Notes under the pieces: generated by a model
Databases searched by the model: none
Told to the model about the DNA's origin: nothing
The model's input: only the letters and a program-made list of their open reading frames with translations
Source: an uncultured Verrucomicrobiota bacterium
GTDB lineage: Bacteria > Verrucomicrobiota > Kiritimatiellia > CAIKKV01 > CAITUY01
Direction of reading: 5' to 3'
Length of the DNA: 64,000 bases
Assembly: GCA_964508705.1 (NCBI GenBank)
Contig: CAZDUS010000001.1
Span: forward strand, 80,799 to 144,798
Shown: one piece after another, positions 1 to 64,000 of the stretch
How positions within the stretch are numbered: the first letter of the stretch is position 1
How the letters are laid out: each line of letters opens with the position of its first letter
Made by a program: the position numbers and the translations under genes

Positions 1-241
1 CCAGCACCGGCACACCCAGGTCATACAACGCCGGATCGCAAAGCGGCGACCCCTTGTCTAGAACACTAGCTGGCCCACCGGAAAGAATGATCCCCGCCGG
101 CTTGCGCGCCGCCAGCACGGAGGCGGGCGTGTCAAACCTCAACAACTCGGAATACACCTTCTGCTCACGCACGCGTCGCGCGATCAACTGGCTGTACTGC
201 GACCCAAAATCAAGTATGGCGATCCAATTGTGCCCCTGCAT
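1..241 (-). CDS. guaA: GMP synthase (glutamine-hydrolysing), N-terminal part only; gene runs off the left edge
   Basis: Not in the ORF track because it is truncated. Reverse translation from ATG 241..239 gives [34 protein letters not shown]...[12 protein letters not shown]. This is the class-I amidotransferase N-terminus typical of GMP synthase. It starts 4 nt after the carA stop. Confidence 0.8.
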
Positions 242-245
242 AATC

Positions 246-1403
246 TTAAGCCTCCCGGATCAATTTGCGGAAATTCTCAAACAGATAGTATGGATCATGG
301 GGCCCAGGCGCCGCCTCAGGATGATACTGCACACAGAACATCGGCTCCTTGCGATGCTTCAACCCCTCAACCGTCTGGTCGTTGAGATTGATATGCGTGA
401 TCTCCACAGCCCCCTTGTCCAGCGATTCAGGATCCACGGAGAAATTGTGGTTCTGCGAGGTGATTTCCACCGCCCCCGTCTGTAGGTTCTTGACCGGATG
501 ATTACACCCGTGATGCCCAAATTTCAACCGGAAGGTCTTACCCCCGCAGGCCAAACCTAGAAGTTGGTGCCCCAGGCAAATCCCCATCATCGGCACCTTC
601 CCAAGCAATGTCTTCGCCGCGTCAATCGCGTAAGTCACCGCCGCCGGGTCCGCCGGCCCATTGGATAGGAAGACCCCGTCCGGCTTCATCGCTAGCACAT
701 CCGCCGCAGGCGTCATCGCCGGAACCACCATCACGTCCATGCCGTGCAGTCGCAATCCGCGCAGGATGTTCCACTTGATCCCGAAATCATAAGCCACAAT
801 CCTTAAATCAACCGAAGGCAATGTCTCCGCCACACCCCACGAGGTCGTCAGCGTTCCATCCTCATCCCAGCGATACGCCTCCTTGCAGGAAACCTTGCTG
901 GCATAATCCTGACCGTCCAACCCGCACCACTCCTTGGCCTGCTTCACCGCATCAGCCTCACTAACCTTGCCTGTCACGCACAGGAAAGCCCGCTGGGTCC
1001 CCTCTGTCCGCACCTTGGTCGTCAGCACTCGCGTGTCGATCCCGGCAATGGCGGGAATGTTCGCGCGGACTAGATGTTCCGTCAGAGACCCTTCCTCGCG
1101 CCAGTTGCTGGGTGTATTCATCGAATGCATGATGAACCCATTGGCGAAAAGCTTCCGGCTCTCCATATCTGCCTTGTTCATCCCCGTATTGCCGATTTCC
1201 GGATAGGTCATGGTCACGAACTGACCGCTATACGACGGATCGCTCAAAATTTCCTGATATCCGCTCATCCCCGTGTTAAACACCACTTCGCCCAGCGAAT
1301 CAGTGGGAGCGCCGACGGAATGACCGCGCAGAATGGTGCCATCCTGCATAGCCAGAAACGCATTCTTGGCGCGTTGTTCTTTCCAATTCCATTGTGAAGA
1401 CAT
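246..1403 (-). CDS. carA: Carbamoyl-phosphate synthase small (glutaminase) subunit
   Basis: The tracked ORF 246..1469 carries [10 protein letters not shown] (nucleophile Cys) and [14 protein letters not shown] place the start at ATG 1403 ([23 protein letters not shown]), because the 22 codons upstream have no family counterpart. Confidence 0.9.
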
Positions 1404-1535
1404 ATCGCAAAGCTCCTCTGAAAAAAGTTCGCGTAGTCTATCCATTTCCCCCCGGAATGGCAACGCCAACGCAAATATTTGTCAGGCAAAGTTTTAAACA
1501 CCATCAATCCGTCAGATACGACCGATCCGTCCGAA

Positions 1536-1778
1536 TCAATACGTAAACAAATCCCCCAACCCGCAATTCATACCCGCCGCCTTATTGTAGGCATTCACAA
1601 TCTTGAACTGCACATGCCGCGTCAACCGTCGCCCCTTGCAGGCACGGGACACCATCTTGTGCGTAATCTGCTCCGTCGAGGCCGCCACCAGATCCTTCGC
1701 CTTCAGCCCACGCTCCGCCATCAGCCGCGCAATCGGCTGCTCCCCAAGATTCCTGACCACCTCTTCACTGTTTTCCAT
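1536..1778 (-). CDS. Small helix-turn-helix (XRE-like) protein, function unknown
   Basis: 80-aa ORF with an ATG start. The segment LMAERGLKAKDLVAASTEQITHKMVSRACKG looks like a short HTH module. Assignment is by eye only. Confidence 0.4.
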   Translation of the reverse strand: MENSEEVVRNLGEQPIARLMAERGLKAKDLVAASTEQITHKMVSRACKGRRLTRHVQFKIVNAYNKAAGMNCGLGDLFTY

Positions 1779-1960
1779 GGCGCAGGACTTCTTACTCTCA
1801 CTCCCCCCCGTTTTCCAGCACCATGTAATAGCGATTCAATAATGCGGCGTCCCTTGGATATCTCTATCTTAATCGTAATCTTAATCTGCTGTTCCATATC
1901 TGCGCTTCCCGCCCGGATCTCTCCCTCTCCAATCCTCCCTCTGTTCATCCATGCCTCATT

Positions 1961-1969
1961 TGCTATAAT
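1961..1969 (+). promoter_or_regulatory. Candidate extended -10 promoter element (TGCTATAAT) for hydG
   Basis: TGnTATAAT lies at 1961-1969, 27 nt before the hydG ATG. The -35 region is poor (CTGTTC at 1941-1946). Confidence 0.3.
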
Positions 1970-1995
1970 ACGTATTTTCCATGGAACACTGATTC

Positions 1996-3393
1996 ATGAA
2001 TACACAAGAGCTCAAGAGCCCAATCAACGAAGCCGCCATCGCCTCCACACTGGAATCGGCCGCCCGCTCCGACGCCTCCCTTGTCCGTGACGTCCTCACC
2101 AAAGCCCGCGAACTCAAGGGGCTCTCTCACGCCGACGTCGCCGTCCTCGCCTCCATTAGCGACCCCGACCTCCTGCGCGAATTATTCGCGGCCGCCAATA
2201 AGCTCAAGGAGCAAATCTACGGAAAACGCATCGTCATCTTTGCCCCGCTCTACATTTCAAACCTGTGCGCGAACGACTGCCTCTACTGCGCTTTCAGGTC
2301 GCGCAACACAGAACTTAAACGTCTCGCCCTGTCCCAGGCCGAAATCGCCGAGGAAACCCGTATCCTGATCCGGCAGGGACACAAGCGGGTCCTCCTGGTC
2401 GCCGGCGAATCCTACCCCCGCGAGGGATTTTCCTATGTCCTGAAATCCATCGAAACCGTTTACAGCGTCCGCGAAAACCACGGCGAAATCCGCCGCGTGA
2501 ACGTCAATGTTGCGCCTCTGACCGTCGATGAATTCCGCCAGCTCCACGCCGCAAAAATCGGCACCTATCAACTCTTTCAGGAAACCTATCACCGCGCCAC
2601 CTACGACGCCGTACATGTCACTGGCAGGAAAAAGGACTATCTCTGGCGTATCACCGCGCCGGAACGCGCCATCCAGGCCGGCATCGACGACATCGGTATC
2701 GGCGTCCTATTCGGTTTGGCTGATTGGCGCTTTGAATTGCTGGCCTTGCTTCAGCATTGCCATCATCTTGAATCGAATTTCGGCGTCGGCCCTCACACCA
2801 TTAGCGTTCCCCGCCTCGAACCCGCCTCGGGCTCCGATATCGCGACCCACCCGCCCAAGCCGGTGTCGGATATCGATTTCCGTAAAATTGTCGCCATCCT
2901 GCGCCTCGCCGTCCCCTACACCGGCATCATCATGTCCACCAGGGAAAATCCCAACATCCGGCGCGAGACATTCGCGCTCGGCGTGTCCCAGATTTCAGCC
3001 GGAAGCCGCACCAACCCCGGCGGCTATGGCGATGGCCAAAAGGAAGACTTCAGCCAGTTCTCCCTTGGCGATCACCGATCCCTCGATGAAGTCGTCCGGG
3101 ACGTCGCCCAGCTCGGCCATATTCCATCCTTCTGCACCTCCTGCTACCGGCTCGGTCGCACAGGCGCCGATTTCATGGACCTGGCCAAGCCCGGCGAAAT
3201 TAAATACCACTGCGACCCCAACGCGCTCTCAACCTTCTTGGAATACCTCATCGACTACGCCTCGCCAGAAACCCGGCAGGCGGGCGAGCAACTCATCGCC
3301 GGCACCCTCGCACGCATGAACCCGCTCCAGCGCGCCACATCACAAAGTCTGATGGATGATGTCCGCGCCGGGAAACGAGATGTCTTCTGCTGA
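1996..3393 (+). CDS. hydG: [FeFe]-hydrogenase maturase HydG (radical SAM tyrosine lyase family)
   Basis: 465 aa. It has the radical-SAM motif CANDCLYC and a C-terminal CTSC-(22 residues)-C, i.e. the CX2CX22C motif that separates HydG from ThiH. Confidence 0.85.
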   Translation: MNTQELKSPINEAAIASTLESAARSDASLVRDVLTKARELKGLSHADVAVLASISDPDLLRELFAAANKLKEQIYGKRIVIFAPLYISNLCANDCLYCAFRSRNTELKRLALSQAEIAEETRILIRQGHKRVLLVAGESYPREGFSYVLKSIETVYSVRENHGEIRRVNVNVAPLTVDEFRQLHAAKIGTYQLFQETYHRATYDAVHVTGRKKDYLWRITAPERAIQAGIDDIGIGVLFGLADWRFELLALLQHCHHLESNFGVGPHTISVPRLEPASGSDIATHPPKPVSDIDFRKIVAILRLAVPYTGIIMSTRENPNIRRETFALGVSQISAGSRTNPGGYGDGQKEDFSQFSLGDHRSLDEVVRDVAQLGHIPSFCTSCYRLGRTGADFMDLAKPGEIKYHCDPNALSTFLEYLIDYASPETRQAGEQLIAGTLARMNPLQRATSQSLMDDVRAGKRDVFC

Positions 3394-3400
3394 GTCCACC

Positions 3401-3757
3401 ATGCCAGCTTATCCATTAAAAAAACGCGTGATCTCAACCCTGCCCTCCAAGCTTCAGGACGGCGGAATCCCGTTCTCAAAACTCATCGCGCCTTTCATCA
3501 AGACCCTGCGTCTCGAGGAAACACGAAGCGTTAACCACCTTCAGGAACGATGGGAGTCCACCGTCGGCAAAGCCGTGGCCGCCCATACCAGACCTGGAAT
3601 CCTGAATAACGGTGACCTGACCATTTATGTCGATAGCTCACCGTGGCTCAGCGAGCTCAAGCGATACGCCTCACGGGAACTGCTGGCTAATCTGCAGACG
3701 GCTTTCGGGAAGGATGTCATTCGGACCGTGCGGCTCCAGTTGGACCCCGGGCGCTGA
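3401..3757 (+). CDS. DUF721 (DciA-like) protein
   Basis: WESTVGKAVAAHTRPGILNNGDLTIYVDSSPWLSELKRYASRELLANL matches the DUF721 pattern. The start is taken at ATG 3401, just after the hydG stop at 3391-3393. Confidence 0.7.
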   Translation: MPAYPLKKRVISTLPSKLQDGGIPFSKLIAPFIKTLRLEETRSVNHLQERWESTVGKAVAAHTRPGILNNGDLTIYVDSSPWLSELKRYASRELLANLQTAFGKDVIRTVRLQLDPGR

Positions 3758-3759
3758 CG

Positions 3760-6177
3760 TCAGAATAATTCCGGCAGGACCGACTTGGCCTTTGCGCCAA
3801 GCTCAGGAGCCACGCTAACCGCCTCGTTCGCCAGTTCACTCGCCAGCTTCTTTGAACTCTTGCTACCGGCGCCAGCCTCCAGCACATATGCCGCAGCGCC
3901 CAACAATGGCCGCCCGGCCTCCGGCTTGGCAACCCCTCCCGCACCCTTGTACTCCGTGATAAACCTTATTATCTGCGCCGGCGAAACATCCGTCCAAGGC
4001 ACGGGGCCCCCACGAACCATCACGTTATTCTCGTCCGCCCCCAAGACATCACGGCTGGGGACACCATTCACCAGCCATCCATACCGGAATCCTGATTCCG
4101 GATGCTTCTTGAAATCATTGCGTATCCCTTCAATGATAAAAGCCTTGAGCTCCATCATCATCTGATACCGCTCCACCGCCGCCGCATGCTCAGCCATCCC
4201 TTGTGTGGACTTAATTCCTGTTCCAATAGCCGACATTGCCTCAAAGGCCTGCTTGAATTGGTTTTTCTGCATCAGCGCCGCATTGGATTTCCGAGTCTTC
4301 TGAATCAAAGCCATCTCGGCCGGCGCCTTCTTCTCAATGGCTTCCTGTTGGCGCCGTTTCGCCTCTTCCGCCTTTTGCTTCTTCTCCGCCGCCAACCGCT
4401 CCTTCTCCAGCTTGGCTTTCTCCGCCTTCTGCACCCTGGCCAAGTCCGCAATTCGCTTATCCATCTCCGCAAGCGCTTTCAATGCCGTCTCGCCTCGCGA
4501 AACTTCCGCTTCCAATGCTGCATACTTCGCCTGCGACAAGCCCGGCAGGTTCGTCAACGTCAGCAAAATGGCTTCCGCCTGCGCGGAATTGGTGGATTGA
4601 TATATCGCCTCCCGCCCGATATTCAGCGAATTCGTTACACCCCTCACTTCGGCCAAGGCCTGCGCAACCGACTCCGTGGCCAGTTTTTTCACGTCAGCCA
4701 CCATCGGCGGCACCTTGACCGCCACCTCGTTAATCACAGCCTCATCCAGAAGATTATTGGTCTCGCTTGCCATACTGGCAAACAAGGCCTCTGCCTCCTT
4801 TACCCAGGCCCTGACAAACTCCGTTCGTTTGGCTGACTTGATCATCAGCGTGTAGATATCGCTCCATATCTTGTTGGCCTGCGTCTTGATCTCCTCCAGC
4901 CGGACCGCATCCGTCTGCTCGGCCGTCAATCGCGCTTTATCGGCGTTTGCTTTCTTAACCCACGCCGTCACTCCTCCAATAAGCGACAGGAGCACCACCA
5001 CAGAACTGGCGATTAAAATCAACTTCTTGTGCTTCGTCCAAAGTGTCTGCGAAACAGGTTCCTCATCAAGCGAAATAGGCTCCTCAATAGCGCCCGAAAC
5101 CACAGTCAGCGGCCCTGTCGTCTGCTGTTGCCCTACCGTTATCACCGCCTTTTTCTTCGTCAGGACAATCTTGCCGTCTCGCTTGGAAAGCGCCGCCGGG
5201 GCCGCTTGAACCGGTATTGGCTTCAGCTTCAAGAACACCTTATGCATGTCGCTCAACAAAGATGCATAGGTCGGATAACGTCGCGCAGATTCCTTCTCCA
5301 GCATACGCGCCACAATGGCCGCCACTTCCGGATCCACGTCCGGACGGATCGTTCGCACGTCCGGAGCCGGGGCAGCCAGTCGCGCCTTAACCACGGCGAT
5401 CGGCGTCTCCCCATCAAAAGGAGGCTTCAACGTCAACATGTGGAATAACGTCGCGCCCAGACTGTAAATGTCTGATTTCGCATCGCCCTGATGGCCTCGC
5501 ACCTTTTCCGGCGCAATGTAGTATGGCGTCCCCCATATCCCCTGCGATGTCGCACCCGCCTCGGCCTTCTTCTTGAACTGCGCCAACCCGAAGTCCACCA
5601 CCTTGGCCACCCCGTTACCATCCATCAGGATGTTTTCAGGCTTAACATCACCGTGAACCAACCCAATGCCCGCCGCCGCGCTCAACCCTTCCGCCGTCTC
5701 AAGCACTATCTTGAAGGCCTGGGTCTCATTCATCATTTCACCGAGGGACATCATCTGGTCCACCCGCCCGCCCTCAAGCAACTCCATCACCATGTACGGT
5801 TGCCCATGCTCCATCCCGAATGAGTAAATCTGCACGATGTTGGGATGGTTCAATGCAGCCGCCGCCTTGGCCTCATTCCTGAAAGTCGCCACAAACTCCG
5901 GATTGGACCCGAGTGACTTCAACAAGACCTTCACGGCCACCAATCGCCCAAGGGCGATGTCTTTCCCCCGATAAACCGCGCCCATTCCCCCTTTGCCCAG
6001 CAGTTCAACCAACAGGAATGCGCCTAGCCGCGCCGGCACCAATTGGGGAGTGTGACACGCCGGACAAACAATCTCCTCAAAAGAAGGTATTCCCGCCACA
6101 TCGAAAGCGTGCTGGCAGGAAGAGCATGTCATTTCTGAAACTTGCTCTGTTAATATTTCCGTTTGTTGCGATTCCAT
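3760..6177 (-). CDS. Ser/Thr protein kinase with N-terminal zinc ribbon, one TM helix and a long K/E-rich coiled-coil ectodomain
   Basis: Hanks kinase motifs are present: GKGGMGAVY, VAVK, HGDVKPENIL, DFG, and GTPYYIAPE. The N-terminus has CSSC...CPAC. The TM segment is LILIASSVVVLLSLIGGVTAWV. A lysine/glutamate-rich region follows (AEKAKLEKERLAAEKKQKAEEAKRRQQ). Confidence 0.85.
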   Translation of the reverse strand: MESQQTEILTEQVSEMTCSSCQHAFDVAGIPSFEEIVCPACHTPQLVPARLGAFLLVELLGKGGMGAVYRGKDIALGRLVAVKVLLKSLGSNPEFVATFRNEAKAAAALNHPNIVQIYSFGMEHGQPYMVMELLEGGRVDQMMSLGEMMNETQAFKIVLETAEGLSAAAGIGLVHGDVKPENILMDGNGVAKVVDFGLAQFKKKAEAGATSQGIWGTPYYIAPEKVRGHQGDAKSDIYSLGATLFHMLTLKPPFDGETPIAVVKARLAAPAPDVRTIRPDVDPEVAAIVARMLEKESARRYPTYASLLSDMHKVFLKLKPIPVQAAPAALSKRDGKIVLTKKKAVITVGQQQTTGPLTVVSGAIEEPISLDEEPVSQTLWTKHKKLILIASSVVVLLSLIGGVTAWVKKANADKARLTAEQTDAVRLEEIKTQANKIWSDIYTLMIKSAKRTEFVRAWVKEAEALFASMASETNNLLDEAVINEVAVKVPPMVADVKKLATESVAQALAEVRGVTNSLNIGREAIYQSTNSAQAEAILLTLTNLPGLSQAKYAALEAEVSRGETALKALAEMDKRIADLARVQKAEKAKLEKERLAAEKKQKAEEAKRRQQEAIEKKAPAEMALIQKTRKSNAALMQKNQFKQAFEAMSAIGTGIKSTQGMAEHAAAVERYQMMMELKAFIIEGIRNDFKKHPESGFRYGWLVNGVPSRDVLGADENNVMVRGGPVPWTDVSPAQIIRFITEYKGAGGVAKPEAGRPLLGAAAYVLEAGAGSKSSKKLASELANEAVSVAPELGAKAKSVLPELF

Positions 6178-6249
6178 AGTCGGGAATATATTGTGTCTTC
6201 AGCAATCTATTGTGCATAGTAAGGAAATGATGTCCATAGGAATGTAGAA

Positions 6250-7008
6250 ATGATCGATCCAATTTGTTTCCATATCGGTTCAAGACCTGTCTACTGGTTC
6301 GGCCTCCTGATGGCCTCAGCCTTCATGGCCGCCATGCTCCACTGGACCCTTCTCGGCAGGAAAACCGGACGCGACACCTCCATCGCCGGCGACCTCGCCC
6401 TGTGGCTCATGATCGGCGGCGTCGCGGGCGCCCGAGTCGCCTACGTCATCGCCAATTTCAGCTACTTCAAAAACGCCCCCATGGAAATCATCCGCGTGGA
6501 TCAAGGCGGCCTGGTATTCTACGGCGGTCTCATCGGCGCCACCATCACCCTCCATGTCCTGTCAAAACGATACCACGAATCCTTCCTCTCCCTCGCCGAC
6601 TTCACCGTAACCGCCCTCCCCCTGGGCCACGCCCTCGGCCGTATCGGCTGTTTCCTGAACGGCTGTTGCCACGGACGCCTGGTCGATTACCCCTCCTGCT
6701 CCACCTTCTGGCTCTCCCGCTACCCCGTCCAATTATTCGAGGCCGCCTTCAATCTCATCGTCTACCTCCTGCTGCTCCGGGTTTTCATCAGAAAAACTCC
6801 CCACAACCCACCCGGCCTGTTGCTCGCCCTGTACCTGATCATCTACCCAATCGGCCGTTTCATGCTGGAATTCCTGCGGGGTGATGACCGCCTGCAAGCG
6901 GGATTCCTGAACGCCGCCCAACTCATCAGCCTCGGCTTGATTGCCGCCGGCCTCATCATGTGGACCCTCCTTCGCCGCCATGAAAGAAACCTTCATCGTA
7001 AAGCCTGA
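6250..7008 (+). CDS. lgt: Prolipoprotein diacylglyceryl transferase
   Basis: 252-aa polytopic protein with FYGGLIGA and GRIGCFLNGCCHG motifs. Confidence 0.9.
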   Translation: MIDPICFHIGSRPVYWFGLLMASAFMAAMLHWTLLGRKTGRDTSIAGDLALWLMIGGVAGARVAYVIANFSYFKNAPMEIIRVDQGGLVFYGGLIGATITLHVLSKRYHESFLSLADFTVTALPLGHALGRIGCFLNGCCHGRLVDYPSCSTFWLSRYPVQLFEAAFNLIVYLLLLRVFIRKTPHNPPGLLLALYLIIYPIGRFMLEFLRGDDRLQAGFLNAAQLISLGLIAAGLIMWTLLRRHERNLHRKA

Positions 7009-7906
7009 GGGCTACGGAAAACGTCTCGACGTCTGGTTGAGTTCCAACCTCACCACCCTGTCGCGCTCCCGAATCCAATCCCTGATCGAATCCGGTCATA
7101 TCCGCCTGAATGACCGCCCGGTCAAGCCGGGCCAGAAACTTCCACGCCAGGCCACCGTAACCGTCGAAGTCCCCCCTCCCGCAGAGTCCTCCCTCCTGCC
7201 CGAAGCCATCCCGCTGGATGTCCTCCACGAGGATGCCGACATCATTGTCATCAATAAGCCGGCCGGCCTAGTTGTTCACCCCGCCGCGGGCCATACCTCG
7301 GGAACCCTTGTAAACGCCCTTCTCGCCCATTGCCCAGACCTCGCCGGAATAGGTGGCGAGAAACGCCCCGGCATCGTCCATCGTCTGGATCGGGACACAA
7401 CCGGCGTCATGGTCGTCGCCAAAAACGCCCACGCCATGGCCTCTCTCGTCAGCCAGTTCCGGCACCGCAAAGTCACCAAGGAATACCTCGCCCTCGTCTG
7501 GGGAATACCCCGCCCCCCCAACGGGCGCGCCGAAACCCTGATTGGCCGTCACCCGCGCGACCGCAAGCGTATGAGCGCCACTCCCATCTCCGGACGCCCG
7601 GCCATTACCTCCTACGAAACAGCGGAAACCTTCCAGGACACCGCCCTCCTCCGAGTGAAAATCGAGACCGGCCGCACACACCAGATCCGCGTCCATATGA
7701 CCTTCCTTGGCCACCCCATTGTTGGCGACCCTCAATACGGGCGCCGCGGAAAATTCGAGCTCCCAATCCCTTGTCCAGACCGTCAGATGCTCCACGCCGC
7801 CCGTCTCTCCCTCCTCCACCCGCGCACCGGCTCCCCCATGATCTTCGAAGCTCCTCTCCCCACTGACATGGCCACCCTCCTCTCCTCCCTCCGCTCCGAA
7901 GTCTAA
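6980..7906 (+). CDS. rluD: RluD-type 23S rRNA pseudouridine synthase
   Basis: It has an S4 domain (RLDVWLSSNL...SRSRIQSLI) and the catalytic HRLDRDTTGVMVVAKN. The start is taken at ATG 6980 (MKETFIV) and overlaps the lgt end. Confidence 0.9.
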   Translation: MKETFIVKPEGYGKRLDVWLSSNLTTLSRSRIQSLIESGHIRLNDRPVKPGQKLPRQATVTVEVPPPAESSLLPEAIPLDVLHEDADIIVINKPAGLVVHPAAGHTSGTLVNALLAHCPDLAGIGGEKRPGIVHRLDRDTTGVMVVAKNAHAMASLVSQFRHRKVTKEYLALVWGIPRPPNGRAETLIGRHPRDRKRMSATPISGRPAITSYETAETFQDTALLRVKIETGRTHQIRVHMTFLGHPIVGDPQYGRRGKFELPIPCPDRQMLHAARLSLLHPRTGSPMIFEAPLPTDMATLLSSLRSEV

Positions 7907-8015
7907 TGTCCAAATTCTCCCTCCTGAACCCTCCATTTCTCCTTCCCCGCTCTCTTGCAACCCCGCAGGCTTTGTGATAGCTATTGCGCTCCAAAAACAA
8001 AATCAGGAACACGTT

Positions 8016-9257
8016 ATGCAGGAATTCAGCTATCGTTCAGGAAAACTTTTTGCCGAAGACGTCGCCATCGAGGACTTGGCCAATCGCTACGGCACTCCCC
8101 TCTACATCTACAGCCGCTCCCACTTGCGCGAACGCTATCGCGCCATCGCTTCCGCCATGGCCGACACCAAACCGCTCATCTGCTATTCAGTCAAGGCAAA
8201 CTCCAATGCAGCCGTCATCAAAACCCTCGCCGCCGAAGGTTCGGGATTCGATATCGTCTCCGGGGGTGAATTGTTCCGCGTCCTCAAGGCTGGCGGCGTC
8301 GCCAACAAGATCGTGTTCGCAGGCGTTGGCAAGACACGCGAGGAAATCGAATACGCCCTGACAGAGCAAATCCTGTTCTTCACCGTGGAGTCGGAGCCGG
8401 AAGCCCAGCGTATTTCCGAATGCGCCAAGCGCCTCGGCCTCAAGGCTCGCATCGCCTTCCGCGTCAACCCCGACGTTGACCCCAAGACACACAAGTACAT
8501 CAGCACCGGCAAGAAGGAAAACAAGTTCGGCTTGGATTTGGAGCGCGCCCTCAAGGCCTACGAAAGCGCCGCCACACTTCCAAACATCGAAATCGCCGGA
8601 TTGCACGTCCACATTGGATCGCAAATCCTCGCCGCCGATCCGTTTGGCGAGGCGCTCCAGAAAATCAAGTCGGTGTGCCTGCAACTTAAAGCCAAGTACC
8701 CCACCTTCCGCTATCTGGATATCGGCGGCGGACTCGGCATCAAGTACAAGCCGGAACAGGAATCCCTGTCGCCCTCCGCCTACGCCGCAACCGTGATGCC
8801 AACCTTGAATGAGATCGGCTTGCAGGTGGTCATGGAACCGGGACGCAGCATCGTTGGCAATGCCGGCGTTCTCGTCAGCCGAGTCCAATACGTCAAGGCG
8901 AGCCACTTCAAGACCTTCATCGTGGCCGACGCCGCCATGAACGACCTCATCCGCCCGTCTCTCTATCAAGCCCACCACGAAATCCTGCCGGTAACCGCCA
9001 CGGAAAAAAAAGTCATCGGCGACCTCGTCGGACCGATTTGCGAGTCCGGCGACTTCATCGCGCAGGACCGCGAACTCCCGGCCGTCGGCGAAGGCGACTT
9101 GCTGGTCGCCCTCAGCGCCGGTGCCTACGGATTTTCAATGGCGTCAACTTACAACAGCCGCCTGCGCCCCGCCGAAGTCATGGTGGATGGCAAAGTCGCC
9201 ACCTTGATCCGACGACGCGAAACACGCGAAGAGTTGATTGCCGCAGAATGCACTTGA
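8016..9257 (+). CDS. lysA: Diaminopimelate decarboxylase
   Basis: Supporting motifs are TPLYIYS, the PLP-lysine context ICYSVKANSN, DIGGGLGI and CESGD. The start is at ATG 8016 (MQEFSY). Confidence 0.9.
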   Translation: MQEFSYRSGKLFAEDVAIEDLANRYGTPLYIYSRSHLRERYRAIASAMADTKPLICYSVKANSNAAVIKTLAAEGSGFDIVSGGELFRVLKAGGVANKIVFAGVGKTREEIEYALTEQILFFTVESEPEAQRISECAKRLGLKARIAFRVNPDVDPKTHKYISTGKKENKFGLDLERALKAYESAATLPNIEIAGLHVHIGSQILAADPFGEALQKIKSVCLQLKAKYPTFRYLDIGGGLGIKYKPEQESLSPSAYAATVMPTLNEIGLQVVMEPGRSIVGNAGVLVSRVQYVKASHFKTFIVADAAMNDLIRPSLYQAHHEILPVTATEKKVIGDLVGPICESGDFIAQDRELPAVGEGDLLVALSAGAYGFSMASTYNSRLRPAEVMVDGKVATLIRRRETREELIAAECT

Positions 9258-9266
9258 AATTTACGT

Positions 9267-9301
9267 CCTGAAATCTCATACCTCATACCTGAATTCAATA
9301 T
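9267..9301 (+). repeat. 7-nt-periodic spacer (CCTGAAA TCTCATA CCTCATA CCTGAAT TCAATAT) between lysA and dapA
   Basis: Read directly from the sequence. It belongs to the CTGAA-type heptad family listed in the findings. Confidence 0.6.
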
Positions 9302-9329
9302 TGCCCCACAGTTTAAGGGAGAAGACATC

Positions 9330-10199
9330 ATGTTTACAGGCGCCTATACAGCACTCGTCACACCGTTTAACAGCAGTGGTAGCGTGGACTATGGAAAACT
9401 CCGCGCCCTCGTTGCCATGCAAATCGAAGGCGGAATGGACGGTATCGTTCCTGTCGGCACCACCGGGGAATCACCCACCGTGGATGTCGATGAGCATGAA
9501 AAAATTATCGAGACCTGTATTGCCGCAGGCAAAGGCAAACTCAAGGTCATCGCGGGAACCGGTGCCAACTCCACTGCCGAGGCACTGACCTTGACCAGAC
9601 ACGCTTTGGACGCCGGAGCGGATGGCACGCTTCAGGTCACCCCGTATTACAACAAGCCGAATCAGGAAGGTTTATACCGCCACTTCTCCGCCGTCGCCGA
9701 CCTCGGTCTGCCCGTTGTGCTATACAATGTTCCCGGCCGGTCCGGTCGCGAGATCGATATTTCCACCGTGGCCCGACTCGCCAGTCATCCCAAGGTGGTC
9801 GCCATTAAGGAAGCCGCCGGCAGCGTGGACCGCGTTAGCTCCATCCTGCGCGCCTGCTCACTCACCGTGCTTTCCGGCGACGACTCCCTGACACTTCCGA
9901 TGATGGCCGTCGGCGGCAAGGGTGTCATCAGCGTTGCCTCGAACATCGCACCGAAACCGGTGGCCGACATGGTGCATGCTGCCGCAGCCGGACGTTGGGC
10001 CGAGGCGCAAGCCTTGCACGCCAAATACCACCGCCTCTTCACCGATATCTTCATCGACACCAATCCCATTCCCATCAAGGCCGCCATGGCCATGGCCGGG
10101 TTGATCGAGGAAACCTATCGCCTGCCCCTGTGCGAAACCACAGCGGCGAACAAAAAGAAACTGGCGGAATGCTTGAAGGAAATCGGTCTCCTGCCTTGA
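9330..10199 (+). CDS. dapA: 4-hydroxy-tetrahydrodipicolinate synthase
   Basis: 289 aa with VPVGTTGES, YNVPGRSG and the family-typical length. Confidence 0.92.
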   Translation: MFTGAYTALVTPFNSSGSVDYGKLRALVAMQIEGGMDGIVPVGTTGESPTVDVDEHEKIIETCIAAGKGKLKVIAGTGANSTAEALTLTRHALDAGADGTLQVTPYYNKPNQEGLYRHFSAVADLGLPVVLYNVPGRSGREIDISTVARLASHPKVVAIKEAAGSVDRVSSILRACSLTVLSGDDSLTLPMMAVGGKGVISVASNIAPKPVADMVHAAAAGRWAEAQALHAKYHRLFTDIFIDTNPIPIKAAMAMAGLIEETYRLPLCETTAANKKKLAECLKEIGLLP

Positions 10200-10206
10200 C
10201 CTTGGT

Positions 10207-10230
10207 GTAGTAGCCCGTGTCCTCACGGGC
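10207..10230 (+). repeat. REP-like element: GTAG followed by hairpin GCCCGTG-TCCT-CACGGGC; probable terminator after dapA
   Basis: A perfect 7-bp stem begins 8 nt after the dapA stop and is preceded by the GTAG tetranucleotide. Confidence 0.6.
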
Positions 10231-10248
10231 GCTCTTAATGTATGGAAT

Positions 10249-10266
10249 GCGACTACTTGACGCCGC
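10249..10266 (+). repeat. Degenerate copy of the GCTTGA-loop 18-mer hairpin family
   Basis: GCGACTACTTGACGCCGC matches the reverse complement of the 57349-57366 element at 15 of 18 positions. CTTGACGCCGCTTTCC (10256-10271) differs by 1 nt from 57274-57289. Confidence 0.4.
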
Positions 10267-10295
10267 TTTCCCAATTGGGCGCTTGTCCTCGCCCC

Positions 10296-10715
10296 TTATT
10301 GCGCTTTCAACTGCTGGGCGATAAACGCATTCATGGCCGAATGACCCACCAGTAAATCGCGTATCGACACCATTCCAATCACCTTGCCGTGATCCATCAC
10401 TGGGAGATGCCGCACCTTCCGCTCCGTCATAAGCGTCATGCAGTGTTCCGCAGTATCCTCCGTCCTCACGTGCGTCACGCGGTGACTCATGATCTCATCC
10501 ACCAGAGTCGTCGCCGAAGCCTTCCCCTTGAGTATCACTTTGCGAGCATAATCGCGCTCGGTGATAATCCCCGCCAACTTGTCTCCCTCCATCACCAGCA
10601 ACGCACCCACCTGGAACTCATCCATACGCCGGACCGCTTCAAACACCGTGTCACTCTTGGTAATGGTCCGGATCACTGATCCCTTCCGCTCCAGAATGTC
10701 ACGTACCGTCTCCAT
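10296..10715 (-). CDS. CBS-domain pair protein
   Basis: 139 aa containing two CBS repeats (VGALLVMEGDKLAGIITERD and RHLPVMDHGKVIGMVSIRD). Confidence 0.8.
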   Translation of the reverse strand: METVRDILERKGSVIRTITKSDTVFEAVRRMDEFQVGALLVMEGDKLAGIITERDYARKVILKGKASATTLVDEIMSHRVTHVRTEDTAEHCMTLMTERKVRHLPVMDHGKVIGMVSIRDLLVGHSAMNAFIAQQLKAQ

Positions 10716-10743
10716 CTGGCTCTCCGTCTCCTTGTAGGGGCGT

Positions 10744-10768
10744 CGCTCGCCGACGCCCGGCGGCCAAC
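10744..10768 (+). repeat. REP-like element: GTAG followed by hairpin GGGCGTCG-CTCGC-CGACGCCC
   Basis: Perfect 8-bp stem located between the hypB stop (10773) and the CBS gene start (10715). Confidence 0.6.
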
Positions 10769-10772
10769 TCGC

Positions 10773-11567
10773 CTACACCGCCAAATTCTCAAGATACTGA
10801 ATCCAAGCGTCCATCCCCTGCCCGGTCTTGGCGCTCAATTCAAAGACAAACACTCCGGGATGAATCTTCCTCAGATATTCACGGCACTTTGCCAGGTTCC
10901 AATCCAGATGTGGCGCCAAATCCATTTTCGTCAGCACCACCACAGGTGCCATCCCGAACAAAGTCGGATACTTCACCGGCTTGTCCTCGCCTTCCGTTGT
11001 CGAAAGCAACGCCACCTTGAACTGCTCGCCCAAATCAAACGCCGCCGGACAAACAAGATTGCCGACATTCTCAATGAACAGCAGCTTGATTCCGCCCTCG
11101 GTGACCTCGGGCAGCAACTGTCCCACGCGTTCGGCATCCAGATGGCAAGCACTGATCGTCTCGATCTGCCGCACCACCGCCCCCTTTCCCGCCAGCCGGC
11201 GCGCGTCATTGTCCGTCTGCTGGTCACCAGTAATCACGGCGCACGCCACCCGCCCTCTCAGCCTCTCCAATGTGCGCTCAAGCAAATAGGTCTTCCCGGA
11301 GCCCGGCGATGAAATCATGTTGATGGCAACCACGCCATGCTTCGCTAGCCACTGGCGGTTCGCCTCCGCCTTGGCATCGTTCTCGGAAAGCACCTTTCGC
11401 TCCAGCGCGATCGTGCGCCGCTCCGTTGCCGAAAGCTCGGCATGACTGTGCTCATGGGTATGGTCCCCGTGATGATGTCCATGACTGTGAACATGCCCAT
11501 CCCCGTGATCATGAAAATAGTGATGCCCGTGCTTTCCAGCTTCCTCGCAACCACAATCTTTACACAT
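10773..11567 (-). CDS. hypB: Hydrogenase nickel-incorporation GTPase HypB
   Basis: I take the start at ATG 11567, which gives MCKDCGCEE, the CXXCGC high-affinity Ni site. A His-rich stretch follows, then the P-loop SSPGSGKT. The tracked ORF extends 13 codons further upstream. Confidence 0.9.
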   Translation of the reverse strand: MCKDCGCEEAGKHGHHYFHDHGDGHVHSHGHHHGDHTHEHSHAELSATERRTIALERKVLSENDAKAEANRQWLAKHGVVAINMISSPGSGKTYLLERTLERLRGRVACAVITGDQQTDNDARRLAGKGAVVRQIETISACHLDAERVGQLLPEVTEGGIKLLFIENVGNLVCPAAFDLGEQFKVALLSTTEGEDKPVKYPTLFGMAPVVVLTKMDLAPHLDWNLAKCREYLRKIHPGVFVFELSAKTGQGMDAWIQYLENLAV

Positions 11568-11605
11568 AGCTGTCCTTGCTTTCTCTCCGGCGATACCCGG
11601 CTCCA

Positions 11606-14029
11606 CTACTCAATTTTCTCAAACGGCCACATGGCCATCCCGCCTTCCATCACCCGCACCTGCTTGAACCCCGCCGCCTTGAGGATCAACGCCCCTTCGT
11701 AGGCGCGCAATGCAATGTCGCAGAACAATACCAGCATCTTGTCGCGGGGCAATTCCGATAATCGCTCGCGCAACGCCCCGAGCGGCAACGACAATGAGCG
11801 CGGTAACCTCTGTTGCTCGAACTCGCCCGGCGCCCGGACATCGAGAAAAATGAAATCATCACGGCGCATGAGCTTCTCGTGAACCTCCTGCGGGGAGATC
11901 CCCTCCAGAGTCCCATCCAATTTGTTACGCGCCACATTGGCCGCCGTCATCAGGTTGTCGATGGCCGTCGAGAATGATGGCCCGTAACACAAATCCTCAT
12001 TCGCCAACTCGTCCACTGTGCGCCCCGTCGCTATCGCCAGCGCAGCCACATCCACCCGCTTGTCTCCCGCTCCCGGACCCACCGTCTGGACGCCAAGCAG
12101 TTTCCTGGTCCCGCGATCGACAATCAGCTTCATCATGATCATGCTGGCCGACTGCAGGTAATGCGCCCGGTCCAGTCCCGGCGCTTGCACTGTTACCACA
12201 TCATATCCCGCTTGCCGCGCCTCATCCGCTCCCAAGCCCGTTCGCGCCACCGTGTAGTCAAAAATGCGGCAAATCGAACTCCCCAGCACCCCGGGAAACC
12301 GGTCGGACCCACCGCAAATATTCACCGCCGCCACCCGCCCCTGCTTGGTCGCCGTGGAGCCCAGCGGAATATAACAGGGTTTGCCTGTCAACCGGTGCGT
12401 GCTTTGAGTGCAATCCCCCGCCGCAAAAATATCCGGCTGGTTCGTCCTCAACATTTCGTCGACACGGATGGCGCCTGTCTCACCCAACACAATTCCCGCC
12501 GATTCCGCCAACTCCACATTTGGACGAATGCCGCACGCCAGAATAACCATGTCCGCAGGAAACGTCCCCTTGTCCGTCACCACCGCCTTCACCGCCGCCT
12601 CACCCTCCAATCCCGTCGCCGTCGCGCCCGTCACTATCCGGACCCCATGCGATTCCAAATGACGCTCCACAAGAACCGCCATATCCAGATCCAGGATCGG
12701 AAGAATAAAGGGGAGCCTCTCCACGATCGTCACTCGCGCCCCCTTACGCACCAAAGCCTCTGTCATCTCGATGCCGATCAGGCCACCGCCGACAGTGACA
12801 ACATCCCGGGCCATGGTCTCCGCCATCGCACTGCGCAACCCCTCGGCGTCATGCATGCCGTGCAACGTGTACACCTGCTTAAGCTTCGTCTTCAGGGAAT
12901 CGGGCACATATGCCGACGCCCCTGTGGCAAGCAGTAGTTTGTCGTAGGAGAGCCAGTGCTCATGCCCGCTGAGTAAATCACGAACAAGCACCCTCTTGCC
13001 ATCCGCATCCACTTCACACGCCTTCGTCTGGTTCATCACATGAACATTCATCACGTTGCGGAAGAACACGGGATCGCGAACCACTCCTGCCGGACTGGAT
13101 AGCAATCGTTTTTGATCACGCACCTCACCGGACACGTAATACGGCAACCCGCAACCTGCGTACGAAAGCAAACTCCCCTGTTCGATCACCGTCACATCGG
13201 CATCAGGCATAAGCCGGATAATCTTAGCAGCCGCTTTCGGACCCGCCGTCACCCCGCCAACAATCACCACCTTGGGCCCAGTCACTCGCCGATCATCCGC
13301 TTGCCGTTCCTCCTCCGGTTCCGCCAATACCAACTCAACAAAAAATTCCGCACCTCCCAGCTCCGCGGATTTCCCCACCCCAACTTGACCACCCGCCGCC
13401 TCAACCACGCTTTTCACAAACGCCAGGCCAAGTCCCACCCCCGGCCGCGTGGAATGCCTCACCGTACTTGACCGATAGAATGGACTGAAAATCTTCTCTG
13501 GATCAACATCGGCAACCCCGATCCCCGAATCAGCCACCACGACCCGCACATACGCCTCGTCGGTCACTGGGCAGATCGTGATGCGCACACGCCCTTGATC
13601 CGGCGTGTATTTCAAGGCATTACTCACCAACGCACCCAGCGCCTCCGTCAGCGCCGCTTCGCCCGGTCGCACCCTCACCGGCAACCCTTGCAGATCCAAT
13701 TGCAGGGTAATATCCCGTTGCATCGCCTCGGCCACAAAGCGCGCATGCACACTCCGGATCACGGAATTCAACAGGGCGGGCGGCTCACCCGGCGCCTGCC
13801 CTGCCCCCGTCTGGATAATGGTGAGCATCCGCCTGACAGACTGGATCGCTTGATCACACCGTTCATTCGCCCGCTCCAGGGGCCCCCGGAGCCCCGACGC
13901 CACCGGCCCCGCGTACTCGCCCAAAACACTTTGAAGCGCCGCGCTAACGGCATTCAACGGCGACTGGATCTGATGCGCCAGCAACGAGGCGAACTTGAGC
14001 GGGTCGTCCTGAAAATCCATCTTCTTCAT
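11606..14029 (-). CDS. Fusion protein: histidine-kinase core (DHp+CA) + CoA-disulfide/persulfide-reductase-like flavoprotein + rhodanese domain
   Basis: Single 807-codon ORF. The kinase core has H-box LLAHQIQSPL (His19), N-box VSNALKYTP, DSGIGV, IFSPFYR and GVGLGLAF. The flavoprotein part has KVVIVGGVTAGPKAA, SYAGCGLPYY (Cys293) and GGGLIGIE. The C-terminal rhodanese loop is C770-DIAL-R. Confidence 0.8.
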   Translation of the reverse strand: MKKMDFQDDPLKFASLLAHQIQSPLNAVSAALQSVLGEYAGPVASGLRGPLERANERCDQAIQSVRRMLTIIQTGAGQAPGEPPALLNSVIRSVHARFVAEAMQRDITLQLDLQGLPVRVRPGEAALTEALGALVSNALKYTPDQGRVRITICPVTDEAYVRVVVADSGIGVADVDPEKIFSPFYRSSTVRHSTRPGVGLGLAFVKSVVEAAGGQVGVGKSAELGGAEFFVELVLAEPEEERQADDRRVTGPKVVIVGGVTAGPKAAAKIIRLMPDADVTVIEQGSLLSYAGCGLPYYVSGEVRDQKRLLSSPAGVVRDPVFFRNVMNVHVMNQTKACEVDADGKRVLVRDLLSGHEHWLSYDKLLLATGASAYVPDSLKTKLKQVYTLHGMHDAEGLRSAMAETMARDVVTVGGGLIGIEMTEALVRKGARVTIVERLPFILPILDLDMAVLVERHLESHGVRIVTGATATGLEGEAAVKAVVTDKGTFPADMVILACGIRPNVELAESAGIVLGETGAIRVDEMLRTNQPDIFAAGDCTQSTHRLTGKPCYIPLGSTATKQGRVAAVNICGGSDRFPGVLGSSICRIFDYTVARTGLGADEARQAGYDVVTVQAPGLDRAHYLQSASMIMMKLIVDRGTRKLLGVQTVGPGAGDKRVDVAALAIATGRTVDELANEDLCYGPSFSTAIDNLMTAANVARNKLDGTLEGISPQEVHEKLMRRDDFIFLDVRAPGEFEQQRLPRSLSLPLGALRERLSELPRDKMLVLFCDIALRAYEGALILKAAGFKQVRVMEGGMAMWPFEKIE

Positions 14030-14070
14030 AACGGCTCCCCTTCATGGCGACCAGCCTACGCCTCCCCACC

Positions 14071-14421
14071 TCACTCGGCAACATCTACCTCAATCGAGGT
14101 AATGTACAACTCACGCCCCGACTTGACTTCCACATCGGACGATTTGCATCCCTCGCAATAAATGAACGGTGCCTCCGGTTGCGATATCTTGCCGCAGGCC
14201 CTGCACTGCACCGATGCCTTGATCCACTCAATCACCAGTTCCGCCCCCGCCGCCACCGACTCCTCGGCCGCCAGCGGAAACGCCCCCTTCAACGCCTCCG
14301 GATCGACACCCGAAAGAGCCCCGACCGTCACCGTGACCTTTGGCACGGCCGCAGCCTTCTGCTCCCGAGCCACCTTCTCCATCTGCTCAACCAACGCCAT
14401 CGCTATAGATAATTCATGCAT
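14071..14421 (-). CDS. hypA: Hydrogenase nickel insertion protein HypA
   Basis: It has the N-terminus MHELSIA and the zinc site CRACG...CEGC. The start is at ATG 14421. Confidence 0.9.
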   Translation of the reverse strand: MHELSIAMALVEQMEKVAREQKAAAVPKVTVTVGALSGVDPEALKGAFPLAAEESVAAGAELVIEWIKASVQCRACGKISQPEAPFIYCEGCKSSDVEVKSGRELYITSIEVDVAE

Positions 14422-14437
14422 GAGCAACTCCAAAGTA

Positions 14438-14602
14438 TTCAGAATTCAGTAGTCAGCATCCAGAATCTGTTAAACCATCATCTTGTATTATGTGGATCCA
14501 TCTTCGCACCCAACAACTTGTTCTTCCTCTTAAATCACACGTCTTCGGATCCAGTCCCCATTCTGAATTCTGACTTCTGTCTCCTGACTTCTGTTTCTCT
14601 GC
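14438..14602. repeat. Two mutually inverted 7-nt-periodic arrays in the hypE-hypA spacer
   Basis: 14438-14472 reads TTCAGAA TTCAGTA GTCAGCA TCCAGAA TCTGTTA. 14561-14602 reads TTCTGAA TTCTGAC TTCTGTC TCCTGAC TTCTGTT TCTCTGC. The outer about 11 nt of the two arrays are complementary. Confidence 0.65.
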
Positions 14603-14603
14603 A

Positions 14604-15617
14604 TCAGCAAATCCTCGGCAATAATTCACCCCTCGGCACATCCACCAACCTCTGTCCACCGGCAACCGTCTCCAGAATCACACGCCCGTTCCTGCCGGTC
14701 ACAACACCAACCTCCGTCGCCAACCGACCCTCCGGCAACGCTCTCCAGCAATCAAGGATCACCCCGGCGACTTGTGGATCACACACCAGCACCATGCGCC
14801 CCTCCGATGCCACCTGTAATAAATCCAGCCCAAGCATCTCCGCCACCGCGCGCGCCCCGGCGGAAAACGGCAGACTCTCCTCACGCAACAGCACACCCAC
14901 CGGACGATCTTCCACCAACTCGTTTAACGTCGCCGCCAATCCGCCACGCGTCGGGTCACGCATGAACCGCACATAGCCAGCCACCGATTGCACCGCCTGC
15001 ACCAGTCGATGTACCGGCCCCGTGTCGCTCTGTGGCCCGTTGCTGATGGCAATGGACTTCCGCGCCGCAAGCACAGCCATACCGTGATCACCCAGCGGAC
15101 CACTCACCAAAATCCGGTCACCCTCCCGCACCCCGTCCGCACTCAGGGAGAACCCTTCCATCAACTCACCTATCCCCGACGTGGTCACATACATGCCGTC
15201 GCATTGCCCGCGCGCCACAACCTTGGTGTCCCCCGTGACCACCGTCACCCCGCAATCGTCCGCCGCCCGCTTGATGGAATCCAACACCCGCGTCAACGTC
15301 GCCCTCGGCAATCCCTCCTCAAGAATCAACGACAACGACAGCCACTTGGGCCGCCCGCCGCAAACGGCAATATCATTAACCGTCCCATGCACCGCAAGAT
15401 CACCAATCGTCCCGCCCGGAAACTCAATCGGCTGGACCACATACCCGTCCGTCGTGAACACCAACGCCCGGCCAGCCGGCATCGGTAACGTGGCCGCGTC
15501 CGGAAGCCCGCGCAACGCACCAACACCAAACCGCGACACAATCTCCTCGCGAATCAGGTCCCTCGACAGCAATCCCCCGCCCCCATGCCCGAGTTGTATC
15601 AACGCCTCATCACGCAT
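14604..15617 (-). CDS. hypE: Hydrogenase maturation carbamoyl dehydratase HypE
   Basis: 337 aa with the AIR-synthase-like fold pattern and the diagnostic C-terminal PRIC. Confidence 0.92.
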   Translation of the reverse strand: MRDEALIQLGHGGGGLLSRDLIREEIVSRFGVGALRGLPDAATLPMPAGRALVFTTDGYVVQPIEFPGGTIGDLAVHGTVNDIAVCGGRPKWLSLSLILEEGLPRATLTRVLDSIKRAADDCGVTVVTGDTKVVARGQCDGMYVTTSGIGELMEGFSLSADGVREGDRILVSGPLGDHGMAVLAARKSIAISNGPQSDTGPVHRLVQAVQSVAGYVRFMRDPTRGGLAATLNELVEDRPVGVLLREESLPFSAGARAVAEMLGLDLLQVASEGRMVLVCDPQVAGVILDCWRALPEGRLATEVGVVTGRNGRVILETVAGGQRLVDVPRGELLPRIC

Positions 15618-15629
15618 AACTCTTCCCCT

Positions 15630-16736
15630 TCACGCTTCACGTCTAACGTATTTATAGTACGCCGCACAGGTCCCTTCCGCGCTGACCATGCAGGGGCCCA
15701 CCGGATGATCCGGCGTACATCCGGTCCCAAACAACGCGCAGGCTGGCGGTTTCATCTTCCCCTTCAGCACTTCGCCACAGGAACAAGCCGGATTCTCGTT
15801 CCCGAGCTCCACCGTCATTCCATGCCGCCGCTCCGCGTCATATGCCGCATACTCCGTCTTCAATCCCAGCCCGCTCTGCGGAATCACCCCAATCCCCCGC
15901 CATGCCGCATCCACCGGTTGCAAATAAGTCGCCATGATTTCCTGCGCCTTGCGATTCCCGCCCGGCGTAACCACACGCGCATACTCGTTCGCCACCTCGG
16001 CCACCCCGCGCTGAATCTGCTCCAGGATTCCCTGCATCCCGTAAAGAATATCCAGCGGTTCAAATCCCGCAACCACGCACGGAACCCGGTACTGCTCCGC
16101 GAACGGCAGATAAGCGTCTGCCCCGATAATGGCGCTGACATGCGCCGGACATAAAAACGCATCAATCCGGATCGATGGATCGGACAGCAACGCATGCAAT
16201 GCGGGCGGCACCAACTTGAACGCCGTCAATAAGGACAAATTTTTCAAACTCCGCCGCTCAGCCTGCTCCACCAGGCAAATCACCGGCGCAATCGTCGTCT
16301 CGAATCCAATGGCCAGGAATACAACCTCACGGGTCGGATTCGTCTCGGCAAGCTCAACCGCCCTCATCGGATTGTAGCAAACCTCCACTGTCCCTCCCCG
16401 TGCGCGACATTCCGCCAGCGTGGAGTTGGCTCCCGGAACCGCCAGCATATCCCCAAAGCTCACCACAATCATGCCCTTCTCCGCGAGGGCAATAGCCACA
16501 TCAATATAACTCGCGGGCGTCACGCAAACGGGACACCCAGGCCCACTGATCAATTCCACGTTGGCGGGAAGCACATCTCGAATCCCATACCGGGCAATGG
16601 CCATCGTGTGGGTCCCGCACACCTCCATGACATTTACCCGCCGCCCCGCAGGCTGAAGCCCGGCGGCCAACTCGGCAAGGCGGCTCTGGATCGTGGCGGC
16701 GGCCGCAGGATTTCTAAACCCTTGAATATAATTCAT
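15630..16736 (-). CDS. hypD: Hydrogenase maturation protein HypD
   Basis: 368 aa with the GPGCPVCVTP and GFETT motifs. Confidence 0.92.
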   Translation of the reverse strand: MNYIQGFRNPAAAATIQSRLAELAAGLQPAGRRVNVMEVCGTHTMAIARYGIRDVLPANVELISGPGCPVCVTPASYIDVAIALAEKGMIVVSFGDMLAVPGANSTLAECRARGGTVEVCYNPMRAVELAETNPTREVVFLAIGFETTIAPVICLVEQAERRSLKNLSLLTAFKLVPPALHALLSDPSIRIDAFLCPAHVSAIIGADAYLPFAEQYRVPCVVAGFEPLDILYGMQGILEQIQRGVAEVANEYARVVTPGGNRKAQEIMATYLQPVDAAWRGIGVIPQSGLGLKTEYAAYDAERRHGMTVELGNENPACSCGEVLKGKMKPPACALFGTGCTPDHPVGPCMVSAEGTCAAYYKYVRREA

Positions 16737-16782
16737 CTATGCCTCGCTCATTACCCTAAAGATCCCCCGTCTCCCCTTGCTG

Positions 16783-16810
16783 TCTGAAATCTTAAATCTC
16801 AGATCTCAAA
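16783..16810 (+). repeat. 7-nt-periodic spacer (TCTGAAA TCTTAAA TCTCAGA TCTCAAA) upstream of hypD
   Basis: Read directly from the sequence. It lies between the LpxC-like stop (16821) and the hypD start (16736). Confidence 0.55.
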
Positions 16811-16820
16811 TGCCCCCGCC

Positions 16821-17846
16821 TCACTCCTCCGGCTTATACGGGCAAAGCAGGTTGCGGTCAAAAAGATGACGAACCAACGTGCAATCCAGCGAATGCCCTG
16901 CTTTATACGACTGCACCGTTCCCACAAATCGACCGGTGTCAATCAGGGCCAACGCCGCCACCAAATCCAGAATCGCCCGATGCCACACAGCCTCAAGCGA
17001 CTTCCCTTCATGGAATATCATCGGCTTGTTGTAATACCGCCACCGTCCGGCAATCAGGATATTCCTGGTCGTATACCCCAGATGGCGCATGTCGGCAAAC
17101 AACTGCCCGATGGTCCTTACAAAGGCCATCTGCGTAAACGAACAATTCGTGCGTGCCAACGCCCCATGCCGCCCCGTCTCCGGCGTCAATCGCATCCGAA
17201 GCCTCTGTTGCCCGATCGCCGTCTTGAAATTCACCGCGCAATCCAAATCCAGCGCCGGGGCCCCTCCGGTACACGGCTTGACCACCAGGAAACTCCCGTT
17301 AGGCCCCATGATCGCCACAGGCTTCCGGACCGTCACATACTGCACCGGGGTTGTCGTCTCACAAATACCGGCGCTTTCAATCGCCTCCACCAAATCCATA
17401 CTGCCGCGGTCAAACAACGGCGGATCACCGGACTCCATCGAGATCTTCACGTTATCCAACCGCATCGCCAACCGCAGGGCAACAATATGCTCCACCATGC
17501 GCACATAATTATGCGGCGACCCACTACACAAAACGATGTTCCTCTGCGTAGTCCAGATGTTGCCAGCAGAAACACGGATCGGCATGGAATCCGGTAAATC
17601 CGTACGGTCCAGCCACCACCCCTCAACCTCCGACGGCTCAAACTTCAACGTCCGCTGGGCCTTGCCGAAAAACGTTCCCGGCCCCGTCACGGAAACCGGC
17701 TTCCGGATCGTCGTCTGGAAACGCCCGGGATTATCGTTCTCCGGAATCCACTCCATATCCACGGGTTGCGCCAGGAATTTATCCATTTCCCTCTGCAATT
17801 CAGACGCATCGCCCTGCAACAATAAACCATACGGTGTTTCAGACAT
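16821..17846 (-). CDS. LpxC-family (UDP-3-O-acyl-GlcNAc deacetylase-like) protein, divergent
   Basis: By-eye alignment to E. coli LpxC. MVEHIVAL aligns with TVEHLNAAL (Glu/His). AVWHRAILDLVAAL aligns with FVRHKMLDAIGDL (His, Asp). SYKAGHSLD aligns with AYKSGHALN. The start is at ATG 17846, preceded by AGGA. Confidence 0.65.
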   Translation of the reverse strand: MSETPYGLLLQGDASELQREMDKFLAQPVDMEWIPENDNPGRFQTTIRKPVSVTGPGTFFGKAQRTLKFEPSEVEGWWLDRTDLPDSMPIRVSAGNIWTTQRNIVLCSGSPHNYVRMVEHIVALRLAMRLDNVKISMESGDPPLFDRGSMDLVEAIESAGICETTTPVQYVTVRKPVAIMGPNGSFLVVKPCTGGAPALDLDCAVNFKTAIGQQRLRMRLTPETGRHGALARTNCSFTQMAFVRTIGQLFADMRHLGYTTRNILIAGRWRYYNKPMIFHEGKSLEAVWHRAILDLVAALALIDTGRFVGTVQSYKAGHSLDCTLVRHLFDRNLLCPYKPEE

Positions 17847-17913
17847 TTCAATCCTCATAAAATAATTTGCCCATAACAACCAAAGCCACCCCGCTAAGTC
17901 AAGCGGTCATGTG

Positions 17914-19464
17914 TCATCGCCCCTTGAAACGACACGCCAACCGGATCCCATCCGCCGCGCTCGAAACAATCCCGCCCGCATACCCCGCCCCCTCACCAAT
18001 CGGATACAAGCCCGACATGGTCAGCGACTGATAGGTCTCGTTATCCCTCAATATTCTCACCGGCGCTGACGTCCCTGTCTCCGGCGCCACCAATACCCCA
18101 TTCTGGATAAACCCGCGAATCTGATGGTCAAACTGGGTGAATCCGAATCTCAACCCCTCGGCAACGAGTGCCGGCAATAGCGTGTTGAGATCAGCATCAA
18201 AAGTCCCGGGCCGATACGAACTCTTCCCCGCCTTCCCCATTCTGCCCGCCATGAAATCACGAAGGTTCTGGGCTGGCGCCACTTGGGGCCCCGCCCCATG
18301 GCAAACTTCCTCCATCCGCCGCCGAAAATCCAATCCCGCCAACGGATGCTCCGGTAAATCCGCCGGAAGCACCGAGACCACAATCGCGCCGTTGGTGACA
18401 ATCCCGCTTCGTTCACTCCAACTCATGCCATTCACGCACACATGCCCAGCACGACTGCTGGCGTTGATAATTTCCCCGCCCGGACACACACAGAAGCTAT
18501 ACACCCCGCGCCCGTCCCTCGTCGTCGCCGTCAGCTTGTAATCCGCTGGCCCAGTCAGCCCCGTGTCAAACCCGCGCCCGAATTGCCACTCATCAATGAA
18601 GCCCCGCGGATGCTCCACCCGCGCCCCCACCGCAAACGGCTTCTTCTCCATGGCCACACCGCCATCAAACAACTCCTTGTATAACTCATCCGCGCTATGC
18701 CCGATCGCCAGTATCACTCCATCCGACACGCACACACCTTTGTCCGAAATCACCTCCAGGCGATTCCCACGCCCGCTCCGAACCCCCGTCACCGCCCACC
18801 CGTACCGGATTTCAACTCCTTGCTCCACCAACTGCTTCGTGATCGCCGGAATGATCGTCCGTAATTGATCACTGCCCAGATGTGGCTTGGCCTGATAACC
18901 AATGCGCGGGTCCGCGCCAAAAGCAATGAGCGCCTTGTGGAAATAATCCGTCTCCGCGCTCTGGTTGCGAGCCGTCAGCTTCCCGTCGGAAAAAGCCCCC
19001 GCCCCACCCTCGCCAAACAACACGTTGCTATGCTCATCCAGCGCCCCCGATTCCGCGATCGCCCTCACATCCGCCAACCTCTCACCCACCGGCTTCCCCT
19101 GCTCAAGAATCAACGGCCGATACCCCTTCCGCACTAGCACCAAAGCGCAAAGCAGACCGGCCGGACCAAGCCCGACAATAATAGGCCGCTCCTCAGGCTG
19201 GTGAATCCCGCCCGCTAAATCCAGCTCCGGAAAAACATATTCCTTAAATCCGCCCGGAACCGAATCATCCCGCAACCGGACCGCCAACGTGTAAACCCGG
19301 TGGATTCGCACTTTCTTCCGCGCATCAAGCGCTTCCCGCAGAATCACAACATCCCGGATATCCTCACGGCTCACCTTCAGTTTCCTGGCCGCGAGCCCAA
19401 TCACCGGACTCCGGTCATGCAATTCCTGTTCAACATTTGAAAGCACGAAGTAAGCCATGGTCAT
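17914..19464 (-). CDS. FAD-dependent oxidoreductase of the COG2509 type
   Basis: 516 aa with the dinucleotide fold IIVGLGPAGLLCAL and C-terminal YPIGEGAGYAGGI. The start overlaps the upstream stop (ATGA). Confidence 0.75.
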   Translation of the reverse strand: MTMAYFVLSNVEQELHDRSPVIGLAARKLKVSREDIRDVVILREALDARKKVRIHRVYTLAVRLRDDSVPGGFKEYVFPELDLAGGIHQPEERPIIVGLGPAGLLCALVLVRKGYRPLILEQGKPVGERLADVRAIAESGALDEHSNVLFGEGGAGAFSDGKLTARNQSAETDYFHKALIAFGADPRIGYQAKPHLGSDQLRTIIPAITKQLVEQGVEIRYGWAVTGVRSGRGNRLEVISDKGVCVSDGVILAIGHSADELYKELFDGGVAMEKKPFAVGARVEHPRGFIDEWQFGRGFDTGLTGPADYKLTATTRDGRGVYSFCVCPGGEIINASSRAGHVCVNGMSWSERSGIVTNGAIVVSVLPADLPEHPLAGLDFRRRMEEVCHGAGPQVAPAQNLRDFMAGRMGKAGKSSYRPGTFDADLNTLLPALVAEGLRFGFTQFDHQIRGFIQNGVLVAPETGTSAPVRILRDNETYQSLTMSGLYPIGEGAGYAGGIVSSAADGIRLACRFKGR

Positions 19465-19838
19465 CCCAAATCCCTGTCTTCCAATCCATCCTCGTCCAAG
19501 CCAAGATAATGCCCAAGTTCATGCAGATAAGTGCGACGCACCTCCCTCAAAAACTCAGACTCATCTCCATCCACCTCTTCACGGATCACGTCCAGAAACA
19601 AGATGATCTGCGACGGCACGTCAGCTCCCGATGACGTTTCTTCCTCAAACGATGGCCCCACGAACAACCCCATCGTGTCGGGAGTAATCCCCTCATCAAT
19701 CAATCCCCGACTCGGCTGTGCTTCATAAGTGACCGGCAAAGCCCCGACTTCCTTTCGCAGGCGGACAGGCAAACGTCCAATCGTCCGTGCCACTTCCTTC
19801 TCCGCCAACTCCAGCCACCGGCTCCACCCCTCCTTCAC
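19461..19838 (-). CDS. Small zincin-like metallopeptidase family protein
   Basis: 125 aa with HELGHYLG (HExxH). It has a GTG start that overlaps the Nif3 stop. Confidence 0.6.
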   Translation of the reverse strand: MKEGWSRWLELAEKEVARTIGRLPVRLRKEVGALPVTYEAQPSRGLIDEGITPDTMGLFVGPSFEEETSSGADVPSQIILFLDVIREEVDGDESEFLREVRRTYLHELGHYLGLDEDGLEDRDLG

Positions 19839-20593
19839 AGCCGAATCCCCATATCAATGAATTCCGTCTCCACACCAAACCGCTTCCTCAACAATCCCGC
19901 CACGGCCTTGACCCCGAATCCCTCCGTCGCATAATGCCCGCCAAAAAACGCATTGATCCCATACTCCTGCGCCAGATTATGCGCTTTCAATTTAGGCTCA
20001 CCGCTCACATAAACGTCGATCCCCTTCTCCCCTGCCTCGACAATCTGGTCCGCCGCTCCGCCGGAAACCACCGCCACGGTCCGCACAGCGCGCTTACCGA
20101 AATCCAATGAGCAAACCGTATTGCCAAACAACCGGTGCGCCTGCTTCTTAAAGTCGGCATAGGGCATAGTCTTCGGCAGTTCCCCGCTGAATCCAAGCGC
20201 CATGCCGTGATAATCCCCGAACGGTTGCAGGCGTCGCAACCCGAACCCCTTGCAGATTTGCGCGTTATTCCCCAACACCGGATGCGCGTCCAGCGGCAGA
20301 TGGCAACCATACACCGCCATATTATGATCCATCAGGAACTTGATCCGCCGGTAATTAAGGTCTGTGATCCGCTTCAGCGAATCCCCCCAGCTCAATCCGT
20401 GATGACAAATCAGCAAGTCCGCCTTGTGTTCCGCCGCTCGCTTAAAGAATGCCAGCGAGGCATCCACGCCAACGCAGACACGTTTAATCGGCCCGGCATT
20501 TTCAACCTGCAACCCATTATGCGAATCATCCTTAAACGCCGCCACGTTCAAAGTCTTATCCAAAAACGAAACGATGGCATTCAGTGTTGTCAT
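19835..20593 (-). CDS. Nif3-like dinuclear metal centre protein
   Basis: 252 aa with ICHHGLSWG and C-terminal GGHYATE. Confidence 0.85.
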   Translation of the reverse strand: MTTLNAIVSFLDKTLNVAAFKDDSHNGLQVENAGPIKRVCVGVDASLAFFKRAAEHKADLLICHHGLSWGDSLKRITDLNYRRIKFLMDHNMAVYGCHLPLDAHPVLGNNAQICKGFGLRRLQPFGDYHGMALGFSGELPKTMPYADFKKQAHRLFGNTVCSLDFGKRAVRTVAVVSGGAADQIVEAGEKGIDVYVSGEPKLKAHNLAQEYGINAFFGGHYATEGFGVKAVAGLLRKRFGVETEFIDMGIRL

Positions 20594-20896
20594 AATAATC
20601 CTCTCTTACCGCCCGTGTTCTGAAGTTCACGATCACAATTATCTACAGGATTACCGCCGCCACTACCAGAGTTCCCTGTCGGCTTGGGACACACCTACGA
20701 TTAGGTAAACGGATACCCCTGATAGGGACGCACCTCCGGCGGAATTCGGCGGAATTAATTGCCCCCCCTTCTCCCCATCATGGAAAACGACAGGGTGTCG
20801 TGGCGCATAATGGGACATTTGGGGACACAATGAATCAATCAACGCCGCTCGCAGGTGGGCTATTCCCTTTCCCGTCCTTGATCCGCTCGTGGCGCT

Positions 20897-22940
<2,044 letters not shown>

Positions 22941-23043
22941 AAACCCTGCCCAACCCTCTTCATTGTTTTCCGCCTCCCGAAATCCATCCGCCACCGTCGG
23001 CGAGGAAAGATCCCCGGAAAAGCTGTAACTTTAATCGCAAACG

Positions 23044-25110
23044 TTATTCAGGAAAAGTCTTCTTTTCTCCGTTATTCCTCATCTGGCCCCATGGCAGAAG
23101 CGCAATGACCGCCACCAACGCCACCAATCCCGACACTCCCAAGGCCATCACAATCTGCAGCGGCGTCTCATGCCACCGTTCCGCCGCCAGCACATACCCC
23201 GCCGCGCAAACCCCCAGGGGAAGCGCCACAATAAACCGATGTTGCGCCACCTCGTAAGTGAGCAGGGCTGATAATAACGCCAGCGGTGTCAACGCCAGCA
23301 CCATACCCCTGACAACCGGAATCAGTCCGGGATCCGCCGTACCCGCCAGCAAGCGAAGCATGAAGCCTGGGAAAATCATGAAGAAACCGCCTGTTATCGC
23401 CACAATGATCAACATCAACATCACTCCCTTGAGCAATGTCCTTCCGTTGGCATACGATGCCTCGCCCCCGGAGGCTACCTTCGGGAATAGAGCCGCCGCA
23501 ATGGGTTGCGGCAGGAAAAAGACAATCCTGGCCACCATCGCCGCCTTGGCGAATAGCCCCGCTTGTGTCGCGTCAAAATAATGTTTCACCAACACCAGGT
23601 CGGCATTGCTCAACACCGCAAACCCCGCAAAGGCCGCCATGTACCCTCCCATATACTTCAAGGCATGCCGCCACCCCACCACTCCGTCAGCTTCAGTCCT
23701 GTTCGAGGGCACCTCAACTCCACGGGCCAGAATGGCCTGCTTGATGGCATGGCCACACAGAATCAATCCTGTGACGGCGCCAGCAAATATGCAGAATCCA
23801 TGCACGCTCAGCACTCCCACCGCGCCCGCACCCATCATCACCACCCCAGTCCCCAACAACAGCCGCAGCACGTTGCCGCCGTTCCCTATGGCTGTTGCCC
23901 ACCCAAACGCCTGCACCCCCGTCAGAACCCCATTGGGCACCGCGGAATACACCCCAACCACTAACGTCGCGGCCACCACATAAATCGGACCCAAGCTTGT
24001 CAGATTGAAATAGGAACCCAGGTTTTGCCGACCAATCAAAACAGCCAGAAACAGTAATGCCGCAGGTGCCGCCAAACCCTTCATCATTTTGCCCATCAAC
24101 ACCCGCGCCAGATCAGGGCGTTTCGCCTGCATGAACCTGGCCACAAAATGCGTCGCCGTTCCGCTCAGGGCCCCCAGCGGCATACTGACCCCCATCATCA
24201 AACCCAACATCGCCGCCATCACCCCATAATCGGCATCCGAAAGCATACGGACCATCACCAACTGGAAAAGCAGGTTGCAGACATTTCCAATCTGGGCGCC
24301 AATCATCAACACCAGGCTGTGGAATAATAGGTGGTCGCGTTCAAGGCCCGCTGGATTAAACACCCGTCCCAATGTCCGATCATAAATGTGGACCATCCCA
24401 TGAAATGGTGAATGCATGATCCGTAACCGGATCAACGCCAACAGCATTTCCGTCGAAGCCCGGACAACTTGCACCTTGGAGCCCTCGACATCACGCCACA
24501 CCGTCGGAATCTCAAGAATCCGCTCCCCTGCCCTCCTCAACTGGAACAACAGATCAACATCAAAGGCCCACTGCGTGATCCCCAGTTTGGGCAACACCTT
24601 CAGCACAGCATCACGACGCATCAACTTGGCCCCGCATTGGGTATCCGTCAGCTTCAATCCAAACAACATCCGGGTAATCCAATTGAAAATCCGTGAGGCC
24701 ACCCGCCGGTCAAGCGGTTGACGCGGACTGACCTGCGCCCCATCACACCAGCGCGAGGCAATAATCCCGCCCGCATTCCCGATGTGTTCCACCAAATCTT
24801 GAAAAGCCTCCGGTGGCGTGGCTCCATCCGCATCAACAAACCCGACCAGTTCTCCGCGTGCCTCCCGGAACCCGAGCATCACCGCCCCGCCCTTGCCAAT
24901 CGCCATCGGCTCCACAACAACCCGCAACATCGGATATTGCTGCTGATAAGCGGACACCACCCGTTCCGTCCCGTCCGTGGACCCGTTGATAACAACAACG
25001 ATTTCCCCTTCCGCTCCGTAACGACTTGAAAAATAAGGAAGATACGCATCGAGCATTTTCCCGATTCGGGTTTCCTCGTTATGAGCGGGGACAATGATGG
25101 TTAGCCGCAT
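23044..25110 (-). CDS. Fusion of a GT2 polyprenyl-phosphate glycosyltransferase with a MOP/Wzx-type flippase domain
   Basis: From ATG 25110 the GT2 part reads MRLTIIVPAHNEE...VDADG...TDTQCGAK. The same frame continues through about 12 predicted TM helices typical of polysaccharide-biosynthesis (Wzx/MurJ superfamily) proteins. Confidence 0.75.
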   Translation of the reverse strand: MRLTIIVPAHNEETRIGKMLDAYLPYFSSRYGAEGEIVVVINGSTDGTERVVSAYQQQYPMLRVVVEPMAIGKGGAVMLGFREARGELVGFVDADGATPPEAFQDLVEHIGNAGGIIASRWCDGAQVSPRQPLDRRVASRIFNWITRMLFGLKLTDTQCGAKLMRRDAVLKVLPKLGITQWAFDVDLLFQLRRAGERILEIPTVWRDVEGSKVQVVRASTEMLLALIRLRIMHSPFHGMVHIYDRTLGRVFNPAGLERDHLLFHSLVLMIGAQIGNVCNLLFQLVMVRMLSDADYGVMAAMLGLMMGVSMPLGALSGTATHFVARFMQAKRPDLARVLMGKMMKGLAAPAALLFLAVLIGRQNLGSYFNLTSLGPIYVVAATLVVGVYSAVPNGVLTGVQAFGWATAIGNGGNVLRLLLGTGVVMMGAGAVGVLSVHGFCIFAGAVTGLILCGHAIKQAILARGVEVPSNRTEADGVVGWRHALKYMGGYMAAFAGFAVLSNADLVLVKHYFDATQAGLFAKAAMVARIVFFLPQPIAAALFPKVASGGEASYANGRTLLKGVMLMLIIVAITGGFFMIFPGFMLRLLAGTADPGLIPVVRGMVLALTPLALLSALLTYEVAQHRFIVALPLGVCAAGYVLAAERWHETPLQIVMALGVSGLVALVAVIALLPWGQMRNNGEKKTFPE

Positions 25111-25443
25111 GGCGAGAATAATGCCAAAGCCGCCCCCCAATGAACAAATAAATAAAAGCGCCGTGACCAGATCCGGAACCCTGGGCGCCTTTGGCAACAC
25201 CATCGTCAACGGCCCAAGCCAGAATTGGTCGATTAAGACCGGCGGCGGCGGAATTTCGTCAGTCAAAAGTGGCAACTGGGCTGGCCCGCTCACATGGACA
25301 ATCAAGGAGTCGAAGTGAGGGCGCCGCTTGGCTTCAAATACTTTGGCCACTGCCTCCTCGTTAAATACAGCCACCCCCAGTCCATAAACAGTTTCCGTAG
25401 GGAAAGCCACAATGCCGCTGTTGCGCAAGAGTCCGCCGCCCGC
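25111..25443 (-). pseudogene. Remnant of a Sua5/TsaC (YrdC-domain) gene, truncated at both ends and in frame with the GT2 gene
   Basis: Translation reads AGGGLLRNSGIVAFPTETVYGLGV...FEAKRRPHFDSLIVHV...FWLGPLTMVLPKAPRVPDLVT. This is the central part of a YrdC domain. About 25 N-terminal residues and the C-terminal half are missing. An in-frame stop lies at 25444-25446. Confidence 0.55.
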
Positions 25444-25469
25444 TCAATTGCGCCAGGATCGTTATCTTT

Positions 25470-26048
25470 CTATCGCCTCATTTCGTGGTACGCCAGGATC
25501 CACTCCGCAGCCTCACGGATTACAGGGAGTACGGTTATGTGTGCTGGGATTTCCTGGCGATGATGGGATCCGTGTCCGGTCAGGAGAAAAATTCCGGTTA
25601 CTCCCGCTTCCGCGCCCAATACAGCGTCATGCGGATGATCCCCCACAATAAATGAGCGCTGTAGGTTTACTCCATATTCGCCCGCCGCCTTCTCAAGAAA
25701 ATAGGGCCGGGGCTTGATACAGGCACACTGATCCGCACGCTGGTGGGGACAGCAATAGAGCGCGGAGATGACAACTCCATGCCTGCGCAATTCGTCAACA
25801 ACATGGTCGTTGACCCGCGACACCTCATCGGCCGTCACCACGCCCCGGGAGACCCCCGATTGATTGGTGACAATGAAAAGCAGGAAATGTTCCTGCAGTT
25901 TCTGCAGGGCTCGAACCGTATCCGGATAGAATACGACTTCAGAAGGATGACCGAGATGGCCACGATCCTCGATAATCGTGCCATCCCGGTCCAAAAAAAC
26001 CGCTGGTTTCAGAGTTAACCCTATGACAAGCGGGTTAACAGCCCTCAA
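25470..26048 (-). CDS. gmhB: D-glycero-D-manno-heptose 1,7-bisphosphate phosphatase (HAD-IIIA)
   Basis: Supporting motifs are [25 protein letters not shown] and VGD. The only available start is TTG 26048, which overlaps the pckG stop. Confidence 0.8.
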
Positions 26049-27853
26049 AGGCCTATGCGTTTTTTCAGCGCCGCAAGCTGAGCCTTCATACGGGCAGGCA
26101 ACCTGTTGCCGGCTGTATTGAGGTAGGATTCAATCTCCGGCACTTCCGCCTTCCATCCCTCCGCATCAATGCGCAGCAGTTCGGTCACTTCAGCATCGCT
26201 GATCTTCAACCCATTGAGGTCCAGATCGCCCTTGTTCGGCACATAGCCGACCGGCGTCTCCGTGGCACCGATTTTGCCTTCGACGCGCTCGCACATCCAC
26301 TTCAGGACACGGGAATTCTCGCCAAATCCCGGCCACAGCCATTTGCCATCCGGGGATTTCCGGAACCAGTTCGTGTAGAAGATTTTGGGAGCCTTGTCGC
26401 CCACCTTGTCCCCCATGCTGAACCAGTGCTGCCAGTAGTCACCCACGTGGTAACCACAGAACGGCAACATGGCCATCGGGTCGCGCCGAATGGATTTCTT
26501 GACGTCCAACGCGGCGGCGGTGGCCTCGGAGGCGGCCGTGGCGCCCATATACACGCCGTGATCCCAATCATAGGCCTGACTCACAAGCGGCACCAGCGCG
26601 GAGCGGCGCCCGCCAAAGATAAAGATATCGATGGGCACGCCTTTCGGATCTTCCCAGTCGGAACAGATCACTGGACACTGATGCGCGGGAGCAGTGAACC
26701 GGGCATTGGGATGGGCGCCCTTCGCAGGCTTACCATCGGCATCCTTCTTGTCCGGCGTCCAGTCGTTGCCCTTCCAGTCAATGCCGTGCTTGCAGTCAAC
26801 AGCCATTTCCTCCCACCAGACATCACCATCGTCGGTTAGCACGCAGTTCGTGAAGATGGAGTTAGTCTTGATCGTATCCATCGCCATGGGATTGGACTTG
26901 TAGCTGGTACCCGGGGCGACACCGAAGAAACCCGACTCGGGATTGATCGCGCGCAGCCGGCCATCGGGGCCGACCTTCATCCAGGCAATATCGTCGCCAA
27001 TGCATTCGCACTTCCACCCCGGGATCGAGGGCTGGAGCATCGCCAGATTGGTCTTGCCGCAGGCGCTGGGGAAGGCGGCGGCAATGTGAAAACGTTTCCC
27101 CTGGGGATTTGTAAGGCGAAGAATCAGCATATGTTCAGCCATCCAACCCTCACGGCGAGCCATGGTGGAGGCAATGCGCAGGGCGAGACATTTCTTACCC
27201 AGCAGAGCGTTGCCACCGTAACCAGACCCGAAGGACCAGATAAGGTTCTCCTCCGGGAAATGAGCGATATACTTCTTCTCGATCGGAGCGCACGGCCATG
27301 AGGTATCTTTCTGGCCGGGTTCAAGCGGAGCACCCACGGAATGCAAACAGGGGATGAATTCCCCATTCTCACCCAGGGTTTCAAGCACCTTGTTCCCCAC
27401 GCGCGTCATGATGTGCATGTTCACCACAACATAGGGCGAATCAGAGATCTCAACGCCAATTTTCGAAATCGGCGACCCGATGGGACCCATGCTGAAAGGG
27501 ATGACGTACATCGTGCGGCCCTTCATACAGCCGTCGTATAAGGCACGCATGGTTTTCTTTAACTCGACAGGATCAATCCAGTTGTTTGTTGGGCCGGCTT
27601 CTTCCTGGGTTTTTGATGCAATATAGGTGCGGTCCTCGACGCGCGCCACATCGCTCGGATGACTACGAAACAGATAACTGTTCGGTCGCTTCTTCAGGGG
27701 AGTGGCCATGCCGGCGTCGACCATGATCTTGATCATGTTGTCATATTCAGCCTTGGATCCGTCACACCAGTGAATGCTCGCCGGCTGGCAAAGCTTTGCG
27801 ACTTCCTGTACCCATTCGATCAACTTCTGATTCTTGGTTGGTTCTTTTGACAT
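26045..27853 (-). CDS. pckG: Phosphoenolpyruvate carboxykinase (GTP)
   Basis: 602 aa with FPSACGKTN and a GTP-type PEPCK pattern along the full length. Confidence 0.95.
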
Positions 27854-28053
27854 CTTCTTCTCCTGTTAAGTGCGCCCTTCTCCTTCTCACTCCATTCTCA
27901 ACCAGCACATCATTCAGCATGCTGGCCCGAATTTGGGGGCGCAGTCTAGGGATCGAGCCTGCTGAAAACAAGCCTAAAAGCAGGTTTTTTCCTGAATCAG
28001 AATCAGGAACACCCTGATGGTGTATTTAGCCTCGATATTGTACAAGACAGCCT

Positions 28054-28287
28054 ATGAAAACAAGCTTTCACGCATGGATGTCCGGGGCCGCAATGGCTCT
28101 GTCTTCAGGTTTAGCCAAGGCGTCGGATGTCGCCGAAGCCCACCAATTGAGTTCAGGCACCATTGGAACCATGGCGCAATCCCACCCCGTGCTAACTGTG
28201 TTCATCCATGTAGTGATTACCATCCTGGTCGTGGGTGCCATAGCCACTGTCTTTTCCGTCCTCGTCAACCCCCAGTCTTCCCGCTGA
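28054..28287 (+). CDS. Possible small exported/anchored protein (signal peptide plus C-terminal TM)
   Basis: 77 aa with MKTSFHAWMSGAAMALSSGLAKA and the C-terminal helix VLTVFIHVVITILVVGAIATVFSVLV. A REP cluster follows it, as REPs typically sit at gene 3' ends. I recognise no homologue and the RBS is weak. Confidence 0.3.
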   Translation: MKTSFHAWMSGAAMALSSGLAKASDVAEAHQLSSGTIGTMAQSHPVLTVFIHVVITILVVGAIATVFSVLVNPQSSR

Positions 28288-28352
28288 GGTTCACACATCG
28301 ACAAGGGGTTCCCTGTCAGTTTGTTTGGCAAGAATTGAGGGGATTTGCATTC

Positions 28353-28518
28353 GTTGCGCAGGGTTTAGCCCTGCGAGGAAATTCAAACCAGCACTCGAAT
28401 AATCCCTTCTTTATGCCACCGGATGAACTGATTCAGGCCAAACTAAAGGCGCAGGCGTAAAGCCTGCGCTACCGGAATGGATTGGATTTGTATTGGTAGC
28501 GCAGGGTTTAGCCCTGCG
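28353..28518. repeat. Cluster of three REP-like hairpins in +, -, + orientation (BIME-like)
   Basis: 28353-28375 reads GTTG CGCAGGG-TTTAG-CCCTGCG. 28449-28472 reads GCGCAGGC-GTAAA-GCCTGCGC followed by TAC, which is GTAG on the minus strand. 28496-28518 reads GTAG CGCAGGG-TTTAG-CCCTGCG. Confidence 0.65.
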
Positions 28519-28620
28519 AGGGTTTGGGTTCAGGGATTTTGGGTTCGCTGTTGAATCCTTGGCGCAATTCCATATAGTTACCCCCTTTGCCGCACAACAG
28601 CGTTAAGAAAGCGGATTACC

Positions 28621-31128
28621 ATGAACGAACGATACCCTTTTGAAAATGTCGAATCCAAGTGGCAGAAGTACTGGGCCGACAACGGCGTATTCAACGTGGA
28701 CACCTCGCGCCACGAAAAGAAATACTACTGCCTCACCATGTTCCCCTATCCCTCCGGCACCATGCACGTCGGACACGGACGCAACTACATCATCGGCGAC
28801 GCCGTCACCCGCTACAAAATGGCCCGCGGCTTCCGTGTCCTCTCCCCCATGGGTTGGGACGCCTTCGGCCTGCCCGCGGAAAATGCCGCCAAACAGCGAG
28901 GCGTCCACCCCAAGGAGTGGACATACAGCAATATCGAGAAGATGAAACTCCAACTCCAGTCCTGGGGCATCGCCTACGACTGGAACCGCGAAATCGCCAC
29001 CTGCCACCCCGACTATTACCGCTGGACCCAGTGGGTCTTCCTCAAACTCCACGAACGCGGCCTCGCCTACCAGAAGAATGCACCCGTCAACTGGTGCGAC
29101 TATTGCACCACCCTCGCCAACGAGGAAGTCCTCCCTAATGGCACCTGCGAACGTTGCGGTCGCCCCGTCCACAAGAAGGACCTCACCCAGTGGTTCTTCA
29201 AGATCACCGAGTATGCCCCGAAACTGCTCGATGACTTATCCCTGCTCGATAAGTGGCCCGAAAAGGTCCGCACCATGCAGGCCAACTGGATCGGACGTTC
29301 CGAGGGCGCCCGCGTGGAATTCACCATTGCCGAAACCGGGGACCCCTGCCCCGTCTTCACCACGCGCCCGGATACCATCTACGGTGTCACCGTCATGGCT
29401 CTCGCTCCGGAACACCCCCTCGTGGAAAAACTGCTCAAGAACAATCCACGGGAAACGGAAATCCGCGCCTTCGTGGAAAAGGAAAAAATGGTCTCCGCCG
29501 CCGAGCGAACCGATGACAACACCCGCAAGGAGGGCGTGTTCTCCGGCTACCACGTCAAGAACCCCTACAACGGCGACCTCGCCCCGCTGTGGATCACCAA
29601 TTACGTCCTCATGGAATACGGCACCGGCGCCGTAATGGCAGTCCCCGCCCATGACCAGCGGGACTTCGATTTCGCCAAGACCTACAAACTCCCCATCAAG
29701 GTCGTCATCCAGAACCCCGAAGGCTCCCTCAAGCCCGAGGCCATGAAGGAAGCCTATGTCGAGGACGGCACCATGGCGAATTCCGGCCCGTTCAACGGAC
29801 GCCAGAACCGCGAAGCCATGCACGACATCATCCAATTTGCCGTGGACGGCAAATTCGGTGAATTCACCACCAACTACCGCATCCGCGACTGGCTGATCAG
29901 CCGCCAGCGCTACTGGGGGGCCCCAATCCCAATCGTCCATTGCGATTCCTGCGGCTCTGTCCCCGTCCCGGAAAAGGACCTCCCAGTTCTGCTTCCCGAC
30001 GACGTCGATTTCAAATCCGAGCGCGGCAACCCCCTCTCCTTCCACGAGGAGTTCGTCAAGACAACCTGTCCCAAGTGCGGCAAACCCGCGCGCCGGGAAA
30101 CCGATACCCTCGCACAGTGGCTTTGCTCCTGCTGGTACTACCTCCGCTACGTTAACCCGCGGCTGACCACTGCCGCCTATAACAAGGCTGACGTGGATTA
30201 CTGGTTGCCCGTCGATCAATACATCGGTGGTATCGAGCACGCCGTTCTTCATTTGCTCTATTCCCGGTTCATCCTCAAGGTCCTGCACGACGCCGATACC
30301 TGCTCCTTCCGCGAGCCCTTTGGCGCCCTGTTCACCCAGGGAATGATCTGCAAGCGCAGCGAGAAGGACGGTCAGCTTTACAAGATGTCCAAGTCCAAGG
30401 GCAATGTAGTCTCGCCGGACGAACTCATTCGTGAATACGGAGCCGACACCGTCCGCCTCTACACGCTCTTCATCGGCCCGCCGGAAAAGGATGCCGAATG
30501 GAACGATGCCGGCGTCGAAGGCGCATTCCGTTTCCTCCGCCGCATCTGGCGGCGCGTGTACGATACCCGCGACCTCTTGCTGGCCTCCAGCTCCTTGAAG
30601 CCCGCCCTCGCCAAGATGGAGACTCCCGAACGGAATCTCTACCGCAAACTCCACGAGAGCATCGCCAAGATCACGCACGATCTGGAAGGCGCGTTCCAAT
30701 TCAATACCGCCATCGCCCAGATCATGGAACTCATGAACGCCCTGGACGATATCAAGGTGGACGCCTCCAGCAGTGAACAATGCCGCGCCGTCTACCGTGA
30801 AGCCATCGAGACGCTGGTGATCCTGATTTCCCCGTTCGCTCCGCACTTTGCCGAGGAACTCTGGGGCGAGTTGGGGCACCCCCCCTCGGTCATCAAGGCA
30901 ACCTGGCCCGAGGTGAACACCAAGGCCCTGGCACGTGATGAAATCGAGATCGTCATCCAACTCAACGGCAAGATTCGCGGACGCGAAGTCATCTCGACGA
31001 GCCTTTCCCCGAAGGCCGTGGAAGCCCACGTTCTGACGCTGGACTCCACCAAGCAACTCGTGGCGGGCTTGACCATCCGCAAGGTCGTCGTGGTACCGGG
31101 CAAACTGGTTAACATCGTGGCCACCTGA
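28621..31128 (+). CDS. leuS: Leucyl-tRNA synthetase
   Basis: 835 aa with the HVGH (HIGH) and KMSKS signatures and a CP1 editing domain. Confidence 0.97.
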
Positions 31129-31141
31129 TCAACCCACCTTT

Positions 31142-31165
31142 GGAGGGCCATGCTCCGTCATGGCC
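31142..31165 (+). terminator. Hairpin GGAG GGCCATG-CTCCGT-CATGGCC after leuS (repeat family 2)
   Basis: A perfect 7-bp stem lies 18 nt after the leuS stop. No U-tract follows it. A second copy is at 36440-36463. Confidence 0.5.
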
Positions 31166-31175
31166 AATACTCAAA

Positions 31176-31310
31176 ATGAACCGCTGGAAAGAAGGCATAC
31201 AAGCATTGGGGCGCTCGCTCTTCGGGTTGACCGTTTCCGAACGCCGCCTCTTATGCGTCATCGTAGCCCTAGCCCTCCTTGGCCTAGCCATCAAATGGTG
31301 GACCCGCTAA
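31176..31310 (+). CDS. 44-aa ORF resembling only the N-terminal membrane anchor of HhH/ComEA-type proteins (possibly a truncated gene)
   Basis: It is below the ORF-track size cut-off. Translation: MNRWKEGIQALGRSLFGLTVSERRLLCVIVALALLGLAIKWWTR*. No HhH domain follows. Confidence 0.3.
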   Translation: MNRWKEGIQALGRSLFGLTVSERRLLCVIVALALLGLAIKWWTR

Positions 31311-31606
31311 CTAGCGTATTGCCCCCTCGATCAAATGAACATAGGGCGCGCTGTCCTCGGCTAGCTGTTGTTACTAAGGACATTACGAGGGGGGCAAGCA
31401 CTTCGCGGGTCAGGACGATTGACGAATCGGAAGGTACTTTACTCTCATAAAGAATGTGGCAGAATTTCAACAAAGATTCACTGTGTCGCAAAATGGCGCC
31501 CCGGAAAGGGCGGCAAGGAGCTTAAGTGGTGAGCTGGTTGCTTCAATACGCATCATGAAGACCACAATCCTTTAGTCTCGCTGAAAAGCTAATCCAACGA
31601 CAGGGA

Positions 31607-34027
31607 ATGAAGAGTGCGTGTTCCATGAAGACGACCCTCTCAAGTTGCGGTCAACCGCCTGCGGTGGCCTCCCGACCAGCGATGTCGGTGGTCTTCTTGA
31701 TCGCAGCGCTGGTCGGCCTGGTGGGTTTCGCCCTTGATACGCCGATCAGCATTGTCGAATCCCCCATCCGGATCAGCCTGATCTTCGGTTCGCTCTTGCC
31801 CTTGGTGCTGGCCATAGCCTGGGGCTGGCGGGCCGGCCTGATCGCCGCGACCCTAGGACTTGCGGCGATGTATCCCTTTGCGGTCTGGCCCAAGAACGGC
31901 TGGGCCAATCTCTTGACTTACTTCCTGCTGTGCTTCTGGTTTACCCTGCACGGCTGGGCTGCCGAGCGGCGAAGCGCGGGACGGGACCGCTGGTGGCACA
32001 GCCCGTACATTGTCGAGCTGGCCTATAACCTGCTGTATGCCACGTGCATCCTCACCGTGTTCCGATGGTGCTTCGCGCTGAACCCCGCACCGTGGGCCGC
32101 CGACGCCGAGACGGTCATGCCCATGGTGATCGCCGAACTGATTGCCATCAAGTCTGCGATCAACGGCCTGGTGCTGGTGATGATGGCCGATACCCTTCTT
32201 CATCTGGGTCCGATGCGGCGCCTGCTACGGTTGCCCTGCGAACCCGAGCGGCGATGCGACACCGGGATCGTTTCGCTGGGGCTAGCGGTCGGAATGGTCA
32301 TGATGGGAATCGACGTCCTGGTGGCCGGACTTATGCAAGGCGGCTGGAGCGTTGAGATCTTTCGACCCGATCACCGGCGCCTGCTCTCGCAACTCCTGCT
32401 ACTACTGATCGTTCTGGCCGGCACCCTGCTGGTGGCCGCGGGCTTCCGCCGGCGCGAGCGCATTGGCCAGCAGTTGCAGGCGAGTAATCGGCGACTGGCA
32501 CTCGCTCTGCGGGGCGGAAGATTGGGGCTGTGGGATTGGTGCCCGCAGACCGGTGCCGTCATCTATGATGAAATGTGGGCCCGAATGCTAGGCTACCGAC
32601 CCGATGAGGTCGAACCCCGAGTTGACTTCTTTAAGCAGAGCGTTCACTCTGATGACCTGCAAGCCGTGCTTGATCGCCTGCAAGCCCATATCGAGGGACG
32701 GTCCCCGGCCTATGTGTCCGAGCACCGTCTACGCCGGAAGAGTGGCGAATGGATATGGGTCCACGATCAGGGAGAGGTCGCGGAGCGCGATGCAGAGGGG
32801 CATCCCATCCGGGTCACCGGCGTAATCGCCGACATCACCGAGCGCATCCATGCGGACAAGGATCGGGAGGCGCTCCAGACGCAACTGAGCCAGCACGAGA
32901 AAATGGACGCCATCGGCCAACTCGCCGGCGGGATCGCCCACGACTTCAACAACCAGCTCAACGGCATCATCGGGTTCGCGGAGCTGCTGAAGGCTAAGTC
33001 GAATGACGCCGTTCTCTATGGCTACGCCGAGAACATCCTGAAGGCCTCCCGCCGGGCGGCGACTCTCACCGCGCAACTCCTTGCCTTCGGCCGCAAGGGT
33101 AAGAACCTGATCGCCTCCGTGGACATGCACAAAGTCATTGCGGAGGTGGTCGAACTCCTGCACCGCAGCATCGACAAACGGATCGAGATCAAGCAGCACC
33201 TGGCAACGGCGTCCTCTGCCGTACTTGGTGACCCGACTCAACTGCAGAATGCGGTTCTCAATCTTGCCCTGAACGCTCGGGATGCCATGCCGCAGGGTGG
33301 TGTGCTAAGCTTCTCCACCCATGTCGTCACCTTGGAGGAGGGTTCTCTGGGAGAAGAGCTGGCCGCGGGCCAATATCTGGAGTTGTGTGTGACCGATACC
33401 GGCATTGGGATGGATGCCGAAGTGAAAAATCGGCTGTTCGAGCCCTTCTTTACCACCAAGGAAGTTGGCAAAGGCACCGGGCTCGGCCTTGCTTCCGTCT
33501 ACGGGACCATGCGGAACCACCACGGCGCAATCCGGGTTGATAGCGAGCCAGGCCGGGGTAGTTCCTTCCATCTGTACCTTCCAGTGCATGAGGTGCCCGA
33601 TACGGCGACGGTGGTCACCCCCGCAGCTATTTCCGTCCATGGCCACGGACGGATCCTGCTTGTGGATGACGAACCCATCAATCTCGTTCTCGGCAGCGCG
33701 ATGCTGCGGAATCTGGGCTATGAGGTGATCCCCTGCGACGATCCGATTCAGGCTCTGGAGCGTTATCAGCAGGAGTGGCGCACGATTGATCTGGTGTTGC
33801 TGGATATGATCATGCCGAAGTTGGGCGGCAAGCAGTTGTTTCTGGCCATGAAGCAGGAAAACCAGCATATCCGGGCGCTTCTCATGTCTGGCTTCAGCAT
33901 TGATGGTGAGGCGCAGGCTATCCTCGATCATGGGGTGCTCGCATTTTTGCAGAAGCCTTTCGAGTTGGCGGAGCTGTCGCGCAAAGTGGCAGACTCCATG
34001 AACGAGTCGGCACATATGGGCAGGTAA
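31607..34027 (+). CDS. Hybrid sensor histidine kinase (polytopic N-domain, PAS, HisKA, HATPase, receiver)
   Basis: It has about 8 TM helices, a PAS-like region (EMWARMLGY...HRLRRKSGEWIWV) and H-box GGIAHDFNNQL. Further motifs are NLALNARDA, DTGIGM and GTGLGL. The receiver reads ILLVDDEP...DLVLLDMIMPKLGG. Confidence 0.9.
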   Translation: MKSACSMKTTLSSCGQPPAVASRPAMSVVFLIAALVGLVGFALDTPISIVESPIRISLIFGSLLPLVLAIAWGWRAGLIAATLGLAAMYPFAVWPKNGWANLLTYFLLCFWFTLHGWAAERRSAGRDRWWHSPYIVELAYNLLYATCILTVFRWCFALNPAPWAADAETVMPMVIAELIAIKSAINGLVLVMMADTLLHLGPMRRLLRLPCEPERRCDTGIVSLGLAVGMVMMGIDVLVAGLMQGGWSVEIFRPDHRRLLSQLLLLLIVLAGTLLVAAGFRRRERIGQQLQASNRRLALALRGGRLGLWDWCPQTGAVIYDEMWARMLGYRPDEVEPRVDFFKQSVHSDDLQAVLDRLQAHIEGRSPAYVSEHRLRRKSGEWIWVHDQGEVAERDAEGHPIRVTGVIADITERIHADKDREALQTQLSQHEKMDAIGQLAGGIAHDFNNQLNGIIGFAELLKAKSNDAVLYGYAENILKASRRAATLTAQLLAFGRKGKNLIASVDMHKVIAEVVELLHRSIDKRIEIKQHLATASSAVLGDPTQLQNAVLNLALNARDAMPQGGVLSFSTHVVTLEEGSLGEELAAGQYLELCVTDTGIGMDAEVKNRLFEPFFTTKEVGKGTGLGLASVYGTMRNHHGAIRVDSEPGRGSSFHLYLPVHEVPDTATVVTPAAISVHGHGRILLVDDEPINLVLGSAMLRNLGYEVIPCDDPIQALERYQQEWRTIDLVLLDMIMPKLGGKQLFLAMKQENQHIRALLMSGFSIDGEAQAILDHGVLAFLQKPFELAELSRKVADSMNESAHMGR

Positions 34028-34066
34028 TGTGAAGCATAGGGGTCAGAGAAACCCTTGAAACAATAG

Positions 34067-34225
34067 ATAGCTTTTTGCAGGCGTCGCCGTGATTCGTCAC
34101 TGCGCGGTGTGGCTGTGCGATTCCTTTGCCGGTATGCCGGGCTTACCCAGCAACAAGCGGCTAAGGCACTAAACATAGGCAGCGGGGCGGCCATCAACCA
34201 CCAACTCCTTAAATCACATCAATAG
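34067..34225 (+). pseudogene. Possible C-terminal HTH remnant of a transposase-like (DnaA-C-type HTH) gene
   Basis: The frame reads ...RRRRDSSLRGVAVRFLCRYAGLTQQQAAKALNIGSGAAINHQLLKSHQ*. It has no start codon and an in-frame stop sits just upstream at 34064. The pattern resembles the HTH tail of REP-associated or IS200-like transposase-like proteins. This is a weak, by-eye call. Confidence 0.3.
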
Positions 34226-34277
34226 ACCCACCCCAATACTCGACAACCCAACCACCAAAGCGTATAAAGCTCAACCT

Positions 34278-35432
34278 ATGGGGGACACAAAAATCAAAAT
34301 CATGTCCGTCGTCGGCGCGCGTCCGAACTTTATGAAAATCGCGCCCTTCGCTCGCGAATTACGCATCCACGCCAAGCGCTTCGATCACATCCTCGTCCAT
34401 ACCGGCCAGCACTATGACGTCACCATGTCGGAAGCCTTTTTCAAGGCCCTCGACATCCCCAGCCCCGACGTCGATCTCGAAATCGGCTCTGGATCCCACG
34501 CCGAACAGGTCGGCCGCACCATGATAGCCTTCGAGAAAACCGTCCGAACCCACAAGCCGGACTGGGTCGTCGTTGTCGGTGACGTCAACGCCACTTGCGC
34601 CTGCGCCATCACCGCAAAGAAGGAACACGTCAAACTCGCCCACATCGAGGCCGGTCTGCGCTCCTTCGATCTCGATATGCCCGAGGAAATCAACCGGATG
34701 GTCACCGACCGCCTCTCCGATCTCCTCTTTACCACCGACGAATTAGCCGACACCCACCTCCTCCACGAAGGTGTCCCCGCCAACCGCATCAAACGGGTCG
34801 GCAACATCATGATCGACACCCTGGAGCAACAGCGCGCCACCGCCGCAACCTTGGACCCCAACACCTTCTGCCGCACCCAATCCCTCGAAGGAAGCTCCTC
34901 CCCTCTGCCTCCCATCAGGAATGATCGCTTTGCCGTCGTCACCCTGCACCGCCCCTCCAACGTGGATAACCCGGACATCCTGCGCCATCTCGTCACCTTC
35001 CTGACTGACGAAGTGGCCTCCGTTATGCCCTTGATCTGGCCAGTGCATCCGCGTACCCGCAAGCAACTGGAATCGTTCGGCTTGTGGAAAACCATTTGCC
35101 AATGCCCGGGCATGATCCTGACCTCCCCCCTCGGCTACCACGACATGCTGCGCCTCACCATGAGCGCCCGAGTCATGTTCTCTGACAGTGGCGGCCTCCA
35201 GGAGGAATGCTGTGTTATGGGGACCCCCTGCCTCACGCTCCGATGGAACACCGAGCGTCCAGTGACCCTCCGCGAACACGGCGGAGCCAGCATCCTGGTC
35301 GGAAACAATATCGACTCCATCCGGTCCGCCTTCCGCGAGAGCATAGCCCATCCGCGGTCTGTCCATCGCCCGCCCCTGTGGGACGGCAAAACCGCCGAAC
35401 GGATTGTTGCCTGTTTCAACGAATTGCAGTAA
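34278..35432 (+). CDS. wecB: UDP-N-acetylglucosamine 2-epimerase (non-hydrolysing family)
   Basis: 384 aa with VVGARPNFMKIAP, HTGQHYD and GSGSHAEQ. Confidence 0.9.
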   Translation: MGDTKIKIMSVVGARPNFMKIAPFARELRIHAKRFDHILVHTGQHYDVTMSEAFFKALDIPSPDVDLEIGSGSHAEQVGRTMIAFEKTVRTHKPDWVVVVGDVNATCACAITAKKEHVKLAHIEAGLRSFDLDMPEEINRMVTDRLSDLLFTTDELADTHLLHEGVPANRIKRVGNIMIDTLEQQRATAATLDPNTFCRTQSLEGSSSPLPPIRNDRFAVVTLHRPSNVDNPDILRHLVTFLTDEVASVMPLIWPVHPRTRKQLESFGLWKTICQCPGMILTSPLGYHDMLRLTMSARVMFSDSGGLQEECCVMGTPCLTLRWNTERPVTLREHGGASILVGNNIDSIRSAFRESIAHPRSVHRPPLWDGKTAERIVACFNELQ

Positions 35433-35440
35433 ATGACTAC

Positions 35441-35463
35441 CCTGAACTCTAAATCCTGAACCC
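35441..35463 (+). repeat. 7-nt-periodic spacer (CCTGAAC TCTAAAT CCTGAAC) between wecB and the epimerase gene
   Basis: Read directly from the sequence. Confidence 0.55.
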
Positions 35464-35467
35464 TTTT

Positions 35468-36427
35468 ATGAACATACTTGTTACCGGCTCCGCCGGTTTT
35501 ATTGGTTCACACATGGTGACCGCGCTCGTCAACGAGGGCCACCATGTCGTGGGCTTGGATAATTTCAACAACTACTACTCCGTCCAGCTCAAGCGTGATC
35601 GCCACGCGCTTCTCACCGCGCTGCCAAACTACACCGGGATCGAAGGCGATCTCTGCGACTATCCGCTCCTGACGCGTCTTTTCAAGGAACACAATTTCGA
35701 CGTCGTCTGCCATCTCGCTGCGCAGGCTGGCGTCCGTTACTCGCTCACCAACCCCTTCGTCTACGGCAAATCCAACCTCGAGGGTTTCATCAATATCCTC
35801 GAAGCCTGCCGCCACGCCAGAACCCCGCGCCTGGTCTACGCCTCCAGTTCCAGCGTCTACGGCGGCAACACCAAGTTGCCGTTCAGCGAAAGCGATACTG
35901 TGGATCATCCCGTGAGCCTCTATGCCGCCACCAAAAAAGCCAACGAACTCATGGCTCATACCTACACACACCTCTATGGCATCCAGACTATCGGCCTTCG
36001 CTTCTTCACCGTCTATGGCTCCTGGTACCGCCCCGATATGGCCCTCTGGCTCTTCACCGAATCCATGCTCGCCGGAAACCCCATCAAGGTCTTCAATAAC
36101 GGCAATATGCGCCGCGACTTCACCTACATCGACGACATCGTCGCCGGCGTCAATTCCGCCCTTTTCCGTCCCGGCCTCGCCCCCTACGAAGTCTTCAATC
36201 TTGGCAACCATCAGGCCGAAAAACTAATGGACATGATCCATGTGCTTTCCAGCGCCTTGGGTGTGGAGCCCAAGATGGATCTCCTGCCGATGCAACCGGG
36301 CGACGTCGAGGCAACCTACGCAGATGTGTCACTTGCAGGGGCGAAACTCGGGTTTAAACCCACCACCTCCATCGAGCAGGGAATACCGAAATTTGTTGAG
36401 TGGTACCGGGAGTATCACAAATGTTGA
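35468..36427 (+). CDS. NAD-dependent nucleotide-sugar epimerase (UDP-glucuronate 4-epimerase-like)
   Basis: 319 aa with VTGSAGFIGSH, the YAATK catalytic Tyr/Lys, and FFTVYG. Confidence 0.85.
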   Translation: MNILVTGSAGFIGSHMVTALVNEGHHVVGLDNFNNYYSVQLKRDRHALLTALPNYTGIEGDLCDYPLLTRLFKEHNFDVVCHLAAQAGVRYSLTNPFVYGKSNLEGFINILEACRHARTPRLVYASSSSVYGGNTKLPFSESDTVDHPVSLYAATKKANELMAHTYTHLYGIQTIGLRFFTVYGSWYRPDMALWLFTESMLAGNPIKVFNNGNMRRDFTYIDDIVAGVNSALFRPGLAPYEVFNLGNHQAEKLMDMIHVLSSALGVEPKMDLLPMQPGDVEATYADVSLAGAKLGFKPTTSIEQGIPKFVEWYREYHKC

Positions 36428-36439
36428 TGGTGTAATTCT

Positions 36440-36463
36440 GGAGGGCCACGCTCCGTCGTGGCC
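36440..36463 (+). terminator. Hairpin GGAG GGCCACG-CTCCGT-CGTGGCC after the epimerase gene (repeat family 2)
   Basis: It has the same flank and loop as 31142-31165. The stem differs by a compensatory pair: AT..AT becomes AC..GT. Confidence 0.5.
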
Positions 36464-36484
36464 GTGTTTATAGGAGCAGCAGAA

Positions 36485-37600
36485 ATGAACGTACCGTTAC
36501 TAGACTTGAAGGCGCAGTATCAATCGATCCGAGGCGAAATCGACGCCGCTGTGGCCAAGGTGTTTGAATCCCAATACTTCATTCTCGGCCCCAGCGTCAA
36601 AGCCTGCGAAGAAGGCATCGCCACCTATTCCCGATGCCCCCACGCCATCGGCGTCTCCTCCGGAACCGACGCCCTGCTCCTCGCTCTCATGGCCGAGGGG
36701 ATCGGACCCGGCGACGAAGTCATCACCTCGCCCTACACTTTCTTTGCCACCGCCGGTTCCGTCGCCCGTCTCGGTGCCCGTCCCGTCTTTGTGGATATCG
36801 AACCCGTCGCCTTCAACATCGACGTCTCAAAAATCGAGGCCGCCATCACCCCGAAAACCCGCGCCATCATGCCCGTCCACCTCTACGGACAAATGGCGGA
36901 CATGGACCCCATCATGGCGATCGCCAAACGCCACAAGCTGGCCGTCATTGAGGATGCCTGCCAATCCATCGGCGCCGAGTACAAGGGCCGCCGCGCCGGA
37001 TCCATCGGCACCTATGGCTGTTTCTCGTTCTTCCCCTCCAAGAACCTCGGCGGTGCGGGTGACGGCGGCGCCATCACCTGTCTCGACAAGGATCTCGCCA
37101 CAAAACTCGCCATCCTGCGCGTCCACGGCATGGAACCCAAGTACTTCCATCACATGCTGGGCGGCAACTTCCGGCTGGACGCCCTGCAGGCCGCCGTCGT
37201 CTCCGTCAAACTGAACCACCTTGACACATGGACCCAAAAGCGACAGGACAACGCCGCGCGCTATGACCGCCTCTTTGCCGCCGCCAACCTCGATGCCGCC
37301 GGAGTCAAGCGCCCTGCCACAATCATGTCCCGCCATGTTTTCAACCAATACGTCATCCGCACACCGCGCCGGGACGAACTGCGCGCCTTCCTGCAATCTC
37401 GGGACATCGGCGTCGAAGTCTACTACCCGCTCCCTCTGCACCTGCAGGAATGCTTCGCCTATCTCGGCCACAAAAAGGGCGATTTCCCGGAAAGCGAACG
37501 CGCCGCCCTGGAAACCCTCGCCCTGCCCATCTATCCGGAACTCTCCAACGCCCAGGCCGACTGGGTCGTCACAAGCATCAAGGATTATTTCAGCAAGTAA
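36485..37600 (+). CDS. DegT/DnrJ/EryC1/StrS-family sugar aminotransferase
   Basis: The start is at ATG 36485 ([12 protein letters not shown]). The PLP-lysine context FFPSKNLG is present. Confidence 0.9.
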
Positions 37601-37621
37601 CCTGACAAGGAGGCCGTTACC

Positions 37622-38932
37622 ATGGACTACAAAACAAATCTAATCCGCAAACTCGACAAGAAGTCAGCCGTCATCGGAATCGTGGGGCTTGGTTATGTCG
37701 GACTCCCCTTGATGTTGCGATTCATCGAGGAAGGTTACAAGGTGTTGGGCATTGATATCGACCCGGTCAAGGTCAAGATGCTGTCCGCCGGCAAAAGCTA
37801 TATCAAGCACATCTCCTCCGGCGCTTTGCGGCACGCCCGCGATACCGGATTCGAGGCCACCACCGATTTCTCCAAGGCTCGCAAGGCAGACGCCCTGATC
37901 ATCTGCGTTCCCACCCCGCTCGACCAGCACCGCGAGCCCGACCTGAGTTTTGTCGTCGGCACCGTCGAATCGCTCATCCCCCATATCCGCGCCGGACAGA
38001 TCATGTCGCTGGAAAGCACCACCTATCCCGGCACCACGGACGAAGAGCTCGTCCCGAGGATCGCAAAGCGCGGCTTCACCATCGGCAAGGATTACTTCGT
38101 CGTCTTCTCGCCCGAGCGCGAGGATCCGGGCAACCCGAAATTCAGCACCCGCTCCATCCCCAAGGTCTGCGGTGGCGTCACCCCTCCCTGTCGCGATATC
38201 GGCGTGGCCTTGTACGGCAAGGTCATCGACAAGGTCGTCCCCGTCACCTCAACACGCGTGGCGGAAATGACCAAGTTACTGGAAAACATCCACCGCTCCG
38301 TGAACATCGGGTTGGTCAACGAAATGAAAATCGTGGCCGACCGCATGGGTATCGACATCCACGAAGTCATCGCCGCGGCCTCCACCAAGCCCTTCGGTTT
38401 CGTTCCCTACCAACCCGGCCCCGGCCTCGGCGGCCATTGCATTCCAATCGACCCCTTCTATCTGACGTGGAAGGCGCGCGAATACGGTGTCCACACCCGC
38501 TTCATTGAACTGGCTGGCGAGGTGAACAGCGGCATGCCGGAATGGGTCATCGGAAAACTCGCTGAAGCCCTGAATGAACGCGGGCGCTCAGTCAAGAACA
38601 GCCGCATCCTTGTTCTTGGCATCTCCTACAAGAAAGATGTGGATGACCCCCGCGAATCCCCCTCCGTGGTCCTTCTGGAGTTGCTCCGCAAGCGCGGTGC
38701 CCGATATGCCTATTCCGATCCCTATTTCCCAAGCTTCCCGAAAATGCGCGAACATCACTTCACGTTGAAAAGCGTCTCGCTAAACCCGCGGGTCATCGCG
38801 TCCTACGACGCCATCCTGATCGCCACCAACCATTCGTCATTCGATTACAAACTGTTGAAAAAGCACGCTAAGTTGATCGTGGATACGCGGGGCGTTTATC
38901 TCAAGCCTGCCCGCAACATTGTCAAAGCCTGA
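37622..38932 (+). CDS. UDP-N-acetyl-hexosamine 6-dehydrogenase (WbpA/WecC-like nucleotide-sugar dehydrogenase)
   Basis: 436 aa with [11 protein letters not shown] and [11 protein letters not shown] (catalytic Cys). Confidence 0.88.
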
Positions 38933-38948
38933 CAGCCTGCGCCCTTTT

Positions 38949-39386
38949 TCACACCACCATCACAAAGAGCGCAACGATAAGCCCACCGATCACACCGCAA
39001 GCCATGGACAATAATCCGGTGCGACAGCGCGGCGGACGTGGATGCATGTGGCGTAACGTCAAAAAGGAAATCACAGCGGAAATCAATAACGCTGTTGGAA
39101 CCGACCCCGCCAAGGCCGCCAGCAACACGGAGCCTAAACAATCCATCCCCGCGCCAACATAACACACGGAGCCATCCGTCGTCGTGAAGAGCCAGCGCCC
39201 CATCCATGTCCCGATCAATAATCCACCAATGATGCCTATCATGAAGGCAATCAGGGAGAGGCCAACGCTTCGCTTGCAAAACCACCCGGCGGCACCCCCG
39301 GTCACGGCTCCAGCCGCCATGGCAGTGATCAATGCCACTTCAACCAGTGACAAACCCTCAGCACCTGCATGTAACGGTAATGGCAT
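38949..39386 (-). CDS. Small polytopic membrane protein, unknown function
   Basis: 145 aa with four Gly/Ala-rich hydrophobic segments. I recognise no family. Confidence 0.45.
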   Translation of the reverse strand: MPLPLHAGAEGLSLVEVALITAMAAGAVTGGAAGWFCKRSVGLSLIAFMIGIIGGLLIGTWMGRWLFTTTDGSVCYVGAGMDCLGSVLLAALAGSVPTALLISAVISFLTLRHMHPRPPRCRTGLLSMACGVIGGLIVALFVMVV

Positions 39387-39480
39387 GGTGATCGATCCTT
39401 CCGCTTGCGAACACCATCATTCAACCACAACCCCTTAAGGAACACGAGCCCGATAATTCAGCACTCGTACCCTGCCCGGT

Positions 39481-40698
39481 CTACACCCCGTATCGCCCGT
39501 GCCGCTGAATCGCCGCCATCAACAGCCGCATGCCTGTTAGCCGACTGCCATTATTAACGGACCCCGCCGTCCCGAATCGCAACCCGCGCTTCCCCTTCGC
39601 TTGCTCAAAATCCCTCAGGAACTCGGCCACCATGTTGGCCTCCTCATTCCGACTGAAGGTAAACGGCGCCAACTGTCCATCAATCACGGCATCCGGACAA
39701 TGCTCCCGGATCTCACGCACGGTCAAGGTCGGACCGAAGTTCACGCCTTTCAGCTTCAATTCCGAAAGCTGTGGAAGCAAATGTCCCATGGCGGAATCAC
39801 TGTGCTGGTAACGACGATCCCCCGGTTCCGGCGCATAACGCCCCATTACTTCCCGGTGAATGGGCATCGCGAACAGCTCATACATTTCCGTGTTGAATAG
39901 ACAGCAATTGTCATCCCACCAACCCCACCCGCGTTGTTTAGGATTGACCCCCGTGTAGTCCGCCTCCACGTCAAGCACCCGGGCTCTCTCCAAAATGGCG
40001 CGCCGAATCACATCGCCAAAACGCAGGAACAACCCCTGATCATCGTAAAACAACAGCAACAGGTTTTCCGCCCCGTACACTGATGTCGCAAACGTGCAGG
40101 GGCCCCTCTGCTTCCGATAAATCGGCACATCGCAGCCCAGCCCCACGAGTCGCCGCTTCTCCTCTTCCCAGTTCGCAGGCAACATGAACTCCCTGAGATT
40201 TTCCAGCCGCCGCTCAACCCGGTCCAACAATGCCGAAAGTTCCTCGGGCGTATTTGCCGACTGCTTCAGCCACCAGGACCCTGTGGTTCCGCCCTCCCAC
40301 ACGTTCTCAGCCTCGAAAATATCATTCAGCCCCTTAACCGTTGGCCACTTCCTTGACTGATCCGCCAACGCCTCGCTGATCAACCGACGCCCTACAATTT
40401 TCTCCGATAAGTCATTGTACTTCCGCTTAATATCCAGCGCCCACGCCTCGTCACCGTGATAAAACCGCCAGAAGTCAACCGGTATCCCCAACTCATCATA
40501 CACACACTCGTCCGTGCATATCGCATACAGGGGAACCTGCGCTATATCCTTGCCGAACGCATTCTTGAACCCCACATCCTGATCTTTCCAGAATTGCGCC
40601 AAATCCACCGGCGCCAAGCCTTTGTTGGCCGCCGTGTCCGCCAGCAACTGATCCACCAACTTACGATGTTCAACCGGTGCCATTTCATACGCGTCCAT
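39481..40698 (-). CDS. Hypothetical protein, possibly uroporphyrinogen-decarboxylase-like (URO-D/MtaA superfamily) barrel
   Basis: 405 aa with a strong RBS (AGGAGGAAGCCT before the ATG). The C-terminal pattern (HSDSAMGHLLP...GVNFGP...IDGQLAP...GSVNNG) resembles URO-D-family proteins. It is confidently coding, but the product is uncertain. Confidence 0.55.
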   Translation of the reverse strand: MDAYEMAPVEHRKLVDQLLADTAANKGLAPVDLAQFWKDQDVGFKNAFGKDIAQVPLYAICTDECVYDELGIPVDFWRFYHGDEAWALDIKRKYNDLSEKIVGRRLISEALADQSRKWPTVKGLNDIFEAENVWEGGTTGSWWLKQSANTPEELSALLDRVERRLENLREFMLPANWEEEKRRLVGLGCDVPIYRKQRGPCTFATSVYGAENLLLLFYDDQGLFLRFGDVIRRAILERARVLDVEADYTGVNPKQRGWGWWDDNCCLFNTEMYELFAMPIHREVMGRYAPEPGDRRYQHSDSAMGHLLPQLSELKLKGVNFGPTLTVREIREHCPDAVIDGQLAPFTFSRNEEANMVAEFLRDFEQAKGKRGLRFGTAGSVNNGSRLTGMRLLMAAIQRHGRYGV

Positions 40699-40806
40699 AG
40701 GCTTCCTCCTGAATTATTTCACATTGCGTTTTAAAGAATGCGTCAATGATACTATGTCAATAAACATCCTATTGCATCTTAATGCCTGTCATTTTAGGAT
40801 CACAGT

Positions 40807-41715
40807 ATGTCATTATTTGATTCATCCTATATCGACGCCAAGTTCAACCCGACCTCGGACAGTCACCCGGCACCTGCCTTGATGAATCACCCCACGGCTG
40901 GAAAATTCCATCTGACCAACATCATTCTGTTTGAAAAGCGAGTCGGCCCTTCAAAAATTGGCGAGCACCAGCATCCCGTTTACCACCTCGTTTATTTCGT
41001 AGAGGGGGAGAACGAATTCTTGCTTGAAGGCGAAAGAACGCAGGCCAGGCGCGGCACCTGCATACTCTCCGGCCCTGACGAAACCCACTCCTTCCTCCCC
41101 CTCAAGGCGGGGCAAACCGTCCATCACGCCATCACGTTTACTTTTGCACCTCTGAAAAACACTCCCTCGTGGGCGGACTTGCTCTCGCATTACACAGGCT
41201 ACACGCTGAAACAGGCTCCCACGGTATTTGAAATTCCAGAAGCCGCTTTTGTAAACCTGACGCCGCTATGGGCTTCCCTGCGCGCCGCGCTATCACTCCG
41301 GGGCCCGGCAGCCAACCAGCGGATTCACTTCGGGGTATTGCAATTGTTCGCGTTCATCGCCGACCTTCTCGCTGAGCAACAGCGCCAAACACTCTCCAAA
41401 CCCAGAACCCCCGAAACCATTGCCCGGGATTTTCTGGATTCACATTATGGCGTCAAAATCACCTTGGTTGAACTCGCCCGCCAGTCAAAAGTCAGTCCTG
41501 CTCACCTGAGTCGCGCCTTCAAGCGACGCTACGGCACGTCACCCATTCAATACCGCGACGCCCTGCGAATGAACGCCGCCAAAAATCTGCTTCTCCATAG
41601 CGATCTGCTGATCAAGGAAATTGCCTACCAACTCTCCTATCCCGACCTCTTCACTTTTTCCAAGGCCTTCCGCCGCTACCACCATTGCGCCCCCAGCGCC
41701 TTTCGTTACAAATAA
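40807..41715 (+). CDS. AraC-family transcriptional regulator (cupin sensor + HTH)
   Basis: 302 aa with C-terminal VSPAHLSRAFKRRYGTSPIQYR...FSKAFRRYH. It is divergent from the 39481-40698 gene. Confidence 0.9.
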   Translation: MSLFDSSYIDAKFNPTSDSHPAPALMNHPTAGKFHLTNIILFEKRVGPSKIGEHQHPVYHLVYFVEGENEFLLEGERTQARRGTCILSGPDETHSFLPLKAGQTVHHAITFTFAPLKNTPSWADLLSHYTGYTLKQAPTVFEIPEAAFVNLTPLWASLRAALSLRGPAANQRIHFGVLQLFAFIADLLAEQQRQTLSKPRTPETIARDFLDSHYGVKITLVELARQSKVSPAHLSRAFKRRYGTSPIQYRDALRMNAAKNLLLHSDLLIKEIAYQLSYPDLFTFSKAFRRYHHCAPSAFRYK

Positions 41716-41934
41716 CCGCGCCCGCCTTGCCGTTTCTCGACGCCCTGCCGAATCCCCGTTACCAGGAGTTATGCACTTCTCCCCTGAATTGGAGCCACCG
41801 TCGGAGTTCATCCTGCTTGCGCTTCCTACCCCATTCTGACATATTTGTTGTTTAGGAATGCGGCTTTTGGTCGGCCAAATGGAGTATGCCCCTTGCCGTC
41901 GGAAGACAATTTCTTGTCCACATTATAGAAAATC

Positions 41935-42666
41935 ATGGACATTACTCTTTCATTGAGACATCCGATACTGCCGCACGGTGATCCACCTGTCTTTGAACGC
42001 AAGTTCGTAGGGGAACCCTCAATGCTGGCGTTCACTTTGAATTGGCTTCAACACGTCTGTATCCCTGATTCGACTCATACTGAGGCCGTCATCATGAGCC
42101 TTTATTACGACACACCCGGGTTGGCTTCGTATTTTGAAAAACTGGATGGAGATACTCAAAAAACCAAATATCGCCTCCGCTGGTACCTTCCCGATAATTC
42201 ACCCGATGCCGATTCCTATTTCGCCTATATGGAAATTAAAAGCAAACTGGGAGACGGCAGGAATAAGGTTCGGACACGGCTTACAGCAAATCGGCGCGTA
42301 CTGCATTCAGCCGATGTCGAGCATCCATGGTTCATGGACGCTCTTCATGAAGCCAACCGGATTCTTAACCGCCCCATGGACGCCAGCTTGATGCCTATGG
42401 CTGTCATTCATTACCGGCGGTATCGCTTTATTTGCCCGGAAACTCTGGCCAGCATCAGTCTTGACTCGGAAATTTCTGTCGACCGTTATAACACGTCCCG
42501 TTTAACTCCGGTGGAGCCACTCGATATTCCTGCCCTGGTGCTGGAAATCAAGGATCAGAAACGGTGTAATCCGGCTTGGCTAACCCCGTTGCTCGAAGCC
42601 GGATTTGTCCGGCAGGGATTTTCAAAATATGCCGAATGTATCAACAGAATGATGTGGGAAGGATAA
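41935..42666 (+). CDS. VTC-domain (polyphosphate-polymerase-like triphosphate tunnel) protein
   Basis: 243 aa with the tunnel-strand signature series FERKF, SLYYDT, KYRLRWY, YMEIKSK, KVRTRL, YRRYRF, ISLDSEI, VLEIKDQ and FSKYAEC. Confidence 0.85.
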   Translation: MDITLSLRHPILPHGDPPVFERKFVGEPSMLAFTLNWLQHVCIPDSTHTEAVIMSLYYDTPGLASYFEKLDGDTQKTKYRLRWYLPDNSPDADSYFAYMEIKSKLGDGRNKVRTRLTANRRVLHSADVEHPWFMDALHEANRILNRPMDASLMPMAVIHYRRYRFICPETLASISLDSEISVDRYNTSRLTPVEPLDIPALVLEIKDQKRCNPAWLTPLLEAGFVRQGFSKYAECINRMMWEG

Positions 42667-42671
42667 GAAAG

Positions 42672-43358
42672 ATGAGTATTTTGACCAAACTGCAAGACGC
42701 CGCTTCAATTCAAGACCTGTCAGCCAAAATGGACCCCGTGCTGTTTGTGGTGGCACTTCTCGTGTCACTGCTCTCATCTTTTTTTGCCGGCTGGTTATAC
42801 ACAACCTTTTGTCAACGCAAGGGATCAGGCAGTCAGATCAACCGGGCATTCCCGCTTCTGGGAGTGTCGGTAACAACCTTGTTCATCTGCGTTCAGATTT
42901 CACTCCCGCTCTCTCTGGGCCTTTTGGGAGCGTTATCCATCATCCGCTTCCGGACGCCGGTCAAGGAGCCTGAAGAAACTGGATTTATCATGATGGTCAT
43001 TGCCGGAGCGATTACCTGCGCGACGTTCAACTTCCAATTCCTGATCGTTCTATATGTCGTGGGCTTTGTGGCGCTTTATTTTCAGAATCGCGGCTGGGCC
43101 TGGCGAAAAGCCGCCGACGGAATGCTGGTGGTTGCGCTTAGCGATGAACAAGCCCGTCTTCACCAGCCAGGTCTTCAACAGTGCGTCGCCGCAGAATCAC
43201 GCCGGGTTTCTCTCGAAAGCATGACCAGCAAAGATGGCCTGACCAGTCTGCACTATTCCTTCAGCGGTCTCAAAACCGGCACCGGTGAGTTGGCTGATAA
43301 ACTCAGATCGATTGCGAACCTCGCGACGGTAAATGTCTTCTTTAACAGACCGGGATGA
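42672..43358 (+). CDS. DUF4956 membrane protein
   Basis: The start is at ATG 42672, 5 nt after the VTC stop. It has four TM segments and the family hallmark LGALSIIRFRTPVKEPEE. Confidence 0.85.
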   Translation: MSILTKLQDAASIQDLSAKMDPVLFVVALLVSLLSSFFAGWLYTTFCQRKGSGSQINRAFPLLGVSVTTLFICVQISLPLSLGLLGALSIIRFRTPVKEPEETGFIMMVIAGAITCATFNFQFLIVLYVVGFVALYFQNRGWAWRKAADGMLVVALSDEQARLHQPGLQQCVAAESRRVSLESMTSKDGLTSLHYSFSGLKTGTGELADKLRSIANLATVNVFFNRPG

Positions 43359-43390
43359 ATGCTCCTTCAATCCAGGCAGGATAAATCGAC

Positions 43391-46267
43391 ATGCGCTCAC
43401 ACATTCATAAACGCAGCTTGATCTTGTGGGCGGTCATGTTCGGCTTGCTTGCCGCCTTCATAATGTTTGGCCCAATGCTGGCTGAGACAATACGGCATTC
43501 AGAATCCCATTATCGCTCAAAAATAGGAAACGCCTTGCGTGTGGCGGGCGTTGAAGCCTACTGGTCGATGGACGAGTTGGTGCTTTCCGAACAGGTCCAC
43601 AACGCGCTCATAACAACCGACGGAACCCGCCGGGTTCCGGGCGTAAAGGGATATGCCCGTGAGTTTATTTCCGAAGCCAATGGATACATTCGGACCGATC
43701 TGCCATATAATATTGCTCGCCCACCATTTACCTTCTCCTGCTGGCTGAAGTTCACAGACAACATTCCGGATCAAAGCATCTGCAAGTACCTCGTAACGAA
43801 AAACGGTATCCTGACAACAGCCTTCTCTCATCAGGCATCTCCGCTGGGTTGGCCAATTGATATCCATAATCGGTTTTTCCATGTGGCGCTGACCCTTGAC
43901 GGCTCCGCCAAAACGTCCAACGTCGTCGGACGTCTATATATAGATGGGAAACGCATAGCAGAGGCCCCGCTTGGATCCGTTTCAACGGATGGTCACCTGC
44001 TGTGTTTTGGTGAGGATCGCTGGACGCCACCGGCCCAATTTTCGCTTGATGAAGTAAGCCTATGGAATCGCTCGTTGTCGCCGGATGAAATCAGCCGTTT
44101 ATGCAAGCCCGGGCAAAGCATCCGCGCCAGAGGTGTCGCCATCCGCCGACTCAAATTGGCCGCCTGTGAATGGCTAGGCGAACTTATTCATTCAATAGAC
44201 ACGGTAGCGGATTTGTTTAACCCCACCCTTAATCCCGGCCGACTGAACAGGATCGGCCTTGCCGATTTTTCACTCGTACTCTCTAAACGGGACATCAAGG
44301 CGTTCAATCGATATGTCAATGATAGGCTTGATGCGGGAATTTCAGTGTATGGGGTCTCGGAAAAACGCTGTATTTCCGTCCTTCGTGACGGTGCACTTGG
44401 TTCAGCAAGCATGCGTGTGCTGGGGTCACGTCAACGCTTTAAATACGGCCATCCGAAACCAAGTTATATCGTCACTGTGGACAATGATGCTGATAATGCT
44501 GGAATTGAAAAATGGCTGTTTCAAACCCCGGAGGAATCCCCGTTCCTCCTCCAGTTACTTGCTTCACAACTGGCGGAAGCCGTTCGCTACCCCGTGCAGG
44601 CTCCCGAATTATGCACGTTGAATATCAACGGGGGACAACCGGGGCTATACCTGTTTGAGAAGCTTCAAGTTGAACGCAGCCTTCCTTCGGTATCAGCCAC
44701 CAATGGATGGAAGCAATGCCTGAAGGTTCTCCCTGTATGCTCCTCCGAAATCTTGCGAACATTTGACTCCCTGGCAGATCAATATGAACCCGTTTTCACC
44801 AGTGATAAGAAGAGCCCACTGAATCGTCGGGAAATGGCATGGGCCATAGAGCGGCAGCGAAAACAATTACTCGCCTTTCTCGAGAAGCCTGATGTTTGGT
44901 CCAATGAGATGCTGGTCAAACGGGTCTGTGACTATATCGCGCCGGAATTGTTTCTTGGACAAAATCTGATGGCGTGCAGTATCCGCACCGCGCTGGACTT
45001 TAGCGCGACGAATATCAACGGGGTGGCGATTTCATTTCAAAGCCTTTCACCAGAACTGCTGGATAACCATGGCCGTATCTTGGAGGGTCTGGACAGCCCT
45101 GTGGACCGGAACGTGTCGGTGCAAGTCACCGCGAGACGTGGCGGAGTGGAAATGAACAAGACGTTGCGGTTCACAATAGCAGGCAGTGGGCGGCGTCTCC
45201 CCGTTCTCGATATCCAGACCGCCGGATCCTTTACGGAGTTTGAACCGGCTCAATGCCATGTGGGCATGCTCGAAGAAAATGGTCGGCGGCATAATCTGCC
45301 CTGCGGCGAAATTCATTTGCGCGGAAACACAGCTTTGGTAAAGGCAAAAAAATCGTATTACGAAATCGAGTTCGACAAACCCCACGGAATTGACGGGCTC
45401 GTCACGTCAAGACATCTGCTTCTTACTTCCATGTATCGGGATCCGACGCTAATGCGGGACAAGCTGGCTTATGACCTCTTTCGAAGCTTTTCCAAGCCCG
45501 GTAAACCCCGCTACGCGCCACATTCCCGTTTTGTTGAGGTTGTTTTGAATGGCGAATATGTCGGGGTTTACGAGATGACAGACCGCGTTGATTCCGAGCT
45601 ATTGGGTTTTGCTGCCAAGTTCGATGACCCGACAGCTCCAGCTGTTCTGTATAAGGCCGTCGGCGAGGGCGCAACTTTTGAACGCCGCAGTCAGGCCAAC
45701 TATGTCCAAAAACTTCCCCGATGGAAAAAAGGATCCTATTGGGGCCCCTATAACGACTTGATGGATTTTGTGGGACACTCGGACAGCAACACCTTCGCGC
45801 GTCAGGTTGAACAATTGATAGACGTGGATAACATCATCGACTTCGAATTATTGCTCAGTCTCAGTTGCAATGGCGAGGGCCGGAATTTCAACCTCTTCAT
45901 TGCTCGTAATGGCGGCCCGGGTGAAAAATTTTTCCTTGTTCCGTGGGATTACGACATGGCGTTTTGGAAGCCGGTGAAAGCAAATAACTACCTGATTGAC
46001 CGGTTACATCGGGACCTGCCCGGCTATACGACGCGCTTGAAGGCCCGCTGGAAAGAGTTGAGGGAAGGCCCGCTGGAAAATGGCCGCGTAATGGCCTTGT
46101 TGGATGACCTGTACGCCCAGCTCGGCAGGGGAGGCGCCGAACGGAATTTCAATCGCTGGCCTCATCCGAATTATCCCTATGAACCCAATGTTGAATTCCT
46201 ACGCTCGTGGTTGCAGACACGCCTGGCAAAGATAGACGCAATCATTGCGGCGACTCCTTCCAACTGA
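43391..46267 (+). CDS. Membrane-anchored LamG-domain + CotH-family atypical kinase protein
   Basis: 958 aa with an N-terminal anchor (LILWAVMFGLLAAFIMF). The LamG/ConA-like module reads FTFSCWLKF...HVALTLDG...LYIDGKRIAE...LDEVSLWNRSLSPDEI. The C-terminal CotH pattern reads YRDPTLMRDKLAYDLFRS...VEVVLNGEYVGVYEMTDRVD...NFNLFIARN...LVPWDYDMAF. Confidence 0.85.
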   Translation: MRSHIHKRSLILWAVMFGLLAAFIMFGPMLAETIRHSESHYRSKIGNALRVAGVEAYWSMDELVLSEQVHNALITTDGTRRVPGVKGYAREFISEANGYIRTDLPYNIARPPFTFSCWLKFTDNIPDQSICKYLVTKNGILTTAFSHQASPLGWPIDIHNRFFHVALTLDGSAKTSNVVGRLYIDGKRIAEAPLGSVSTDGHLLCFGEDRWTPPAQFSLDEVSLWNRSLSPDEISRLCKPGQSIRARGVAIRRLKLAACEWLGELIHSIDTVADLFNPTLNPGRLNRIGLADFSLVLSKRDIKAFNRYVNDRLDAGISVYGVSEKRCISVLRDGALGSASMRVLGSRQRFKYGHPKPSYIVTVDNDADNAGIEKWLFQTPEESPFLLQLLASQLAEAVRYPVQAPELCTLNINGGQPGLYLFEKLQVERSLPSVSATNGWKQCLKVLPVCSSEILRTFDSLADQYEPVFTSDKKSPLNRREMAWAIERQRKQLLAFLEKPDVWSNEMLVKRVCDYIAPELFLGQNLMACSIRTALDFSATNINGVAISFQSLSPELLDNHGRILEGLDSPVDRNVSVQVTARRGGVEMNKTLRFTIAGSGRRLPVLDIQTAGSFTEFEPAQCHVGMLEENGRRHNLPCGEIHLRGNTALVKAKKSYYEIEFDKPHGIDGLVTSRHLLLTSMYRDPTLMRDKLAYDLFRSFSKPGKPRYAPHSRFVEVVLNGEYVGVYEMTDRVDSELLGFAAKFDDPTAPAVLYKAVGEGATFERRSQANYVQKLPRWKKGSYWGPYNDLMDFVGHSDSNTFARQVEQLIDVDNIIDFELLLSLSCNGEGRNFNLFIARNGGPGEKFFLVPWDYDMAFWKPVKANNYLIDRLHRDLPGYTTRLKARWKELREGPLENGRVMALLDDLYAQLGRGGAERNFNRWPHPNYPYEPNVEFLRSWLQTRLAKIDAIIAATPSN

Positions 46268-46276
46268 ATGTCTGAC

Positions 46277-46930
46277 TCACTGTTTTGACACCACTGCAGT
46301 AGCATCACCGGCAACGGATCGAGGACGGAAACAGGCGCTGCCTATGCTGCCCCCCAAGGCCAGCAGGGCCCCTATGCTGCCAACCACAAATCCTATAGCT
46401 TGACCAGCGCGCCCCACGCTGACAACAGCCAGCATGACTTGAAATAACAGATGCAGCATCATGCCCACCGCAATCAGCACCCACACCCGACGATCCCGCG
46501 GCACAAACAGCGCCGTAAACCAAACTGACAGCAGAATAATCACCGATAGAACAACCCCGGCCCATTGCAACTTTGCTGGCAGCCAGGAATCGTTTAGCAA
46601 TAGCAACGTGACGCACAACGCCATCAACGTGAGTCCGCCCATGGTATGTACCGCCACATGTAGCCACGGCCAGGCACCCCGCTTACCTGAATAACCCCTC
46701 AGTGCCGAGAACACAACCAGAAGAGCCCAGACATAGGGATAGGTAATGACAAACGAAGCCCCACAAAAAGCCGCAGCCTCTCCGGCACTTTCGGACGACA
46801 ACACCGCACCCGCCATCCACTGCATCATACCAAAGGGGGCGTGCATGAACCCCATCGGCATGAAAAATGAAAAAAGGAACAGACCTCCGCCCAGGACCAA
46901 CGCGATGCGACTCAAGACCAACCCGATCAT
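46277..46930 (-). CDS. Polytopic membrane protein, unknown function
   Basis: 217 aa with about 6 TM helices. Its start overlaps the upstream stop (ATGA), which implies co-translation with the phosphodiester glycosidase gene. Confidence 0.6.
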   Translation of the reverse strand: MIGLVLSRIALVLGGGLFLFSFFMPMGFMHAPFGMMQWMAGAVLSSESAGEAAAFCGASFVITYPYVWALLVVFSALRGYSGKRGAWPWLHVAVHTMGGLTLMALCVTLLLLNDSWLPAKLQWAGVVLSVIILLSVWFTALFVPRDRRVWVLIAVGMMLHLLFQVMLAVVSVGRAGQAIGFVVGSIGALLALGGSIGSACFRPRSVAGDATAVVSKQ

Positions 46931-48162
46931 TGTGCGCCTCCCTCACCCAACGTCCCGGCATCTTGCGGCACCAGGATCGCCAGACCGTTACACATCGCGC
47001 GCGGCCCCCCACGACCCCGAATGACATAGTCATTCTCAAAAATCGTGGCTGAATCACCTCCGTCAAACATGATGGCATCGGACGACCCGAGACCAATCAT
47101 CAAATCCGCTAAGTCCGGCAATTCCAATCCCACACTTTCTTTGCATCGCCCCCTGACAACAAGAAGATACACTCGCCGCCCGTCACGACTGATGCCAACC
47201 ACGGCACGTGGATGAGGCCGCTTAAGGTAGGCGGCTTCTGCCGCGCAAATACCGTCGGCTTTCAATTCAATACTGACCTTTCCATCACGAACGATCCGTG
47301 GTCCTCCGCCAACAGCCTCTCTGGCGTGCGGAACCAAATCGGTGCGAATTTGCACTGCGAGCCCTTCCCGAATACCCGTCGGCAGTACCGGATCACCCGT
47401 CTTCCCTCCGCAGGCAAGGACCAGGCCGGTGCGCGGCAGCGGTACGGGCTTGCCATCCGTGAAAAGTCTTGTTACCCGTCCGGTCACCACTCCACCGACC
47501 AAAGGTAAGTCAGCGTCGATCAAGACTGCACCCTGCGGGGCTGGGGCTTCACTGACTTCGCGCGTGTTCGAGTATAGGTGCATGCCCGGCAGACAGCCAC
47601 GCTTGGGACGGTTCATGTCGCAAACATCGAGCCAGACGGGATCATCGCCAATCCGAACCTGTAGCTTCGCTTGCGGATTGGCAATCAGGGGCCGCCCCCC
47701 GGGATCTATCATAAACGCGGAACGCCCTTGCGGTGAATACACCAGACGGCCATCCAAAAGTTGGATCCCCCATGGTCCGGCCATGCCGTTGCCGAAATAG
47801 TCACCGCTGATTGCCGCCGCCACGCGCCGTTCGGGAGTGGTGATTGCCCGCACCATTTCCGCTACAGTACCGCGTCCTAATTTAGAATCCGGCCGGAGAT
47901 GCAAAACTCCCAAACTCAATCCTCCCTGGTCAAGATTCGCGCGTACGACATGATAAGAAAGGGGTACCGGTTGCGTCCGGAAATAATCAGCCCGTTCCAC
48001 GCCAGGCGCCAGCGGTTCATACACTAGCTTGGGGTTGATCAGATCCGGGTCCGATTGCCGTTCTTTATTCGTACGGGAACAACTGGCTACAGCCAACACC
48101 AGCAGGCCCAGCGCCAGAAAAGCCGGCCACCGCTCTAAACGATCCTGCAAGAACAAGCTCAT
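46927..48162 (-). CDS. Lipoprotein, phosphodiester glycosidase family (NAGPA 'uncovering enzyme'-like)
   Basis: It has a lipobox (LAVASC). Family motifs are GDYFGNGMAGPWGIQLLDG, AVGGGPRIVRDG, PRAVVGISRDGRRVYLLVV and AIMFDGGDS. Confidence 0.8.
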   Translation of the reverse strand: MSLFLQDRLERWPAFLALGLLVLAVASCSRTNKERQSDPDLINPKLVYEPLAPGVERADYFRTQPVPLSYHVVRANLDQGGLSLGVLHLRPDSKLGRGTVAEMVRAITTPERRVAAAISGDYFGNGMAGPWGIQLLDGRLVYSPQGRSAFMIDPGGRPLIANPQAKLQVRIGDDPVWLDVCDMNRPKRGCLPGMHLYSNTREVSEAPAPQGAVLIDADLPLVGGVVTGRVTRLFTDGKPVPLPRTGLVLACGGKTGDPVLPTGIREGLAVQIRTDLVPHAREAVGGGPRIVRDGKVSIELKADGICAAEAAYLKRPHPRAVVGISRDGRRVYLLVVRGRCKESVGLELPDLADLMIGLGSSDAIMFDGGDSATIFENDYVIRGRGGPRAMCNGLAILVPQDAGTLGEGGAQ

Positions 48163-48226
48163 ATGAATTCCTTCCTAATATTATCGCAAAAATCTATCAC
48201 TATCCCACCCATTTATGCCTTCTCCC

Positions 48227-48268
48227 TCACTGGATCAGGAATCTCAACGCCAGCGATGCCACCTCGCC
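48227..48268 (-). pseudogene. Displaced relic of the last 13 codons plus stop of glyA
   Basis: It reads GEVASLALRFLIQ*, against [13 protein letters not shown] at the true glyA end (51346-51387). By my hand alignment, 38 of 46 nt are identical over 48222-48267 versus 51341-51386. Confidence 0.6.
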
Positions 48269-48344
48269 GAACAACCTTCATCTTATATTTTGATTCCTTT
48301 TGTAAGCATTATCCAGTCATGAGCATTGCAACCAAAACCCGGCG

Positions 48345-50171
48345 TCAATGCCCTGCTTTCAACGGAATAAATTCAAGTCGAGACAACCAAAGACGCGCGT
48401 CCCAACCTGTGACTCGTATTTCCACTTCCGTTTCTTTTCTCAACAATAATTCAACCTCACATTCCCGCAACATCCAGTCGGCATTCTCCACTGGCGGTAT
48501 TTCTTTCTCAACGATCACCGCTCCTTGCTCTTGGGCATTATGAAGGCTCAATACACCCCATTTACCCGATTTTGTTTTTCGTGGAGCCGCTGCTCGATAA
48601 TACAGCACGGCACGGTACACCCCGGGCGGCATAACTCTTGTTTTCCGGTAAACCAGTATTACCGGCGCAAGCGAAGCGTCACCTTCCCAATACCTTACCG
48701 GCCCGCAAGGGCTATCCATATCCCGCCCCGCTCGCGCCAGCGCGCTTACCATCCAGAACGGCGCGCGCCGGACCTTATCCAAGGCCTCACGATTTGCCGA
48801 CGTATCATATCCACGCTCCAACACAACAAAGAGATCATCAAGATACCTTACCCCAACACGACCATCCCGGAGTTCATCCAGCAACCGCCCGTCCATCCGT
48901 CGAGGCAAATCCTGCAGTCGCATCCAAATCACATCATACCTGTCCCGCGACTCGACGTAGGCATCCCAATCCCAGACCCGTTGGCGATTGCCGACCATTC
49001 CGCACAAATCGGTATCGGTCAAGACGGCCTTATCTTTCGGAATACACTGGGACACCCGGAAGGCAATCTGATGCATGGGGGACGGTCGCTGATAACAACG
49101 CTTTGAACCGCCCCCCTGCAAAATATAACCCCGATTCATGAAATGAACCATAAGCGTTACGATTACTGATGCCACCGCCGCTATCCATACCCGCCTTGCC
49201 GACTGTCGCCTTTCTTGGGGTTCGCGCCACGCCTCCATAATAACAAGCGGCAAAACCGTCATCACCGGTGCCGCATAGATAGCCCACAAACGCTGCTGAT
49301 TCGCATAGACACTCAACAACGCTGGCGCCAGCCCTCCCAGTAACATCAGAGCCGGTCGCCAAATACGCTTGAATGGAGCAAGCGCCACCAAGGGAAGAAG
49401 CGTCAACCATAGACCTTCCAGTCGTCGCAGCACCGCGCCTTGAGTAACCTCTGGTGCACCAATGTAATTCGCGCGCCGGGAAAAAAAGGATATCTCGTTA
49501 ATCCACGGATATATGCAGAATATCGCCGCTACCCCATATCCCACTGCCGCCGCCGCATAAAGGTAACCCGCCCGCCACCCTTGCTGATAGGCCATCACGG
49601 CCAAAACGGGCGCAACCACCAGAAACGCATCCTCCCGTAATCCCAGCAAGAGAGCCATCGGAATAATCGTCATCCCGCGCCGTCGGCGGCAACACTCATA
49701 TAACCATGGTAACAGTAGAAAATAGGGTCCCACCGTGTGAAACTCGCTCAGCATCACGCCTTGTGTAAACGGGTACCCGATAAAGAAAAACACAAGGCTC
49801 GCCTTCACCGGCAACGGCATTTCATTCCGTGAAGCACTTACCCACAACAGCGCCCCGCCAGAAACCAACATCACCCACTGCAAAAGCGACAACAAAAAAG
49901 GGTGATCCCACAAACGAAACAATGGGCCCAGTAGCGCTAAAGAGAACGACAAATGCGTATAAAGATAGTTTTCACCAGTCTCAAACTGAAAAAGCCTTCC
50001 TTGCCCGGAATTCCATATCATGGACGTATAGCGTGCATAATCCGCTAGAACAAATTTTCCAGACAGAAAAGCGTTGATACACCCGTTTAATATCCCAAAA
50101 GCAGCCACCCCGGTCAGTGCGATCACACAAGCGATCCACAATACGCCCATCATTTCGTAACACTTCTTCAT
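48345..50171 (-). CDS. DUF2079-like polytopic membrane protein (putative GT-C-type glycosyltransferase) with soluble C-terminal domain
   Basis: The N-terminal pattern ADYARYTSMIWNSGQGRLF...YTHLSFSLALLGPLF fits DUF2079. It has about 11 TM helices followed by about 250 soluble residues. The start is taken at ATG 50171; the tracked TTG is at 50177. Confidence 0.7.
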   Translation of the reverse strand: MKKCYEMMGVLWIACVIALTGVAAFGILNGCINAFLSGKFVLADYARYTSMIWNSGQGRLFQFETGENYLYTHLSFSLALLGPLFRLWDHPFLLSLLQWVMLVSGGALLWVSASRNEMPLPVKASLVFFFIGYPFTQGVMLSEFHTVGPYFLLLPWLYECCRRRRGMTIIPMALLLGLREDAFLVVAPVLAVMAYQQGWRAGYLYAAAAVGYGVAAIFCIYPWINEISFFSRRANYIGAPEVTQGAVLRRLEGLWLTLLPLVALAPFKRIWRPALMLLGGLAPALLSVYANQQRLWAIYAAPVMTVLPLVIMEAWREPQERRQSARRVWIAAVASVIVTLMVHFMNRGYILQGGGSKRCYQRPSPMHQIAFRVSQCIPKDKAVLTDTDLCGMVGNRQRVWDWDAYVESRDRYDVIWMRLQDLPRRMDGRLLDELRDGRVGVRYLDDLFVVLERGYDTSANREALDKVRRAPFWMVSALARAGRDMDSPCGPVRYWEGDASLAPVILVYRKTRVMPPGVYRAVLYYRAAAPRKTKSGKWGVLSLHNAQEQGAVIVEKEIPPVENADWMLRECEVELLLRKETEVEIRVTGWDARLWLSRLEFIPLKAGH

Positions 50172-50247
50172 ACTCAAAAATCCGCCAACCCGGCGAGAAG
50201 CAATCCAATAGCTACTTTTTGCATCATCTCATTTGATACGGCAGCAT

Positions 50248-51045
50248 TCACGCTCGCGGTTTACCACGTCGCAGTGCAACGCTTGGTTGCGCGGTCTCTT
50301 CGATCCACCTCAAACACTCGTTGGACCAATCGAAAGGCGTTCCGAGGCCAAGCCCATGCCTCCCCTTGTGATAGATGTGCAGCTCAAAGGGTATGCTATG
50401 TTTCCGCAGGGCGGTCGCAAACATAATGCTGTTCTCGAGGGGCACCGTAGCGTCTTCTCCCGTGTGCCAGAGAAAACACGGCGGAGTCTCTGCGGAGACA
50501 TGTTTGTGGCATGAAAGCTCATCAAGTAGCTCCGGAGCTGGATGCTCCCCGGCGAGATTGCGTATGGAGCCTTCGTGAGCATGTGGGCCGCAGGACGCGA
50601 TCACAGGATAGCATAGAACGCCAAAACTTGGTCGCAAAGGAATCTTGCTCTCGTATCGTTGCCACGCAACAAGTGTGTGCGCGGCCAAATGGCCACCCGC
50701 CGAAGATCCCATGACACCCAGCTTGGAGGGGTCAACTGCAAACTCTGCAGAGCGAGACCTCACCACAGAAATAGCAGCAAGGGCATCTTCCAACATCTCC
50801 GGATGGCGGTGGCCTTCTGAACCAAGCCTGTACTTCACGACAAAGCAGGCAATACCGGCACTGCAGAGAAACTGGGCATAACCCTCTCCCTCGTGTGCAG
50901 CCAAGCGTCCATAACCACCCCCTGGGAAGATGAGAACGCCAACCCCGCTGGGATCACTCTCTGGCAGCCAGCATTCGATTTGCGGTGACGGGTTTGTTCT
51001 GCCTGAATCCAGTACCCCTCGTATTGTGTTCATTTTCTCCTGCAC
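50248..51045 (-). CDS. Alpha/beta hydrolase (carbohydrate/acetyl esterase-like)
   Basis: Supporting motifs are FPGGGY, GSSAGGHLA (nucleophile elbow), and a late His in HKGRHGLG. The start is GTG 51045 or ATG 51033. Confidence 0.85.
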   Translation of the reverse strand: MQEKMNTIRGVLDSGRTNPSPQIECWLPESDPSGVGVLIFPGGGYGRLAAHEGEGYAQFLCSAGIACFVVKYRLGSEGHRHPEMLEDALAAISVVRSRSAEFAVDPSKLGVMGSSAGGHLAAHTLVAWQRYESKIPLRPSFGVLCYPVIASCGPHAHEGSIRNLAGEHPAPELLDELSCHKHVSAETPPCFLWHTGEDATVPLENSIMFATALRKHSIPFELHIYHKGRHGLGLGTPFDWSNECLRWIEETAQPSVALRRGKPRA

Positions 51046-51130
51046 AACAATTCTATACGTAACGCGTTACATTTCCTCGCGGCTATGGTTTACGCTTTAG
51101 CGATTAAATCACGGATTACCCCTTCCTAGC

Positions 51131-51331
51131 GGCAAAAGCATCTAAATCGCTCCTCTTTCTCCCGTATGGGCTCCGAAGAACCGTTGCGGCATTTTTAATT
51201 CGGGTACTCCTGAATTAAAAATGCCGCAACATTCCCTTCTTCCCTGCCGCGATTCTCCGTGCCTCGGTGCCTCTAGCCGTACTCGGCGGGTGGTAAATCT
51301 CCCCGTATCTTTCAATTTTAGATGCGTTTGC
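51131..51331. repeat. About 200-bp segment bounded by 16-nt inverted repeats (GCAAA[A/C]GCATCTAAA) with an internal perfect hairpin; MITE-like?
   Basis: The left arm is at 51131-51146. The right arm, read as reverse complement, is at 51316-51331. 14 of 16 positions match. A third copy of the 15-mer is at 57173-57187. Confidence 0.3.
51183..51230 (-). terminator. Perfect 19-bp-stem hairpin downstream of rpiB-glyA
   Basis: GTTGCGGCATTTTTAATTC, a 10-nt loop, then GAATTAAAAATGCCGCAAC. No clear U-tract follows. Confidence 0.5.
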
Positions 51332-51345
51332 TCTGCCCCACTCCC

Positions 51346-53028
51346 TCACGGGATCGGGAATCTCAGCGCCAGCGCCTGCACTTCGCAGCGGGTCTTCTCC
51401 AGCCGCTTCTCATCACCCTGATGCTTGACCGCATCCACAATCCACTGCCCCAACAACGTCATCTCGGCATCCTTCAAGCCCCGCGTGGTCACCGCAGGCG
51501 TCCCGATCCGAATCCCCGACGTCACCGCCGGCGGCTTGGTGTCAAACGGAATCGCGTTCTTGTTGACCACAATCCCCGCCTTCTCCAGCGCCGTCGAAGC
51601 ATCCTTGCCTGTACTGCCAATGCCGGTCAAATCCACCAGCATCAAATGATTCTCCGTACCGCCCGACACAATCCGCATTCCATGCTTGGAAAGATAATCA
51701 GCCAGCAATCGCGCATTCGTCACCACTTGCTTCTGGTATTTCTTGAACTCCGGCGTGGCGGCTTCCTTGAAGCACACCGCCTTGGCGGCGATAGTATGCA
51801 TCAGCGGACCGCCCTGCAATCCGGGGAACACCTGCTTGTCAATATCCTGCGCATAGGCAGCGCGGCACAGGATCATTCCACTCCGCGGCCCGCGCAATGT
51901 CTTGTGTGTAGTGGTCGTCACAAAATCACTGTAGGGAACAGGATTCGGATGCACACCGGCGGCAACCAATCCGGCAATGTGCGCCATATCAACCAGTAAT
52001 TTCGCGCCAACGCTGTCGGCGATCCTGCGCAACCGCTCAAAATCCAGAACCCGCGGATAGGCGCTCGCCCCGGCCACCAGCATCTTCGGATTGTGTTGTT
52101 TCGCCAGCGCCTCCACTTCATCGTAATCAATCAACTCCGTCTTCTGGTTGACCCCGTAGGAGACAAAGTTGAATAACCGCCCCGAGAAATTCACCTTATG
52201 CCCGTGCGTCAGATGTCCGCCGTGCGCCAGACTCATCGCCAGCACCGTATCGCCGGGCTTCAGCATCGCGAAATACACCGCCATATTGGCAGAGCTTCCG
52301 CAATGTGGCTGGACATTGACGTGATCCGCGCCAAACAGCGCCTTGGCCCGGTCAATCGCCAATCGCTCCACCACGTCCACAAATTCACAGCCATTGTAAT
52401 AACGCTTACCCGGATAGCCTTCCGCATACTTGTTCGTCATCAGCGAACCCTGCGCCTCACGCACTGCGCGGCTGGCATAGTTCTCGGAGGCAATCAGGTC
52501 GAGCGTCTTCATTTCCCGATCTTCCTCGCCGCGGAGCGCCTCATAGGTCTCCCGATCCACCAGTCCGACCGTCGCCATCTCCACCGCCGCGCCGCCCATG
52601 GTACCCATCTTGTCCACGCGCCGTTGATGCCGCGCTTCTCCTATGAACTTGGCTTCAAGCCACGCTTTGACAATCTCCTCCACCTTCCCCGTGGCGCTGA
52701 TATCGCTACCCAACACAAGCACATTGGCGTTGTTGTGCACCCGCGCGGCCTGCCCCATGTCCGGCGTTAAACACAGCGCCGCACGCACTCGCGGAAACTT
52801 GTTCGCCGATATGCTCATCCCGATCCCGGTCCGGCAAATCAGGATCCCCTGATCCACCAGCCCTTCGGACACCATAACCGCAACCGTGCGGGCATAGTCG
52901 GGATAATCCACCGCATCGCTGCTGTAACAGCCCACATCCTCCACGGTCACACCGCGCCCTTTCAGCCATGCCGCCAATTTCGCCTTCAACTCAAATCCGC
53001 CGTGATCCGCACCAATCGCTATGTTCAT
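51346..53028 (-). CDS. glyA: Fusion of ribose-5-phosphate isomerase B with serine hydroxymethyltransferase
   Basis: Single 560-codon ORF. The first about 148 aa are RpiB ([22 protein letters not shown]). The remainder is SHMT ([19 protein letters not shown] with the PLP lysine). Confidence 0.9.
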
Positions 53029-53046
53029 AGTCTTCTTTCCTCTGTG

Positions 53047-54108
53047 TTATTGAAGTAATTCGTGTAAATGCAAAACCAAGTCCGGCATCGCCGCATTCAT
53101 CTCGTCGCGAATGGCCCGGTATACATCCAGCGACATCCCAATGGGATCTTCCACATCCTGATTCCGCCGCGCCCCATTGAACGCATTCAACATAACCACC
53201 TTGTTCTTTACTTTCGGAAATCGCTCAAGGATGACCCGTCGATGGGATTGCGTCATTACCACAATCAAATCGGCAGCGTCAACCAACACACGGGTCAACT
53301 GCTGACTGCGATGCCCCGACGCATCCATGCCTTCCTCCTCCAAAGCGTCCACAGCCGCCTCGCTGGCAGGCATTCCATCAAACGTCGCCACCCCGGCCGA
53401 GGCGACCTCCCAGGACGTATCCGCGCCAAGCCACCGTCGCAACAGATATTCAGCCATCGGGCTCCGACACACGTTGCCGGTACATACAAACAACACCGTG
53501 GGCCGCGCCAAAATTTGATCCGCCGGGATCGCGCCTTTCCTCAACACCCGCAACTTCTTGCCCGTCGCATCCACTACCGTGCTTTCCTGCGCAAGCCCCG
53601 CAGGCCCCGCATCGAGCACCAATCCCACGCGGTCGCCCAGCGCCGCCGAAGCCGTCGCCGCATCCACCGCCGCCGGTTCACCACTCACGTTCGCGCTCGT
53701 CACCCGCAACACGCCACCCGACGCCTTGAGCAACGCCTGTGTCACCGCGTGATCCGGCACCCGGAATCCCTCTGTCCGGTCGCCGCACGGCAATACCAGC
53801 GTCAGGGGCCCCGGCCAATATCGCCGCGCAAGTCTCCGCGCCAGCGGTGAGAGTGTCGCCCCGTGATGCTTCACCGCGTCAAGACTGGTCGCCATCAAGG
53901 GAATCGGCTTCCCGCGATCGCGCGTCTTGGCCTCATAGATCCTTTCCTCCGCTCCATCCACCTGGGGATCAGCGGCAAGGCCGTACACCGTTTCGGTCGG
54001 CACAATGACCAACCCGCCGGCCCGCAAAACCTTGACGGCATGCTTGATGGCCGCAGGCTCCGGATGCGCGGCATCCACCGGAACAATGATGGGTTTATTG
54101 TTTGTCAT
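53047..54108 (-). CDS. Fusion of a YrdC/YwlC-type threonylcarbamoyl-AMP synthase domain with a low-molecular-weight phosphatase (YwlE-like)
   Basis: aa 1-205 form a YrdC domain (VIVPTETVYGLAAD, YWPGPLTLVL, TSANVSG). From aa 203 the sequence reads PTVLFVCTGNVCRSPMAE, containing the C(X)5R P-loop (Cys209 to Arg215). Confidence 0.88.
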   Translation of the reverse strand: MTNNKPIIVPVDAAHPEPAAIKHAVKVLRAGGLVIVPTETVYGLAADPQVDGAEERIYEAKTRDRGKPIPLMATSLDAVKHHGATLSPLARRLARRYWPGPLTLVLPCGDRTEGFRVPDHAVTQALLKASGGVLRVTSANVSGEPAAVDAATASAALGDRVGLVLDAGPAGLAQESTVVDATGKKLRVLRKGAIPADQILARPTVLFVCTGNVCRSPMAEYLLRRWLGADTSWEVASAGVATFDGMPASEAAVDALEEEGMDASGHRSQQLTRVLVDAADLIVVMTQSHRRVILERFPKVKNKVVMLNAFNGARRNQDVEDPIGMSLDVYRAIRDEMNAAMPDLVLHLHELLQ

Positions 54109-55051
54109 GGTCAGTCAATGCCCGTAATGCCAGAAGAATATCCGTGCCCCGTCTCAAGACCGGGTCACCATCCACCCTCATCATCAAGTCCCGGTCCTCC
54201 ACCGACTTCGCGCTGAGAGGGCGTCCCGCATGATACTTCAACGGCGTAGGGCCACCACCATGCTGATCCACCACAACGTCCGGCCTCACCCCCTTCGCCT
54301 CGTACACTCCCGAACGCGCAGGCACGATCCGTTTCGTGGCAATGTAAAGAAACCGGCCATCCGGCAGTGGCAGTAGATCGCGGATACAGGCATCCCCGCG
54401 CGTGGGCTCGCCAATCAACATGATCCCGGGCTTGCCGCTCCACAAGGCCGCCAGCGTTTCAGCCGCGCAGCGCGTATCCCGATCAATCAACACCATCACC
54501 GGCGCACGCACCGGGGCCCCCTCGCCCGACCGTCTCGTCTCCAACACCTCGCCCGCGCGGTTCTCAATCCGGAACAACTCCTCGCTCGGCTCATAATAAG
54601 GACTCGCCAACTCAACCACCGCCTCCATGTCGTTCCCGTCAGTACCCCGCAAATCAACGATCACTCCCGCGCCATCCGTCAGCGTCCGCAAATGCGCCAT
54701 CAACTCCTGCCCGCCATTCCGAAACAGCCCCTTGATTTTCAAATAGGCAAGACTCTCCGGCCACGACTCGAACATCGCCACCGATCCCACCTGATTCGTC
54801 ACGCCCGCCTGTCCCGCCCCGGTCCACTGCTCACGGATAAGCGCCGCCTCTTCAGCCGTGCAAATTCTGGCCTCGGGATCAATCGACCTCACCATTCCGC
54901 CGATCGCCCCCTCGACCGCCGAGGTCGCTCCTCCCGACAAGCCCTTCTCCTCCAGAAAGTTCATCATCTCCGGAACACTCAACGCCGCCATGGCGCGAGA
55001 GACGGAACACAATATGAGCCCCACAAGGACAAACAACCCCGTGCGCCTCAT
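54095..55051 (-). CDS. Exported S41-peptidase-like protein, probably lacking the catalytic Lys
   Basis: The start is at ATG 55051 (signal peptide MRRTGLFVLVGLILCSVSRAMA). S41-like blocks are VIVDLRGTDGN and VMVLIDRDTRCAAETLA...LIGEPTRGD. The canonical sequences here are GSASASE and TFGKG. Confidence 0.6.
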   Translation of the reverse strand: MRRTGLFVLVGLILCSVSRAMAALSVPEMMNFLEEKGLSGGATSAVEGAIGGMVRSIDPEARICTAEEAALIREQWTGAGQAGVTNQVGSVAMFESWPESLAYLKIKGLFRNGGQELMAHLRTLTDGAGVIVDLRGTDGNDMEAVVELASPYYEPSEELFRIENRAGEVLETRRSGEGAPVRAPVMVLIDRDTRCAAETLAALWSGKPGIMLIGEPTRGDACIRDLLPLPDGRFLYIATKRIVPARSGVYEAKGVRPDVVVDQHGGGPTPLKYHAGRPLSAKSVEDRDLMMRVDGDPVLRRGTDILLALRALTDHDKQ

Positions 55052-55076
55052 TCGCCCGGTCGTGCCTATTTTCCTA

Positions 55077-55114
55077 TTCTGGATTCTGGATTCTGAATTC
55101 TGAATTCTGGATTC
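55077..55114. repeat. Tandem heptamer (TTCTGGA TTCTGGA TTCTGAA TTCTGAA TTCTGGA) between purE and the S41-like gene
   Basis: Five exact-period copies, read directly. The tracked ORF translates this as ESRIQNSESRIQN. Confidence 0.8.
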
Positions 55115-55119
55115 CACAA

Positions 55120-55650
55120 TCAACCTTTTTTCTTCGCCACTTCGGCTTGAATCCGCGCGTTGCCCGCTTTGACTTTATCGCCCAGTGTTTTCTTGTGCTG
55201 AAGCAGTTTTTTGACCAGCGCCGGATTATTCAACGCCAGAATCTGAACCGCCAGCAAAGCCGCGTTCGTGGCGCCACTCTTACCAACCGCAACCGTCGCC
55301 ACGGGAATCCCCGCCGGCATCTGCACGGTGGACAACAATGAATCCATCCCGCCCATCAGGTTGCTGGTGACAGGAATTCCAATCACAGGAAGCGTTGTGT
55401 GCGCCGCAATAACGCCCGCCAGATGCGCCGCTCCACCCGCCGCCGCCATAATCACCTTTAGCCCGCGCCCCGCCGCCTGCTTGGCAAACGACATCGCCAG
55501 TTCAGGGGTCCGATGCGCCGACATCACACGCACTTCGCACTCGACCTCAAACTTGGCCAGAACGCCAACCGCATCCTCCAGTAACGGCCAGTCAGAATCA
55601 CTTCCCATCACTAATGCCACTTCAGTCTTCTTCACAGATGTTTTCTTCAT
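55120..55650 (-). CDS. purE: N5-carboxyaminoimidazole ribonucleotide mutase
   Basis: The start is at ATG 55650 (MKKTSVKKTEVALVMGSDSDW). The SAHRTP motif is present. Confidence 0.92.
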   Translation of the reverse strand: MKKTSVKKTEVALVMGSDSDWPLLEDAVGVLAKFEVECEVRVMSAHRTPELAMSFAKQAAGRGLKVIMAAAGGAAHLAGVIAAHTTLPVIGIPVTSNLMGGMDSLLSTVQMPAGIPVATVAVGKSGATNAALLAVQILALNNPALVKKLLQHKKTLGDKVKAGNARIQAEVAKKKG

Positions 55651-55824
55651 TCGTTCGATCTCCTGTTTTAATTCAGTTCCTGAATTCAATTTCTGTGTCA
55701 CGTCCTGATTTCTGTTTGACCATTTTTGCTACTGTCATGCTGAGCCTGCCGAAGCATCTCAATTCCTCTCCTCACGCGAGATCCCTCGACTACTCTCGGG
55801 ATGACACTGAACCCCATCCCCCCC

Positions 55825-57099
55825 CTATTCCCTTCCAAACGCCTTTGCCGCAATATCCGTGCGGTAAATAGCGCCATCGAAATCAATCTTGGTCACTGCC
55901 TCATAAGCCTGATCCACAGCTTCCTTCAACCCATTACCCAGCGCCGTCACGCCCAGCACACGTCCCCCCGCCGTCAACACCCGCCCATCGCGCAATGCCG
56001 TCCCGGCATGGAACACCACCGACTGCTTGACCTCTGCCGCTTCCTTCAATCCACGGATTTCATCACCCTTCCGATAGGTGCCGGGATATCCGCCCGCCGC
56101 CATAACCACGCATACGCACGCTTCAGGACGCCAGGATACCATCTCCGGCGTCAACGTACCGTCTGCGCACGCTTCCAGCGCCGGAATGAGATCACCAGCC
56201 AGACGCGGCAGGATCACCTGCGTCTCGGGATCACCAAACCGGCAATTAAACTCCAACACCTTGGGGCCCCGCTTCGTCATCATCAGCCCCGCATAAAGCA
56301 CGCCCTTGTAGCAAATACCGCGCCGCTCAAGTTCGGCCAGTGTCGGCATGAACACCATGCGCTCAATATCCGGGAACATTTCCGGAGTGACCACCGGCGC
56401 CGGGGAATAGGCGCCCATCCCGCCCGTATTGGGTCCCTTGTCCTGATCGAACACCCGCTTATGATCCTGCGCCGAGGCCAGCATCACCACGCGCTTCCCA
56501 TCGGTCAGCGCCAGAATGGATGCCTCCTCGCCATCAAGAAATTCCTCCACCAGGATACGCCCCCCGGCTTCTCCAAAGGCGCGGGTGACCAGCGACTCAC
56601 GCACCGCCCACTCGGCCTCTTCCACTGTCGTGCAAACGGTCACCCCTTTACCCGCCGCCAGCCCCTCGGCCTTGATCACCAGTGGCGCGCCTATGGATCG
56701 CACAAAGTCCAACGCCAGCGCGGCATCTGTAAAGTAACTCGCTTTTGCCGTCGGCACTCCCGCTGCCACCATGACATCCTTGGCAAAGACCTTGCTACCC
56801 TCAAGTTGCGCCGCCGCCTGGGAAGGTCCAAACACTTTCAGCCCCTCTCTTTCCAGAATATCCACCACTCCAGCGCACAGGGGCGCTTCGGGGCCCACCA
56901 CCGTCAAGTCAGGTCTGTTTTCGCGGGCCCAGTTCAAGAGCGCCGGCAGATCCTCGGAGCCAATCGGCAAATTAGTCGCCAACTCCGCCGTACCGGCATT
57001 CCCCGGCGCACAATAAACCCGCGGACGACGGCTGTCGTTCACGAGTTTCCACACGAGGGCATGTTCGCGGCCCCCTCCGCCAATAACCAATATATTCAT
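55825..57099 (-). CDS. purD: Phosphoribosylamine-glycine ligase
   Basis: The start is at ATG 57099 (MNILVIGGGGREHAL). The ATP-grasp pattern runs throughout. Confidence 0.95.
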   Translation of the reverse strand: MNILVIGGGGREHALVWKLVNDSRRPRVYCAPGNAGTAELATNLPIGSEDLPALLNWARENRPDLTVVGPEAPLCAGVVDILEREGLKVFGPSQAAAQLEGSKVFAKDVMVAAGVPTAKASYFTDAALALDFVRSIGAPLVIKAEGLAAGKGVTVCTTVEEAEWAVRESLVTRAFGEAGGRILVEEFLDGEEASILALTDGKRVVMLASAQDHKRVFDQDKGPNTGGMGAYSPAPVVTPEMFPDIERMVFMPTLAELERRGICYKGVLYAGLMMTKRGPKVLEFNCRFGDPETQVILPRLAGDLIPALEACADGTLTPEMVSWRPEACVCVVMAAGGYPGTYRKGDEIRGLKEAAEVKQSVVFHAGTALRDGRVLTAGGRVLGVTALGNGLKEAVDQAYEAVTKIDFDGAIYRTDIAAKAFGRE

Positions 57100-57107
57100 G
57101 GCGGAAA

Positions 57108-57135
57108 AGGATACCCGAACACTGGACGTAGTCAA
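57108..57135 (-). promoter_or_regulatory. Candidate purD promoter (TTGACT-16 nt-TATCCT on the minus strand)
   Basis: The minus strand reads TTGACTACGTCCAGTGTTCGGGTATCCT, ending 8 nt before the purD ATG. No Shine-Dalgarno sequence follows, which would imply a very short leader. Confidence 0.3.
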
Positions 57136-57266
57136 CGCTATTGGCCACTGAACGTGGGCCACTGAACGCAGTGCAAACGCATCTAAATTCTCATATTTCT
57201 TGCTATGCTGGCTCCAGAAGGGCAGCTTAAAACGATGTCACCAAGGGGGTATTCACATTTTTGAGT

Positions 57267-57366
57267 ACGGCGGCTTGACGCCGTTTTCCAAGGCGCGGCT
57301 TGACGCGCCCTGTCCAGGTGTGCGGTCCGTCAAGCCGGTCCACACAAAGCGACGTCAAGCCGTCGC
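57267..57366. repeat. Array of four 18-nt hairpins with variable 6-bp stems and conserved hexaloops (GCTTGA x2, then TCAAGC x2)
   Basis: 57267-57284 reads ACGGCG-GCTTGA-CGCCGT. 57292-57309 reads GGCGCG-GCTTGA-CGCGCC. 57324-57341 reads GGTCCG-TCAAGC-CGGTCC (5 of 6 pairs). 57349-57366 reads GCGACG-TCAAGC-CGTCGC. Confidence 0.7.
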
Positions 57367-57526
57367 ACTCCAAATTTCAGTCAATTTGAGCCAATATTGC
57401 CAGAGAACTGTGAGTTTGGATACGTTTGCCCTATCGCCCCCTCCAAGCCTATCTACAGCCAATCTGCCCGCTTGTCCCTGCTTTTCCCTGTGTTACTATG
57501 AACCTCAACAGGGAGGCTTGCAGAAC

Positions 57527-58897
57527 ATGAGTAAGACCATTTTGTGCATTGGCGCCGGGTATGTCGGGGGCCCCACCATGGCCATGATCGCTCGGCAATG
57601 TCCGGACGTCCAGGTTCATGTGGTGGATATCGATGCCGACCGCATCCGGGCCTGGCAAAGCGACCGGCTTCCCATCTACGAGCCCGGCCTGCACGATGTG
57701 GTAAAATCCGCCCTGAACAGGAATCTCTTCTTTTCAACGGACATCGCCCGCGGGATCGCGGAGGCGGATATCATCTTCGTCAGCGTCAACACTCCCACCA
57801 AAACCTTTGGACAAGGCGCGGGCCAGGCCGCCGACTTGCAGTATTGGGAGAAAACCGCGCGGCAAATCAAGGAGCACTCCAGCACGGATAAAATCGTTGT
57901 CGAAAAAAGCACCCTGCCTGTCCGCACCGCCGAAGCCATGGAGCGGATTCTTCATTCCGGCGCCAAGACCGTTCACTTCGAGGTGCTGTCCAATCCCGAA
58001 TTCCTGGCCGAAGGCACCGCCGTCAAGGATCTCGAAAACCCGGACCGCGTCCTGATTGGCGGCCATGCCACCGACTCCGGTCGGCGCGCCGTGTCGGAAT
58101 TGGTGAACATCTATGCCCAATGGATTCCCAGGGACCGCATCCTGACGACCAATGTCTGGTCGAGCGAATTGTCCAAGCTGGCGGCCAACGCCTTTCTGGC
58201 CCAGCGGATCAGCTCAATCAACAGCCTCTCGGCGCTGTGCGAACGGACAGAGGCAGACGTTTCCGAAGTGGCCCGCGCCATCGGGATGGATAGTCGCATC
58301 GGGCCGAAGTTTCTCAATGCAAGCGTGGGATTCGGTGGATCCTGCTTCAAGAAGGACATTCTCAACCTGGTGTACCTGTGCCGACATTACGGCCTCAAGG
58401 AAGTGGCCAACTACTGGGAACAGGTCGTCACCATGAACGAGTATCAGGAGGACCGCTTCGTCGAGCAAATGATCGCCTCCATGTTCAATACCGTCGCCGG
58501 CAAACGTATCGCCCTGCTGGGGTTTGCTTTCAAGGCGGATACCGGCGACACGCGGGAAAGCCCCGCAATCCGGGTATGCCGCTCCCTCATTGATGAACGG
58601 GCCTCGGTTGTCATTACCGACCCGGAGGCTCTGAACAACGCCCGCCGGGATCTCGCGGACTGCCTGGATCGTGTGACCTTTGAACCTGATCCCTACAAGG
58701 CGGCGGAGGGCGCTCACGCCCTGGCCATCATGACCGACTGGTCAGACTTCAAGTCTCTCGACTACCAGAAGATTTATGACTCGATGAGCAAGCCGGCCTT
58801 TGTTTTCGACGGTCGTAATTGTCTCGACCATCGGAAGCTGTTTGAAATCGGTTTCAACGTCTTCCCTATCGGCAAGAAACCGTTAAGTCATCTGTAA
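57527..58897 (+). CDS. ugd: UDP-glucose 6-dehydrogenase (long, eukaryote-like type)
   Basis: The start is at ATG 57527 ([17 protein letters not shown]). The catalytic [10 protein letters not shown] is present. The tracked ORF adds 109 unsupported codons that run across a repeat array. Confidence 0.93.
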
Positions 58898-58905
58898 GTG
58901 CTTCC

Positions 58906-59646
58906 ATGACCTTCACCGTGGTTCTCTTTGATATTGATGGCACCCTGCTGGATATGAAAGGGGCGGGCCGGCTCGCATTCATACTCACCATCAAAGCCGT
59001 CTTCGGTCTGGATGACGATCTTTCCTATCTAAGTTTTGCCGGAAGCACCGACCTGAATGTTCTGCAAAAGGTCATGGAACACCACGGACGGACATTGACC
59101 GACGACGACAGCCTTCGGTTTTTCAAACACATGCCGGCAGAACTTGAGGAGGCGTCAAAGGGTAGCGACTTAATCCTCTATCCGGGTGTTCGGAGTCTTC
59201 TGGAAAAACTTTCAGCGAGGCAGGACGTGATCCTTGGATTGGTCACGGGAAACATCGCCTCCTGCGCACGGATCAAATTGCGCCAGTTCAACCTGCATCA
59301 CCATTTCGTCCTCGGGGCGTTCGGTGATGAACACGCCGACCGTAACGAAATTGCCCGCCTCGCGCTTGGCCGGGTTAAATCCAAATTGCCCAGGGACGGA
59401 ACCATTAGATCCCTATTCCTTGTGGGGGATACCCCCAACGATATTGCTGCGGCAAAAGCCATCGACGCCGTGTCCGTTGCCGTCGCCACCGGGAAATTCT
59501 CCACTGCGGAATTACAACAGGCTGGCGCCGACGTGGTGTTGACCGACATGGACGATACGGACTGCGTGATGCAACTTTTCCTTACCGCTGAAAACTCTGC
59601 AGCGCTTTCTGCACCCGGTTCACATGCGTCTTTGTCGCCTCATTAA
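58906..59646 (+). CDS. HAD-superfamily hydrolase (phosphoglycolate-phosphatase-like)
   Basis: Supporting motifs are VLFDIDGTLLD, VTGN and VGDTPNDIAAA. Confidence 0.8.
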   Translation: MTFTVVLFDIDGTLLDMKGAGRLAFILTIKAVFGLDDDLSYLSFAGSTDLNVLQKVMEHHGRTLTDDDSLRFFKHMPAELEEASKGSDLILYPGVRSLLEKLSARQDVILGLVTGNIASCARIKLRQFNLHHHFVLGAFGDEHADRNEIARLALGRVKSKLPRDGTIRSLFLVGDTPNDIAAAKAIDAVSVAVATGKFSTAELQQAGADVVLTDMDDTDCVMQLFLTAENSAALSAPGSHASLSPH

Positions 59647-60061
59647 GCGCCTTGGCGATATGAACGAATTCCGGGGAATCACTTTGCACAGCGGCATAAA
59701 AACCACTATCCAGAACCGACGTTTCAATACGCGAGGCGGTAAACAGTGCCTCTTTTTCCTCAAAGGCCGGCTCTTTCGACTGCGCAATTAATTCATCTAT
59801 CCGTCTGATTTCACTGGTAATGTTCTCTACGCTGAATAGACCTAAGTTCCAGAACATAAATCCGGCATCCAGTTGCTTCTCCAAGGAGGCAAGCATGAGC
59901 GCATGGGATCGCTCTTCCTCAACCAAACCGACCCAGAGGGCGCGTGTATAGGAATAACGCTCGGAATAGGATGCGTAAAGGTCTCCAATCCTATCTTCCA
60001 GCACGGCTAGTACTTTCAGGATTTTGCGCTGGGCTTCAATTATTGCTGAACGAGCAGTCAC
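59582..60061 (-). CDS. Ferritin-like/rubrerythrin-like helical protein, unknown function
   Basis: 159 aa, predicted helical, with LVEEERSHALML (an ExxH-type motif). It has a GTG start. Its 3' end overlaps the HAD gene by 65 nt. Confidence 0.45.
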   Translation of the reverse strand: MTARSAIIEAQRKILKVLAVLEDRIGDLYASYSERYSYTRALWVGLVEEERSHALMLASLEKQLDAGFMFWNLGLFSVENITSEIRRIDELIAQSKEPAFEEKEALFTASRIETSVLDSGFYAAVQSDSPEFVHIAKALNEATKTHVNRVQKALQSFQR

Positions 60062-60267
60062 GGGTGACCCTTCATTAAAATTTTATTCAAATCTTTTTCA
60101 GTTCGTGCAAATTCGAATTGTACGTTCCCGGACCTGTGCCATTTTCTGGCCACGCTTTTCGATAGAACATTCCCGGCTCCATCTGTTGGATTAACCCAGA
60201 TCACCTTACCCGACGGCATCACCCGCGTCAAATAATGCGTATCAAATTGGCAAGTAAATCGCAACAT
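60058..60267 (-). CDS. Hypothetical small protein
   Basis: I take ATG 60267 as the start. The tracked TTG at 60348 would overlap the dapB start. I recognise no family. The stop overlaps the downstream GTG start. Confidence 0.25.
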   Translation of the reverse strand: MLRFTCQFDTHYLTRVMPSGKVIWVNPTDGAGNVLSKSVARKWHRSGNVQFEFARTEKDLNKILMKGHP

Positions 60268-60341
60268 CGCCACCCACACTGCGGCATAGACAAACCGGCA
60301 AGCTTGAATAATACTTCCCCGCAACAAACAGGAGAATAGCC

Positions 60342-61151
60342 ATGACAAAAATAGCCATTATCGGAGCCGCCGGGCGCATGGGCCAAGCCTTGGTTCGGTG
60401 TACACGCGTGATGAAAAACGTTCAACTCATCGCCGCAGTCGAGCAACCTTCCTGCCCGCTCTGCAGCCAGGACGCCGGATACGCCGCCGGCTGTGGCGAA
60501 ACCGGAATCAAAATCACCAGCGACCTTGCCGCCGCCACGCGCGACGCCGATGTCCTCATCGATTTCAGCTTCCACGAAAACGTTCCCGCCACCCTCAAGC
60601 AGGCCGTCGCCTTCAAGAAAGCGGTCGTCATCGGAACCACCGGACTCAATCCCGAGGAACGCTCATCCGTGGATACGGCCGCCAAGGTCATTCCTATCGT
60701 CTGGGCCCCCAACATGTCGCTCGGCGTTAACCTCCTCTTCGCTCTCGTCGAAAAAGCATCAAAGTCGCTCGGCCTCGACTACGACGTCGAAATCACCGAA
60801 GCCCACCACCGCTACAAAAAAGACGCTCCAAGCGGCACCGCTCTCCGACTCGGCGAAAGCGTCGCCGCTGGCCGCAACCAGAATTTCCGTGATGTCACCG
60901 TCTTCGGCCGCGAAGGACTCGGTGGTGAACGCCCCAAGGGCCAGATCGGTATCCACGCCCTCCGCGCGGCGGACATCATCGGCGAACACACCGTCCTCTT
61001 CGCCGCCGACGGCGAGCGCGTGGAAATCAGTCACCGTGCCTCCAGCCGTGATGCTTTCGCCAATGGGGCACTTCACGCCGCCAACTGGACGACCGGTAAA
61101 AACCCCGGTCTTTACGACATGCAAGATGTCCTAGGCCTTCGCTCTGCCTGA
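60342..61151 (+). CDS. dapB: 4-hydroxy-tetrahydrodipicolinate reductase
   Basis: Supporting motifs are IIGAAGRMG and EAHHRYKKDAPSGTA. Confidence 0.95.
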   Translation: MTKIAIIGAAGRMGQALVRCTRVMKNVQLIAAVEQPSCPLCSQDAGYAAGCGETGIKITSDLAAATRDADVLIDFSFHENVPATLKQAVAFKKAVVIGTTGLNPEERSSVDTAAKVIPIVWAPNMSLGVNLLFALVEKASKSLGLDYDVEITEAHHRYKKDAPSGTALRLGESVAAGRNQNFRDVTVFGREGLGGERPKGQIGIHALRAADIIGEHTVLFAADGERVEISHRASSRDAFANGALHAANWTTGKNPGLYDMQDVLGLRSA

Positions 61152-61155
61152 TCCC

Positions 61156-61674
61156 ATGGAAATCGGACTCAGCCTTGGCTCCAATCTGGGCGACCGCCTC
61201 GCCATCCTGCGCGATGCGGTTACCCGGATCAGCCAACTGCCCAACATCCAACTTGTCGCCACCGCCCCCCTCTACGAAACCGATCCGGTCGATACACTCG
61301 CCGAACACGCCCACCTCCGCTACCTCAACACGGTCGTCATCATCGAAGCCCCCGACAACATCGCACTCCGATCCCTGTCCGACAAGCTCCACTCCATCGA
61401 AACCTCTCTTGGCCGAGTCCGCTCCTCAGACCGCAACGCGCCTCGCACCCTCGATATCGACATCCTCTATGCAGGCTCCATCGAACAGGCTGACGGCATT
61501 CTTGATCTACCGCATCCCCGCTGGAAACAGCGCCGCTTCGTAGTTCAACCCCTCTCCGATGTCCGCCCCACCCTGCGACTCCCCCGCGAGAAACATACCG
61601 TCGCCGACATCCTTGCTACCCTCCCCCCCGAAGGCATCACCCCTTTCAAATCCCATAACTGGACTCTTGTATGA
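61156..61674 (+). CDS. folK: 2-amino-4-hydroxy-6-hydroxymethyldihydropteridine diphosphokinase
   Basis: Supporting motifs are LGSNLGDR, PRTLDIDILY and PHPRW..RRFV. Confidence 0.92.
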   Translation: MEIGLSLGSNLGDRLAILRDAVTRISQLPNIQLVATAPLYETDPVDTLAEHAHLRYLNTVVIIEAPDNIALRSLSDKLHSIETSLGRVRSSDRNAPRTLDIDILYAGSIEQADGILDLPHPRWKQRRFVVQPLSDVRPTLRLPREKHTVADILATLPPEGITPFKSHNWTLV

Positions 61675-61729
61675 TTCATATTCTTAGCGTATTTGTAGTT
61701 AGACCCATTAACCCATCTTGGAGTTCCCC

Positions 61730-62719
61730 ATGACCTACACCGCCTCACCCTCCCGCAACGACACCATGACCTACAACCGTTGCGGTCACAGCGGCCTCAA
61801 GCTCCCCGCCATCACACTCGGCTTATGGCAGAACTTTGGCGGCGTGGACGATCCCGAAAACAGCCAGACTCTTTTGCGCCGCGCCTTCGATCTTGGCATC
61901 ACCCACTTCGACCTTGCCAACAATTACGGCCCACCTCCCGGCTCAGCGGAAGAAACCTTCGGCCGGGTCCTGCACCAGGACTTTTCCGCCCACCGCGACG
62001 AACTCATCATCTCCACCAAGGCAGGCTACCTCATGTGGCCCGGCCCCTATGGCGACTGGGGTTCCCGCAAATACCTCGTTGCCAGTCTTGACCAGAGTCT
62101 CCGCCGCATGAAGCTCGACTATGTGGATATCTTCTATTCCCACCGGCCAGATCCCGAGACCCCACTGGAGGAAACCATGGCCGCGCTCAACCATGTCGTC
62201 CGGCAAGGCAAAGCCCTTTACGTCGGCATTTCCAGTTACTCTCCCGATCAGACCCGCGCCGCTTCCGCCGTCCTGCGCGACATGGGGACCCCCTGCCTGA
62301 TCCATCAACCGCGCTACTCGATGTTCAGCCGCGAACCCGAAGGCGGACTGCTTGACACGCTTTCCGAAGAAGGCATTGGCTGCATCGCCTTCTGTCCGCT
62401 AGCCAAGGGACTGCTGACCAACCGCTATCTCCACGGCATTCCAGCCGACTCTCGCATTGCCAAGCCAACCGGCACCCTGCAAAGCGATCAGCTCACGCCT
62501 CAGCGGCTCGACCAGATTCGCCGTCTCAACGCCATTGCTGAATCCCGAGGCCAATCCCTGGCGCAGATGGCATTGCAATGGGTATTACGGGACAAGCGGG
62601 TGACATCCGCCCTCATTGGCGCCAGCCGCATCTCGCAACTCGAAGAAAATGTAAAATCCATCGCCTACCCCAAACTGACCCCCGAAGAACTGGCGCAAAT
62701 CGACTACATCCTCAAGTGA
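61730..62719 (+). CDS. Aldo/keto reductase (YghZ/Kv-beta-like)
   Basis: The start is at ATG 61730. Supporting motifs are GLWQNFG, FDLANNYG and YVDIFYSHRPD. Confidence 0.9.
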   Translation: MTYTASPSRNDTMTYNRCGHSGLKLPAITLGLWQNFGGVDDPENSQTLLRRAFDLGITHFDLANNYGPPPGSAEETFGRVLHQDFSAHRDELIISTKAGYLMWPGPYGDWGSRKYLVASLDQSLRRMKLDYVDIFYSHRPDPETPLEETMAALNHVVRQGKALYVGISSYSPDQTRAASAVLRDMGTPCLIHQPRYSMFSREPEGGLLDTLSEEGIGCIAFCPLAKGLLTNRYLHGIPADSRIAKPTGTLQSDQLTPQRLDQIRRLNAIAESRGQSLAQMALQWVLRDKRVTSALIGASRISQLEENVKSIAYPKLTPEELAQIDYILK

Positions 62720-62793
62720 CACACTTATAACGGCTTCTCGAAAACAACGTTACGGGTTAGCGGACGGCGCGGGTGCAGGGGGATTGACAATTC

Positions 62794-63792
62794 CTAGTGT
62801 CGACGGGCCACAAGACTCCTTGCCATCGGAGGCATGTGCTTCCAAATCATGCTCTTGATTGAAAAGTCCTCGGGCAGGCTCCGCTTCCAAGGCGTCATGG
62901 ACCGGTAATGCCAGTAGATTTTCTTGTAAGGATGATCATTCAAGTAGTTCCACGGCTTTGACGCGCCCGTGAAATGAATGATCGCCGGACGCTCCAGGGC
63001 CTCAGCAAGTTCGCCGGGGGCGCATCCTCCGGCTTTGCCACAAAACATCTCGCCAAACATATTGTAACGAGCGTGTATTCGCACCCAGGAGTGCTGGAAA
63101 AGAATGTTTGCAATATCCTGATCATGCGCGCGGAAACTACCATTGCTTTCGAACGCCATTTTCAGAGCCTGCCGCCCTGTCGCCTGGCTACGCCATAACT
63201 TCAGATTCACCATAAGTACACCGTTGTTAAAGTATCTGGCATCAGGATCCAGATTCAATTCCTTACGCAGCCGTTGCATCTTACGCTCATACCAGTGATC
63301 TGCGGCACAAATGTGGCATTCACGGCTGCCAGGGCCATCCTTCGCCGGAATAATGAAATCCTGCGCCAACAGTCCGGCAAGGGAATCCACAACCATGCAG
63401 TCCGTATCAAGATAAAGTACGCGGTCAACGGATGTCGGAAGAACCTGATCCATAAGCAAGCGTAGATAAGCCGCATATGTGAAATGTCCACCAGTCTTCA
63501 GCTGCTTCATTTCACGGGTATCAACAGGAACAAACACTACCGGAACCTGAAATCGTTCCAAAACAAAGTCGATCAGGCAGGTTTCGCTGTCTCTGTCGAT
63601 GTCATCGTGAATCACATAGACGGTTTTGATGAGCTTGGCATTGTGATCCAGTAACGAGGTCACAGCAGCCGCCAAATGCGCCACGTATTTCCGGTTGCAG
63701 GTATATAGGGCCGCCACAGGCTCAGGCAAGGGCGCAGACAAAGAGTTGATCTCCGACTTCAGTCCGTCATCTAATCCTGTCAAAGTATTCAT
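62794..63792 (-). CDS. Family 8 glycosyltransferase (LPS alpha-1,3-hexosyltransferase-like)
   Basis: It has YLDTDCMVV (DxD), NNGVLMVNL and IIHFTGASKPW. Its GC content looks lower than the neighbouring genes. Confidence 0.88.
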   Translation of the reverse strand: MNTLTGLDDGLKSEINSLSAPLPEPVAALYTCNRKYVAHLAAAVTSLLDHNAKLIKTVYVIHDDIDRDSETCLIDFVLERFQVPVVFVPVDTREMKQLKTGGHFTYAAYLRLLMDQVLPTSVDRVLYLDTDCMVVDSLAGLLAQDFIIPAKDGPGSRECHICAADHWYERKMQRLRKELNLDPDARYFNNGVLMVNLKLWRSQATGRQALKMAFESNGSFRAHDQDIANILFQHSWVRIHARYNMFGEMFCGKAGGCAPGELAEALERPAIIHFTGASKPWNYLNDHPYKKIYWHYRSMTPWKRSLPEDFSIKSMIWKHMPPMARSLVARRH

Positions 63793-63893
63793 AGTCGCTC
63801 ATGTTAGAAGGGTGTAGCCCCGATGAAAATCAAGAATTCCGAAAGCAAATAACTGGCGGCCCGATCACCAAGTCTTCCGCCTGGATACTTTTC

Positions 63894-64000
63894 TTATTCC
63901 ATTTCCCTCACCACAAAATCCGTCGGCAGGCTCGGCGGCGGCACCGGCGCCCGAAACCACTCCTGCAACTCAAACTCCAACCCCACCCCGTGCATATAGT
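63894..64000 (-). CDS. 3' end of an unidentified gene running off the right edge
   Basis: The minus-strand frame reads ...YMHGVGLEFELQEWFRAPVPPPSLPTDFVVREME* with a TAA stop at 63896..63894. I recognise no family. Confidence 0.3.
   Translation of the reverse strand, partial: YMHGVGLEFELQEWFRAPVPPPSLPTDFVVREME

What the first reader, a model, noticed from the sequence alone, without database searches (positions are those of the whole stretch)
11606..14029. Histidine-kinase core fused to a CoA-persulfide-reductase-like flavoprotein and rhodanese, embedded between hypA and hypB
This is one uninterrupted 807-codon ORF.

- **Kinase core (aa 1-235):** It is complete, with H-box His19 in LLAHQIQSPL plus the N, G1, F and G2 boxes. 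It has no N-terminal sensor or TM segment.
- **Oxidoreductase (from about aa 252):** The same frame continues as a pyridine-nucleotide-disulfide oxidoreductase. It carries the CoADR/Nox-type redox cysteine (SYAGCGLPYY, Cys293).
- **Rhodanese (C-terminus):** The CX4R loop is intact (C770DIALR).

The C-terminal two thirds therefore has the CoADR-RHD / NADH-dependent persulfide reductase architecture. It sits where a kinase would normally have nothing, which reverses the usual sensor-then-kinase order. The gene lies in the same orientation 41 nt after hypA and 38 nt before the MCKDCGC start of hypB, and no response regulator is adjacent.

My inference is a kinase whose input is the flavin, thiol or persulfide state (sulfane sulfur, CoA persulfide, NAD(P)H). 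That would tie [NiFe]-hydrogenase maturation or expression to sulfur redox status. I know of no characterised protein with this layout.
Basis: partly seen in the sequence, partly recalled or inferred. Interest (0 to 1): 0.75.

Follow-up and report, generated by a model that had tools for sequence, protein, structure and literature searches.

The report
Histidine kinase fused to persulfide reductase
A real, conserved gene fuses a signalling kinase module to a complete sulfur-reducing flavoenzyme; in this organism's clade it sits inside the nickel-hydrogenase assembly operon, suggesting an uncharacterised link between sulfur/NADH redox state and hydrogen metabolism.

Summary
It lies 41 nt after hypA and 38 nt before hypB.

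It is not a one-off or an assembly artefact. At least 170 non-redundant full-length relatives exist across Planctomycetota (including Kuenenia), Verrucomicrobiota, Lentisphaerota, Thermodesulfobacteriota and Hydrogenedentota. All are annotated only as 'FAD-dependent oxidoreductase', and I found no paper on the fusion.

The hypA-X-hypB embedding is conserved only in the window's own clade (>=67% identity). Other lineages link the gene independently to NAD-coupled [NiFe]-hydrogenase operons ending in a CheY-like receiver, to hypCD (Kuenenia), or to an overlapping receiver gene (Brocadiia).

Two caveats:
- The H-box is invariantly His-Gln rather than His-Glu/Asp. That substitution abolishes autokinase in studied HisKA kinases, yet all ATP-binding boxes here are invariant.
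- The rhodanese Cys is lost in about 15% of members.

Best reading: an enzyme-state (NADH/sulfane-sulfur) responsive two-component transmitter wired to hydrogenase biology. This is a new variant of a known kind, with moderate-to-high interest.

The parts
11606..14029 (-). Whole fusion gene, 807 codons: HK core - linker - Npsr-like flavoprotein - rhodanese
   Evidence: ORF; domains; >=170 full-length relatives
13808..14002 (-). DHp helical hairpin (aa 10-74) with H-box A-H19-Q20-I-Q-S23-P24
   Evidence: AF2 helices 10-36 and 45-74. Aligns to the DHp of solved HKs. H19 and Q20 are invariant in 171/171.
13973..13975 (-). His19 codon (CAT), the predicted phospho-acceptor
   Evidence: Sequence read; invariant
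13325..13780 (-). CA (HATPase_c) domain, aa 84-235, with N box (N137), G1 (D167-S-G-I-G171), F box (F181, F184) and G2 (G197-V-G-L-G-L)
   Evidence: Pfam E 7e-20; all boxes invariant or nearly so in 178-184 sequences
13274..13324 (-). Inter-module linker, aa 236-252: non-conserved, variable in length, predicted disordered
   Evidence: Alignment A1; pLDDT below 50 for residues 241-249
11915..13273 (-). CoADR/Npsr-type pyridine-nucleotide-disulfide oxidoreductase, aa 253-705 (FAD and NADH Rossmann folds plus dimerisation domain)
   Evidence: Pfam; TIGR03385 at 381 bits; 6pfz, 8a56, 3icr, 3nta
13151..13153 (-). Cys293 codon, the redox-active Cys (equivalent to AfNpsr Cys42) in SYAGCGLPYY
   Evidence: Aligned to 6pfz Cys42 (PMC7969121); 199/199 conserved
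11627..11893 (-). Rhodanese domain, aa 713-801
   Evidence: Pfam E 2e-13; superposes with the 6pfz rhodanese domain
11720..11722 (-). Cys770 codon, the rhodanese active-site Cys (equivalent to AfNpsr Cys519) in C-D-I-A-L-R
   Evidence: Sequence read; aligned to 6pfz Cys519; conserved in 168/197 only
14071..14421 (-). hypA (116 aa, MHELSI... start), immediately upstream
   Evidence: Pfam HypA E 8e-33 and TIGR00100 above cut-off
10773..11567 (-). hypB (264 aa, MCKDCGC start, His-rich N-terminus), immediately downstream
   Evidence: TIGR00073 at 256 bits, above its cut-off of 121
14604..16736 (-). hypD (15630-16736) and hypE (14604-15617), upstream in the same orientation
   Evidence: Pfam HypD E 3e-142; AIRS and AIRS_C; the same order occurs in L081-L084
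10296..10715 (-). CBS-pair protein (139 aa), the last gene of the cluster. It is also present after hypB in L003, L081 and L083, and directly after the fusion gene in L026.
   Evidence: Pfam CBS E 6e-23

Best explanation
The gene encodes a soluble protein that is probably homodimeric. It belongs to a widespread, uncharacterised family.

Anatomy:
- The N-terminus is a sensor-less HisKA-type transmitter (DHp + CA) with a non-canonical His-Gln H-box.
- A disordered linker of about 17 residues tethers it to the C-terminal part.
- The C-terminal part is a complete NADH-dependent persulfide/polysulfide reductase of the Npsr/CoADR-RHD type that looks catalytically competent.

Most likely mechanism:
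- The flavoenzyme is the input module.
- Its redox or turnover state reflects the balance between NADH supply and sulfane-sulfur or other thiol-oxidant acceptors, through FAD and the Cys293-CoA centre.
- That state is read out by docking onto the transmitter rather than through a helical linker.
- The transmitter then sets the phosphorylation state of a stand-alone CheY-like receiver.

Wiring:
- In several lineages the circuit is connected to an NAD-coupled [NiFe]-hydrogenase.
- In the window's clade the gene has become a fixed member of the hyp operon, between hypA and hypB, so it is made together with the nickel-insertion proteins.

Shown: the ORF, the domains, residue conservation and gene contexts.
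Inferred: cofactor binding, enzyme activity, direction of signalling (kinase or phosphatase), identity of the partner receiver, and the regulated output.
For: **Both modules are under purifying selection.**
- In 199 non-redundant members, H19 is 171/171 and N137 178/178.
- The G1 and G2 glycines are conserved in at least 180/182.
- C293, C540 and the NADH-type E437 are each 199/199.

**The enzyme part is a genuine Npsr fold.** 6pfz matches at TM 0.95 (normalised to the target), rmsd 2.2 A and 43% identity. Both catalytic cysteines align.

**The kinase part is a genuine DHp+CA core.** It aligns end to end with solved structures, and the AF2 model is confident.

**The fusion is old and widespread.** It occurs across at least six phyla.

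**Receiver linkage.**
- A catalytically complete single-domain receiver of one family lies in 14/64 fused loci and 0/16 unfused loci (Fisher one-sided p = 0.03).
- In three Brocadiia loci the receiver gene overlaps the fusion gene's start.

**Hydrogenase linkage arises in several independent forms.**
- hyp(F,C)D-E-A-X-B is conserved in a monophyletic clade down to 67% identity. Overlaps are often 4 nt, and the outer flanks are unrelated.
- HoxF/U/Y/H-protease-CheY operons sit next to the gene in three different arrangements, on at least four tree branches.
- Kuenenia has X-hypC-hypD.

**Operon signals in the window.** No terminator-like site falls in the 41-nt and 38-nt gaps.
Against: - **H-box.** The residue after the phospho-His is Gln in 171/171 members. 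E-to-Q, A, G or D there abolishes autokinase while sparing phosphatase in CrdS. E-to-A does the same in HK853, HK4262 and HK1190 (PMC3510030). H+4 is Ser (82%) rather than the Thr/Asn needed for phosphatase.
- **Linker.** It is disordered and non-conserved, so no known HK signalling path applies.
- **No partner or output in the window.** There is no receiver in the window or in the hyp-embedded relatives. There are also no hydrogenase structural genes in the window.
- **Most family members have no hydrogenase link.** Most loci carry no hydrogenase or hyp gene within about 9 kb. One unfused homologue (L070) is also near Hox genes, and 7/64 against 1/16 is not significantly different.
- **Rhodanese Cys.** It is lost in 29/197 members, including the whole Brocadiia clade.
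Confidence: 0.45

Rival explanations
1. The protein is primarily a metabolic enzyme. It would be an NADH:persulfide/polysulfide reductase working alongside NAD-coupled hydrogenase, with electrons flowing H2 -> NADH -> sulfane sulfur or the reverse valve. Co-location with hox and hyp genes would then reflect metabolic coupling. The kinase module would only tune or report on the enzyme itself, for example by ATP- or phospho-dependent control of activity, and would not drive a regulon.
For: - The catalytic machinery is fully conserved, and the closest structures are active enzymes.
- Unfused proteins at 60-62% identity nest among the fused ones.
- An unfused homologue (L070) also lies 3 kb from HoxU/HoxY.
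- Hydrogenase linkage is not significantly more frequent in fused than in unfused loci.
Against: - His19 and every ATP-binding box are invariant over at least six phyla, which argues for genuine phosphoryl chemistry.
- Receiver genes accompany fused loci but not unfused ones (14/64 against 0/16), and three overlap the gene start.
Confidence: 0.25
2. The transmitter is naturally kinase-negative and phosphatase-positive. It would act as a redox-gated phosphatase or phospho-sink for a receiver that another kinase phosphorylates, rather than as the primary kinase.
For: - The invariant His-Gln H-box mimics the engineered K-/P+ alleles CrdS E372Q and NtrB E140Q (PMC3510030).
- Gln at H+1 is almost confined to this family: 10 of the 13 cases among the 145 nearest representatives with an aligned His.
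- Some relatives sit beside other kinases. L086 is followed by a PAS kinase, a LuxR-type regulator and a hybrid kinase. The window has a hybrid kinase 17.6 kb away.
Against: - H+4 is Ser, Gly or Ala rather than Thr/Asn, so the canonical phosphatase determinant is also atypical.
- Strict conservation of the Mg-ATP ligands (N137, K140, G1, G2) is more than a phosphatase would obviously need.
- From memory only (not verified here; one search found nothing): some active HisKA kinases such as PhoQ lack the acidic residue.
Confidence: 0.17
3. The protein takes a direct part in [NiFe]-cofactor maturation chemistry. It might keep HypA, HypB or HypE cysteines free of persulfide or disulfide, or handle cyanide/thiocyanate through the rhodanese domain. 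The kinase-like module would then serve as an ATPase or dimerisation device.
For: - The position between hypA and hypB is fixed, with translational-coupling-type overlaps, through a whole clade.
- Kuenenia places the gene directly before hypC-hypD.
Against: - Most family members are nowhere near hyp genes.
- There is no homology to any Hyp protein.
- The conserved phospho-His and the receiver neighbours point to signalling.
- Canonical Hyp systems need no such factor (established knowledge of HypA-F).
Confidence: 0.08
4. The ORF is an artefact: a chimeric assembly, or a lost stop or frameshift that joins two separate genes.
For: - A few database entries look split or truncated: P0121 is a 239-aa core followed 52 nt later by another gene.
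- L050 and L057 show frame breaks.
Against: More than 120 independent clusters of 803-839 aa, from different samples, pipelines and phyla, share the same contiguous architecture. Composition is uniform across the junction.
Confidence: 0.01

Closest known systems
NADH-dependent persulfide reductase (Npsr) / CoADR-RHD: A. fulgidus 6PFZ, Shewanella loihica 3NTA, B. anthracis 3ICR, E. faecalis CoAPR 8A56
   Same: - Residues 253-807 share the full fold (TM 0.95 to 6pfz, 43% identity).
- The single redox Cys next to FAD is present (C293, equivalent to Cys42).
- The C-terminal rhodanese has its Cys (C770, equivalent to Cys519).
- The acidic NADH-type residue (E437) is present.
- The segment aligning to the AfNpsr loop 60-66 that closes over CoA is present.

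   Different: - It carries a 250-residue histidine-kinase core at the N-terminus, which no characterised Npsr or CoADR has.
- It scores below the NCBIfam CoA-disulfide-reductase equivalog cut-off (381 against 579 bits).
- The rhodanese Cys is dispensable in 15% of the fused family.
- Enzyme activity is untested.
Class-I HisKA sensor histidine kinases (HK853, WalK/VicK, CpxA, EnvZ)
   Same: DHp hairpin with a phospho-acceptor His followed by xxxSP; a CA domain with N, G1, F and G2 boxes; end-to-end alignment to the solved cores.
   Different: - There is no N-terminal sensor, TM, HAMP or PAS domain; the only candidate input domain is C-terminal and attached by a floppy linker.
- The H-box is His-Gln instead of His-Glu/Asp, and H+4 is Ser instead of Thr/Asn.
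- Pfam HisKA scores below threshold.
H2-sensing HoxBC-HoxJ-HoxA (Cupriavidus necator) / HupUV-HupT-HupR
   Same: A soluble histidine kinase takes its input from a redox enzyme rather than a ligand-binding domain, and controls hydrogenase genes (PMC10073562). Both are examples of 'protein-activity sensing' (PMC6978683, listed).
   Different: - There the sensor enzyme is a separate regulatory [NiFe]-hydrogenase that forms a complex with a separate kinase (PMC10073562); from memory, that kinase carries a PAS domain.
- The regulator there (HoxA) is a transcriptional activator, of the NtrC type from memory.
- Here the enzyme is a flavoprotein persulfide reductase fused in cis, and the likely partner is a CheY-like single domain.
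- No regulatory-hydrogenase genes are nearby.
SurR sulfur-responsive switch of Thermococcales
   Same: Physiological logic: availability of S0 or polysulfide reprogrammes cells between H2 production (hydrogenases) and sulfur reduction. A CoADR-family NAD(P)H sulfur reductase belongs to that regulon (PMC3341082 and PMC12162507, listed; details from established knowledge).
   Different: SurR is a DNA-binding redox switch using a CxxC motif, not a two-component protein. There is no homology and it belongs to a different domain of life. The analogy is functional and hypothetical.
Flavin-based redox sensor kinases and regulators (NifL, MmoS, FixL-type PAS kinases)
   Same: Flavin or cofactor redox state is used as the input to a histidine-kinase-type transmitter (established knowledge).
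   Different: Those proteins use small N-terminal PAS-FAD or haem modules joined to the DHp by a helix. Here the input is a complete two-dinucleotide-binding-domain enzyme plus rhodanese, placed C-terminal to the CA domain.

Membership tests
HisKA-type (class I) histidine kinase | DHp helical hairpin carrying a conserved phospho-acceptor His | tested here: met
   H19 is invariant in 171/171. AF2 gives helices 10-36 and 45-74. H19 aligns to the His of SHELRTPL in 5c93, 4u7n and 2c2a. Pfam HisKA itself is only sub-threshold.
HisKA-type (class I) histidine kinase | Acidic residue (E/D) immediately after the His, required for autokinase | tested here: not met
   Gln in 171/171 members, whereas E/D occurs in 130/145 nearest relatives. 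The functional requirement is documented in PMC3510030.
HisKA-type (class I) histidine kinase | Thr/Asn at H+4, required for phosphatase activity | tested here: inconclusive
   Ser in 141/171; Gly 10, Ala 9, Thr 6. Ser was not tested in PMC3510030.
HisKA-type (class I) histidine kinase | CA domain with N, G1, F and G2 nucleotide-binding boxes | tested here: met
   HATPase_c E 7e-20. N137, D167xGxG171, F181/F184 and G197xGxG201 are invariant or nearly so.
HisKA-type (class I) histidine kinase | Cognate receiver (response regulator) partner | tested here: inconclusive
   None in the window or in the hyp-embedded relatives. One family of CheY-like receivers lies in 14/64 fused loci, and three overlap the gene start.
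HisKA-type (class I) histidine kinase | ATP-dependent autophosphorylation and phosphotransfer | not testable with these tools
   Needs biochemistry.
Npsr / CoADR-RHD (NADH-dependent persulfide reductase) | Two-dinucleotide-binding-domain PNDOR fold with a dimerisation domain | tested here: met
   Pyr_redox_2, Pyr_redox and Pyr_redox_dim. Foldseek to 6pfz gives TM 0.95 (normalised to the target) and rmsd 2.2 A.
Npsr / CoADR-RHD (NADH-dependent persulfide reductase) | Single redox-active Cys adjacent to FAD (AfNpsr Cys42 / SlNpsr Cys43) | tested here: met
   C293 aligns to Cys42 and is conserved in 199/199.
Npsr / CoADR-RHD (NADH-dependent persulfide reductase) | C-terminal rhodanese domain with a surface sulfur-accepting Cys (AfNpsr Cys519 / SlNpsr Cys531) | tested here: met
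   Rhodanese E 2e-13. C770 aligns to Cys519. Family-wide the Cys is present in only 168/197.
Npsr / CoADR-RHD (NADH-dependent persulfide reductase) | Tightly bound CoA; NADH-dependent persulfide/polysulfide reduction | not testable with these tools
   CoA-contact residues were not examined individually. Activity needs biochemistry.
CoA-disulfide reductase equivalog (NCBIfam TIGR03385 / NF007123) | Score at or above the curated equivalog cut-off | tested here: not met
   381 bits against a cut-off of 578.8, and 356.5 against 458.
Hyp [NiFe]-hydrogenase maturation system | Homology to a known Hyp protein (HypA-F) | tested here: not met
   No Hyp family hit. The neighbours are HypA, B, D and E.
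Hyp [NiFe]-hydrogenase maturation system | Conserved operon membership | tested here: inconclusive
   Conserved in the clade at >=67% identity (WIN, L003, L081-L084). Absent in L085-L087 and in most of L001-L080. Kuenenia has X-hypCD.
HoxJ/HupT H2-sensing kinase system | PAS-containing kinase partnered with a regulatory hydrogenase (HoxBC/HupUV) | tested here: not met
   No PAS domain. There are no hydrogenase structural genes in the window. In relatives the neighbouring hydrogenase has a Hox-type diaphorase module and is not a regulatory hydrogenase.

The most novel reading that the evidence does not exclude
The family is an 'enzyme-activity sensor'. A working persulfide/polysulfide reductase would report its own flux (NADH in, sulfane sulfur out) through a fused, mechanistically atypical His-Gln transmitter to a CheY-like protein. 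That protein would act post-translationally on NAD-coupled [NiFe]-hydrogenase or its Ni-insertion machinery. This would be a bacterial counterpart of the archaeal S0-versus-H2 switch, built from two-component parts and, in one clade, hard-wired into the hyp operon.
Probability: 0.2. Interest if true: 0.8.

Novelty: new variant of a known kind. Interest (0 to 1): 0.6.

Why it matters
Three reasons it would matter if the signalling reading holds:

1. It would add a new input class to two-component signalling. The input would be a whole catalytic flavoenzyme placed after the kinase core, with a non-helical coupling mechanism and an H-box that breaks the His-Glu/Asp rule.
2. It would give a candidate regulator connecting sulfane-sulfur/NADH redox state to [NiFe]-hydrogenase synthesis in anaerobic PVC-group bacteria, anammox bacteria and relatives. 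Control of hydrogen metabolism in these organisms is essentially unknown.
3. The family is common in environmental genomes yet annotated only as 'FAD-dependent oxidoreductase'. A functional assignment would therefore improve the annotation of hundreds of species.

Tried and rejected
- **Artefact or chimera:** rejected. More than 120 independent full-length clusters share the architecture.
- **Universal hyp linkage:** rejected. tblastn of the window's HypA, B, D and E against 80 species-level loci found hyp genes only in L003 and L036.
- **One universally conserved neighbour:** none found. De novo ORF calling with blastp clustering showed only partial recurrences.
- **A separate kinase gene next to unfused homologues (Rosetta-stone split):** none within about 9 kb in 16 loci. 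The single possible split form, P0121, could not be verified because no DNA was available.
- **Close free-standing relatives of the kinase module with other sensors:** none. Beyond the family there are only generic HKs at 25-33% identity. Other N-terminal HK cores turned out to be tandem or hybrid kinases.
- **Promoter and terminator scan:** counts were at shuffle level and uninformative, apart from the absence of terminators in the two short gaps.
- **Rfam scan of the cluster:** no hits.
- **Literature searches for the fusion:** nothing relevant.
- **Attempt to document PhoQ's non-acidic H+1 by text search:** found nothing, so that point rests on memory only.
- **Taxon names for the hyp-embedded clade:** the sources give none. 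The only label is 'uncultured Verrucomicrobiota' for L003.
- **Fused versus unfused difference in hydrogenase linkage:** not significant (7/64 against 1/16).


Full report
**Observation.**
- The window carries an uninterrupted 807-codon ORF at 11606-14029 on the minus strand. Base composition is uniform across it.
- Pfam places HATPase_c at aa 125-235, Pyr_redox_2/Pyr_redox/Pyr_redox_dim at 253-692, and Rhodanese at 713-801. All are well above threshold. HisKA at aa 12-72 is only sub-threshold.
- NCBIfam's best models for the C-terminal part are CoA-disulfide reductases, but below their equivalog cut-offs.
- The flanking genes, all on the same strand, are hypD, hypE and hypA upstream, then hypB and a CBS-pair protein downstream.
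- Reading the DNA confirms a 41-nt gap after hypA with a GGGGAG ribosome-binding site, and a 38-nt gap before the hypB ATG (MCKDCGC). It also confirms the His19, Cys293 and Cys770-x4-Arg775 codons.

**The two modules.**
- Residues 254-801 match the A. fulgidus NADH-dependent persulfide reductase 6PFZ at 477 bits. Close behind are E. faecalis CoA-persulfide reductase, B. anthracis CoADR-RHD and Shewanella Npsr.
- An AlphaFold2 model built on a 37-sequence alignment has mean pLDDT 83.7. It superposes on 6PFZ with TM 0.95 (normalised to the target), rmsd 2.2 A and 43% identity.
- The published AfNpsr active-site Cys42 and rhodanese Cys519 (PMC7969121) align with Cys293 and Cys770.
- Residues 6-242 align end to end with solved DHp+CA cores (WalK-type 5c93/4u7n, HK853, CpxA), with His19 on their phospho-His.
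- The model shows a helical hairpin (10-36, 45-74), an alpha/beta CA domain (84-235), and a linker with pLDDT below 50 (241-249).
- The linker is also the least conserved and most length-variable stretch of the alignment.

**Not an artefact, and a large family.**
- A search of about 5.8 billion clustered proteins returned at least 120 clusters of 803-839 aa. They share the same domain set at 53-83% identity and are named at most 'FAD-dependent oxidoreductase'.
- A scan of one genome per species found more than 556 relatives.
- Among the best 80 loci, 64 are fused. They come from Victivallales/Lentisphaerae, Verrucomicrobiota, Phycisphaerae/Sedimentisphaerales, Pirellulales, Planctomycetaceae and Brocadiia (including Kuenenia stuttgartiensis). 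Others come from Thermodesulfobacteriota, Hydrogenedentota, Anaerolineales and Fibrobacteraceae.
- The other 16 loci are unfused CoADR-RHD proteins at 60-62% identity.
- In a neighbour-joining tree of the reductase part, the unfused proteins nest among the fused ones.

**Residue conservation (199 non-redundant members).**

| Residue | Role | Conserved |
|---|---|---|
| His19 | phospho-acceptor | 171/171 |
| Gln20 | H+1 | 171/171 |
| Asn137 | N box | 178/178 |
| G1 and G2 glycines | ATP binding | at least 180/182 |
| Cys293 | redox Cys | 199/199 |
| Cys540 | conserved Cys in the AAGDC motif | 199/199 |
| Glu437 | NADH-type acidic residue | 199/199 |
| Cys770 | rhodanese Cys | 168/197 |

- Cys770 is replaced by Ser throughout the Brocadiia clade and by Gly in a Phycisphaerae/Pirellulales clade.
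- So the flavin/Cys-CoA centre and the phosphoryl-transfer machinery are under strict selection. The rhodanese sulfur-acceptor is not.

**An unexpected H-box.**
- The family motif is H-Q-[LMI]-[QKR]-S-P.
- Among the 145 nearest kinase representatives with an aligned His, drawn from 1.84 billion proteins, 130 have Glu or Asp after the His. Only 13 have Gln, and 10 of those belong to this family.
- Willett and Kirby (PMC3510030) studied this position. In CrdS, E372A, D, G and Q all lose autokinase but keep phosphatase. HK853 E261A, HK4262 E464A and HK1190 E214A behave the same way. NtrB E140Q gives a kinase-negative, phosphatase-positive phenotype. The Thr/Asn at H+4 is the phosphatase determinant.
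- The family therefore departs from the canonical kinase rule at H+1, and partly from the phosphatase rule at H+4 (Ser). Yet every ATP-binding box is conserved.
- Whether the module is a kinase with an alternative catalytic base or a phosphatase/phospho-sink cannot be decided computationally.

**Genomic context.**
- The hypA-X-hypB placement is not a family property. tblastn with the window's Hyp proteins found hyp genes in only two of the 80 loci: L003 (83% identical, hypB+CBS downstream) and L036.
- It is conserved in the window's own clade. Contigs carrying proteins at 74, 69, 67 and 67% identity show hyp(F-C-)D-E-A-X-B. The gene boundaries often overlap by 4 nt, and the outer flanks are unrelated to one another. 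The clade is monophyletic.
- At 62% identity or less the embedding is gone.
- Clustering of neighbours revealed two partial recurrences.
  - The first is a single-domain receiver of one family with all catalytic residues (DD, Asp, Ser/Thr, Lys-Pro). It lies in 14/64 fused loci and 0/16 unfused loci (p = 0.03). In three Brocadiia loci it overlaps the fusion gene's start.
  - The second is a group-3 [NiFe]-hydrogenase operon: a HoxE/F-like NADH module, HoxU, small and large subunits, maturation protease, then the CheY-like receiver. It sits next to the gene in five loci on at least four branches of the tree. Three arrangements occur: convergent in L004, L046 and L061; convergent with an intervening gene in L037; divergent in L021.
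- In Kuenenia the gene is followed directly by hypC-hypD.
- In all, 7/64 species-level fused loci carry hydrogenase or hyp genes, although only 25 of them have at least 5 kb on both sides.
- Against an assumed background of about 1.7% this is unlikely by chance (P of about 1e-4). That background is my assumption, not a measurement.
- One unfused homologue (L070) also lies near HoxU/HoxY, so the link may belong to the reductase as much as to the kinase.

**Mechanism.**
- The best-supported reading is a two-component transmitter whose input is the state of its own fused enzyme.
- NADH reduces FAD and the Cys293-CoA centre, and sulfane-sulfur or other thiol oxidants re-oxidise it.
- The linker is floppy, so the state must be conveyed by docking of the reductase/rhodanese body on the DHp or CA.
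- The output is the phosphorylation level of a CheY-like receiver that several lineages encode at the end of their NAD-coupled hydrogenase operon.
- The physiological logic parallels the archaeal S0-versus-H2 switch (PMC3341082 and PMC12162507). It also parallels the enzyme-as-sensor design of HoxBC-HoxJ-HoxA (PMC10073562).
- Rivals are: a mainly metabolic enzyme with a self-regulating kinase module; a natural kinase-negative phosphatase; and a direct role in maturation chemistry. Assembly artefact is excluded.

**Comparison and novelty.**
- The C-terminal part qualifies structurally as an Npsr/CoADR-RHD.
- The N-terminal part is a class-I HK core that fails one defining motif.
- Among the 150 nearest kinase representatives, other kinase-first proteins are tandem or hybrid kinases and never enzyme fusions.
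- No solved structure spans both modules, and no paper in the held library describes the fusion.
- I rate it a new variant of a known kind: a two-component kinase with a new, C-terminal, enzymatic input and an atypical H-box. It is not categorically new.

**Verdict.** Interest is 0.6. The family is real, widespread, uncharacterised and repeatedly tied to hydrogenase genes. However, the signalling direction, the partner and the output are all inferred, and novel sensor domains on histidine kinases are common.

Noticed in passing
window 14434-14592 (and 55076-55109): The hypE-hypA spacer is 170 nt here but 0-7 nt in relatives. A 33-nt imperfect inverted repeat made of ATTCTGA-like heptamers brackets it. 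The same heptamer tandem recurs at 55076-55109, where 0 matches are expected by chance. The spacer RNA folds to -47 kcal/mol with z = -3.4. There is no Rfam match. It may be a small inserted repeat element or a regulatory hairpin upstream of hypA-X-hypB.
   Followed up: partly
window 1996-3393 (+): This gene is HydG, the radical-SAM maturase of [FeFe]-hydrogenase (TIGR03955, 530 bits against a cut-off of 312). The organism therefore matures both [FeFe] and [NiFe] hydrogenases. No hydrogenase structural gene lies in the window.
   Followed up: partly
window 10296-10715 (-); L026 11495-11857: A small CBS-pair protein closes the hyp cluster here and in L003, L081 and L083. In L026 a homologue (37% identity) directly follows the fusion gene, with no hyp genes present. 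It may be a nucleotide-binding partner of the fusion protein.
   Followed up: partly
window 31607-34027 (+): An 806-aa PAS-HisKA-HATPase_c-receiver hybrid kinase lies 17.6 kb away. It is the only receiver domain I found among the window ORFs scanned, and it could share a phosphorelay with the fusion protein.
   Followed up: no
window 16821-17879 (-) and 15630-16736: hypC and hypF are missing from the window's hyp cluster. An LpxC-like deacetylase homologue sits where hypC precedes hypD in L084 (hypF-hypC-hypD-E-A-X-B).
   Followed up: no
window 23044-25428 (-): A 794-aa ORF combines an N-terminal Sua5/YciO/YrdC domain with a family-2 glycosyltransferase. This is an unusual pairing. It is not HypF, although HypF also contains a YrdC-like domain.
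   Followed up: no
window 3760-6177 (-); L083 1-2197: A large eukaryotic-type Ser/Thr protein kinase gene (805 aa) lies in the window. A similar Pkinase gene lies upstream of the hyp cluster in relative L083.
   Followed up: no
L017 4720-7278: In a deltaproteobacterial relative, the CheY-like receiver follows a molybdopterin oxidoreductase instead of a hydrogenase. My ORF calls split that oxidoreductase into 136-aa and 539-aa pieces. It may be a selenocysteine-containing formate-dehydrogenase-type enzyme.
   Followed up: no
P0121 (JGI 3300075153 contig, genes at 1816-2535 and 2587-3876): A 239-aa stand-alone His-Gln kinase core (56% identical to the window's module) is followed 52 nt later by an unannotated gene on the same strand. 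It may be a naturally split form of the fusion. No DNA was available to check.
   Followed up: partly
L086 10428-15695: In one relative the fusion gene is followed 7 nt later by a multi-PAS kinase, then a LuxR-type response regulator, then a receiver-HK-receiver hybrid. This suggests the family can be embedded in multi-kinase networks.
   Followed up: no

Follow-up and report, generated by a model that had tools for sequence, protein, structure and literature searches.

A soluble VTC-type tunnel protein, a DUF4956 membrane protein and an exported CotH protein are encoded by a widespread three-gene cassette that has been kept together across many bacterial phyla. In the 64,000-nucleotide stretch of DNA analyzed here (the window), the cassette is a plus-strand block at positions 41935–46267, with gaps of 5 nt (GAAAG) between the VTC and DUF4956 genes and 32 nt between the DUF4956 and CotH genes ( Table 1 ). 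The preliminary description of three closely spaced plus-strand genes is confirmed by the ORF coordinates, and its interpretation of the block, as a polyphosphate synthesis and export module feeding an extracytoplasmic kinase, is partly supported.

Table 1. Features of the cassette and its surroundings (window positions unless residues are given).
Feature	Position	Strand	Basis or remark
AraC-family regulator	40807–41715	+	Pfam HTH_18, HTH_AraC, AraC_binding; directly upstream of cassette
Upstream intergenic region, 219 nt	41716–41934	+	Presumed promoter location of three-gene operon
VTC-domain (triphosphate tunnel) protein, 243 aa	41935–42666	+	Pfam, profile, AlphaFold2/Foldseek
DUF4956 membrane protein, 228 aa	42672–43358	+	Pfam, AlphaFold2
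DUF4956 near-invariant 26-residue core, SLPLSLGLLGALSIIRFRTPVKEPEE	residues 77–102, 42900–42977	+	Homologue conservation
Signal anchor + LamG + CotH protein, 958 aa	43391–46267	+	Pfam, hydropathy
Signal anchor of CotH protein	43415–43471	+	Hydropathy
LamG domain of CotH protein	43868–44095	+	Pfam Laminin_G_3
aBig_2 (Ig-like module) in CotH protein	residues 530–596	+	Weak match
CotH kinase-like domain	45311–46228	+	Pfam CotH
Glu829 codon of CotH protein	45875	+	Motif position
Asp853 codon of CotH protein	45947	+	Motif position
Six-helix membrane protein, 217 aa	46277–46930	-	Pair with NAGPA gene
NAGPA phosphodiester-glycosidase lipoprotein	46927–48162	-	Pfam NAGPA E 3.7e-25; lipobox LAVASC
DUF2079 polytopic membrane protein	48345–50177	-	Pfam DUF2079 E 1.1e-24

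The survey of gene order, which the preliminary description had suggested, covered the DUF4956 subfamily that fits two peptide patterns, with ranking by similarity to the query. The DUF4956-seeded scan picked out at least 567 species genomes, and gene order was counted in the best 80 loci, each from a different species, spread over many phyla (by record title Kiritimatiellia, Verrucomicrobiota, Lentisphaerota, Chlamydiota, Planctomycetota, Acidobacteriota, Spirochaetota, Flavobacteriaceae, Desulfobacterales and others). In 76 of the 80 loci (73/76 with room for it) the gene directly upstream of DUF4956, on the same strand, encodes VTC; a CotH gene lies downstream, again on the same strand, in 70 (60/62 with room). 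From the VTC stop to the DUF4956 start, the implied spacing is 5 nt at the median (interquartile range -4 to 20). The linkage is thus conserved, near-obligate and far above chance and, because order and tight spacing are kept in dozens of species across phyla, the three genes very probably act as one functional unit. A distant VTC-seeded locus, L090 (28% identity), also has CotH-VTC-DUF4956. No natural VTC-DUF4956 fusion was found; two apparent cases were frameshifts. The topology proposed earlier, with a cytoplasmic VTC protein, a polytopic DUF4956 and an extracytoplasmic CotH, holds across the scanned loci, where an N-terminal hydrophobic segment is present in 69 of 73 CotH ORFs and absent from 87 of 88 VTC proteins.

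The preliminary description knew of no experimentally defined function for the trio, but the trio itself is not new. The same three families are contiguous in Clostridium perfringens NELoc-2 and beside the pel operons of Gram-positive streptococci, clostridia and bifidobacteria, as in Streptococcus intermedius SIR_1592/1593/1594 (PMC2879425; PMC7112168; PMC12345266, which includes knockouts). In the pel-associated trio, too, CotH is a predicted secreted protein, and DUF4956 is described as four transmembrane helices plus an ACT domain. The present cassette differs in its gene order (VTC-DUF4956-CotH), in its companions (NAGPA and DUF2079 rather than DUF4832) and in its CotH protein, which is N-terminally anchored, carries LamG and Ig-like modules in place of FN3 and has the catalytic Asp replaced by Glu. 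It also lacks pel genes: none occur within ~15 kb of it, nor among the two nearest ORFs per side in 38 surveyed loci, which contradicts the published confinement of this synteny to pel loci.

A model in which polyphosphate is made, exported across DUF4956 and used by CotH fits all of the in silico tests and is, as a whole, the best explanation we can offer, although our confidence in it falls somewhat short of even. The cassette would be self-contained, with a dedicated membrane protein linking a phosphoanhydride enzyme in the cytoplasm to a kinase-fold enzyme outside it. At the inner face of the membrane, docked on a DUF4956 oligomer, the soluble VTC-type enzyme would consume a nucleoside triphosphate and build polyphosphate or else a short phosphoanhydride chain. 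An invariant basic/acidic cluster on the cytoplasmic face of DUF4956 (R58, R92-F-R94, K98, E99-P-E-E102) would then take the chain and move it across the membrane, and the polymer, once exported, would serve the periplasmic LamG-CotH protein as phosphoryl donor or as substrate in acting on a glycan or protein of the surface, the target being chosen by LamG or other accessory modules. In the present lineage the NAGPA lipoprotein, together with a polytopic membrane enzyme (DUF2079 or PMT_2), would probably process the product further. In Bacillus, extracellular polyphosphate that is independent of PPK exists and has no known source (PMC13484657).

The eukaryotic VTC complex (yeast Vtc4/Vtc3/Vtc1; 3g3q, 7ytj, 8i6v) shares the Pfam family, fold and catalytic residues of the tunnel domain, and since the tunnel enzyme adjoins a membrane partner in both systems, the coupling of synthesis to translocation is a natural analogy. 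The bacterial protein, however, lacks an SPX domain and DUF202-type transmembrane helices, and its membrane partner, DUF4956, is encoded separately and shows no detectable resemblance to the VTC channel. The bacterial cassette also has an obligate third component, the exported CotH, that the eukaryotic complex does not, and the destination would be the periplasm or cell surface rather than the vacuole.

The DUF4956 protein matches PF16316 at E 1.1e-10 (41.9 bits; cutoff 30.6). The preliminary description correctly noted its GALSIIRFR hallmark (residues 86–94) and gave it four transmembrane segments, but the AlphaFold2 model suggests four to five helices rather than strictly four (22–47, 56–74, 78–94, 100–117 and 121–146), followed by a beta-alpha-beta-beta-alpha-beta domain. 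The pLDDT of the model is 79.6 and is lowest (61–68) exactly over the invariant core. DUF4956 homologues fall into 4896 clusters and keep ~50% identity across phyla, far more than the VTC and CotH partners; this conservation, together with the 26-residue core, is easier to reconcile with a conducting or catalytic role than with that of a simple anchor. Translocation of polyphosphate by DUF4956 is a possibility, if one that we doubt rather more than we believe. Homology lends no support to the earlier view that DUF4956 corresponds to the eukaryotic VTC channel: Foldseek matched only the C-terminal domain, the membrane part having no match, 7ytj and 8i6v included, and no sequence or fold similarity to any solved transporter was detected for it.

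This lack of a transporter-like fold would suit a fairly unlikely alternative, in which DUF4956 is not a channel but a membrane regulator resembling MgtC, its ACT-like domain binding a ligand. The VTC protein would then make or sense a cytoplasmic phosphoanhydride at the membrane, and the pair would control or signal to the exported CotH, or to envelope polysaccharide output, while CotH would draw its phosphoryl donor from elsewhere or act on its substrate before export is complete. The C-terminal domain does have a ferredoxin/ACT-like fold, with the MgtC C-terminal domains 2lqj and 7qa5 among its Foldseek matches, although these matches are generic and marginal (E ~1e-3) and Pfam MgtC gave no match, even with E relaxed to 10. 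The strongest conservation, moreover, lies in the membrane core, for which we know of no counterpart in MgtC, rather than in the ACT-like domain. The overall layout, several membrane helices and then a small cytoplasmic ACT-like domain, has nonetheless already been likened to that of MgtC, and the knockout phenotypes in S. intermedius, which are mild, look regulatory: deletion of the DUF4956 and CotH genes alters Pel levels and aggregation, with more Pel in the DUF4956 mutant and less in the CotH mutant (PMC12345266). No phenotype was reported there for deletion of the VTC gene, which speaks against the polyphosphate model. What regulation leaves unexplained is the near-obligate tie of an exported kinase-fold protein to a cytoplasmic tunnel enzyme.

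The VTC protein matches PF09359 at E 4.4e-26 over profile positions 4–234 of 235 and contains the motifs FERKF (20–24), VLEIKDQ (202–208) and FSKYAEC (229–235) by which it had originally been assigned to the VTC/triphosphate-tunnel fold; no hydrophobic segment was found by hydropathy, in keeping with the soluble protein described. A profile built from 65 VTC homologues matched Vtc4 (3g3q) at E 8.8e-13, and the 13 best Foldseek matches to the AlphaFold2 model (pLDDT 92.2, pTM 0.87) were all Vtc4, Vtc3 or Vtc2 (E 3.5e-11 to 4e-9), about four orders of magnitude ahead of the best hydrolase. The Vtc4 residues needed according to the mutagenesis of Hothorn et al. in 2009 are reportedly K200, R264, R266, K281, R361, E426, S457 and K458. 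At every mapped Vtc4 catalytic position the VTC protein has the identical residue (R80=R264, R82=R266, K102=K281, Y160=Y359, R162=R361, E204=E426, S230=S457, K231=K458), K200 being matched by position only, and among the 65 bacterial homologues eight of the mapped positions are invariant, with Y160 retained in at least 90%. The protein is therefore a candidate polyphosphate polymerase, predicted to be soluble and cytoplasmic, and we judge the chance that it makes polyphosphate to be slightly better than even.

Set against this Vtc-like sequence and fold, it is improbable that the protein is a hydrolase or has other tunnel chemistry (tripolyphosphatase, NTP triphosphohydrolase, cyclase) and that the cassette handles a small phosphorylated molecule. 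The superfamily is chemically diverse, with YgiF, AtTTM3, CYTH cyclases and thiamine triphosphatase also significant fold matches, and in yeast two proteins that adopt this fold, Vtc2 and Vtc3, are inactive. In addition, bacterial VTC proteins have an invariant Glu two residues ahead of the beta1 Lys (E21-x-K23), an arrangement that we take to resemble the ExExK motif of hydrolytic tunnel enzymes. The searchable literature yielded no biochemical data on any bacterial VTC-domain protein.

The 958-aa protein has the architecture originally described, with a single N-terminal hydrophobic segment (residues 9–27) preceded by a basic N-terminus, a Laminin_G_3 match (E 8.6e-12, residues 160–235) and a CotH match (PF08757, E 1.7e-45, residues 641–946); Bacillus cereus CotH 5jd9 was matched at E 5.6e-9. 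The earlier statement that CotH is known only from Bacillus spores is wrong, as the family also includes Mucorales invasins, pel-linked CotH and Sfz6. The Bacillus spore-coat Ser/Thr kinase (5jd9/5jda) shares the homologous domain, the metal-binding Asp (D251 equivalent) and the catalytic-loop Asn, but is a single-domain protein of 362 aa that acts on CotB and CotG in the ATP-containing mother cell, whereas the present protein is exported, membrane-anchored and equipped with a lectin-like domain. A distant relationship of CotH to the Fam20C-type kinases of the secretory pathway has been reported (PMC7821199). Fam20-type kinases offer a functional analogy, being kinase-fold enzymes that act on secreted proteins or glycans and do so outside the cytosol, but their ATP is imported into the Golgi lumen. 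The bacterial periplasm is, to our knowledge, generally held to be without ATP, and we know of no ATP import into it, hence the proposal of a different phosphoryl donor for CotH. We also know of no kinase-fold enzyme that uses polyphosphate, and the consumption or attachment of polyphosphate by CotH is unlikely.

At the position of the Bacillus subtilis catalytic Asp228, the present protein has Glu829, a substitution missed in the preliminary description; the cassette is a PVC-type variant with this Glu. D228Q inactivates the B. subtilis kinase, and a sister PVC subclade has Asn at this position. Together with the lectin-like LamG and Ig-like modules, and the role of Mucorales CotH proteins as host-cell ligands, these replacements could indicate a non-catalytic binder or scaffold, a pseudokinase or adhesin recognizing a glycan or exported polyphosphate. 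We give this reading only a small chance: Glu retains the carboxylate, Asp is kept in 60 of 80 aligned rows of cassette CotH proteins, 79/79 aligned sequences contain the metal-binding Asp (WDYD, D853), and a His-Asp or His-Glu inserted ~8 residues downstream in the Asn subclade could supply the catalytic base.

The compositional anomaly noted earlier is real, GC3 being 0.52–0.59 in the trio against 0.69 ± 0.06 in other genes and plus-strand GC skew ~0 against ~-0.2 elsewhere, and is compatible with acquisition. An insertion of foreign DNA that brought the three genes together by chance, without common function, has virtually no likelihood and is refuted by the survey and by the same arrangement in the literature. 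The intergenic region upstream is the sole sizeable non-coding gap 5′ of the block, but a sigma-70-type consensus scan of 41500–46700 placed no site in it (three sites across the scanned region were not above shuffled controls), so that we can only infer the operon promoter presumed to lie there.

The adjacent AraC-family gene is a possible local regulator whose membership of the cassette is uncertain; a gene fills its position on a same-species contig (L005, matched by position only), and AraC is near the cassette in two surveyed loci only. Downstream, the six-helix and NAGPA genes overlap by 4 nt and are translationally coupled. The same pair adjoins the cassette in L003 in a different arrangement, and NAGPA is also nearby in L009, L016 and L044. 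The DUF2079 protein, which we take to be GT-C glycosyltransferase-like, has as its counterpart in the relative L009 a 982-aa PMT_2 protein; the NAGPA pair and the DUF2079 (or PMT_2) protein are lineage-specific companions in close relatives. Nucleotide-sugar genes lie upstream within the window, Vicinamibacterales show a gene for a Sulfatase-family protein upstream as well as a CotH fused to FGE, and other loci have GT2, PMT or NAGPA neighbors. The neighbors of the cassette thus vary, yet are related to the envelope and to phospho- and sulfo-esters.

Features of the window (nucleotide positions)
Feature	Position	Strand	Basis
Whole cassette, without skew	41935-46267	+	
VTC gene, 243 aa	41935-42666	+	ORF and Pfam VTC PF09359
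DUF4956 gene, 228 aa	42672-43358	+	ORF and Pfam PF16316
LamG-CotH gene, 958 aa	43391-46267	+	ORF and Pfam Laminin_G_3, CotH PF08757
807-aa protein with HATPase_c	11606-14029	-	
Sua5/YciO/YrdC fusion	23044-25428	-	
PEPCK gene, without skew	26045-27853		
Hybrid histidine kinase gene, without skew	31607-34027		
Nucleotide-sugar genes	34278-38932		
145-aa hydrophobic protein	38949-39386	-	
405-aa protein	39481-40698	-	
Gene without skew	50248-51045		
560-aa ORF	51346-53028	-	
Sua5/YciO/YrdC fusion	53047-54108	-	
Gene without skew	57200-59646		
dapB	60342-61151	+	
tRNA-Glu(ttc), 91 nt	60733-60823	-	ARAGORN
Gene without skew	62794-63792		

The closely packed genes of the preliminary description are borne out by the ORFs, which are separated by 5 and 32 nt when the DUF4956 gene is started at the ATG that gives the 5-nt gap, and the motifs it quoted were all located where it had placed them in the window proteins. 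No NCBIfam model matches any of the three proteins, Rfam has no match anywhere in the window, and a promoter and terminator scan of the cassette region found nothing exceeding shuffled controls. An anti-phage defence system was dropped as a reading because PADLOC gave zero matches for the six proteins tested, and plasmid carriage was dropped because a tblastn search of PLSDB found no DUF4956. The low GC and discordant skew ascribed to the block also hold: GC3 is 0.52-0.59 in the trio versus 0.69 +/- 0.06 in the other 40 window genes, and the strong negative plus-strand GC skew of nearly every other gene, in either orientation, is missing from the block. This composition is compatible with fairly recent acquisition of the cassette, without proving it.

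Strand asymmetry is strong throughout the window (1-64000), with third codon positions C-rich on the + strand in either gene orientation and a coding GC3 skew near -0.5 in + genes and near +0.4 in - genes. The genes without skew are those for PEPCK and a hybrid histidine kinase, the cassette, and three further genes (see table); such skew-free islands may be traces of recent insertion or inversion.

Linkage of the three families was surveyed by a scan that took a single genome for each GTDB species and was seeded with the DUF4956 alignment, blind to VTC and CotH. The scan returned at least 567 confirmed loci, each from a species genome and by record title mainly from environmental and gut-associated phyla. 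ORFs were called in the best 80 of these loci and searched with profiles that jackhmmer built from the window proteins. By our own gene calls, among these 80, which are the loci most like the query within a DUF4956 subfamily set by two peptide patterns, a VTC domain lies directly upstream of DUF4956 on the same strand in 76 (73 of the 76 with room). In 70 of the 80 (60 of the 62 with room) a same-strand CotH domain follows downstream, and with either side allowed the count is 61 of 62 loci with room. The few loci that deviate have a contig end, a frameshift or a variant order with CotH first; in one locus, L045, no CotH was found within 10 kb on either side. The median implied distance between the VTC stop and the start of DUF4956 is 5 nt across the survey. 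Conserved linkage, whose absence would have told against the preliminary description, is found in most of the best 80 loci, and the cassette is a self-contained unit. By record title the lineages include Kiritimatiellia, Verrucomicrobiota, Victivallales/Lentisphaerales, Chlamydiae, Planctomycetota, Acidobacteriota (Vicinamibacterales, Thermoanaerobaculia), Spirochaetota, Flavobacteriaceae, Desulfobacterales, Gemmatimonadaceae, Rokubacteria and others; the nearest cassette among the matches listed is in a Victivallales MAG (68% DUF4956 identity). Close relatives found by protein identity repeat the arrangement, as does L090, a distant locus reached from a VTC seed (28% identity), and it is on this one distant example and the close relatives that the presence of the partners given VTC is based.

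VTC-DUF4956 fusions were rejected as Rosetta-stone evidence, since a 477-aa ORF in locus L054 and a split VTC gene in locus L048 are frameshifts in which the VTC profile breaks off at position 171 and restarts in another frame. A second CotH, or a second whole VTC-DUF4956 pair, occurs within 10 kb in loci L013, L037, L066, L072 and L079, and the two pairs of L037 are in opposite orientation.

The VTC protein matches PF09359 over profile positions 4-234 of 235 (E 4.4e-26, 92.3 bits versus a cutoff of 23). It had been described as soluble, and indeed no hydrophobic stretch is present in its sequence; Pfam and hydropathy reveal neither an SPX domain nor a transmembrane region. An exhaustive HMMER search gave 1191 clusters of relatives at 50% identity, nearly all stand-alone proteins of about 230 aa. 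Sixteen columns are invariant in an alignment of 65 sequences (E21, K23, Y57, K78, R80, R82, Y84, E100, K102, K111, R162, D177, E204, K206, S230 and K231). The homologue profile matches yeast Vtc4 (3g3q, E 8.8e-13), whose native numbering was taken as chain numbering plus 185 because RLRWY then lands on R264/R266. By sequence/profile alignment, R80, R82, K102, Y160, R162, E204, S230 and K231 of the window protein correspond to Vtc4 R264, R266, K281, Y359, R361, E426, S457 and K458, respectively. Seven of the eight show no variation among the 65 homologues; the eighth, Y160, is conserved in at least 90% of them. These Vtc4 residues are reportedly required for polyphosphate synthesis, a result credited to Hothorn et al. 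in 2009. K23 lies on predicted strand beta1 (residues 20-26), and its pairing with Vtc4 K200 is positional, without alignment. The AlphaFold2 model (pLDDT 92.2, pTM 0.87) consists mainly of long beta-strands, and in a Foldseek search of the PDB its first 13 matches are tunnel domains of Vtc4, Vtc3 or Vtc2 (E 3.5e-11 to 4e-9), with YgiF (3e-7) and CYTH cyclases and triphosphatases (about 1e-6) well behind them. The profile match, the mapped residues and the Vtc-closest modelled fold together mark the window protein as a genuine tunnel domain of the VTC type, with a predicted intact Vtc4-like active site. One alternative is that this tunnel enzyme is a hydrolase, to which an invariant Glu two residues ahead of the beta1 Lys, a hydrolase-like trait of bacterial VTC proteins, would point. 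The comparison is based on the ExExK motif, the mark of hydrolytic tunnel enzymes.

The third protein contains a Laminin_G_3 domain at residues 160-235 (E 8.6e-12) and a CotH domain at residues 641-946 (E 1.7e-45, profile positions 1-320 of 322), the latter aligning with B. cereus CotH 5jd9 (E 5.6e-9). Membrane anchoring and an extracytoplasmic location, as first proposed, agree with prediction: because a basic N-terminus precedes a lone hydrophobic segment (residues 9-27), an N-in signal anchor is predicted, with the remainder of the protein outside the cytoplasm. In the surveyed loci an N-terminal hydrophobic segment is found in 69 of 73 CotH ORFs and is absent from 87 of 88 VTC proteins. 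According to PMC7821199, citing Nguyen et al. 2016, D228Q and D251A abolish the kinase activity of B. subtilis CotH. The D251 equivalent, by counting in the alignment, is kept in the window protein as D853 (PWDYD) and is an Asp in 79 of 79 aligned cassette CotH sequences, whereas D228 is replaced by Glu829 (CNGEGRNFN). Asp occupies the D228 position in 60 of 80 aligned rows; Glu occurs only in the window protein, same-species copies and the nearest relatives, loci L009, L010 (Victivallales) and L011, and one PVC subclade has Asn there with a His-Asp or His-Glu inserted about eight residues later. On alignment the window CotH is not a strict match to the family catalytic signature, a point that bears on a second alternative, in which CotH is a non-catalytic binder; the domain is probably active, since Glu829 keeps the carboxylate.

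DUF4956 (41.9 bits versus a gathering cutoff of 30.6) is the most conserved member of the trio. Its profile search gives at least 4896 clusters, and the matches listed share about 50% identity with the window protein across phyla. The GALSIIRFR-type core is invariant in 28 homologues, the stretch S77-LPLSLGLLGALSIIRFRTP(V/I)KEPEE-102 is essentially invariant in the alignment, and G53, Q55, R58, T68 and Q75 are conserved along with this 77-102 core. A homologue with 53% identity, P0201, carries the NCBI label of a Candidatus Methanoperedens MAG (archaeal), which could reflect a real transfer or a binning error. Of the four-TM protein originally described, the polytopic character stands and the strict count of four helices does not, as the AlphaFold2 model (pLDDT 79.6) gives four to five, with five helices in the hydrophobic region. 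The modelled C-terminus forms a beta-alpha-beta-beta-alpha-beta domain. The positive-inside rule applies at loops 48-55 and 92-102, and since the C-terminal domain is also presumed to be cytoplasmic, we infer an N-out/C-in topology, which would put the EPEE cluster, along with R58, R92, R94 and K98, on the cytoplasmic side.

The preliminary description had cast DUF4956 as the counterpart of the VTC channel, which is an analogy without homology. Foldseek found no solved structure like the membrane part, including 7ytj and 8i6v, and a search of PDB sequences with the DUF4956 profile returned noise alone; the idea of DUF4956 as a homologue of the VTC channel, or of a transporter of any kind, was therefore dropped. 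Foldseek matches are confined to the C-terminal domain and comprise, at E about 1e-3, CutA, ribosomal protein S6, ACT domains and the C-terminal domains of MgtC. The last of these would suit a third alternative, that DUF4956 is an MgtC-like regulator; however, Pfam gives no MgtC (PF02308) match up to E 10, and with the fold match marginal, membership of that family was rejected.

In 38 loci, Pfam searches of the two ORFs closest to the cassette on either side revealed no universal partner and no pel genes, and no pel-type genes occur among the window neighbours scanned (26 to 55 kb). Pel linkage was consequently dropped. GT2 genes are near the cassette in 6 of the 38 loci, and PMT/PMT_2, GtrA and metallophosphoesterases in a few each. 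The accessory domains of cassette CotH proteins are LamG and aBig_2 in PVC bacteria and FGE, lamin-tail or CHB_HEX_C/Fn3_assoc elsewhere. In Vicinamibacterales-type loci a Sulfatase-family (PF00884) protein of roughly 680 aa is encoded directly upstream of VTC-DUF4956; the four-gene unit is seen in loci L051, L054, L055, L056, L073 and L086, at about 7.1-12.9 kb within each locus. L055 is labelled Bifidobacteriaceae, and the label of its bin may be wrong because the locus looks like the Vicinamibacterales ones. The CotH of L056, roughly 750 aa long, has a C-terminal FGE-sulfatase (formylglycine-generating-enzyme) domain by Pfam, checked in this locus alone; CotH proteins of the other Vicinamibacterales-type loci are similar in size.

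In the window clade the cassette is accompanied by a NAGPA (phosphodiester glycosidase) protein with the lipobox LAVASC, whose gene is translationally coupled to that of a six-helix membrane protein. This pair is convergent downstream in the window and divergent upstream in the related locus L003, and NAGPA is also close to the cassette in loci L009, L016 and L044. A polytopic membrane protein is encoded beside the pair, DUF2079 in the window and PMT_2 in L009. PMT_2 is a mannosyltransferase family, and both are presumably of the GT-C fold class. Upstream in the window are genes for a UDP-GlcNAc 2-epimerase, an NAD epimerase, a DegT aminotransferase and a UDP-sugar dehydrogenase, and an AraC-type regulator gene lies directly 5' of the cassette. 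The LamG, FGE, sulfatase-family, NAGPA and DUF2079/PMT_2-type accessories and neighbours point to envelope glycan or glycoconjugate chemistry, with phospho- or sulfo-ester enzymes outside the cytoplasm.

Flanked by the nucleotide-sugar genes on one side and the AraC regulator gene on the other are two genes, one for a 405-aa protein with no Pfam, NCBIfam or PADLOC match and one for a 145-aa hydrophobic protein of no family. In the relatives L001 and L002 a 113-aa gene with a faint LMWPc match lies directly upstream of the VTC gene.

The cassette is a gene neighbourhood already in print and widespread, never explained. NELoc-2 of C. perfringens has a VTC domain, a "tubulin/FtsZ" protein and CotH beside a glycosyltransferase and a deacetylase (PMC2879425; genes re-annotated in PMC11677781); membrane location, size (about 222-226 aa) and position agree in suggesting that the "tubulin/FtsZ" protein is the DUF4956 gene product. 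CotH, polyphosphate polymerase, DUF4956 and DUF4832 adjoin the pel operons of streptococci, clostridia and bifidobacteria (PMC7112168), and the window has the same three contiguous families as that accessory cluster, but without adjoining pelDEADAFG. In S. intermedius, aggregation in sputum medium was halved by deletion of SIR_1592 (DUF4956) or SIR_1594 (CotH), Pel levels being higher in the former mutant and lower in the latter, and no phenotype was reported for the VTC gene SIR_1593 (PMC12345266). The authors of that study did not find the synteny outside pel loci. Contrary to their report, our survey shows for Gram-negative and PVC lineages that the cassette is not restricted to pel loci. 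New in the window copy are its PVC-type, pel-independent setting, a LamG-CotH protein with Glu829, and the NAGPA and DUF2079 companions. Export of polyphosphate to CotH was neither proposed nor tested in the literature searched. A 2026 preprint describes extracellular, PPX-resistant, PPK-independent polyphosphate in the B. cereus group, in a Bacillus cereus ppk1 ppk2 mutant, with no known synthase (PMC13484657).

The reading with the best support has the three proteins acting as one trans-membrane unit, running from cytoplasmic NTP chemistry to a kinase-fold enzyme outside; chance adjacency of the trio is excluded by the survey. A cytoplasmic VTC-type enzyme would start the chemistry on a nucleoside triphosphate, polyphosphate would cross to the periplasm or cell surface via DUF4956 as a dedicated membrane protein, and the CotH kinase-fold enzyme outside the cytoplasm would take it as phosphoryl donor or substrate. 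We infer each of these biochemical steps, and rate the synthesis, export and use model as a whole at somewhat under an even chance, its later steps lower. The model would account for the tie between a cytoplasmic Vtc4-like enzyme and an exported one, for the membrane protein being under the tightest constraint of the three and having its conserved charges at the inner face, and for the supply of a periplasmic kinase in the absence of ATP. The eukaryotic VTC complex shares the tunnel fold and the Vtc4-like active site with the window protein; its SPX domain and DUF202-type channel are both lacking from the cassette. Should this mechanism prove right, it would explain where an exported enzyme of kinase fold gets its phosphoryl groups in an ATP-free compartment, add a PPK-independent polyphosphate pathway for bacteria (cf. 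PMC13484657), and give a function to DUF4956, which with at least 4896 clusters is among the better conserved unassigned families.

It is also conceivable, though we think it improbable, that the cassette is a split bacterial VTC machine, made up of a PPK-independent polymerase and a translocon, with CotH phosphorylating an envelope glycan or protein with polyphosphate or attaching polyphosphate to it. If true, this would be a third bacterial polyphosphate route, a source of extracellular, end-protected polyphosphate, and the first known means to power phosphorylation outside the bacterial cytoplasm.

Several other window genes are unusual. The tRNA-Glu(ttc) called antisense within dapB is not matched by an Rfam tRNA model at the gathering score and is probably a false positive. 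A 560-aa ORF joins ribose-5-phosphate isomerase B/LacAB (residues 3-141) to a full serine hydroxymethyltransferase (157-530), and this RpiB/LacAB-SHMT-type protein is recorded at full length in NCBI, JGI and Logan data. Sua5/YciO/YrdC domains occur in two unusual fusions: a full Sua5 domain with a low-molecular-weight phosphatase domain, and an N-terminal Sua5 fragment with a family-2 glycosyltransferase in a 794-aa protein. Finally, an 807-aa protein unites HATPase_c with a pyridine-nucleotide-disulphide oxidoreductase and, at its C-terminus, a rhodanese domain; a histidine-kinase-type ATPase is an odd companion for a CoA-disulphide-reductase-like enzyme.
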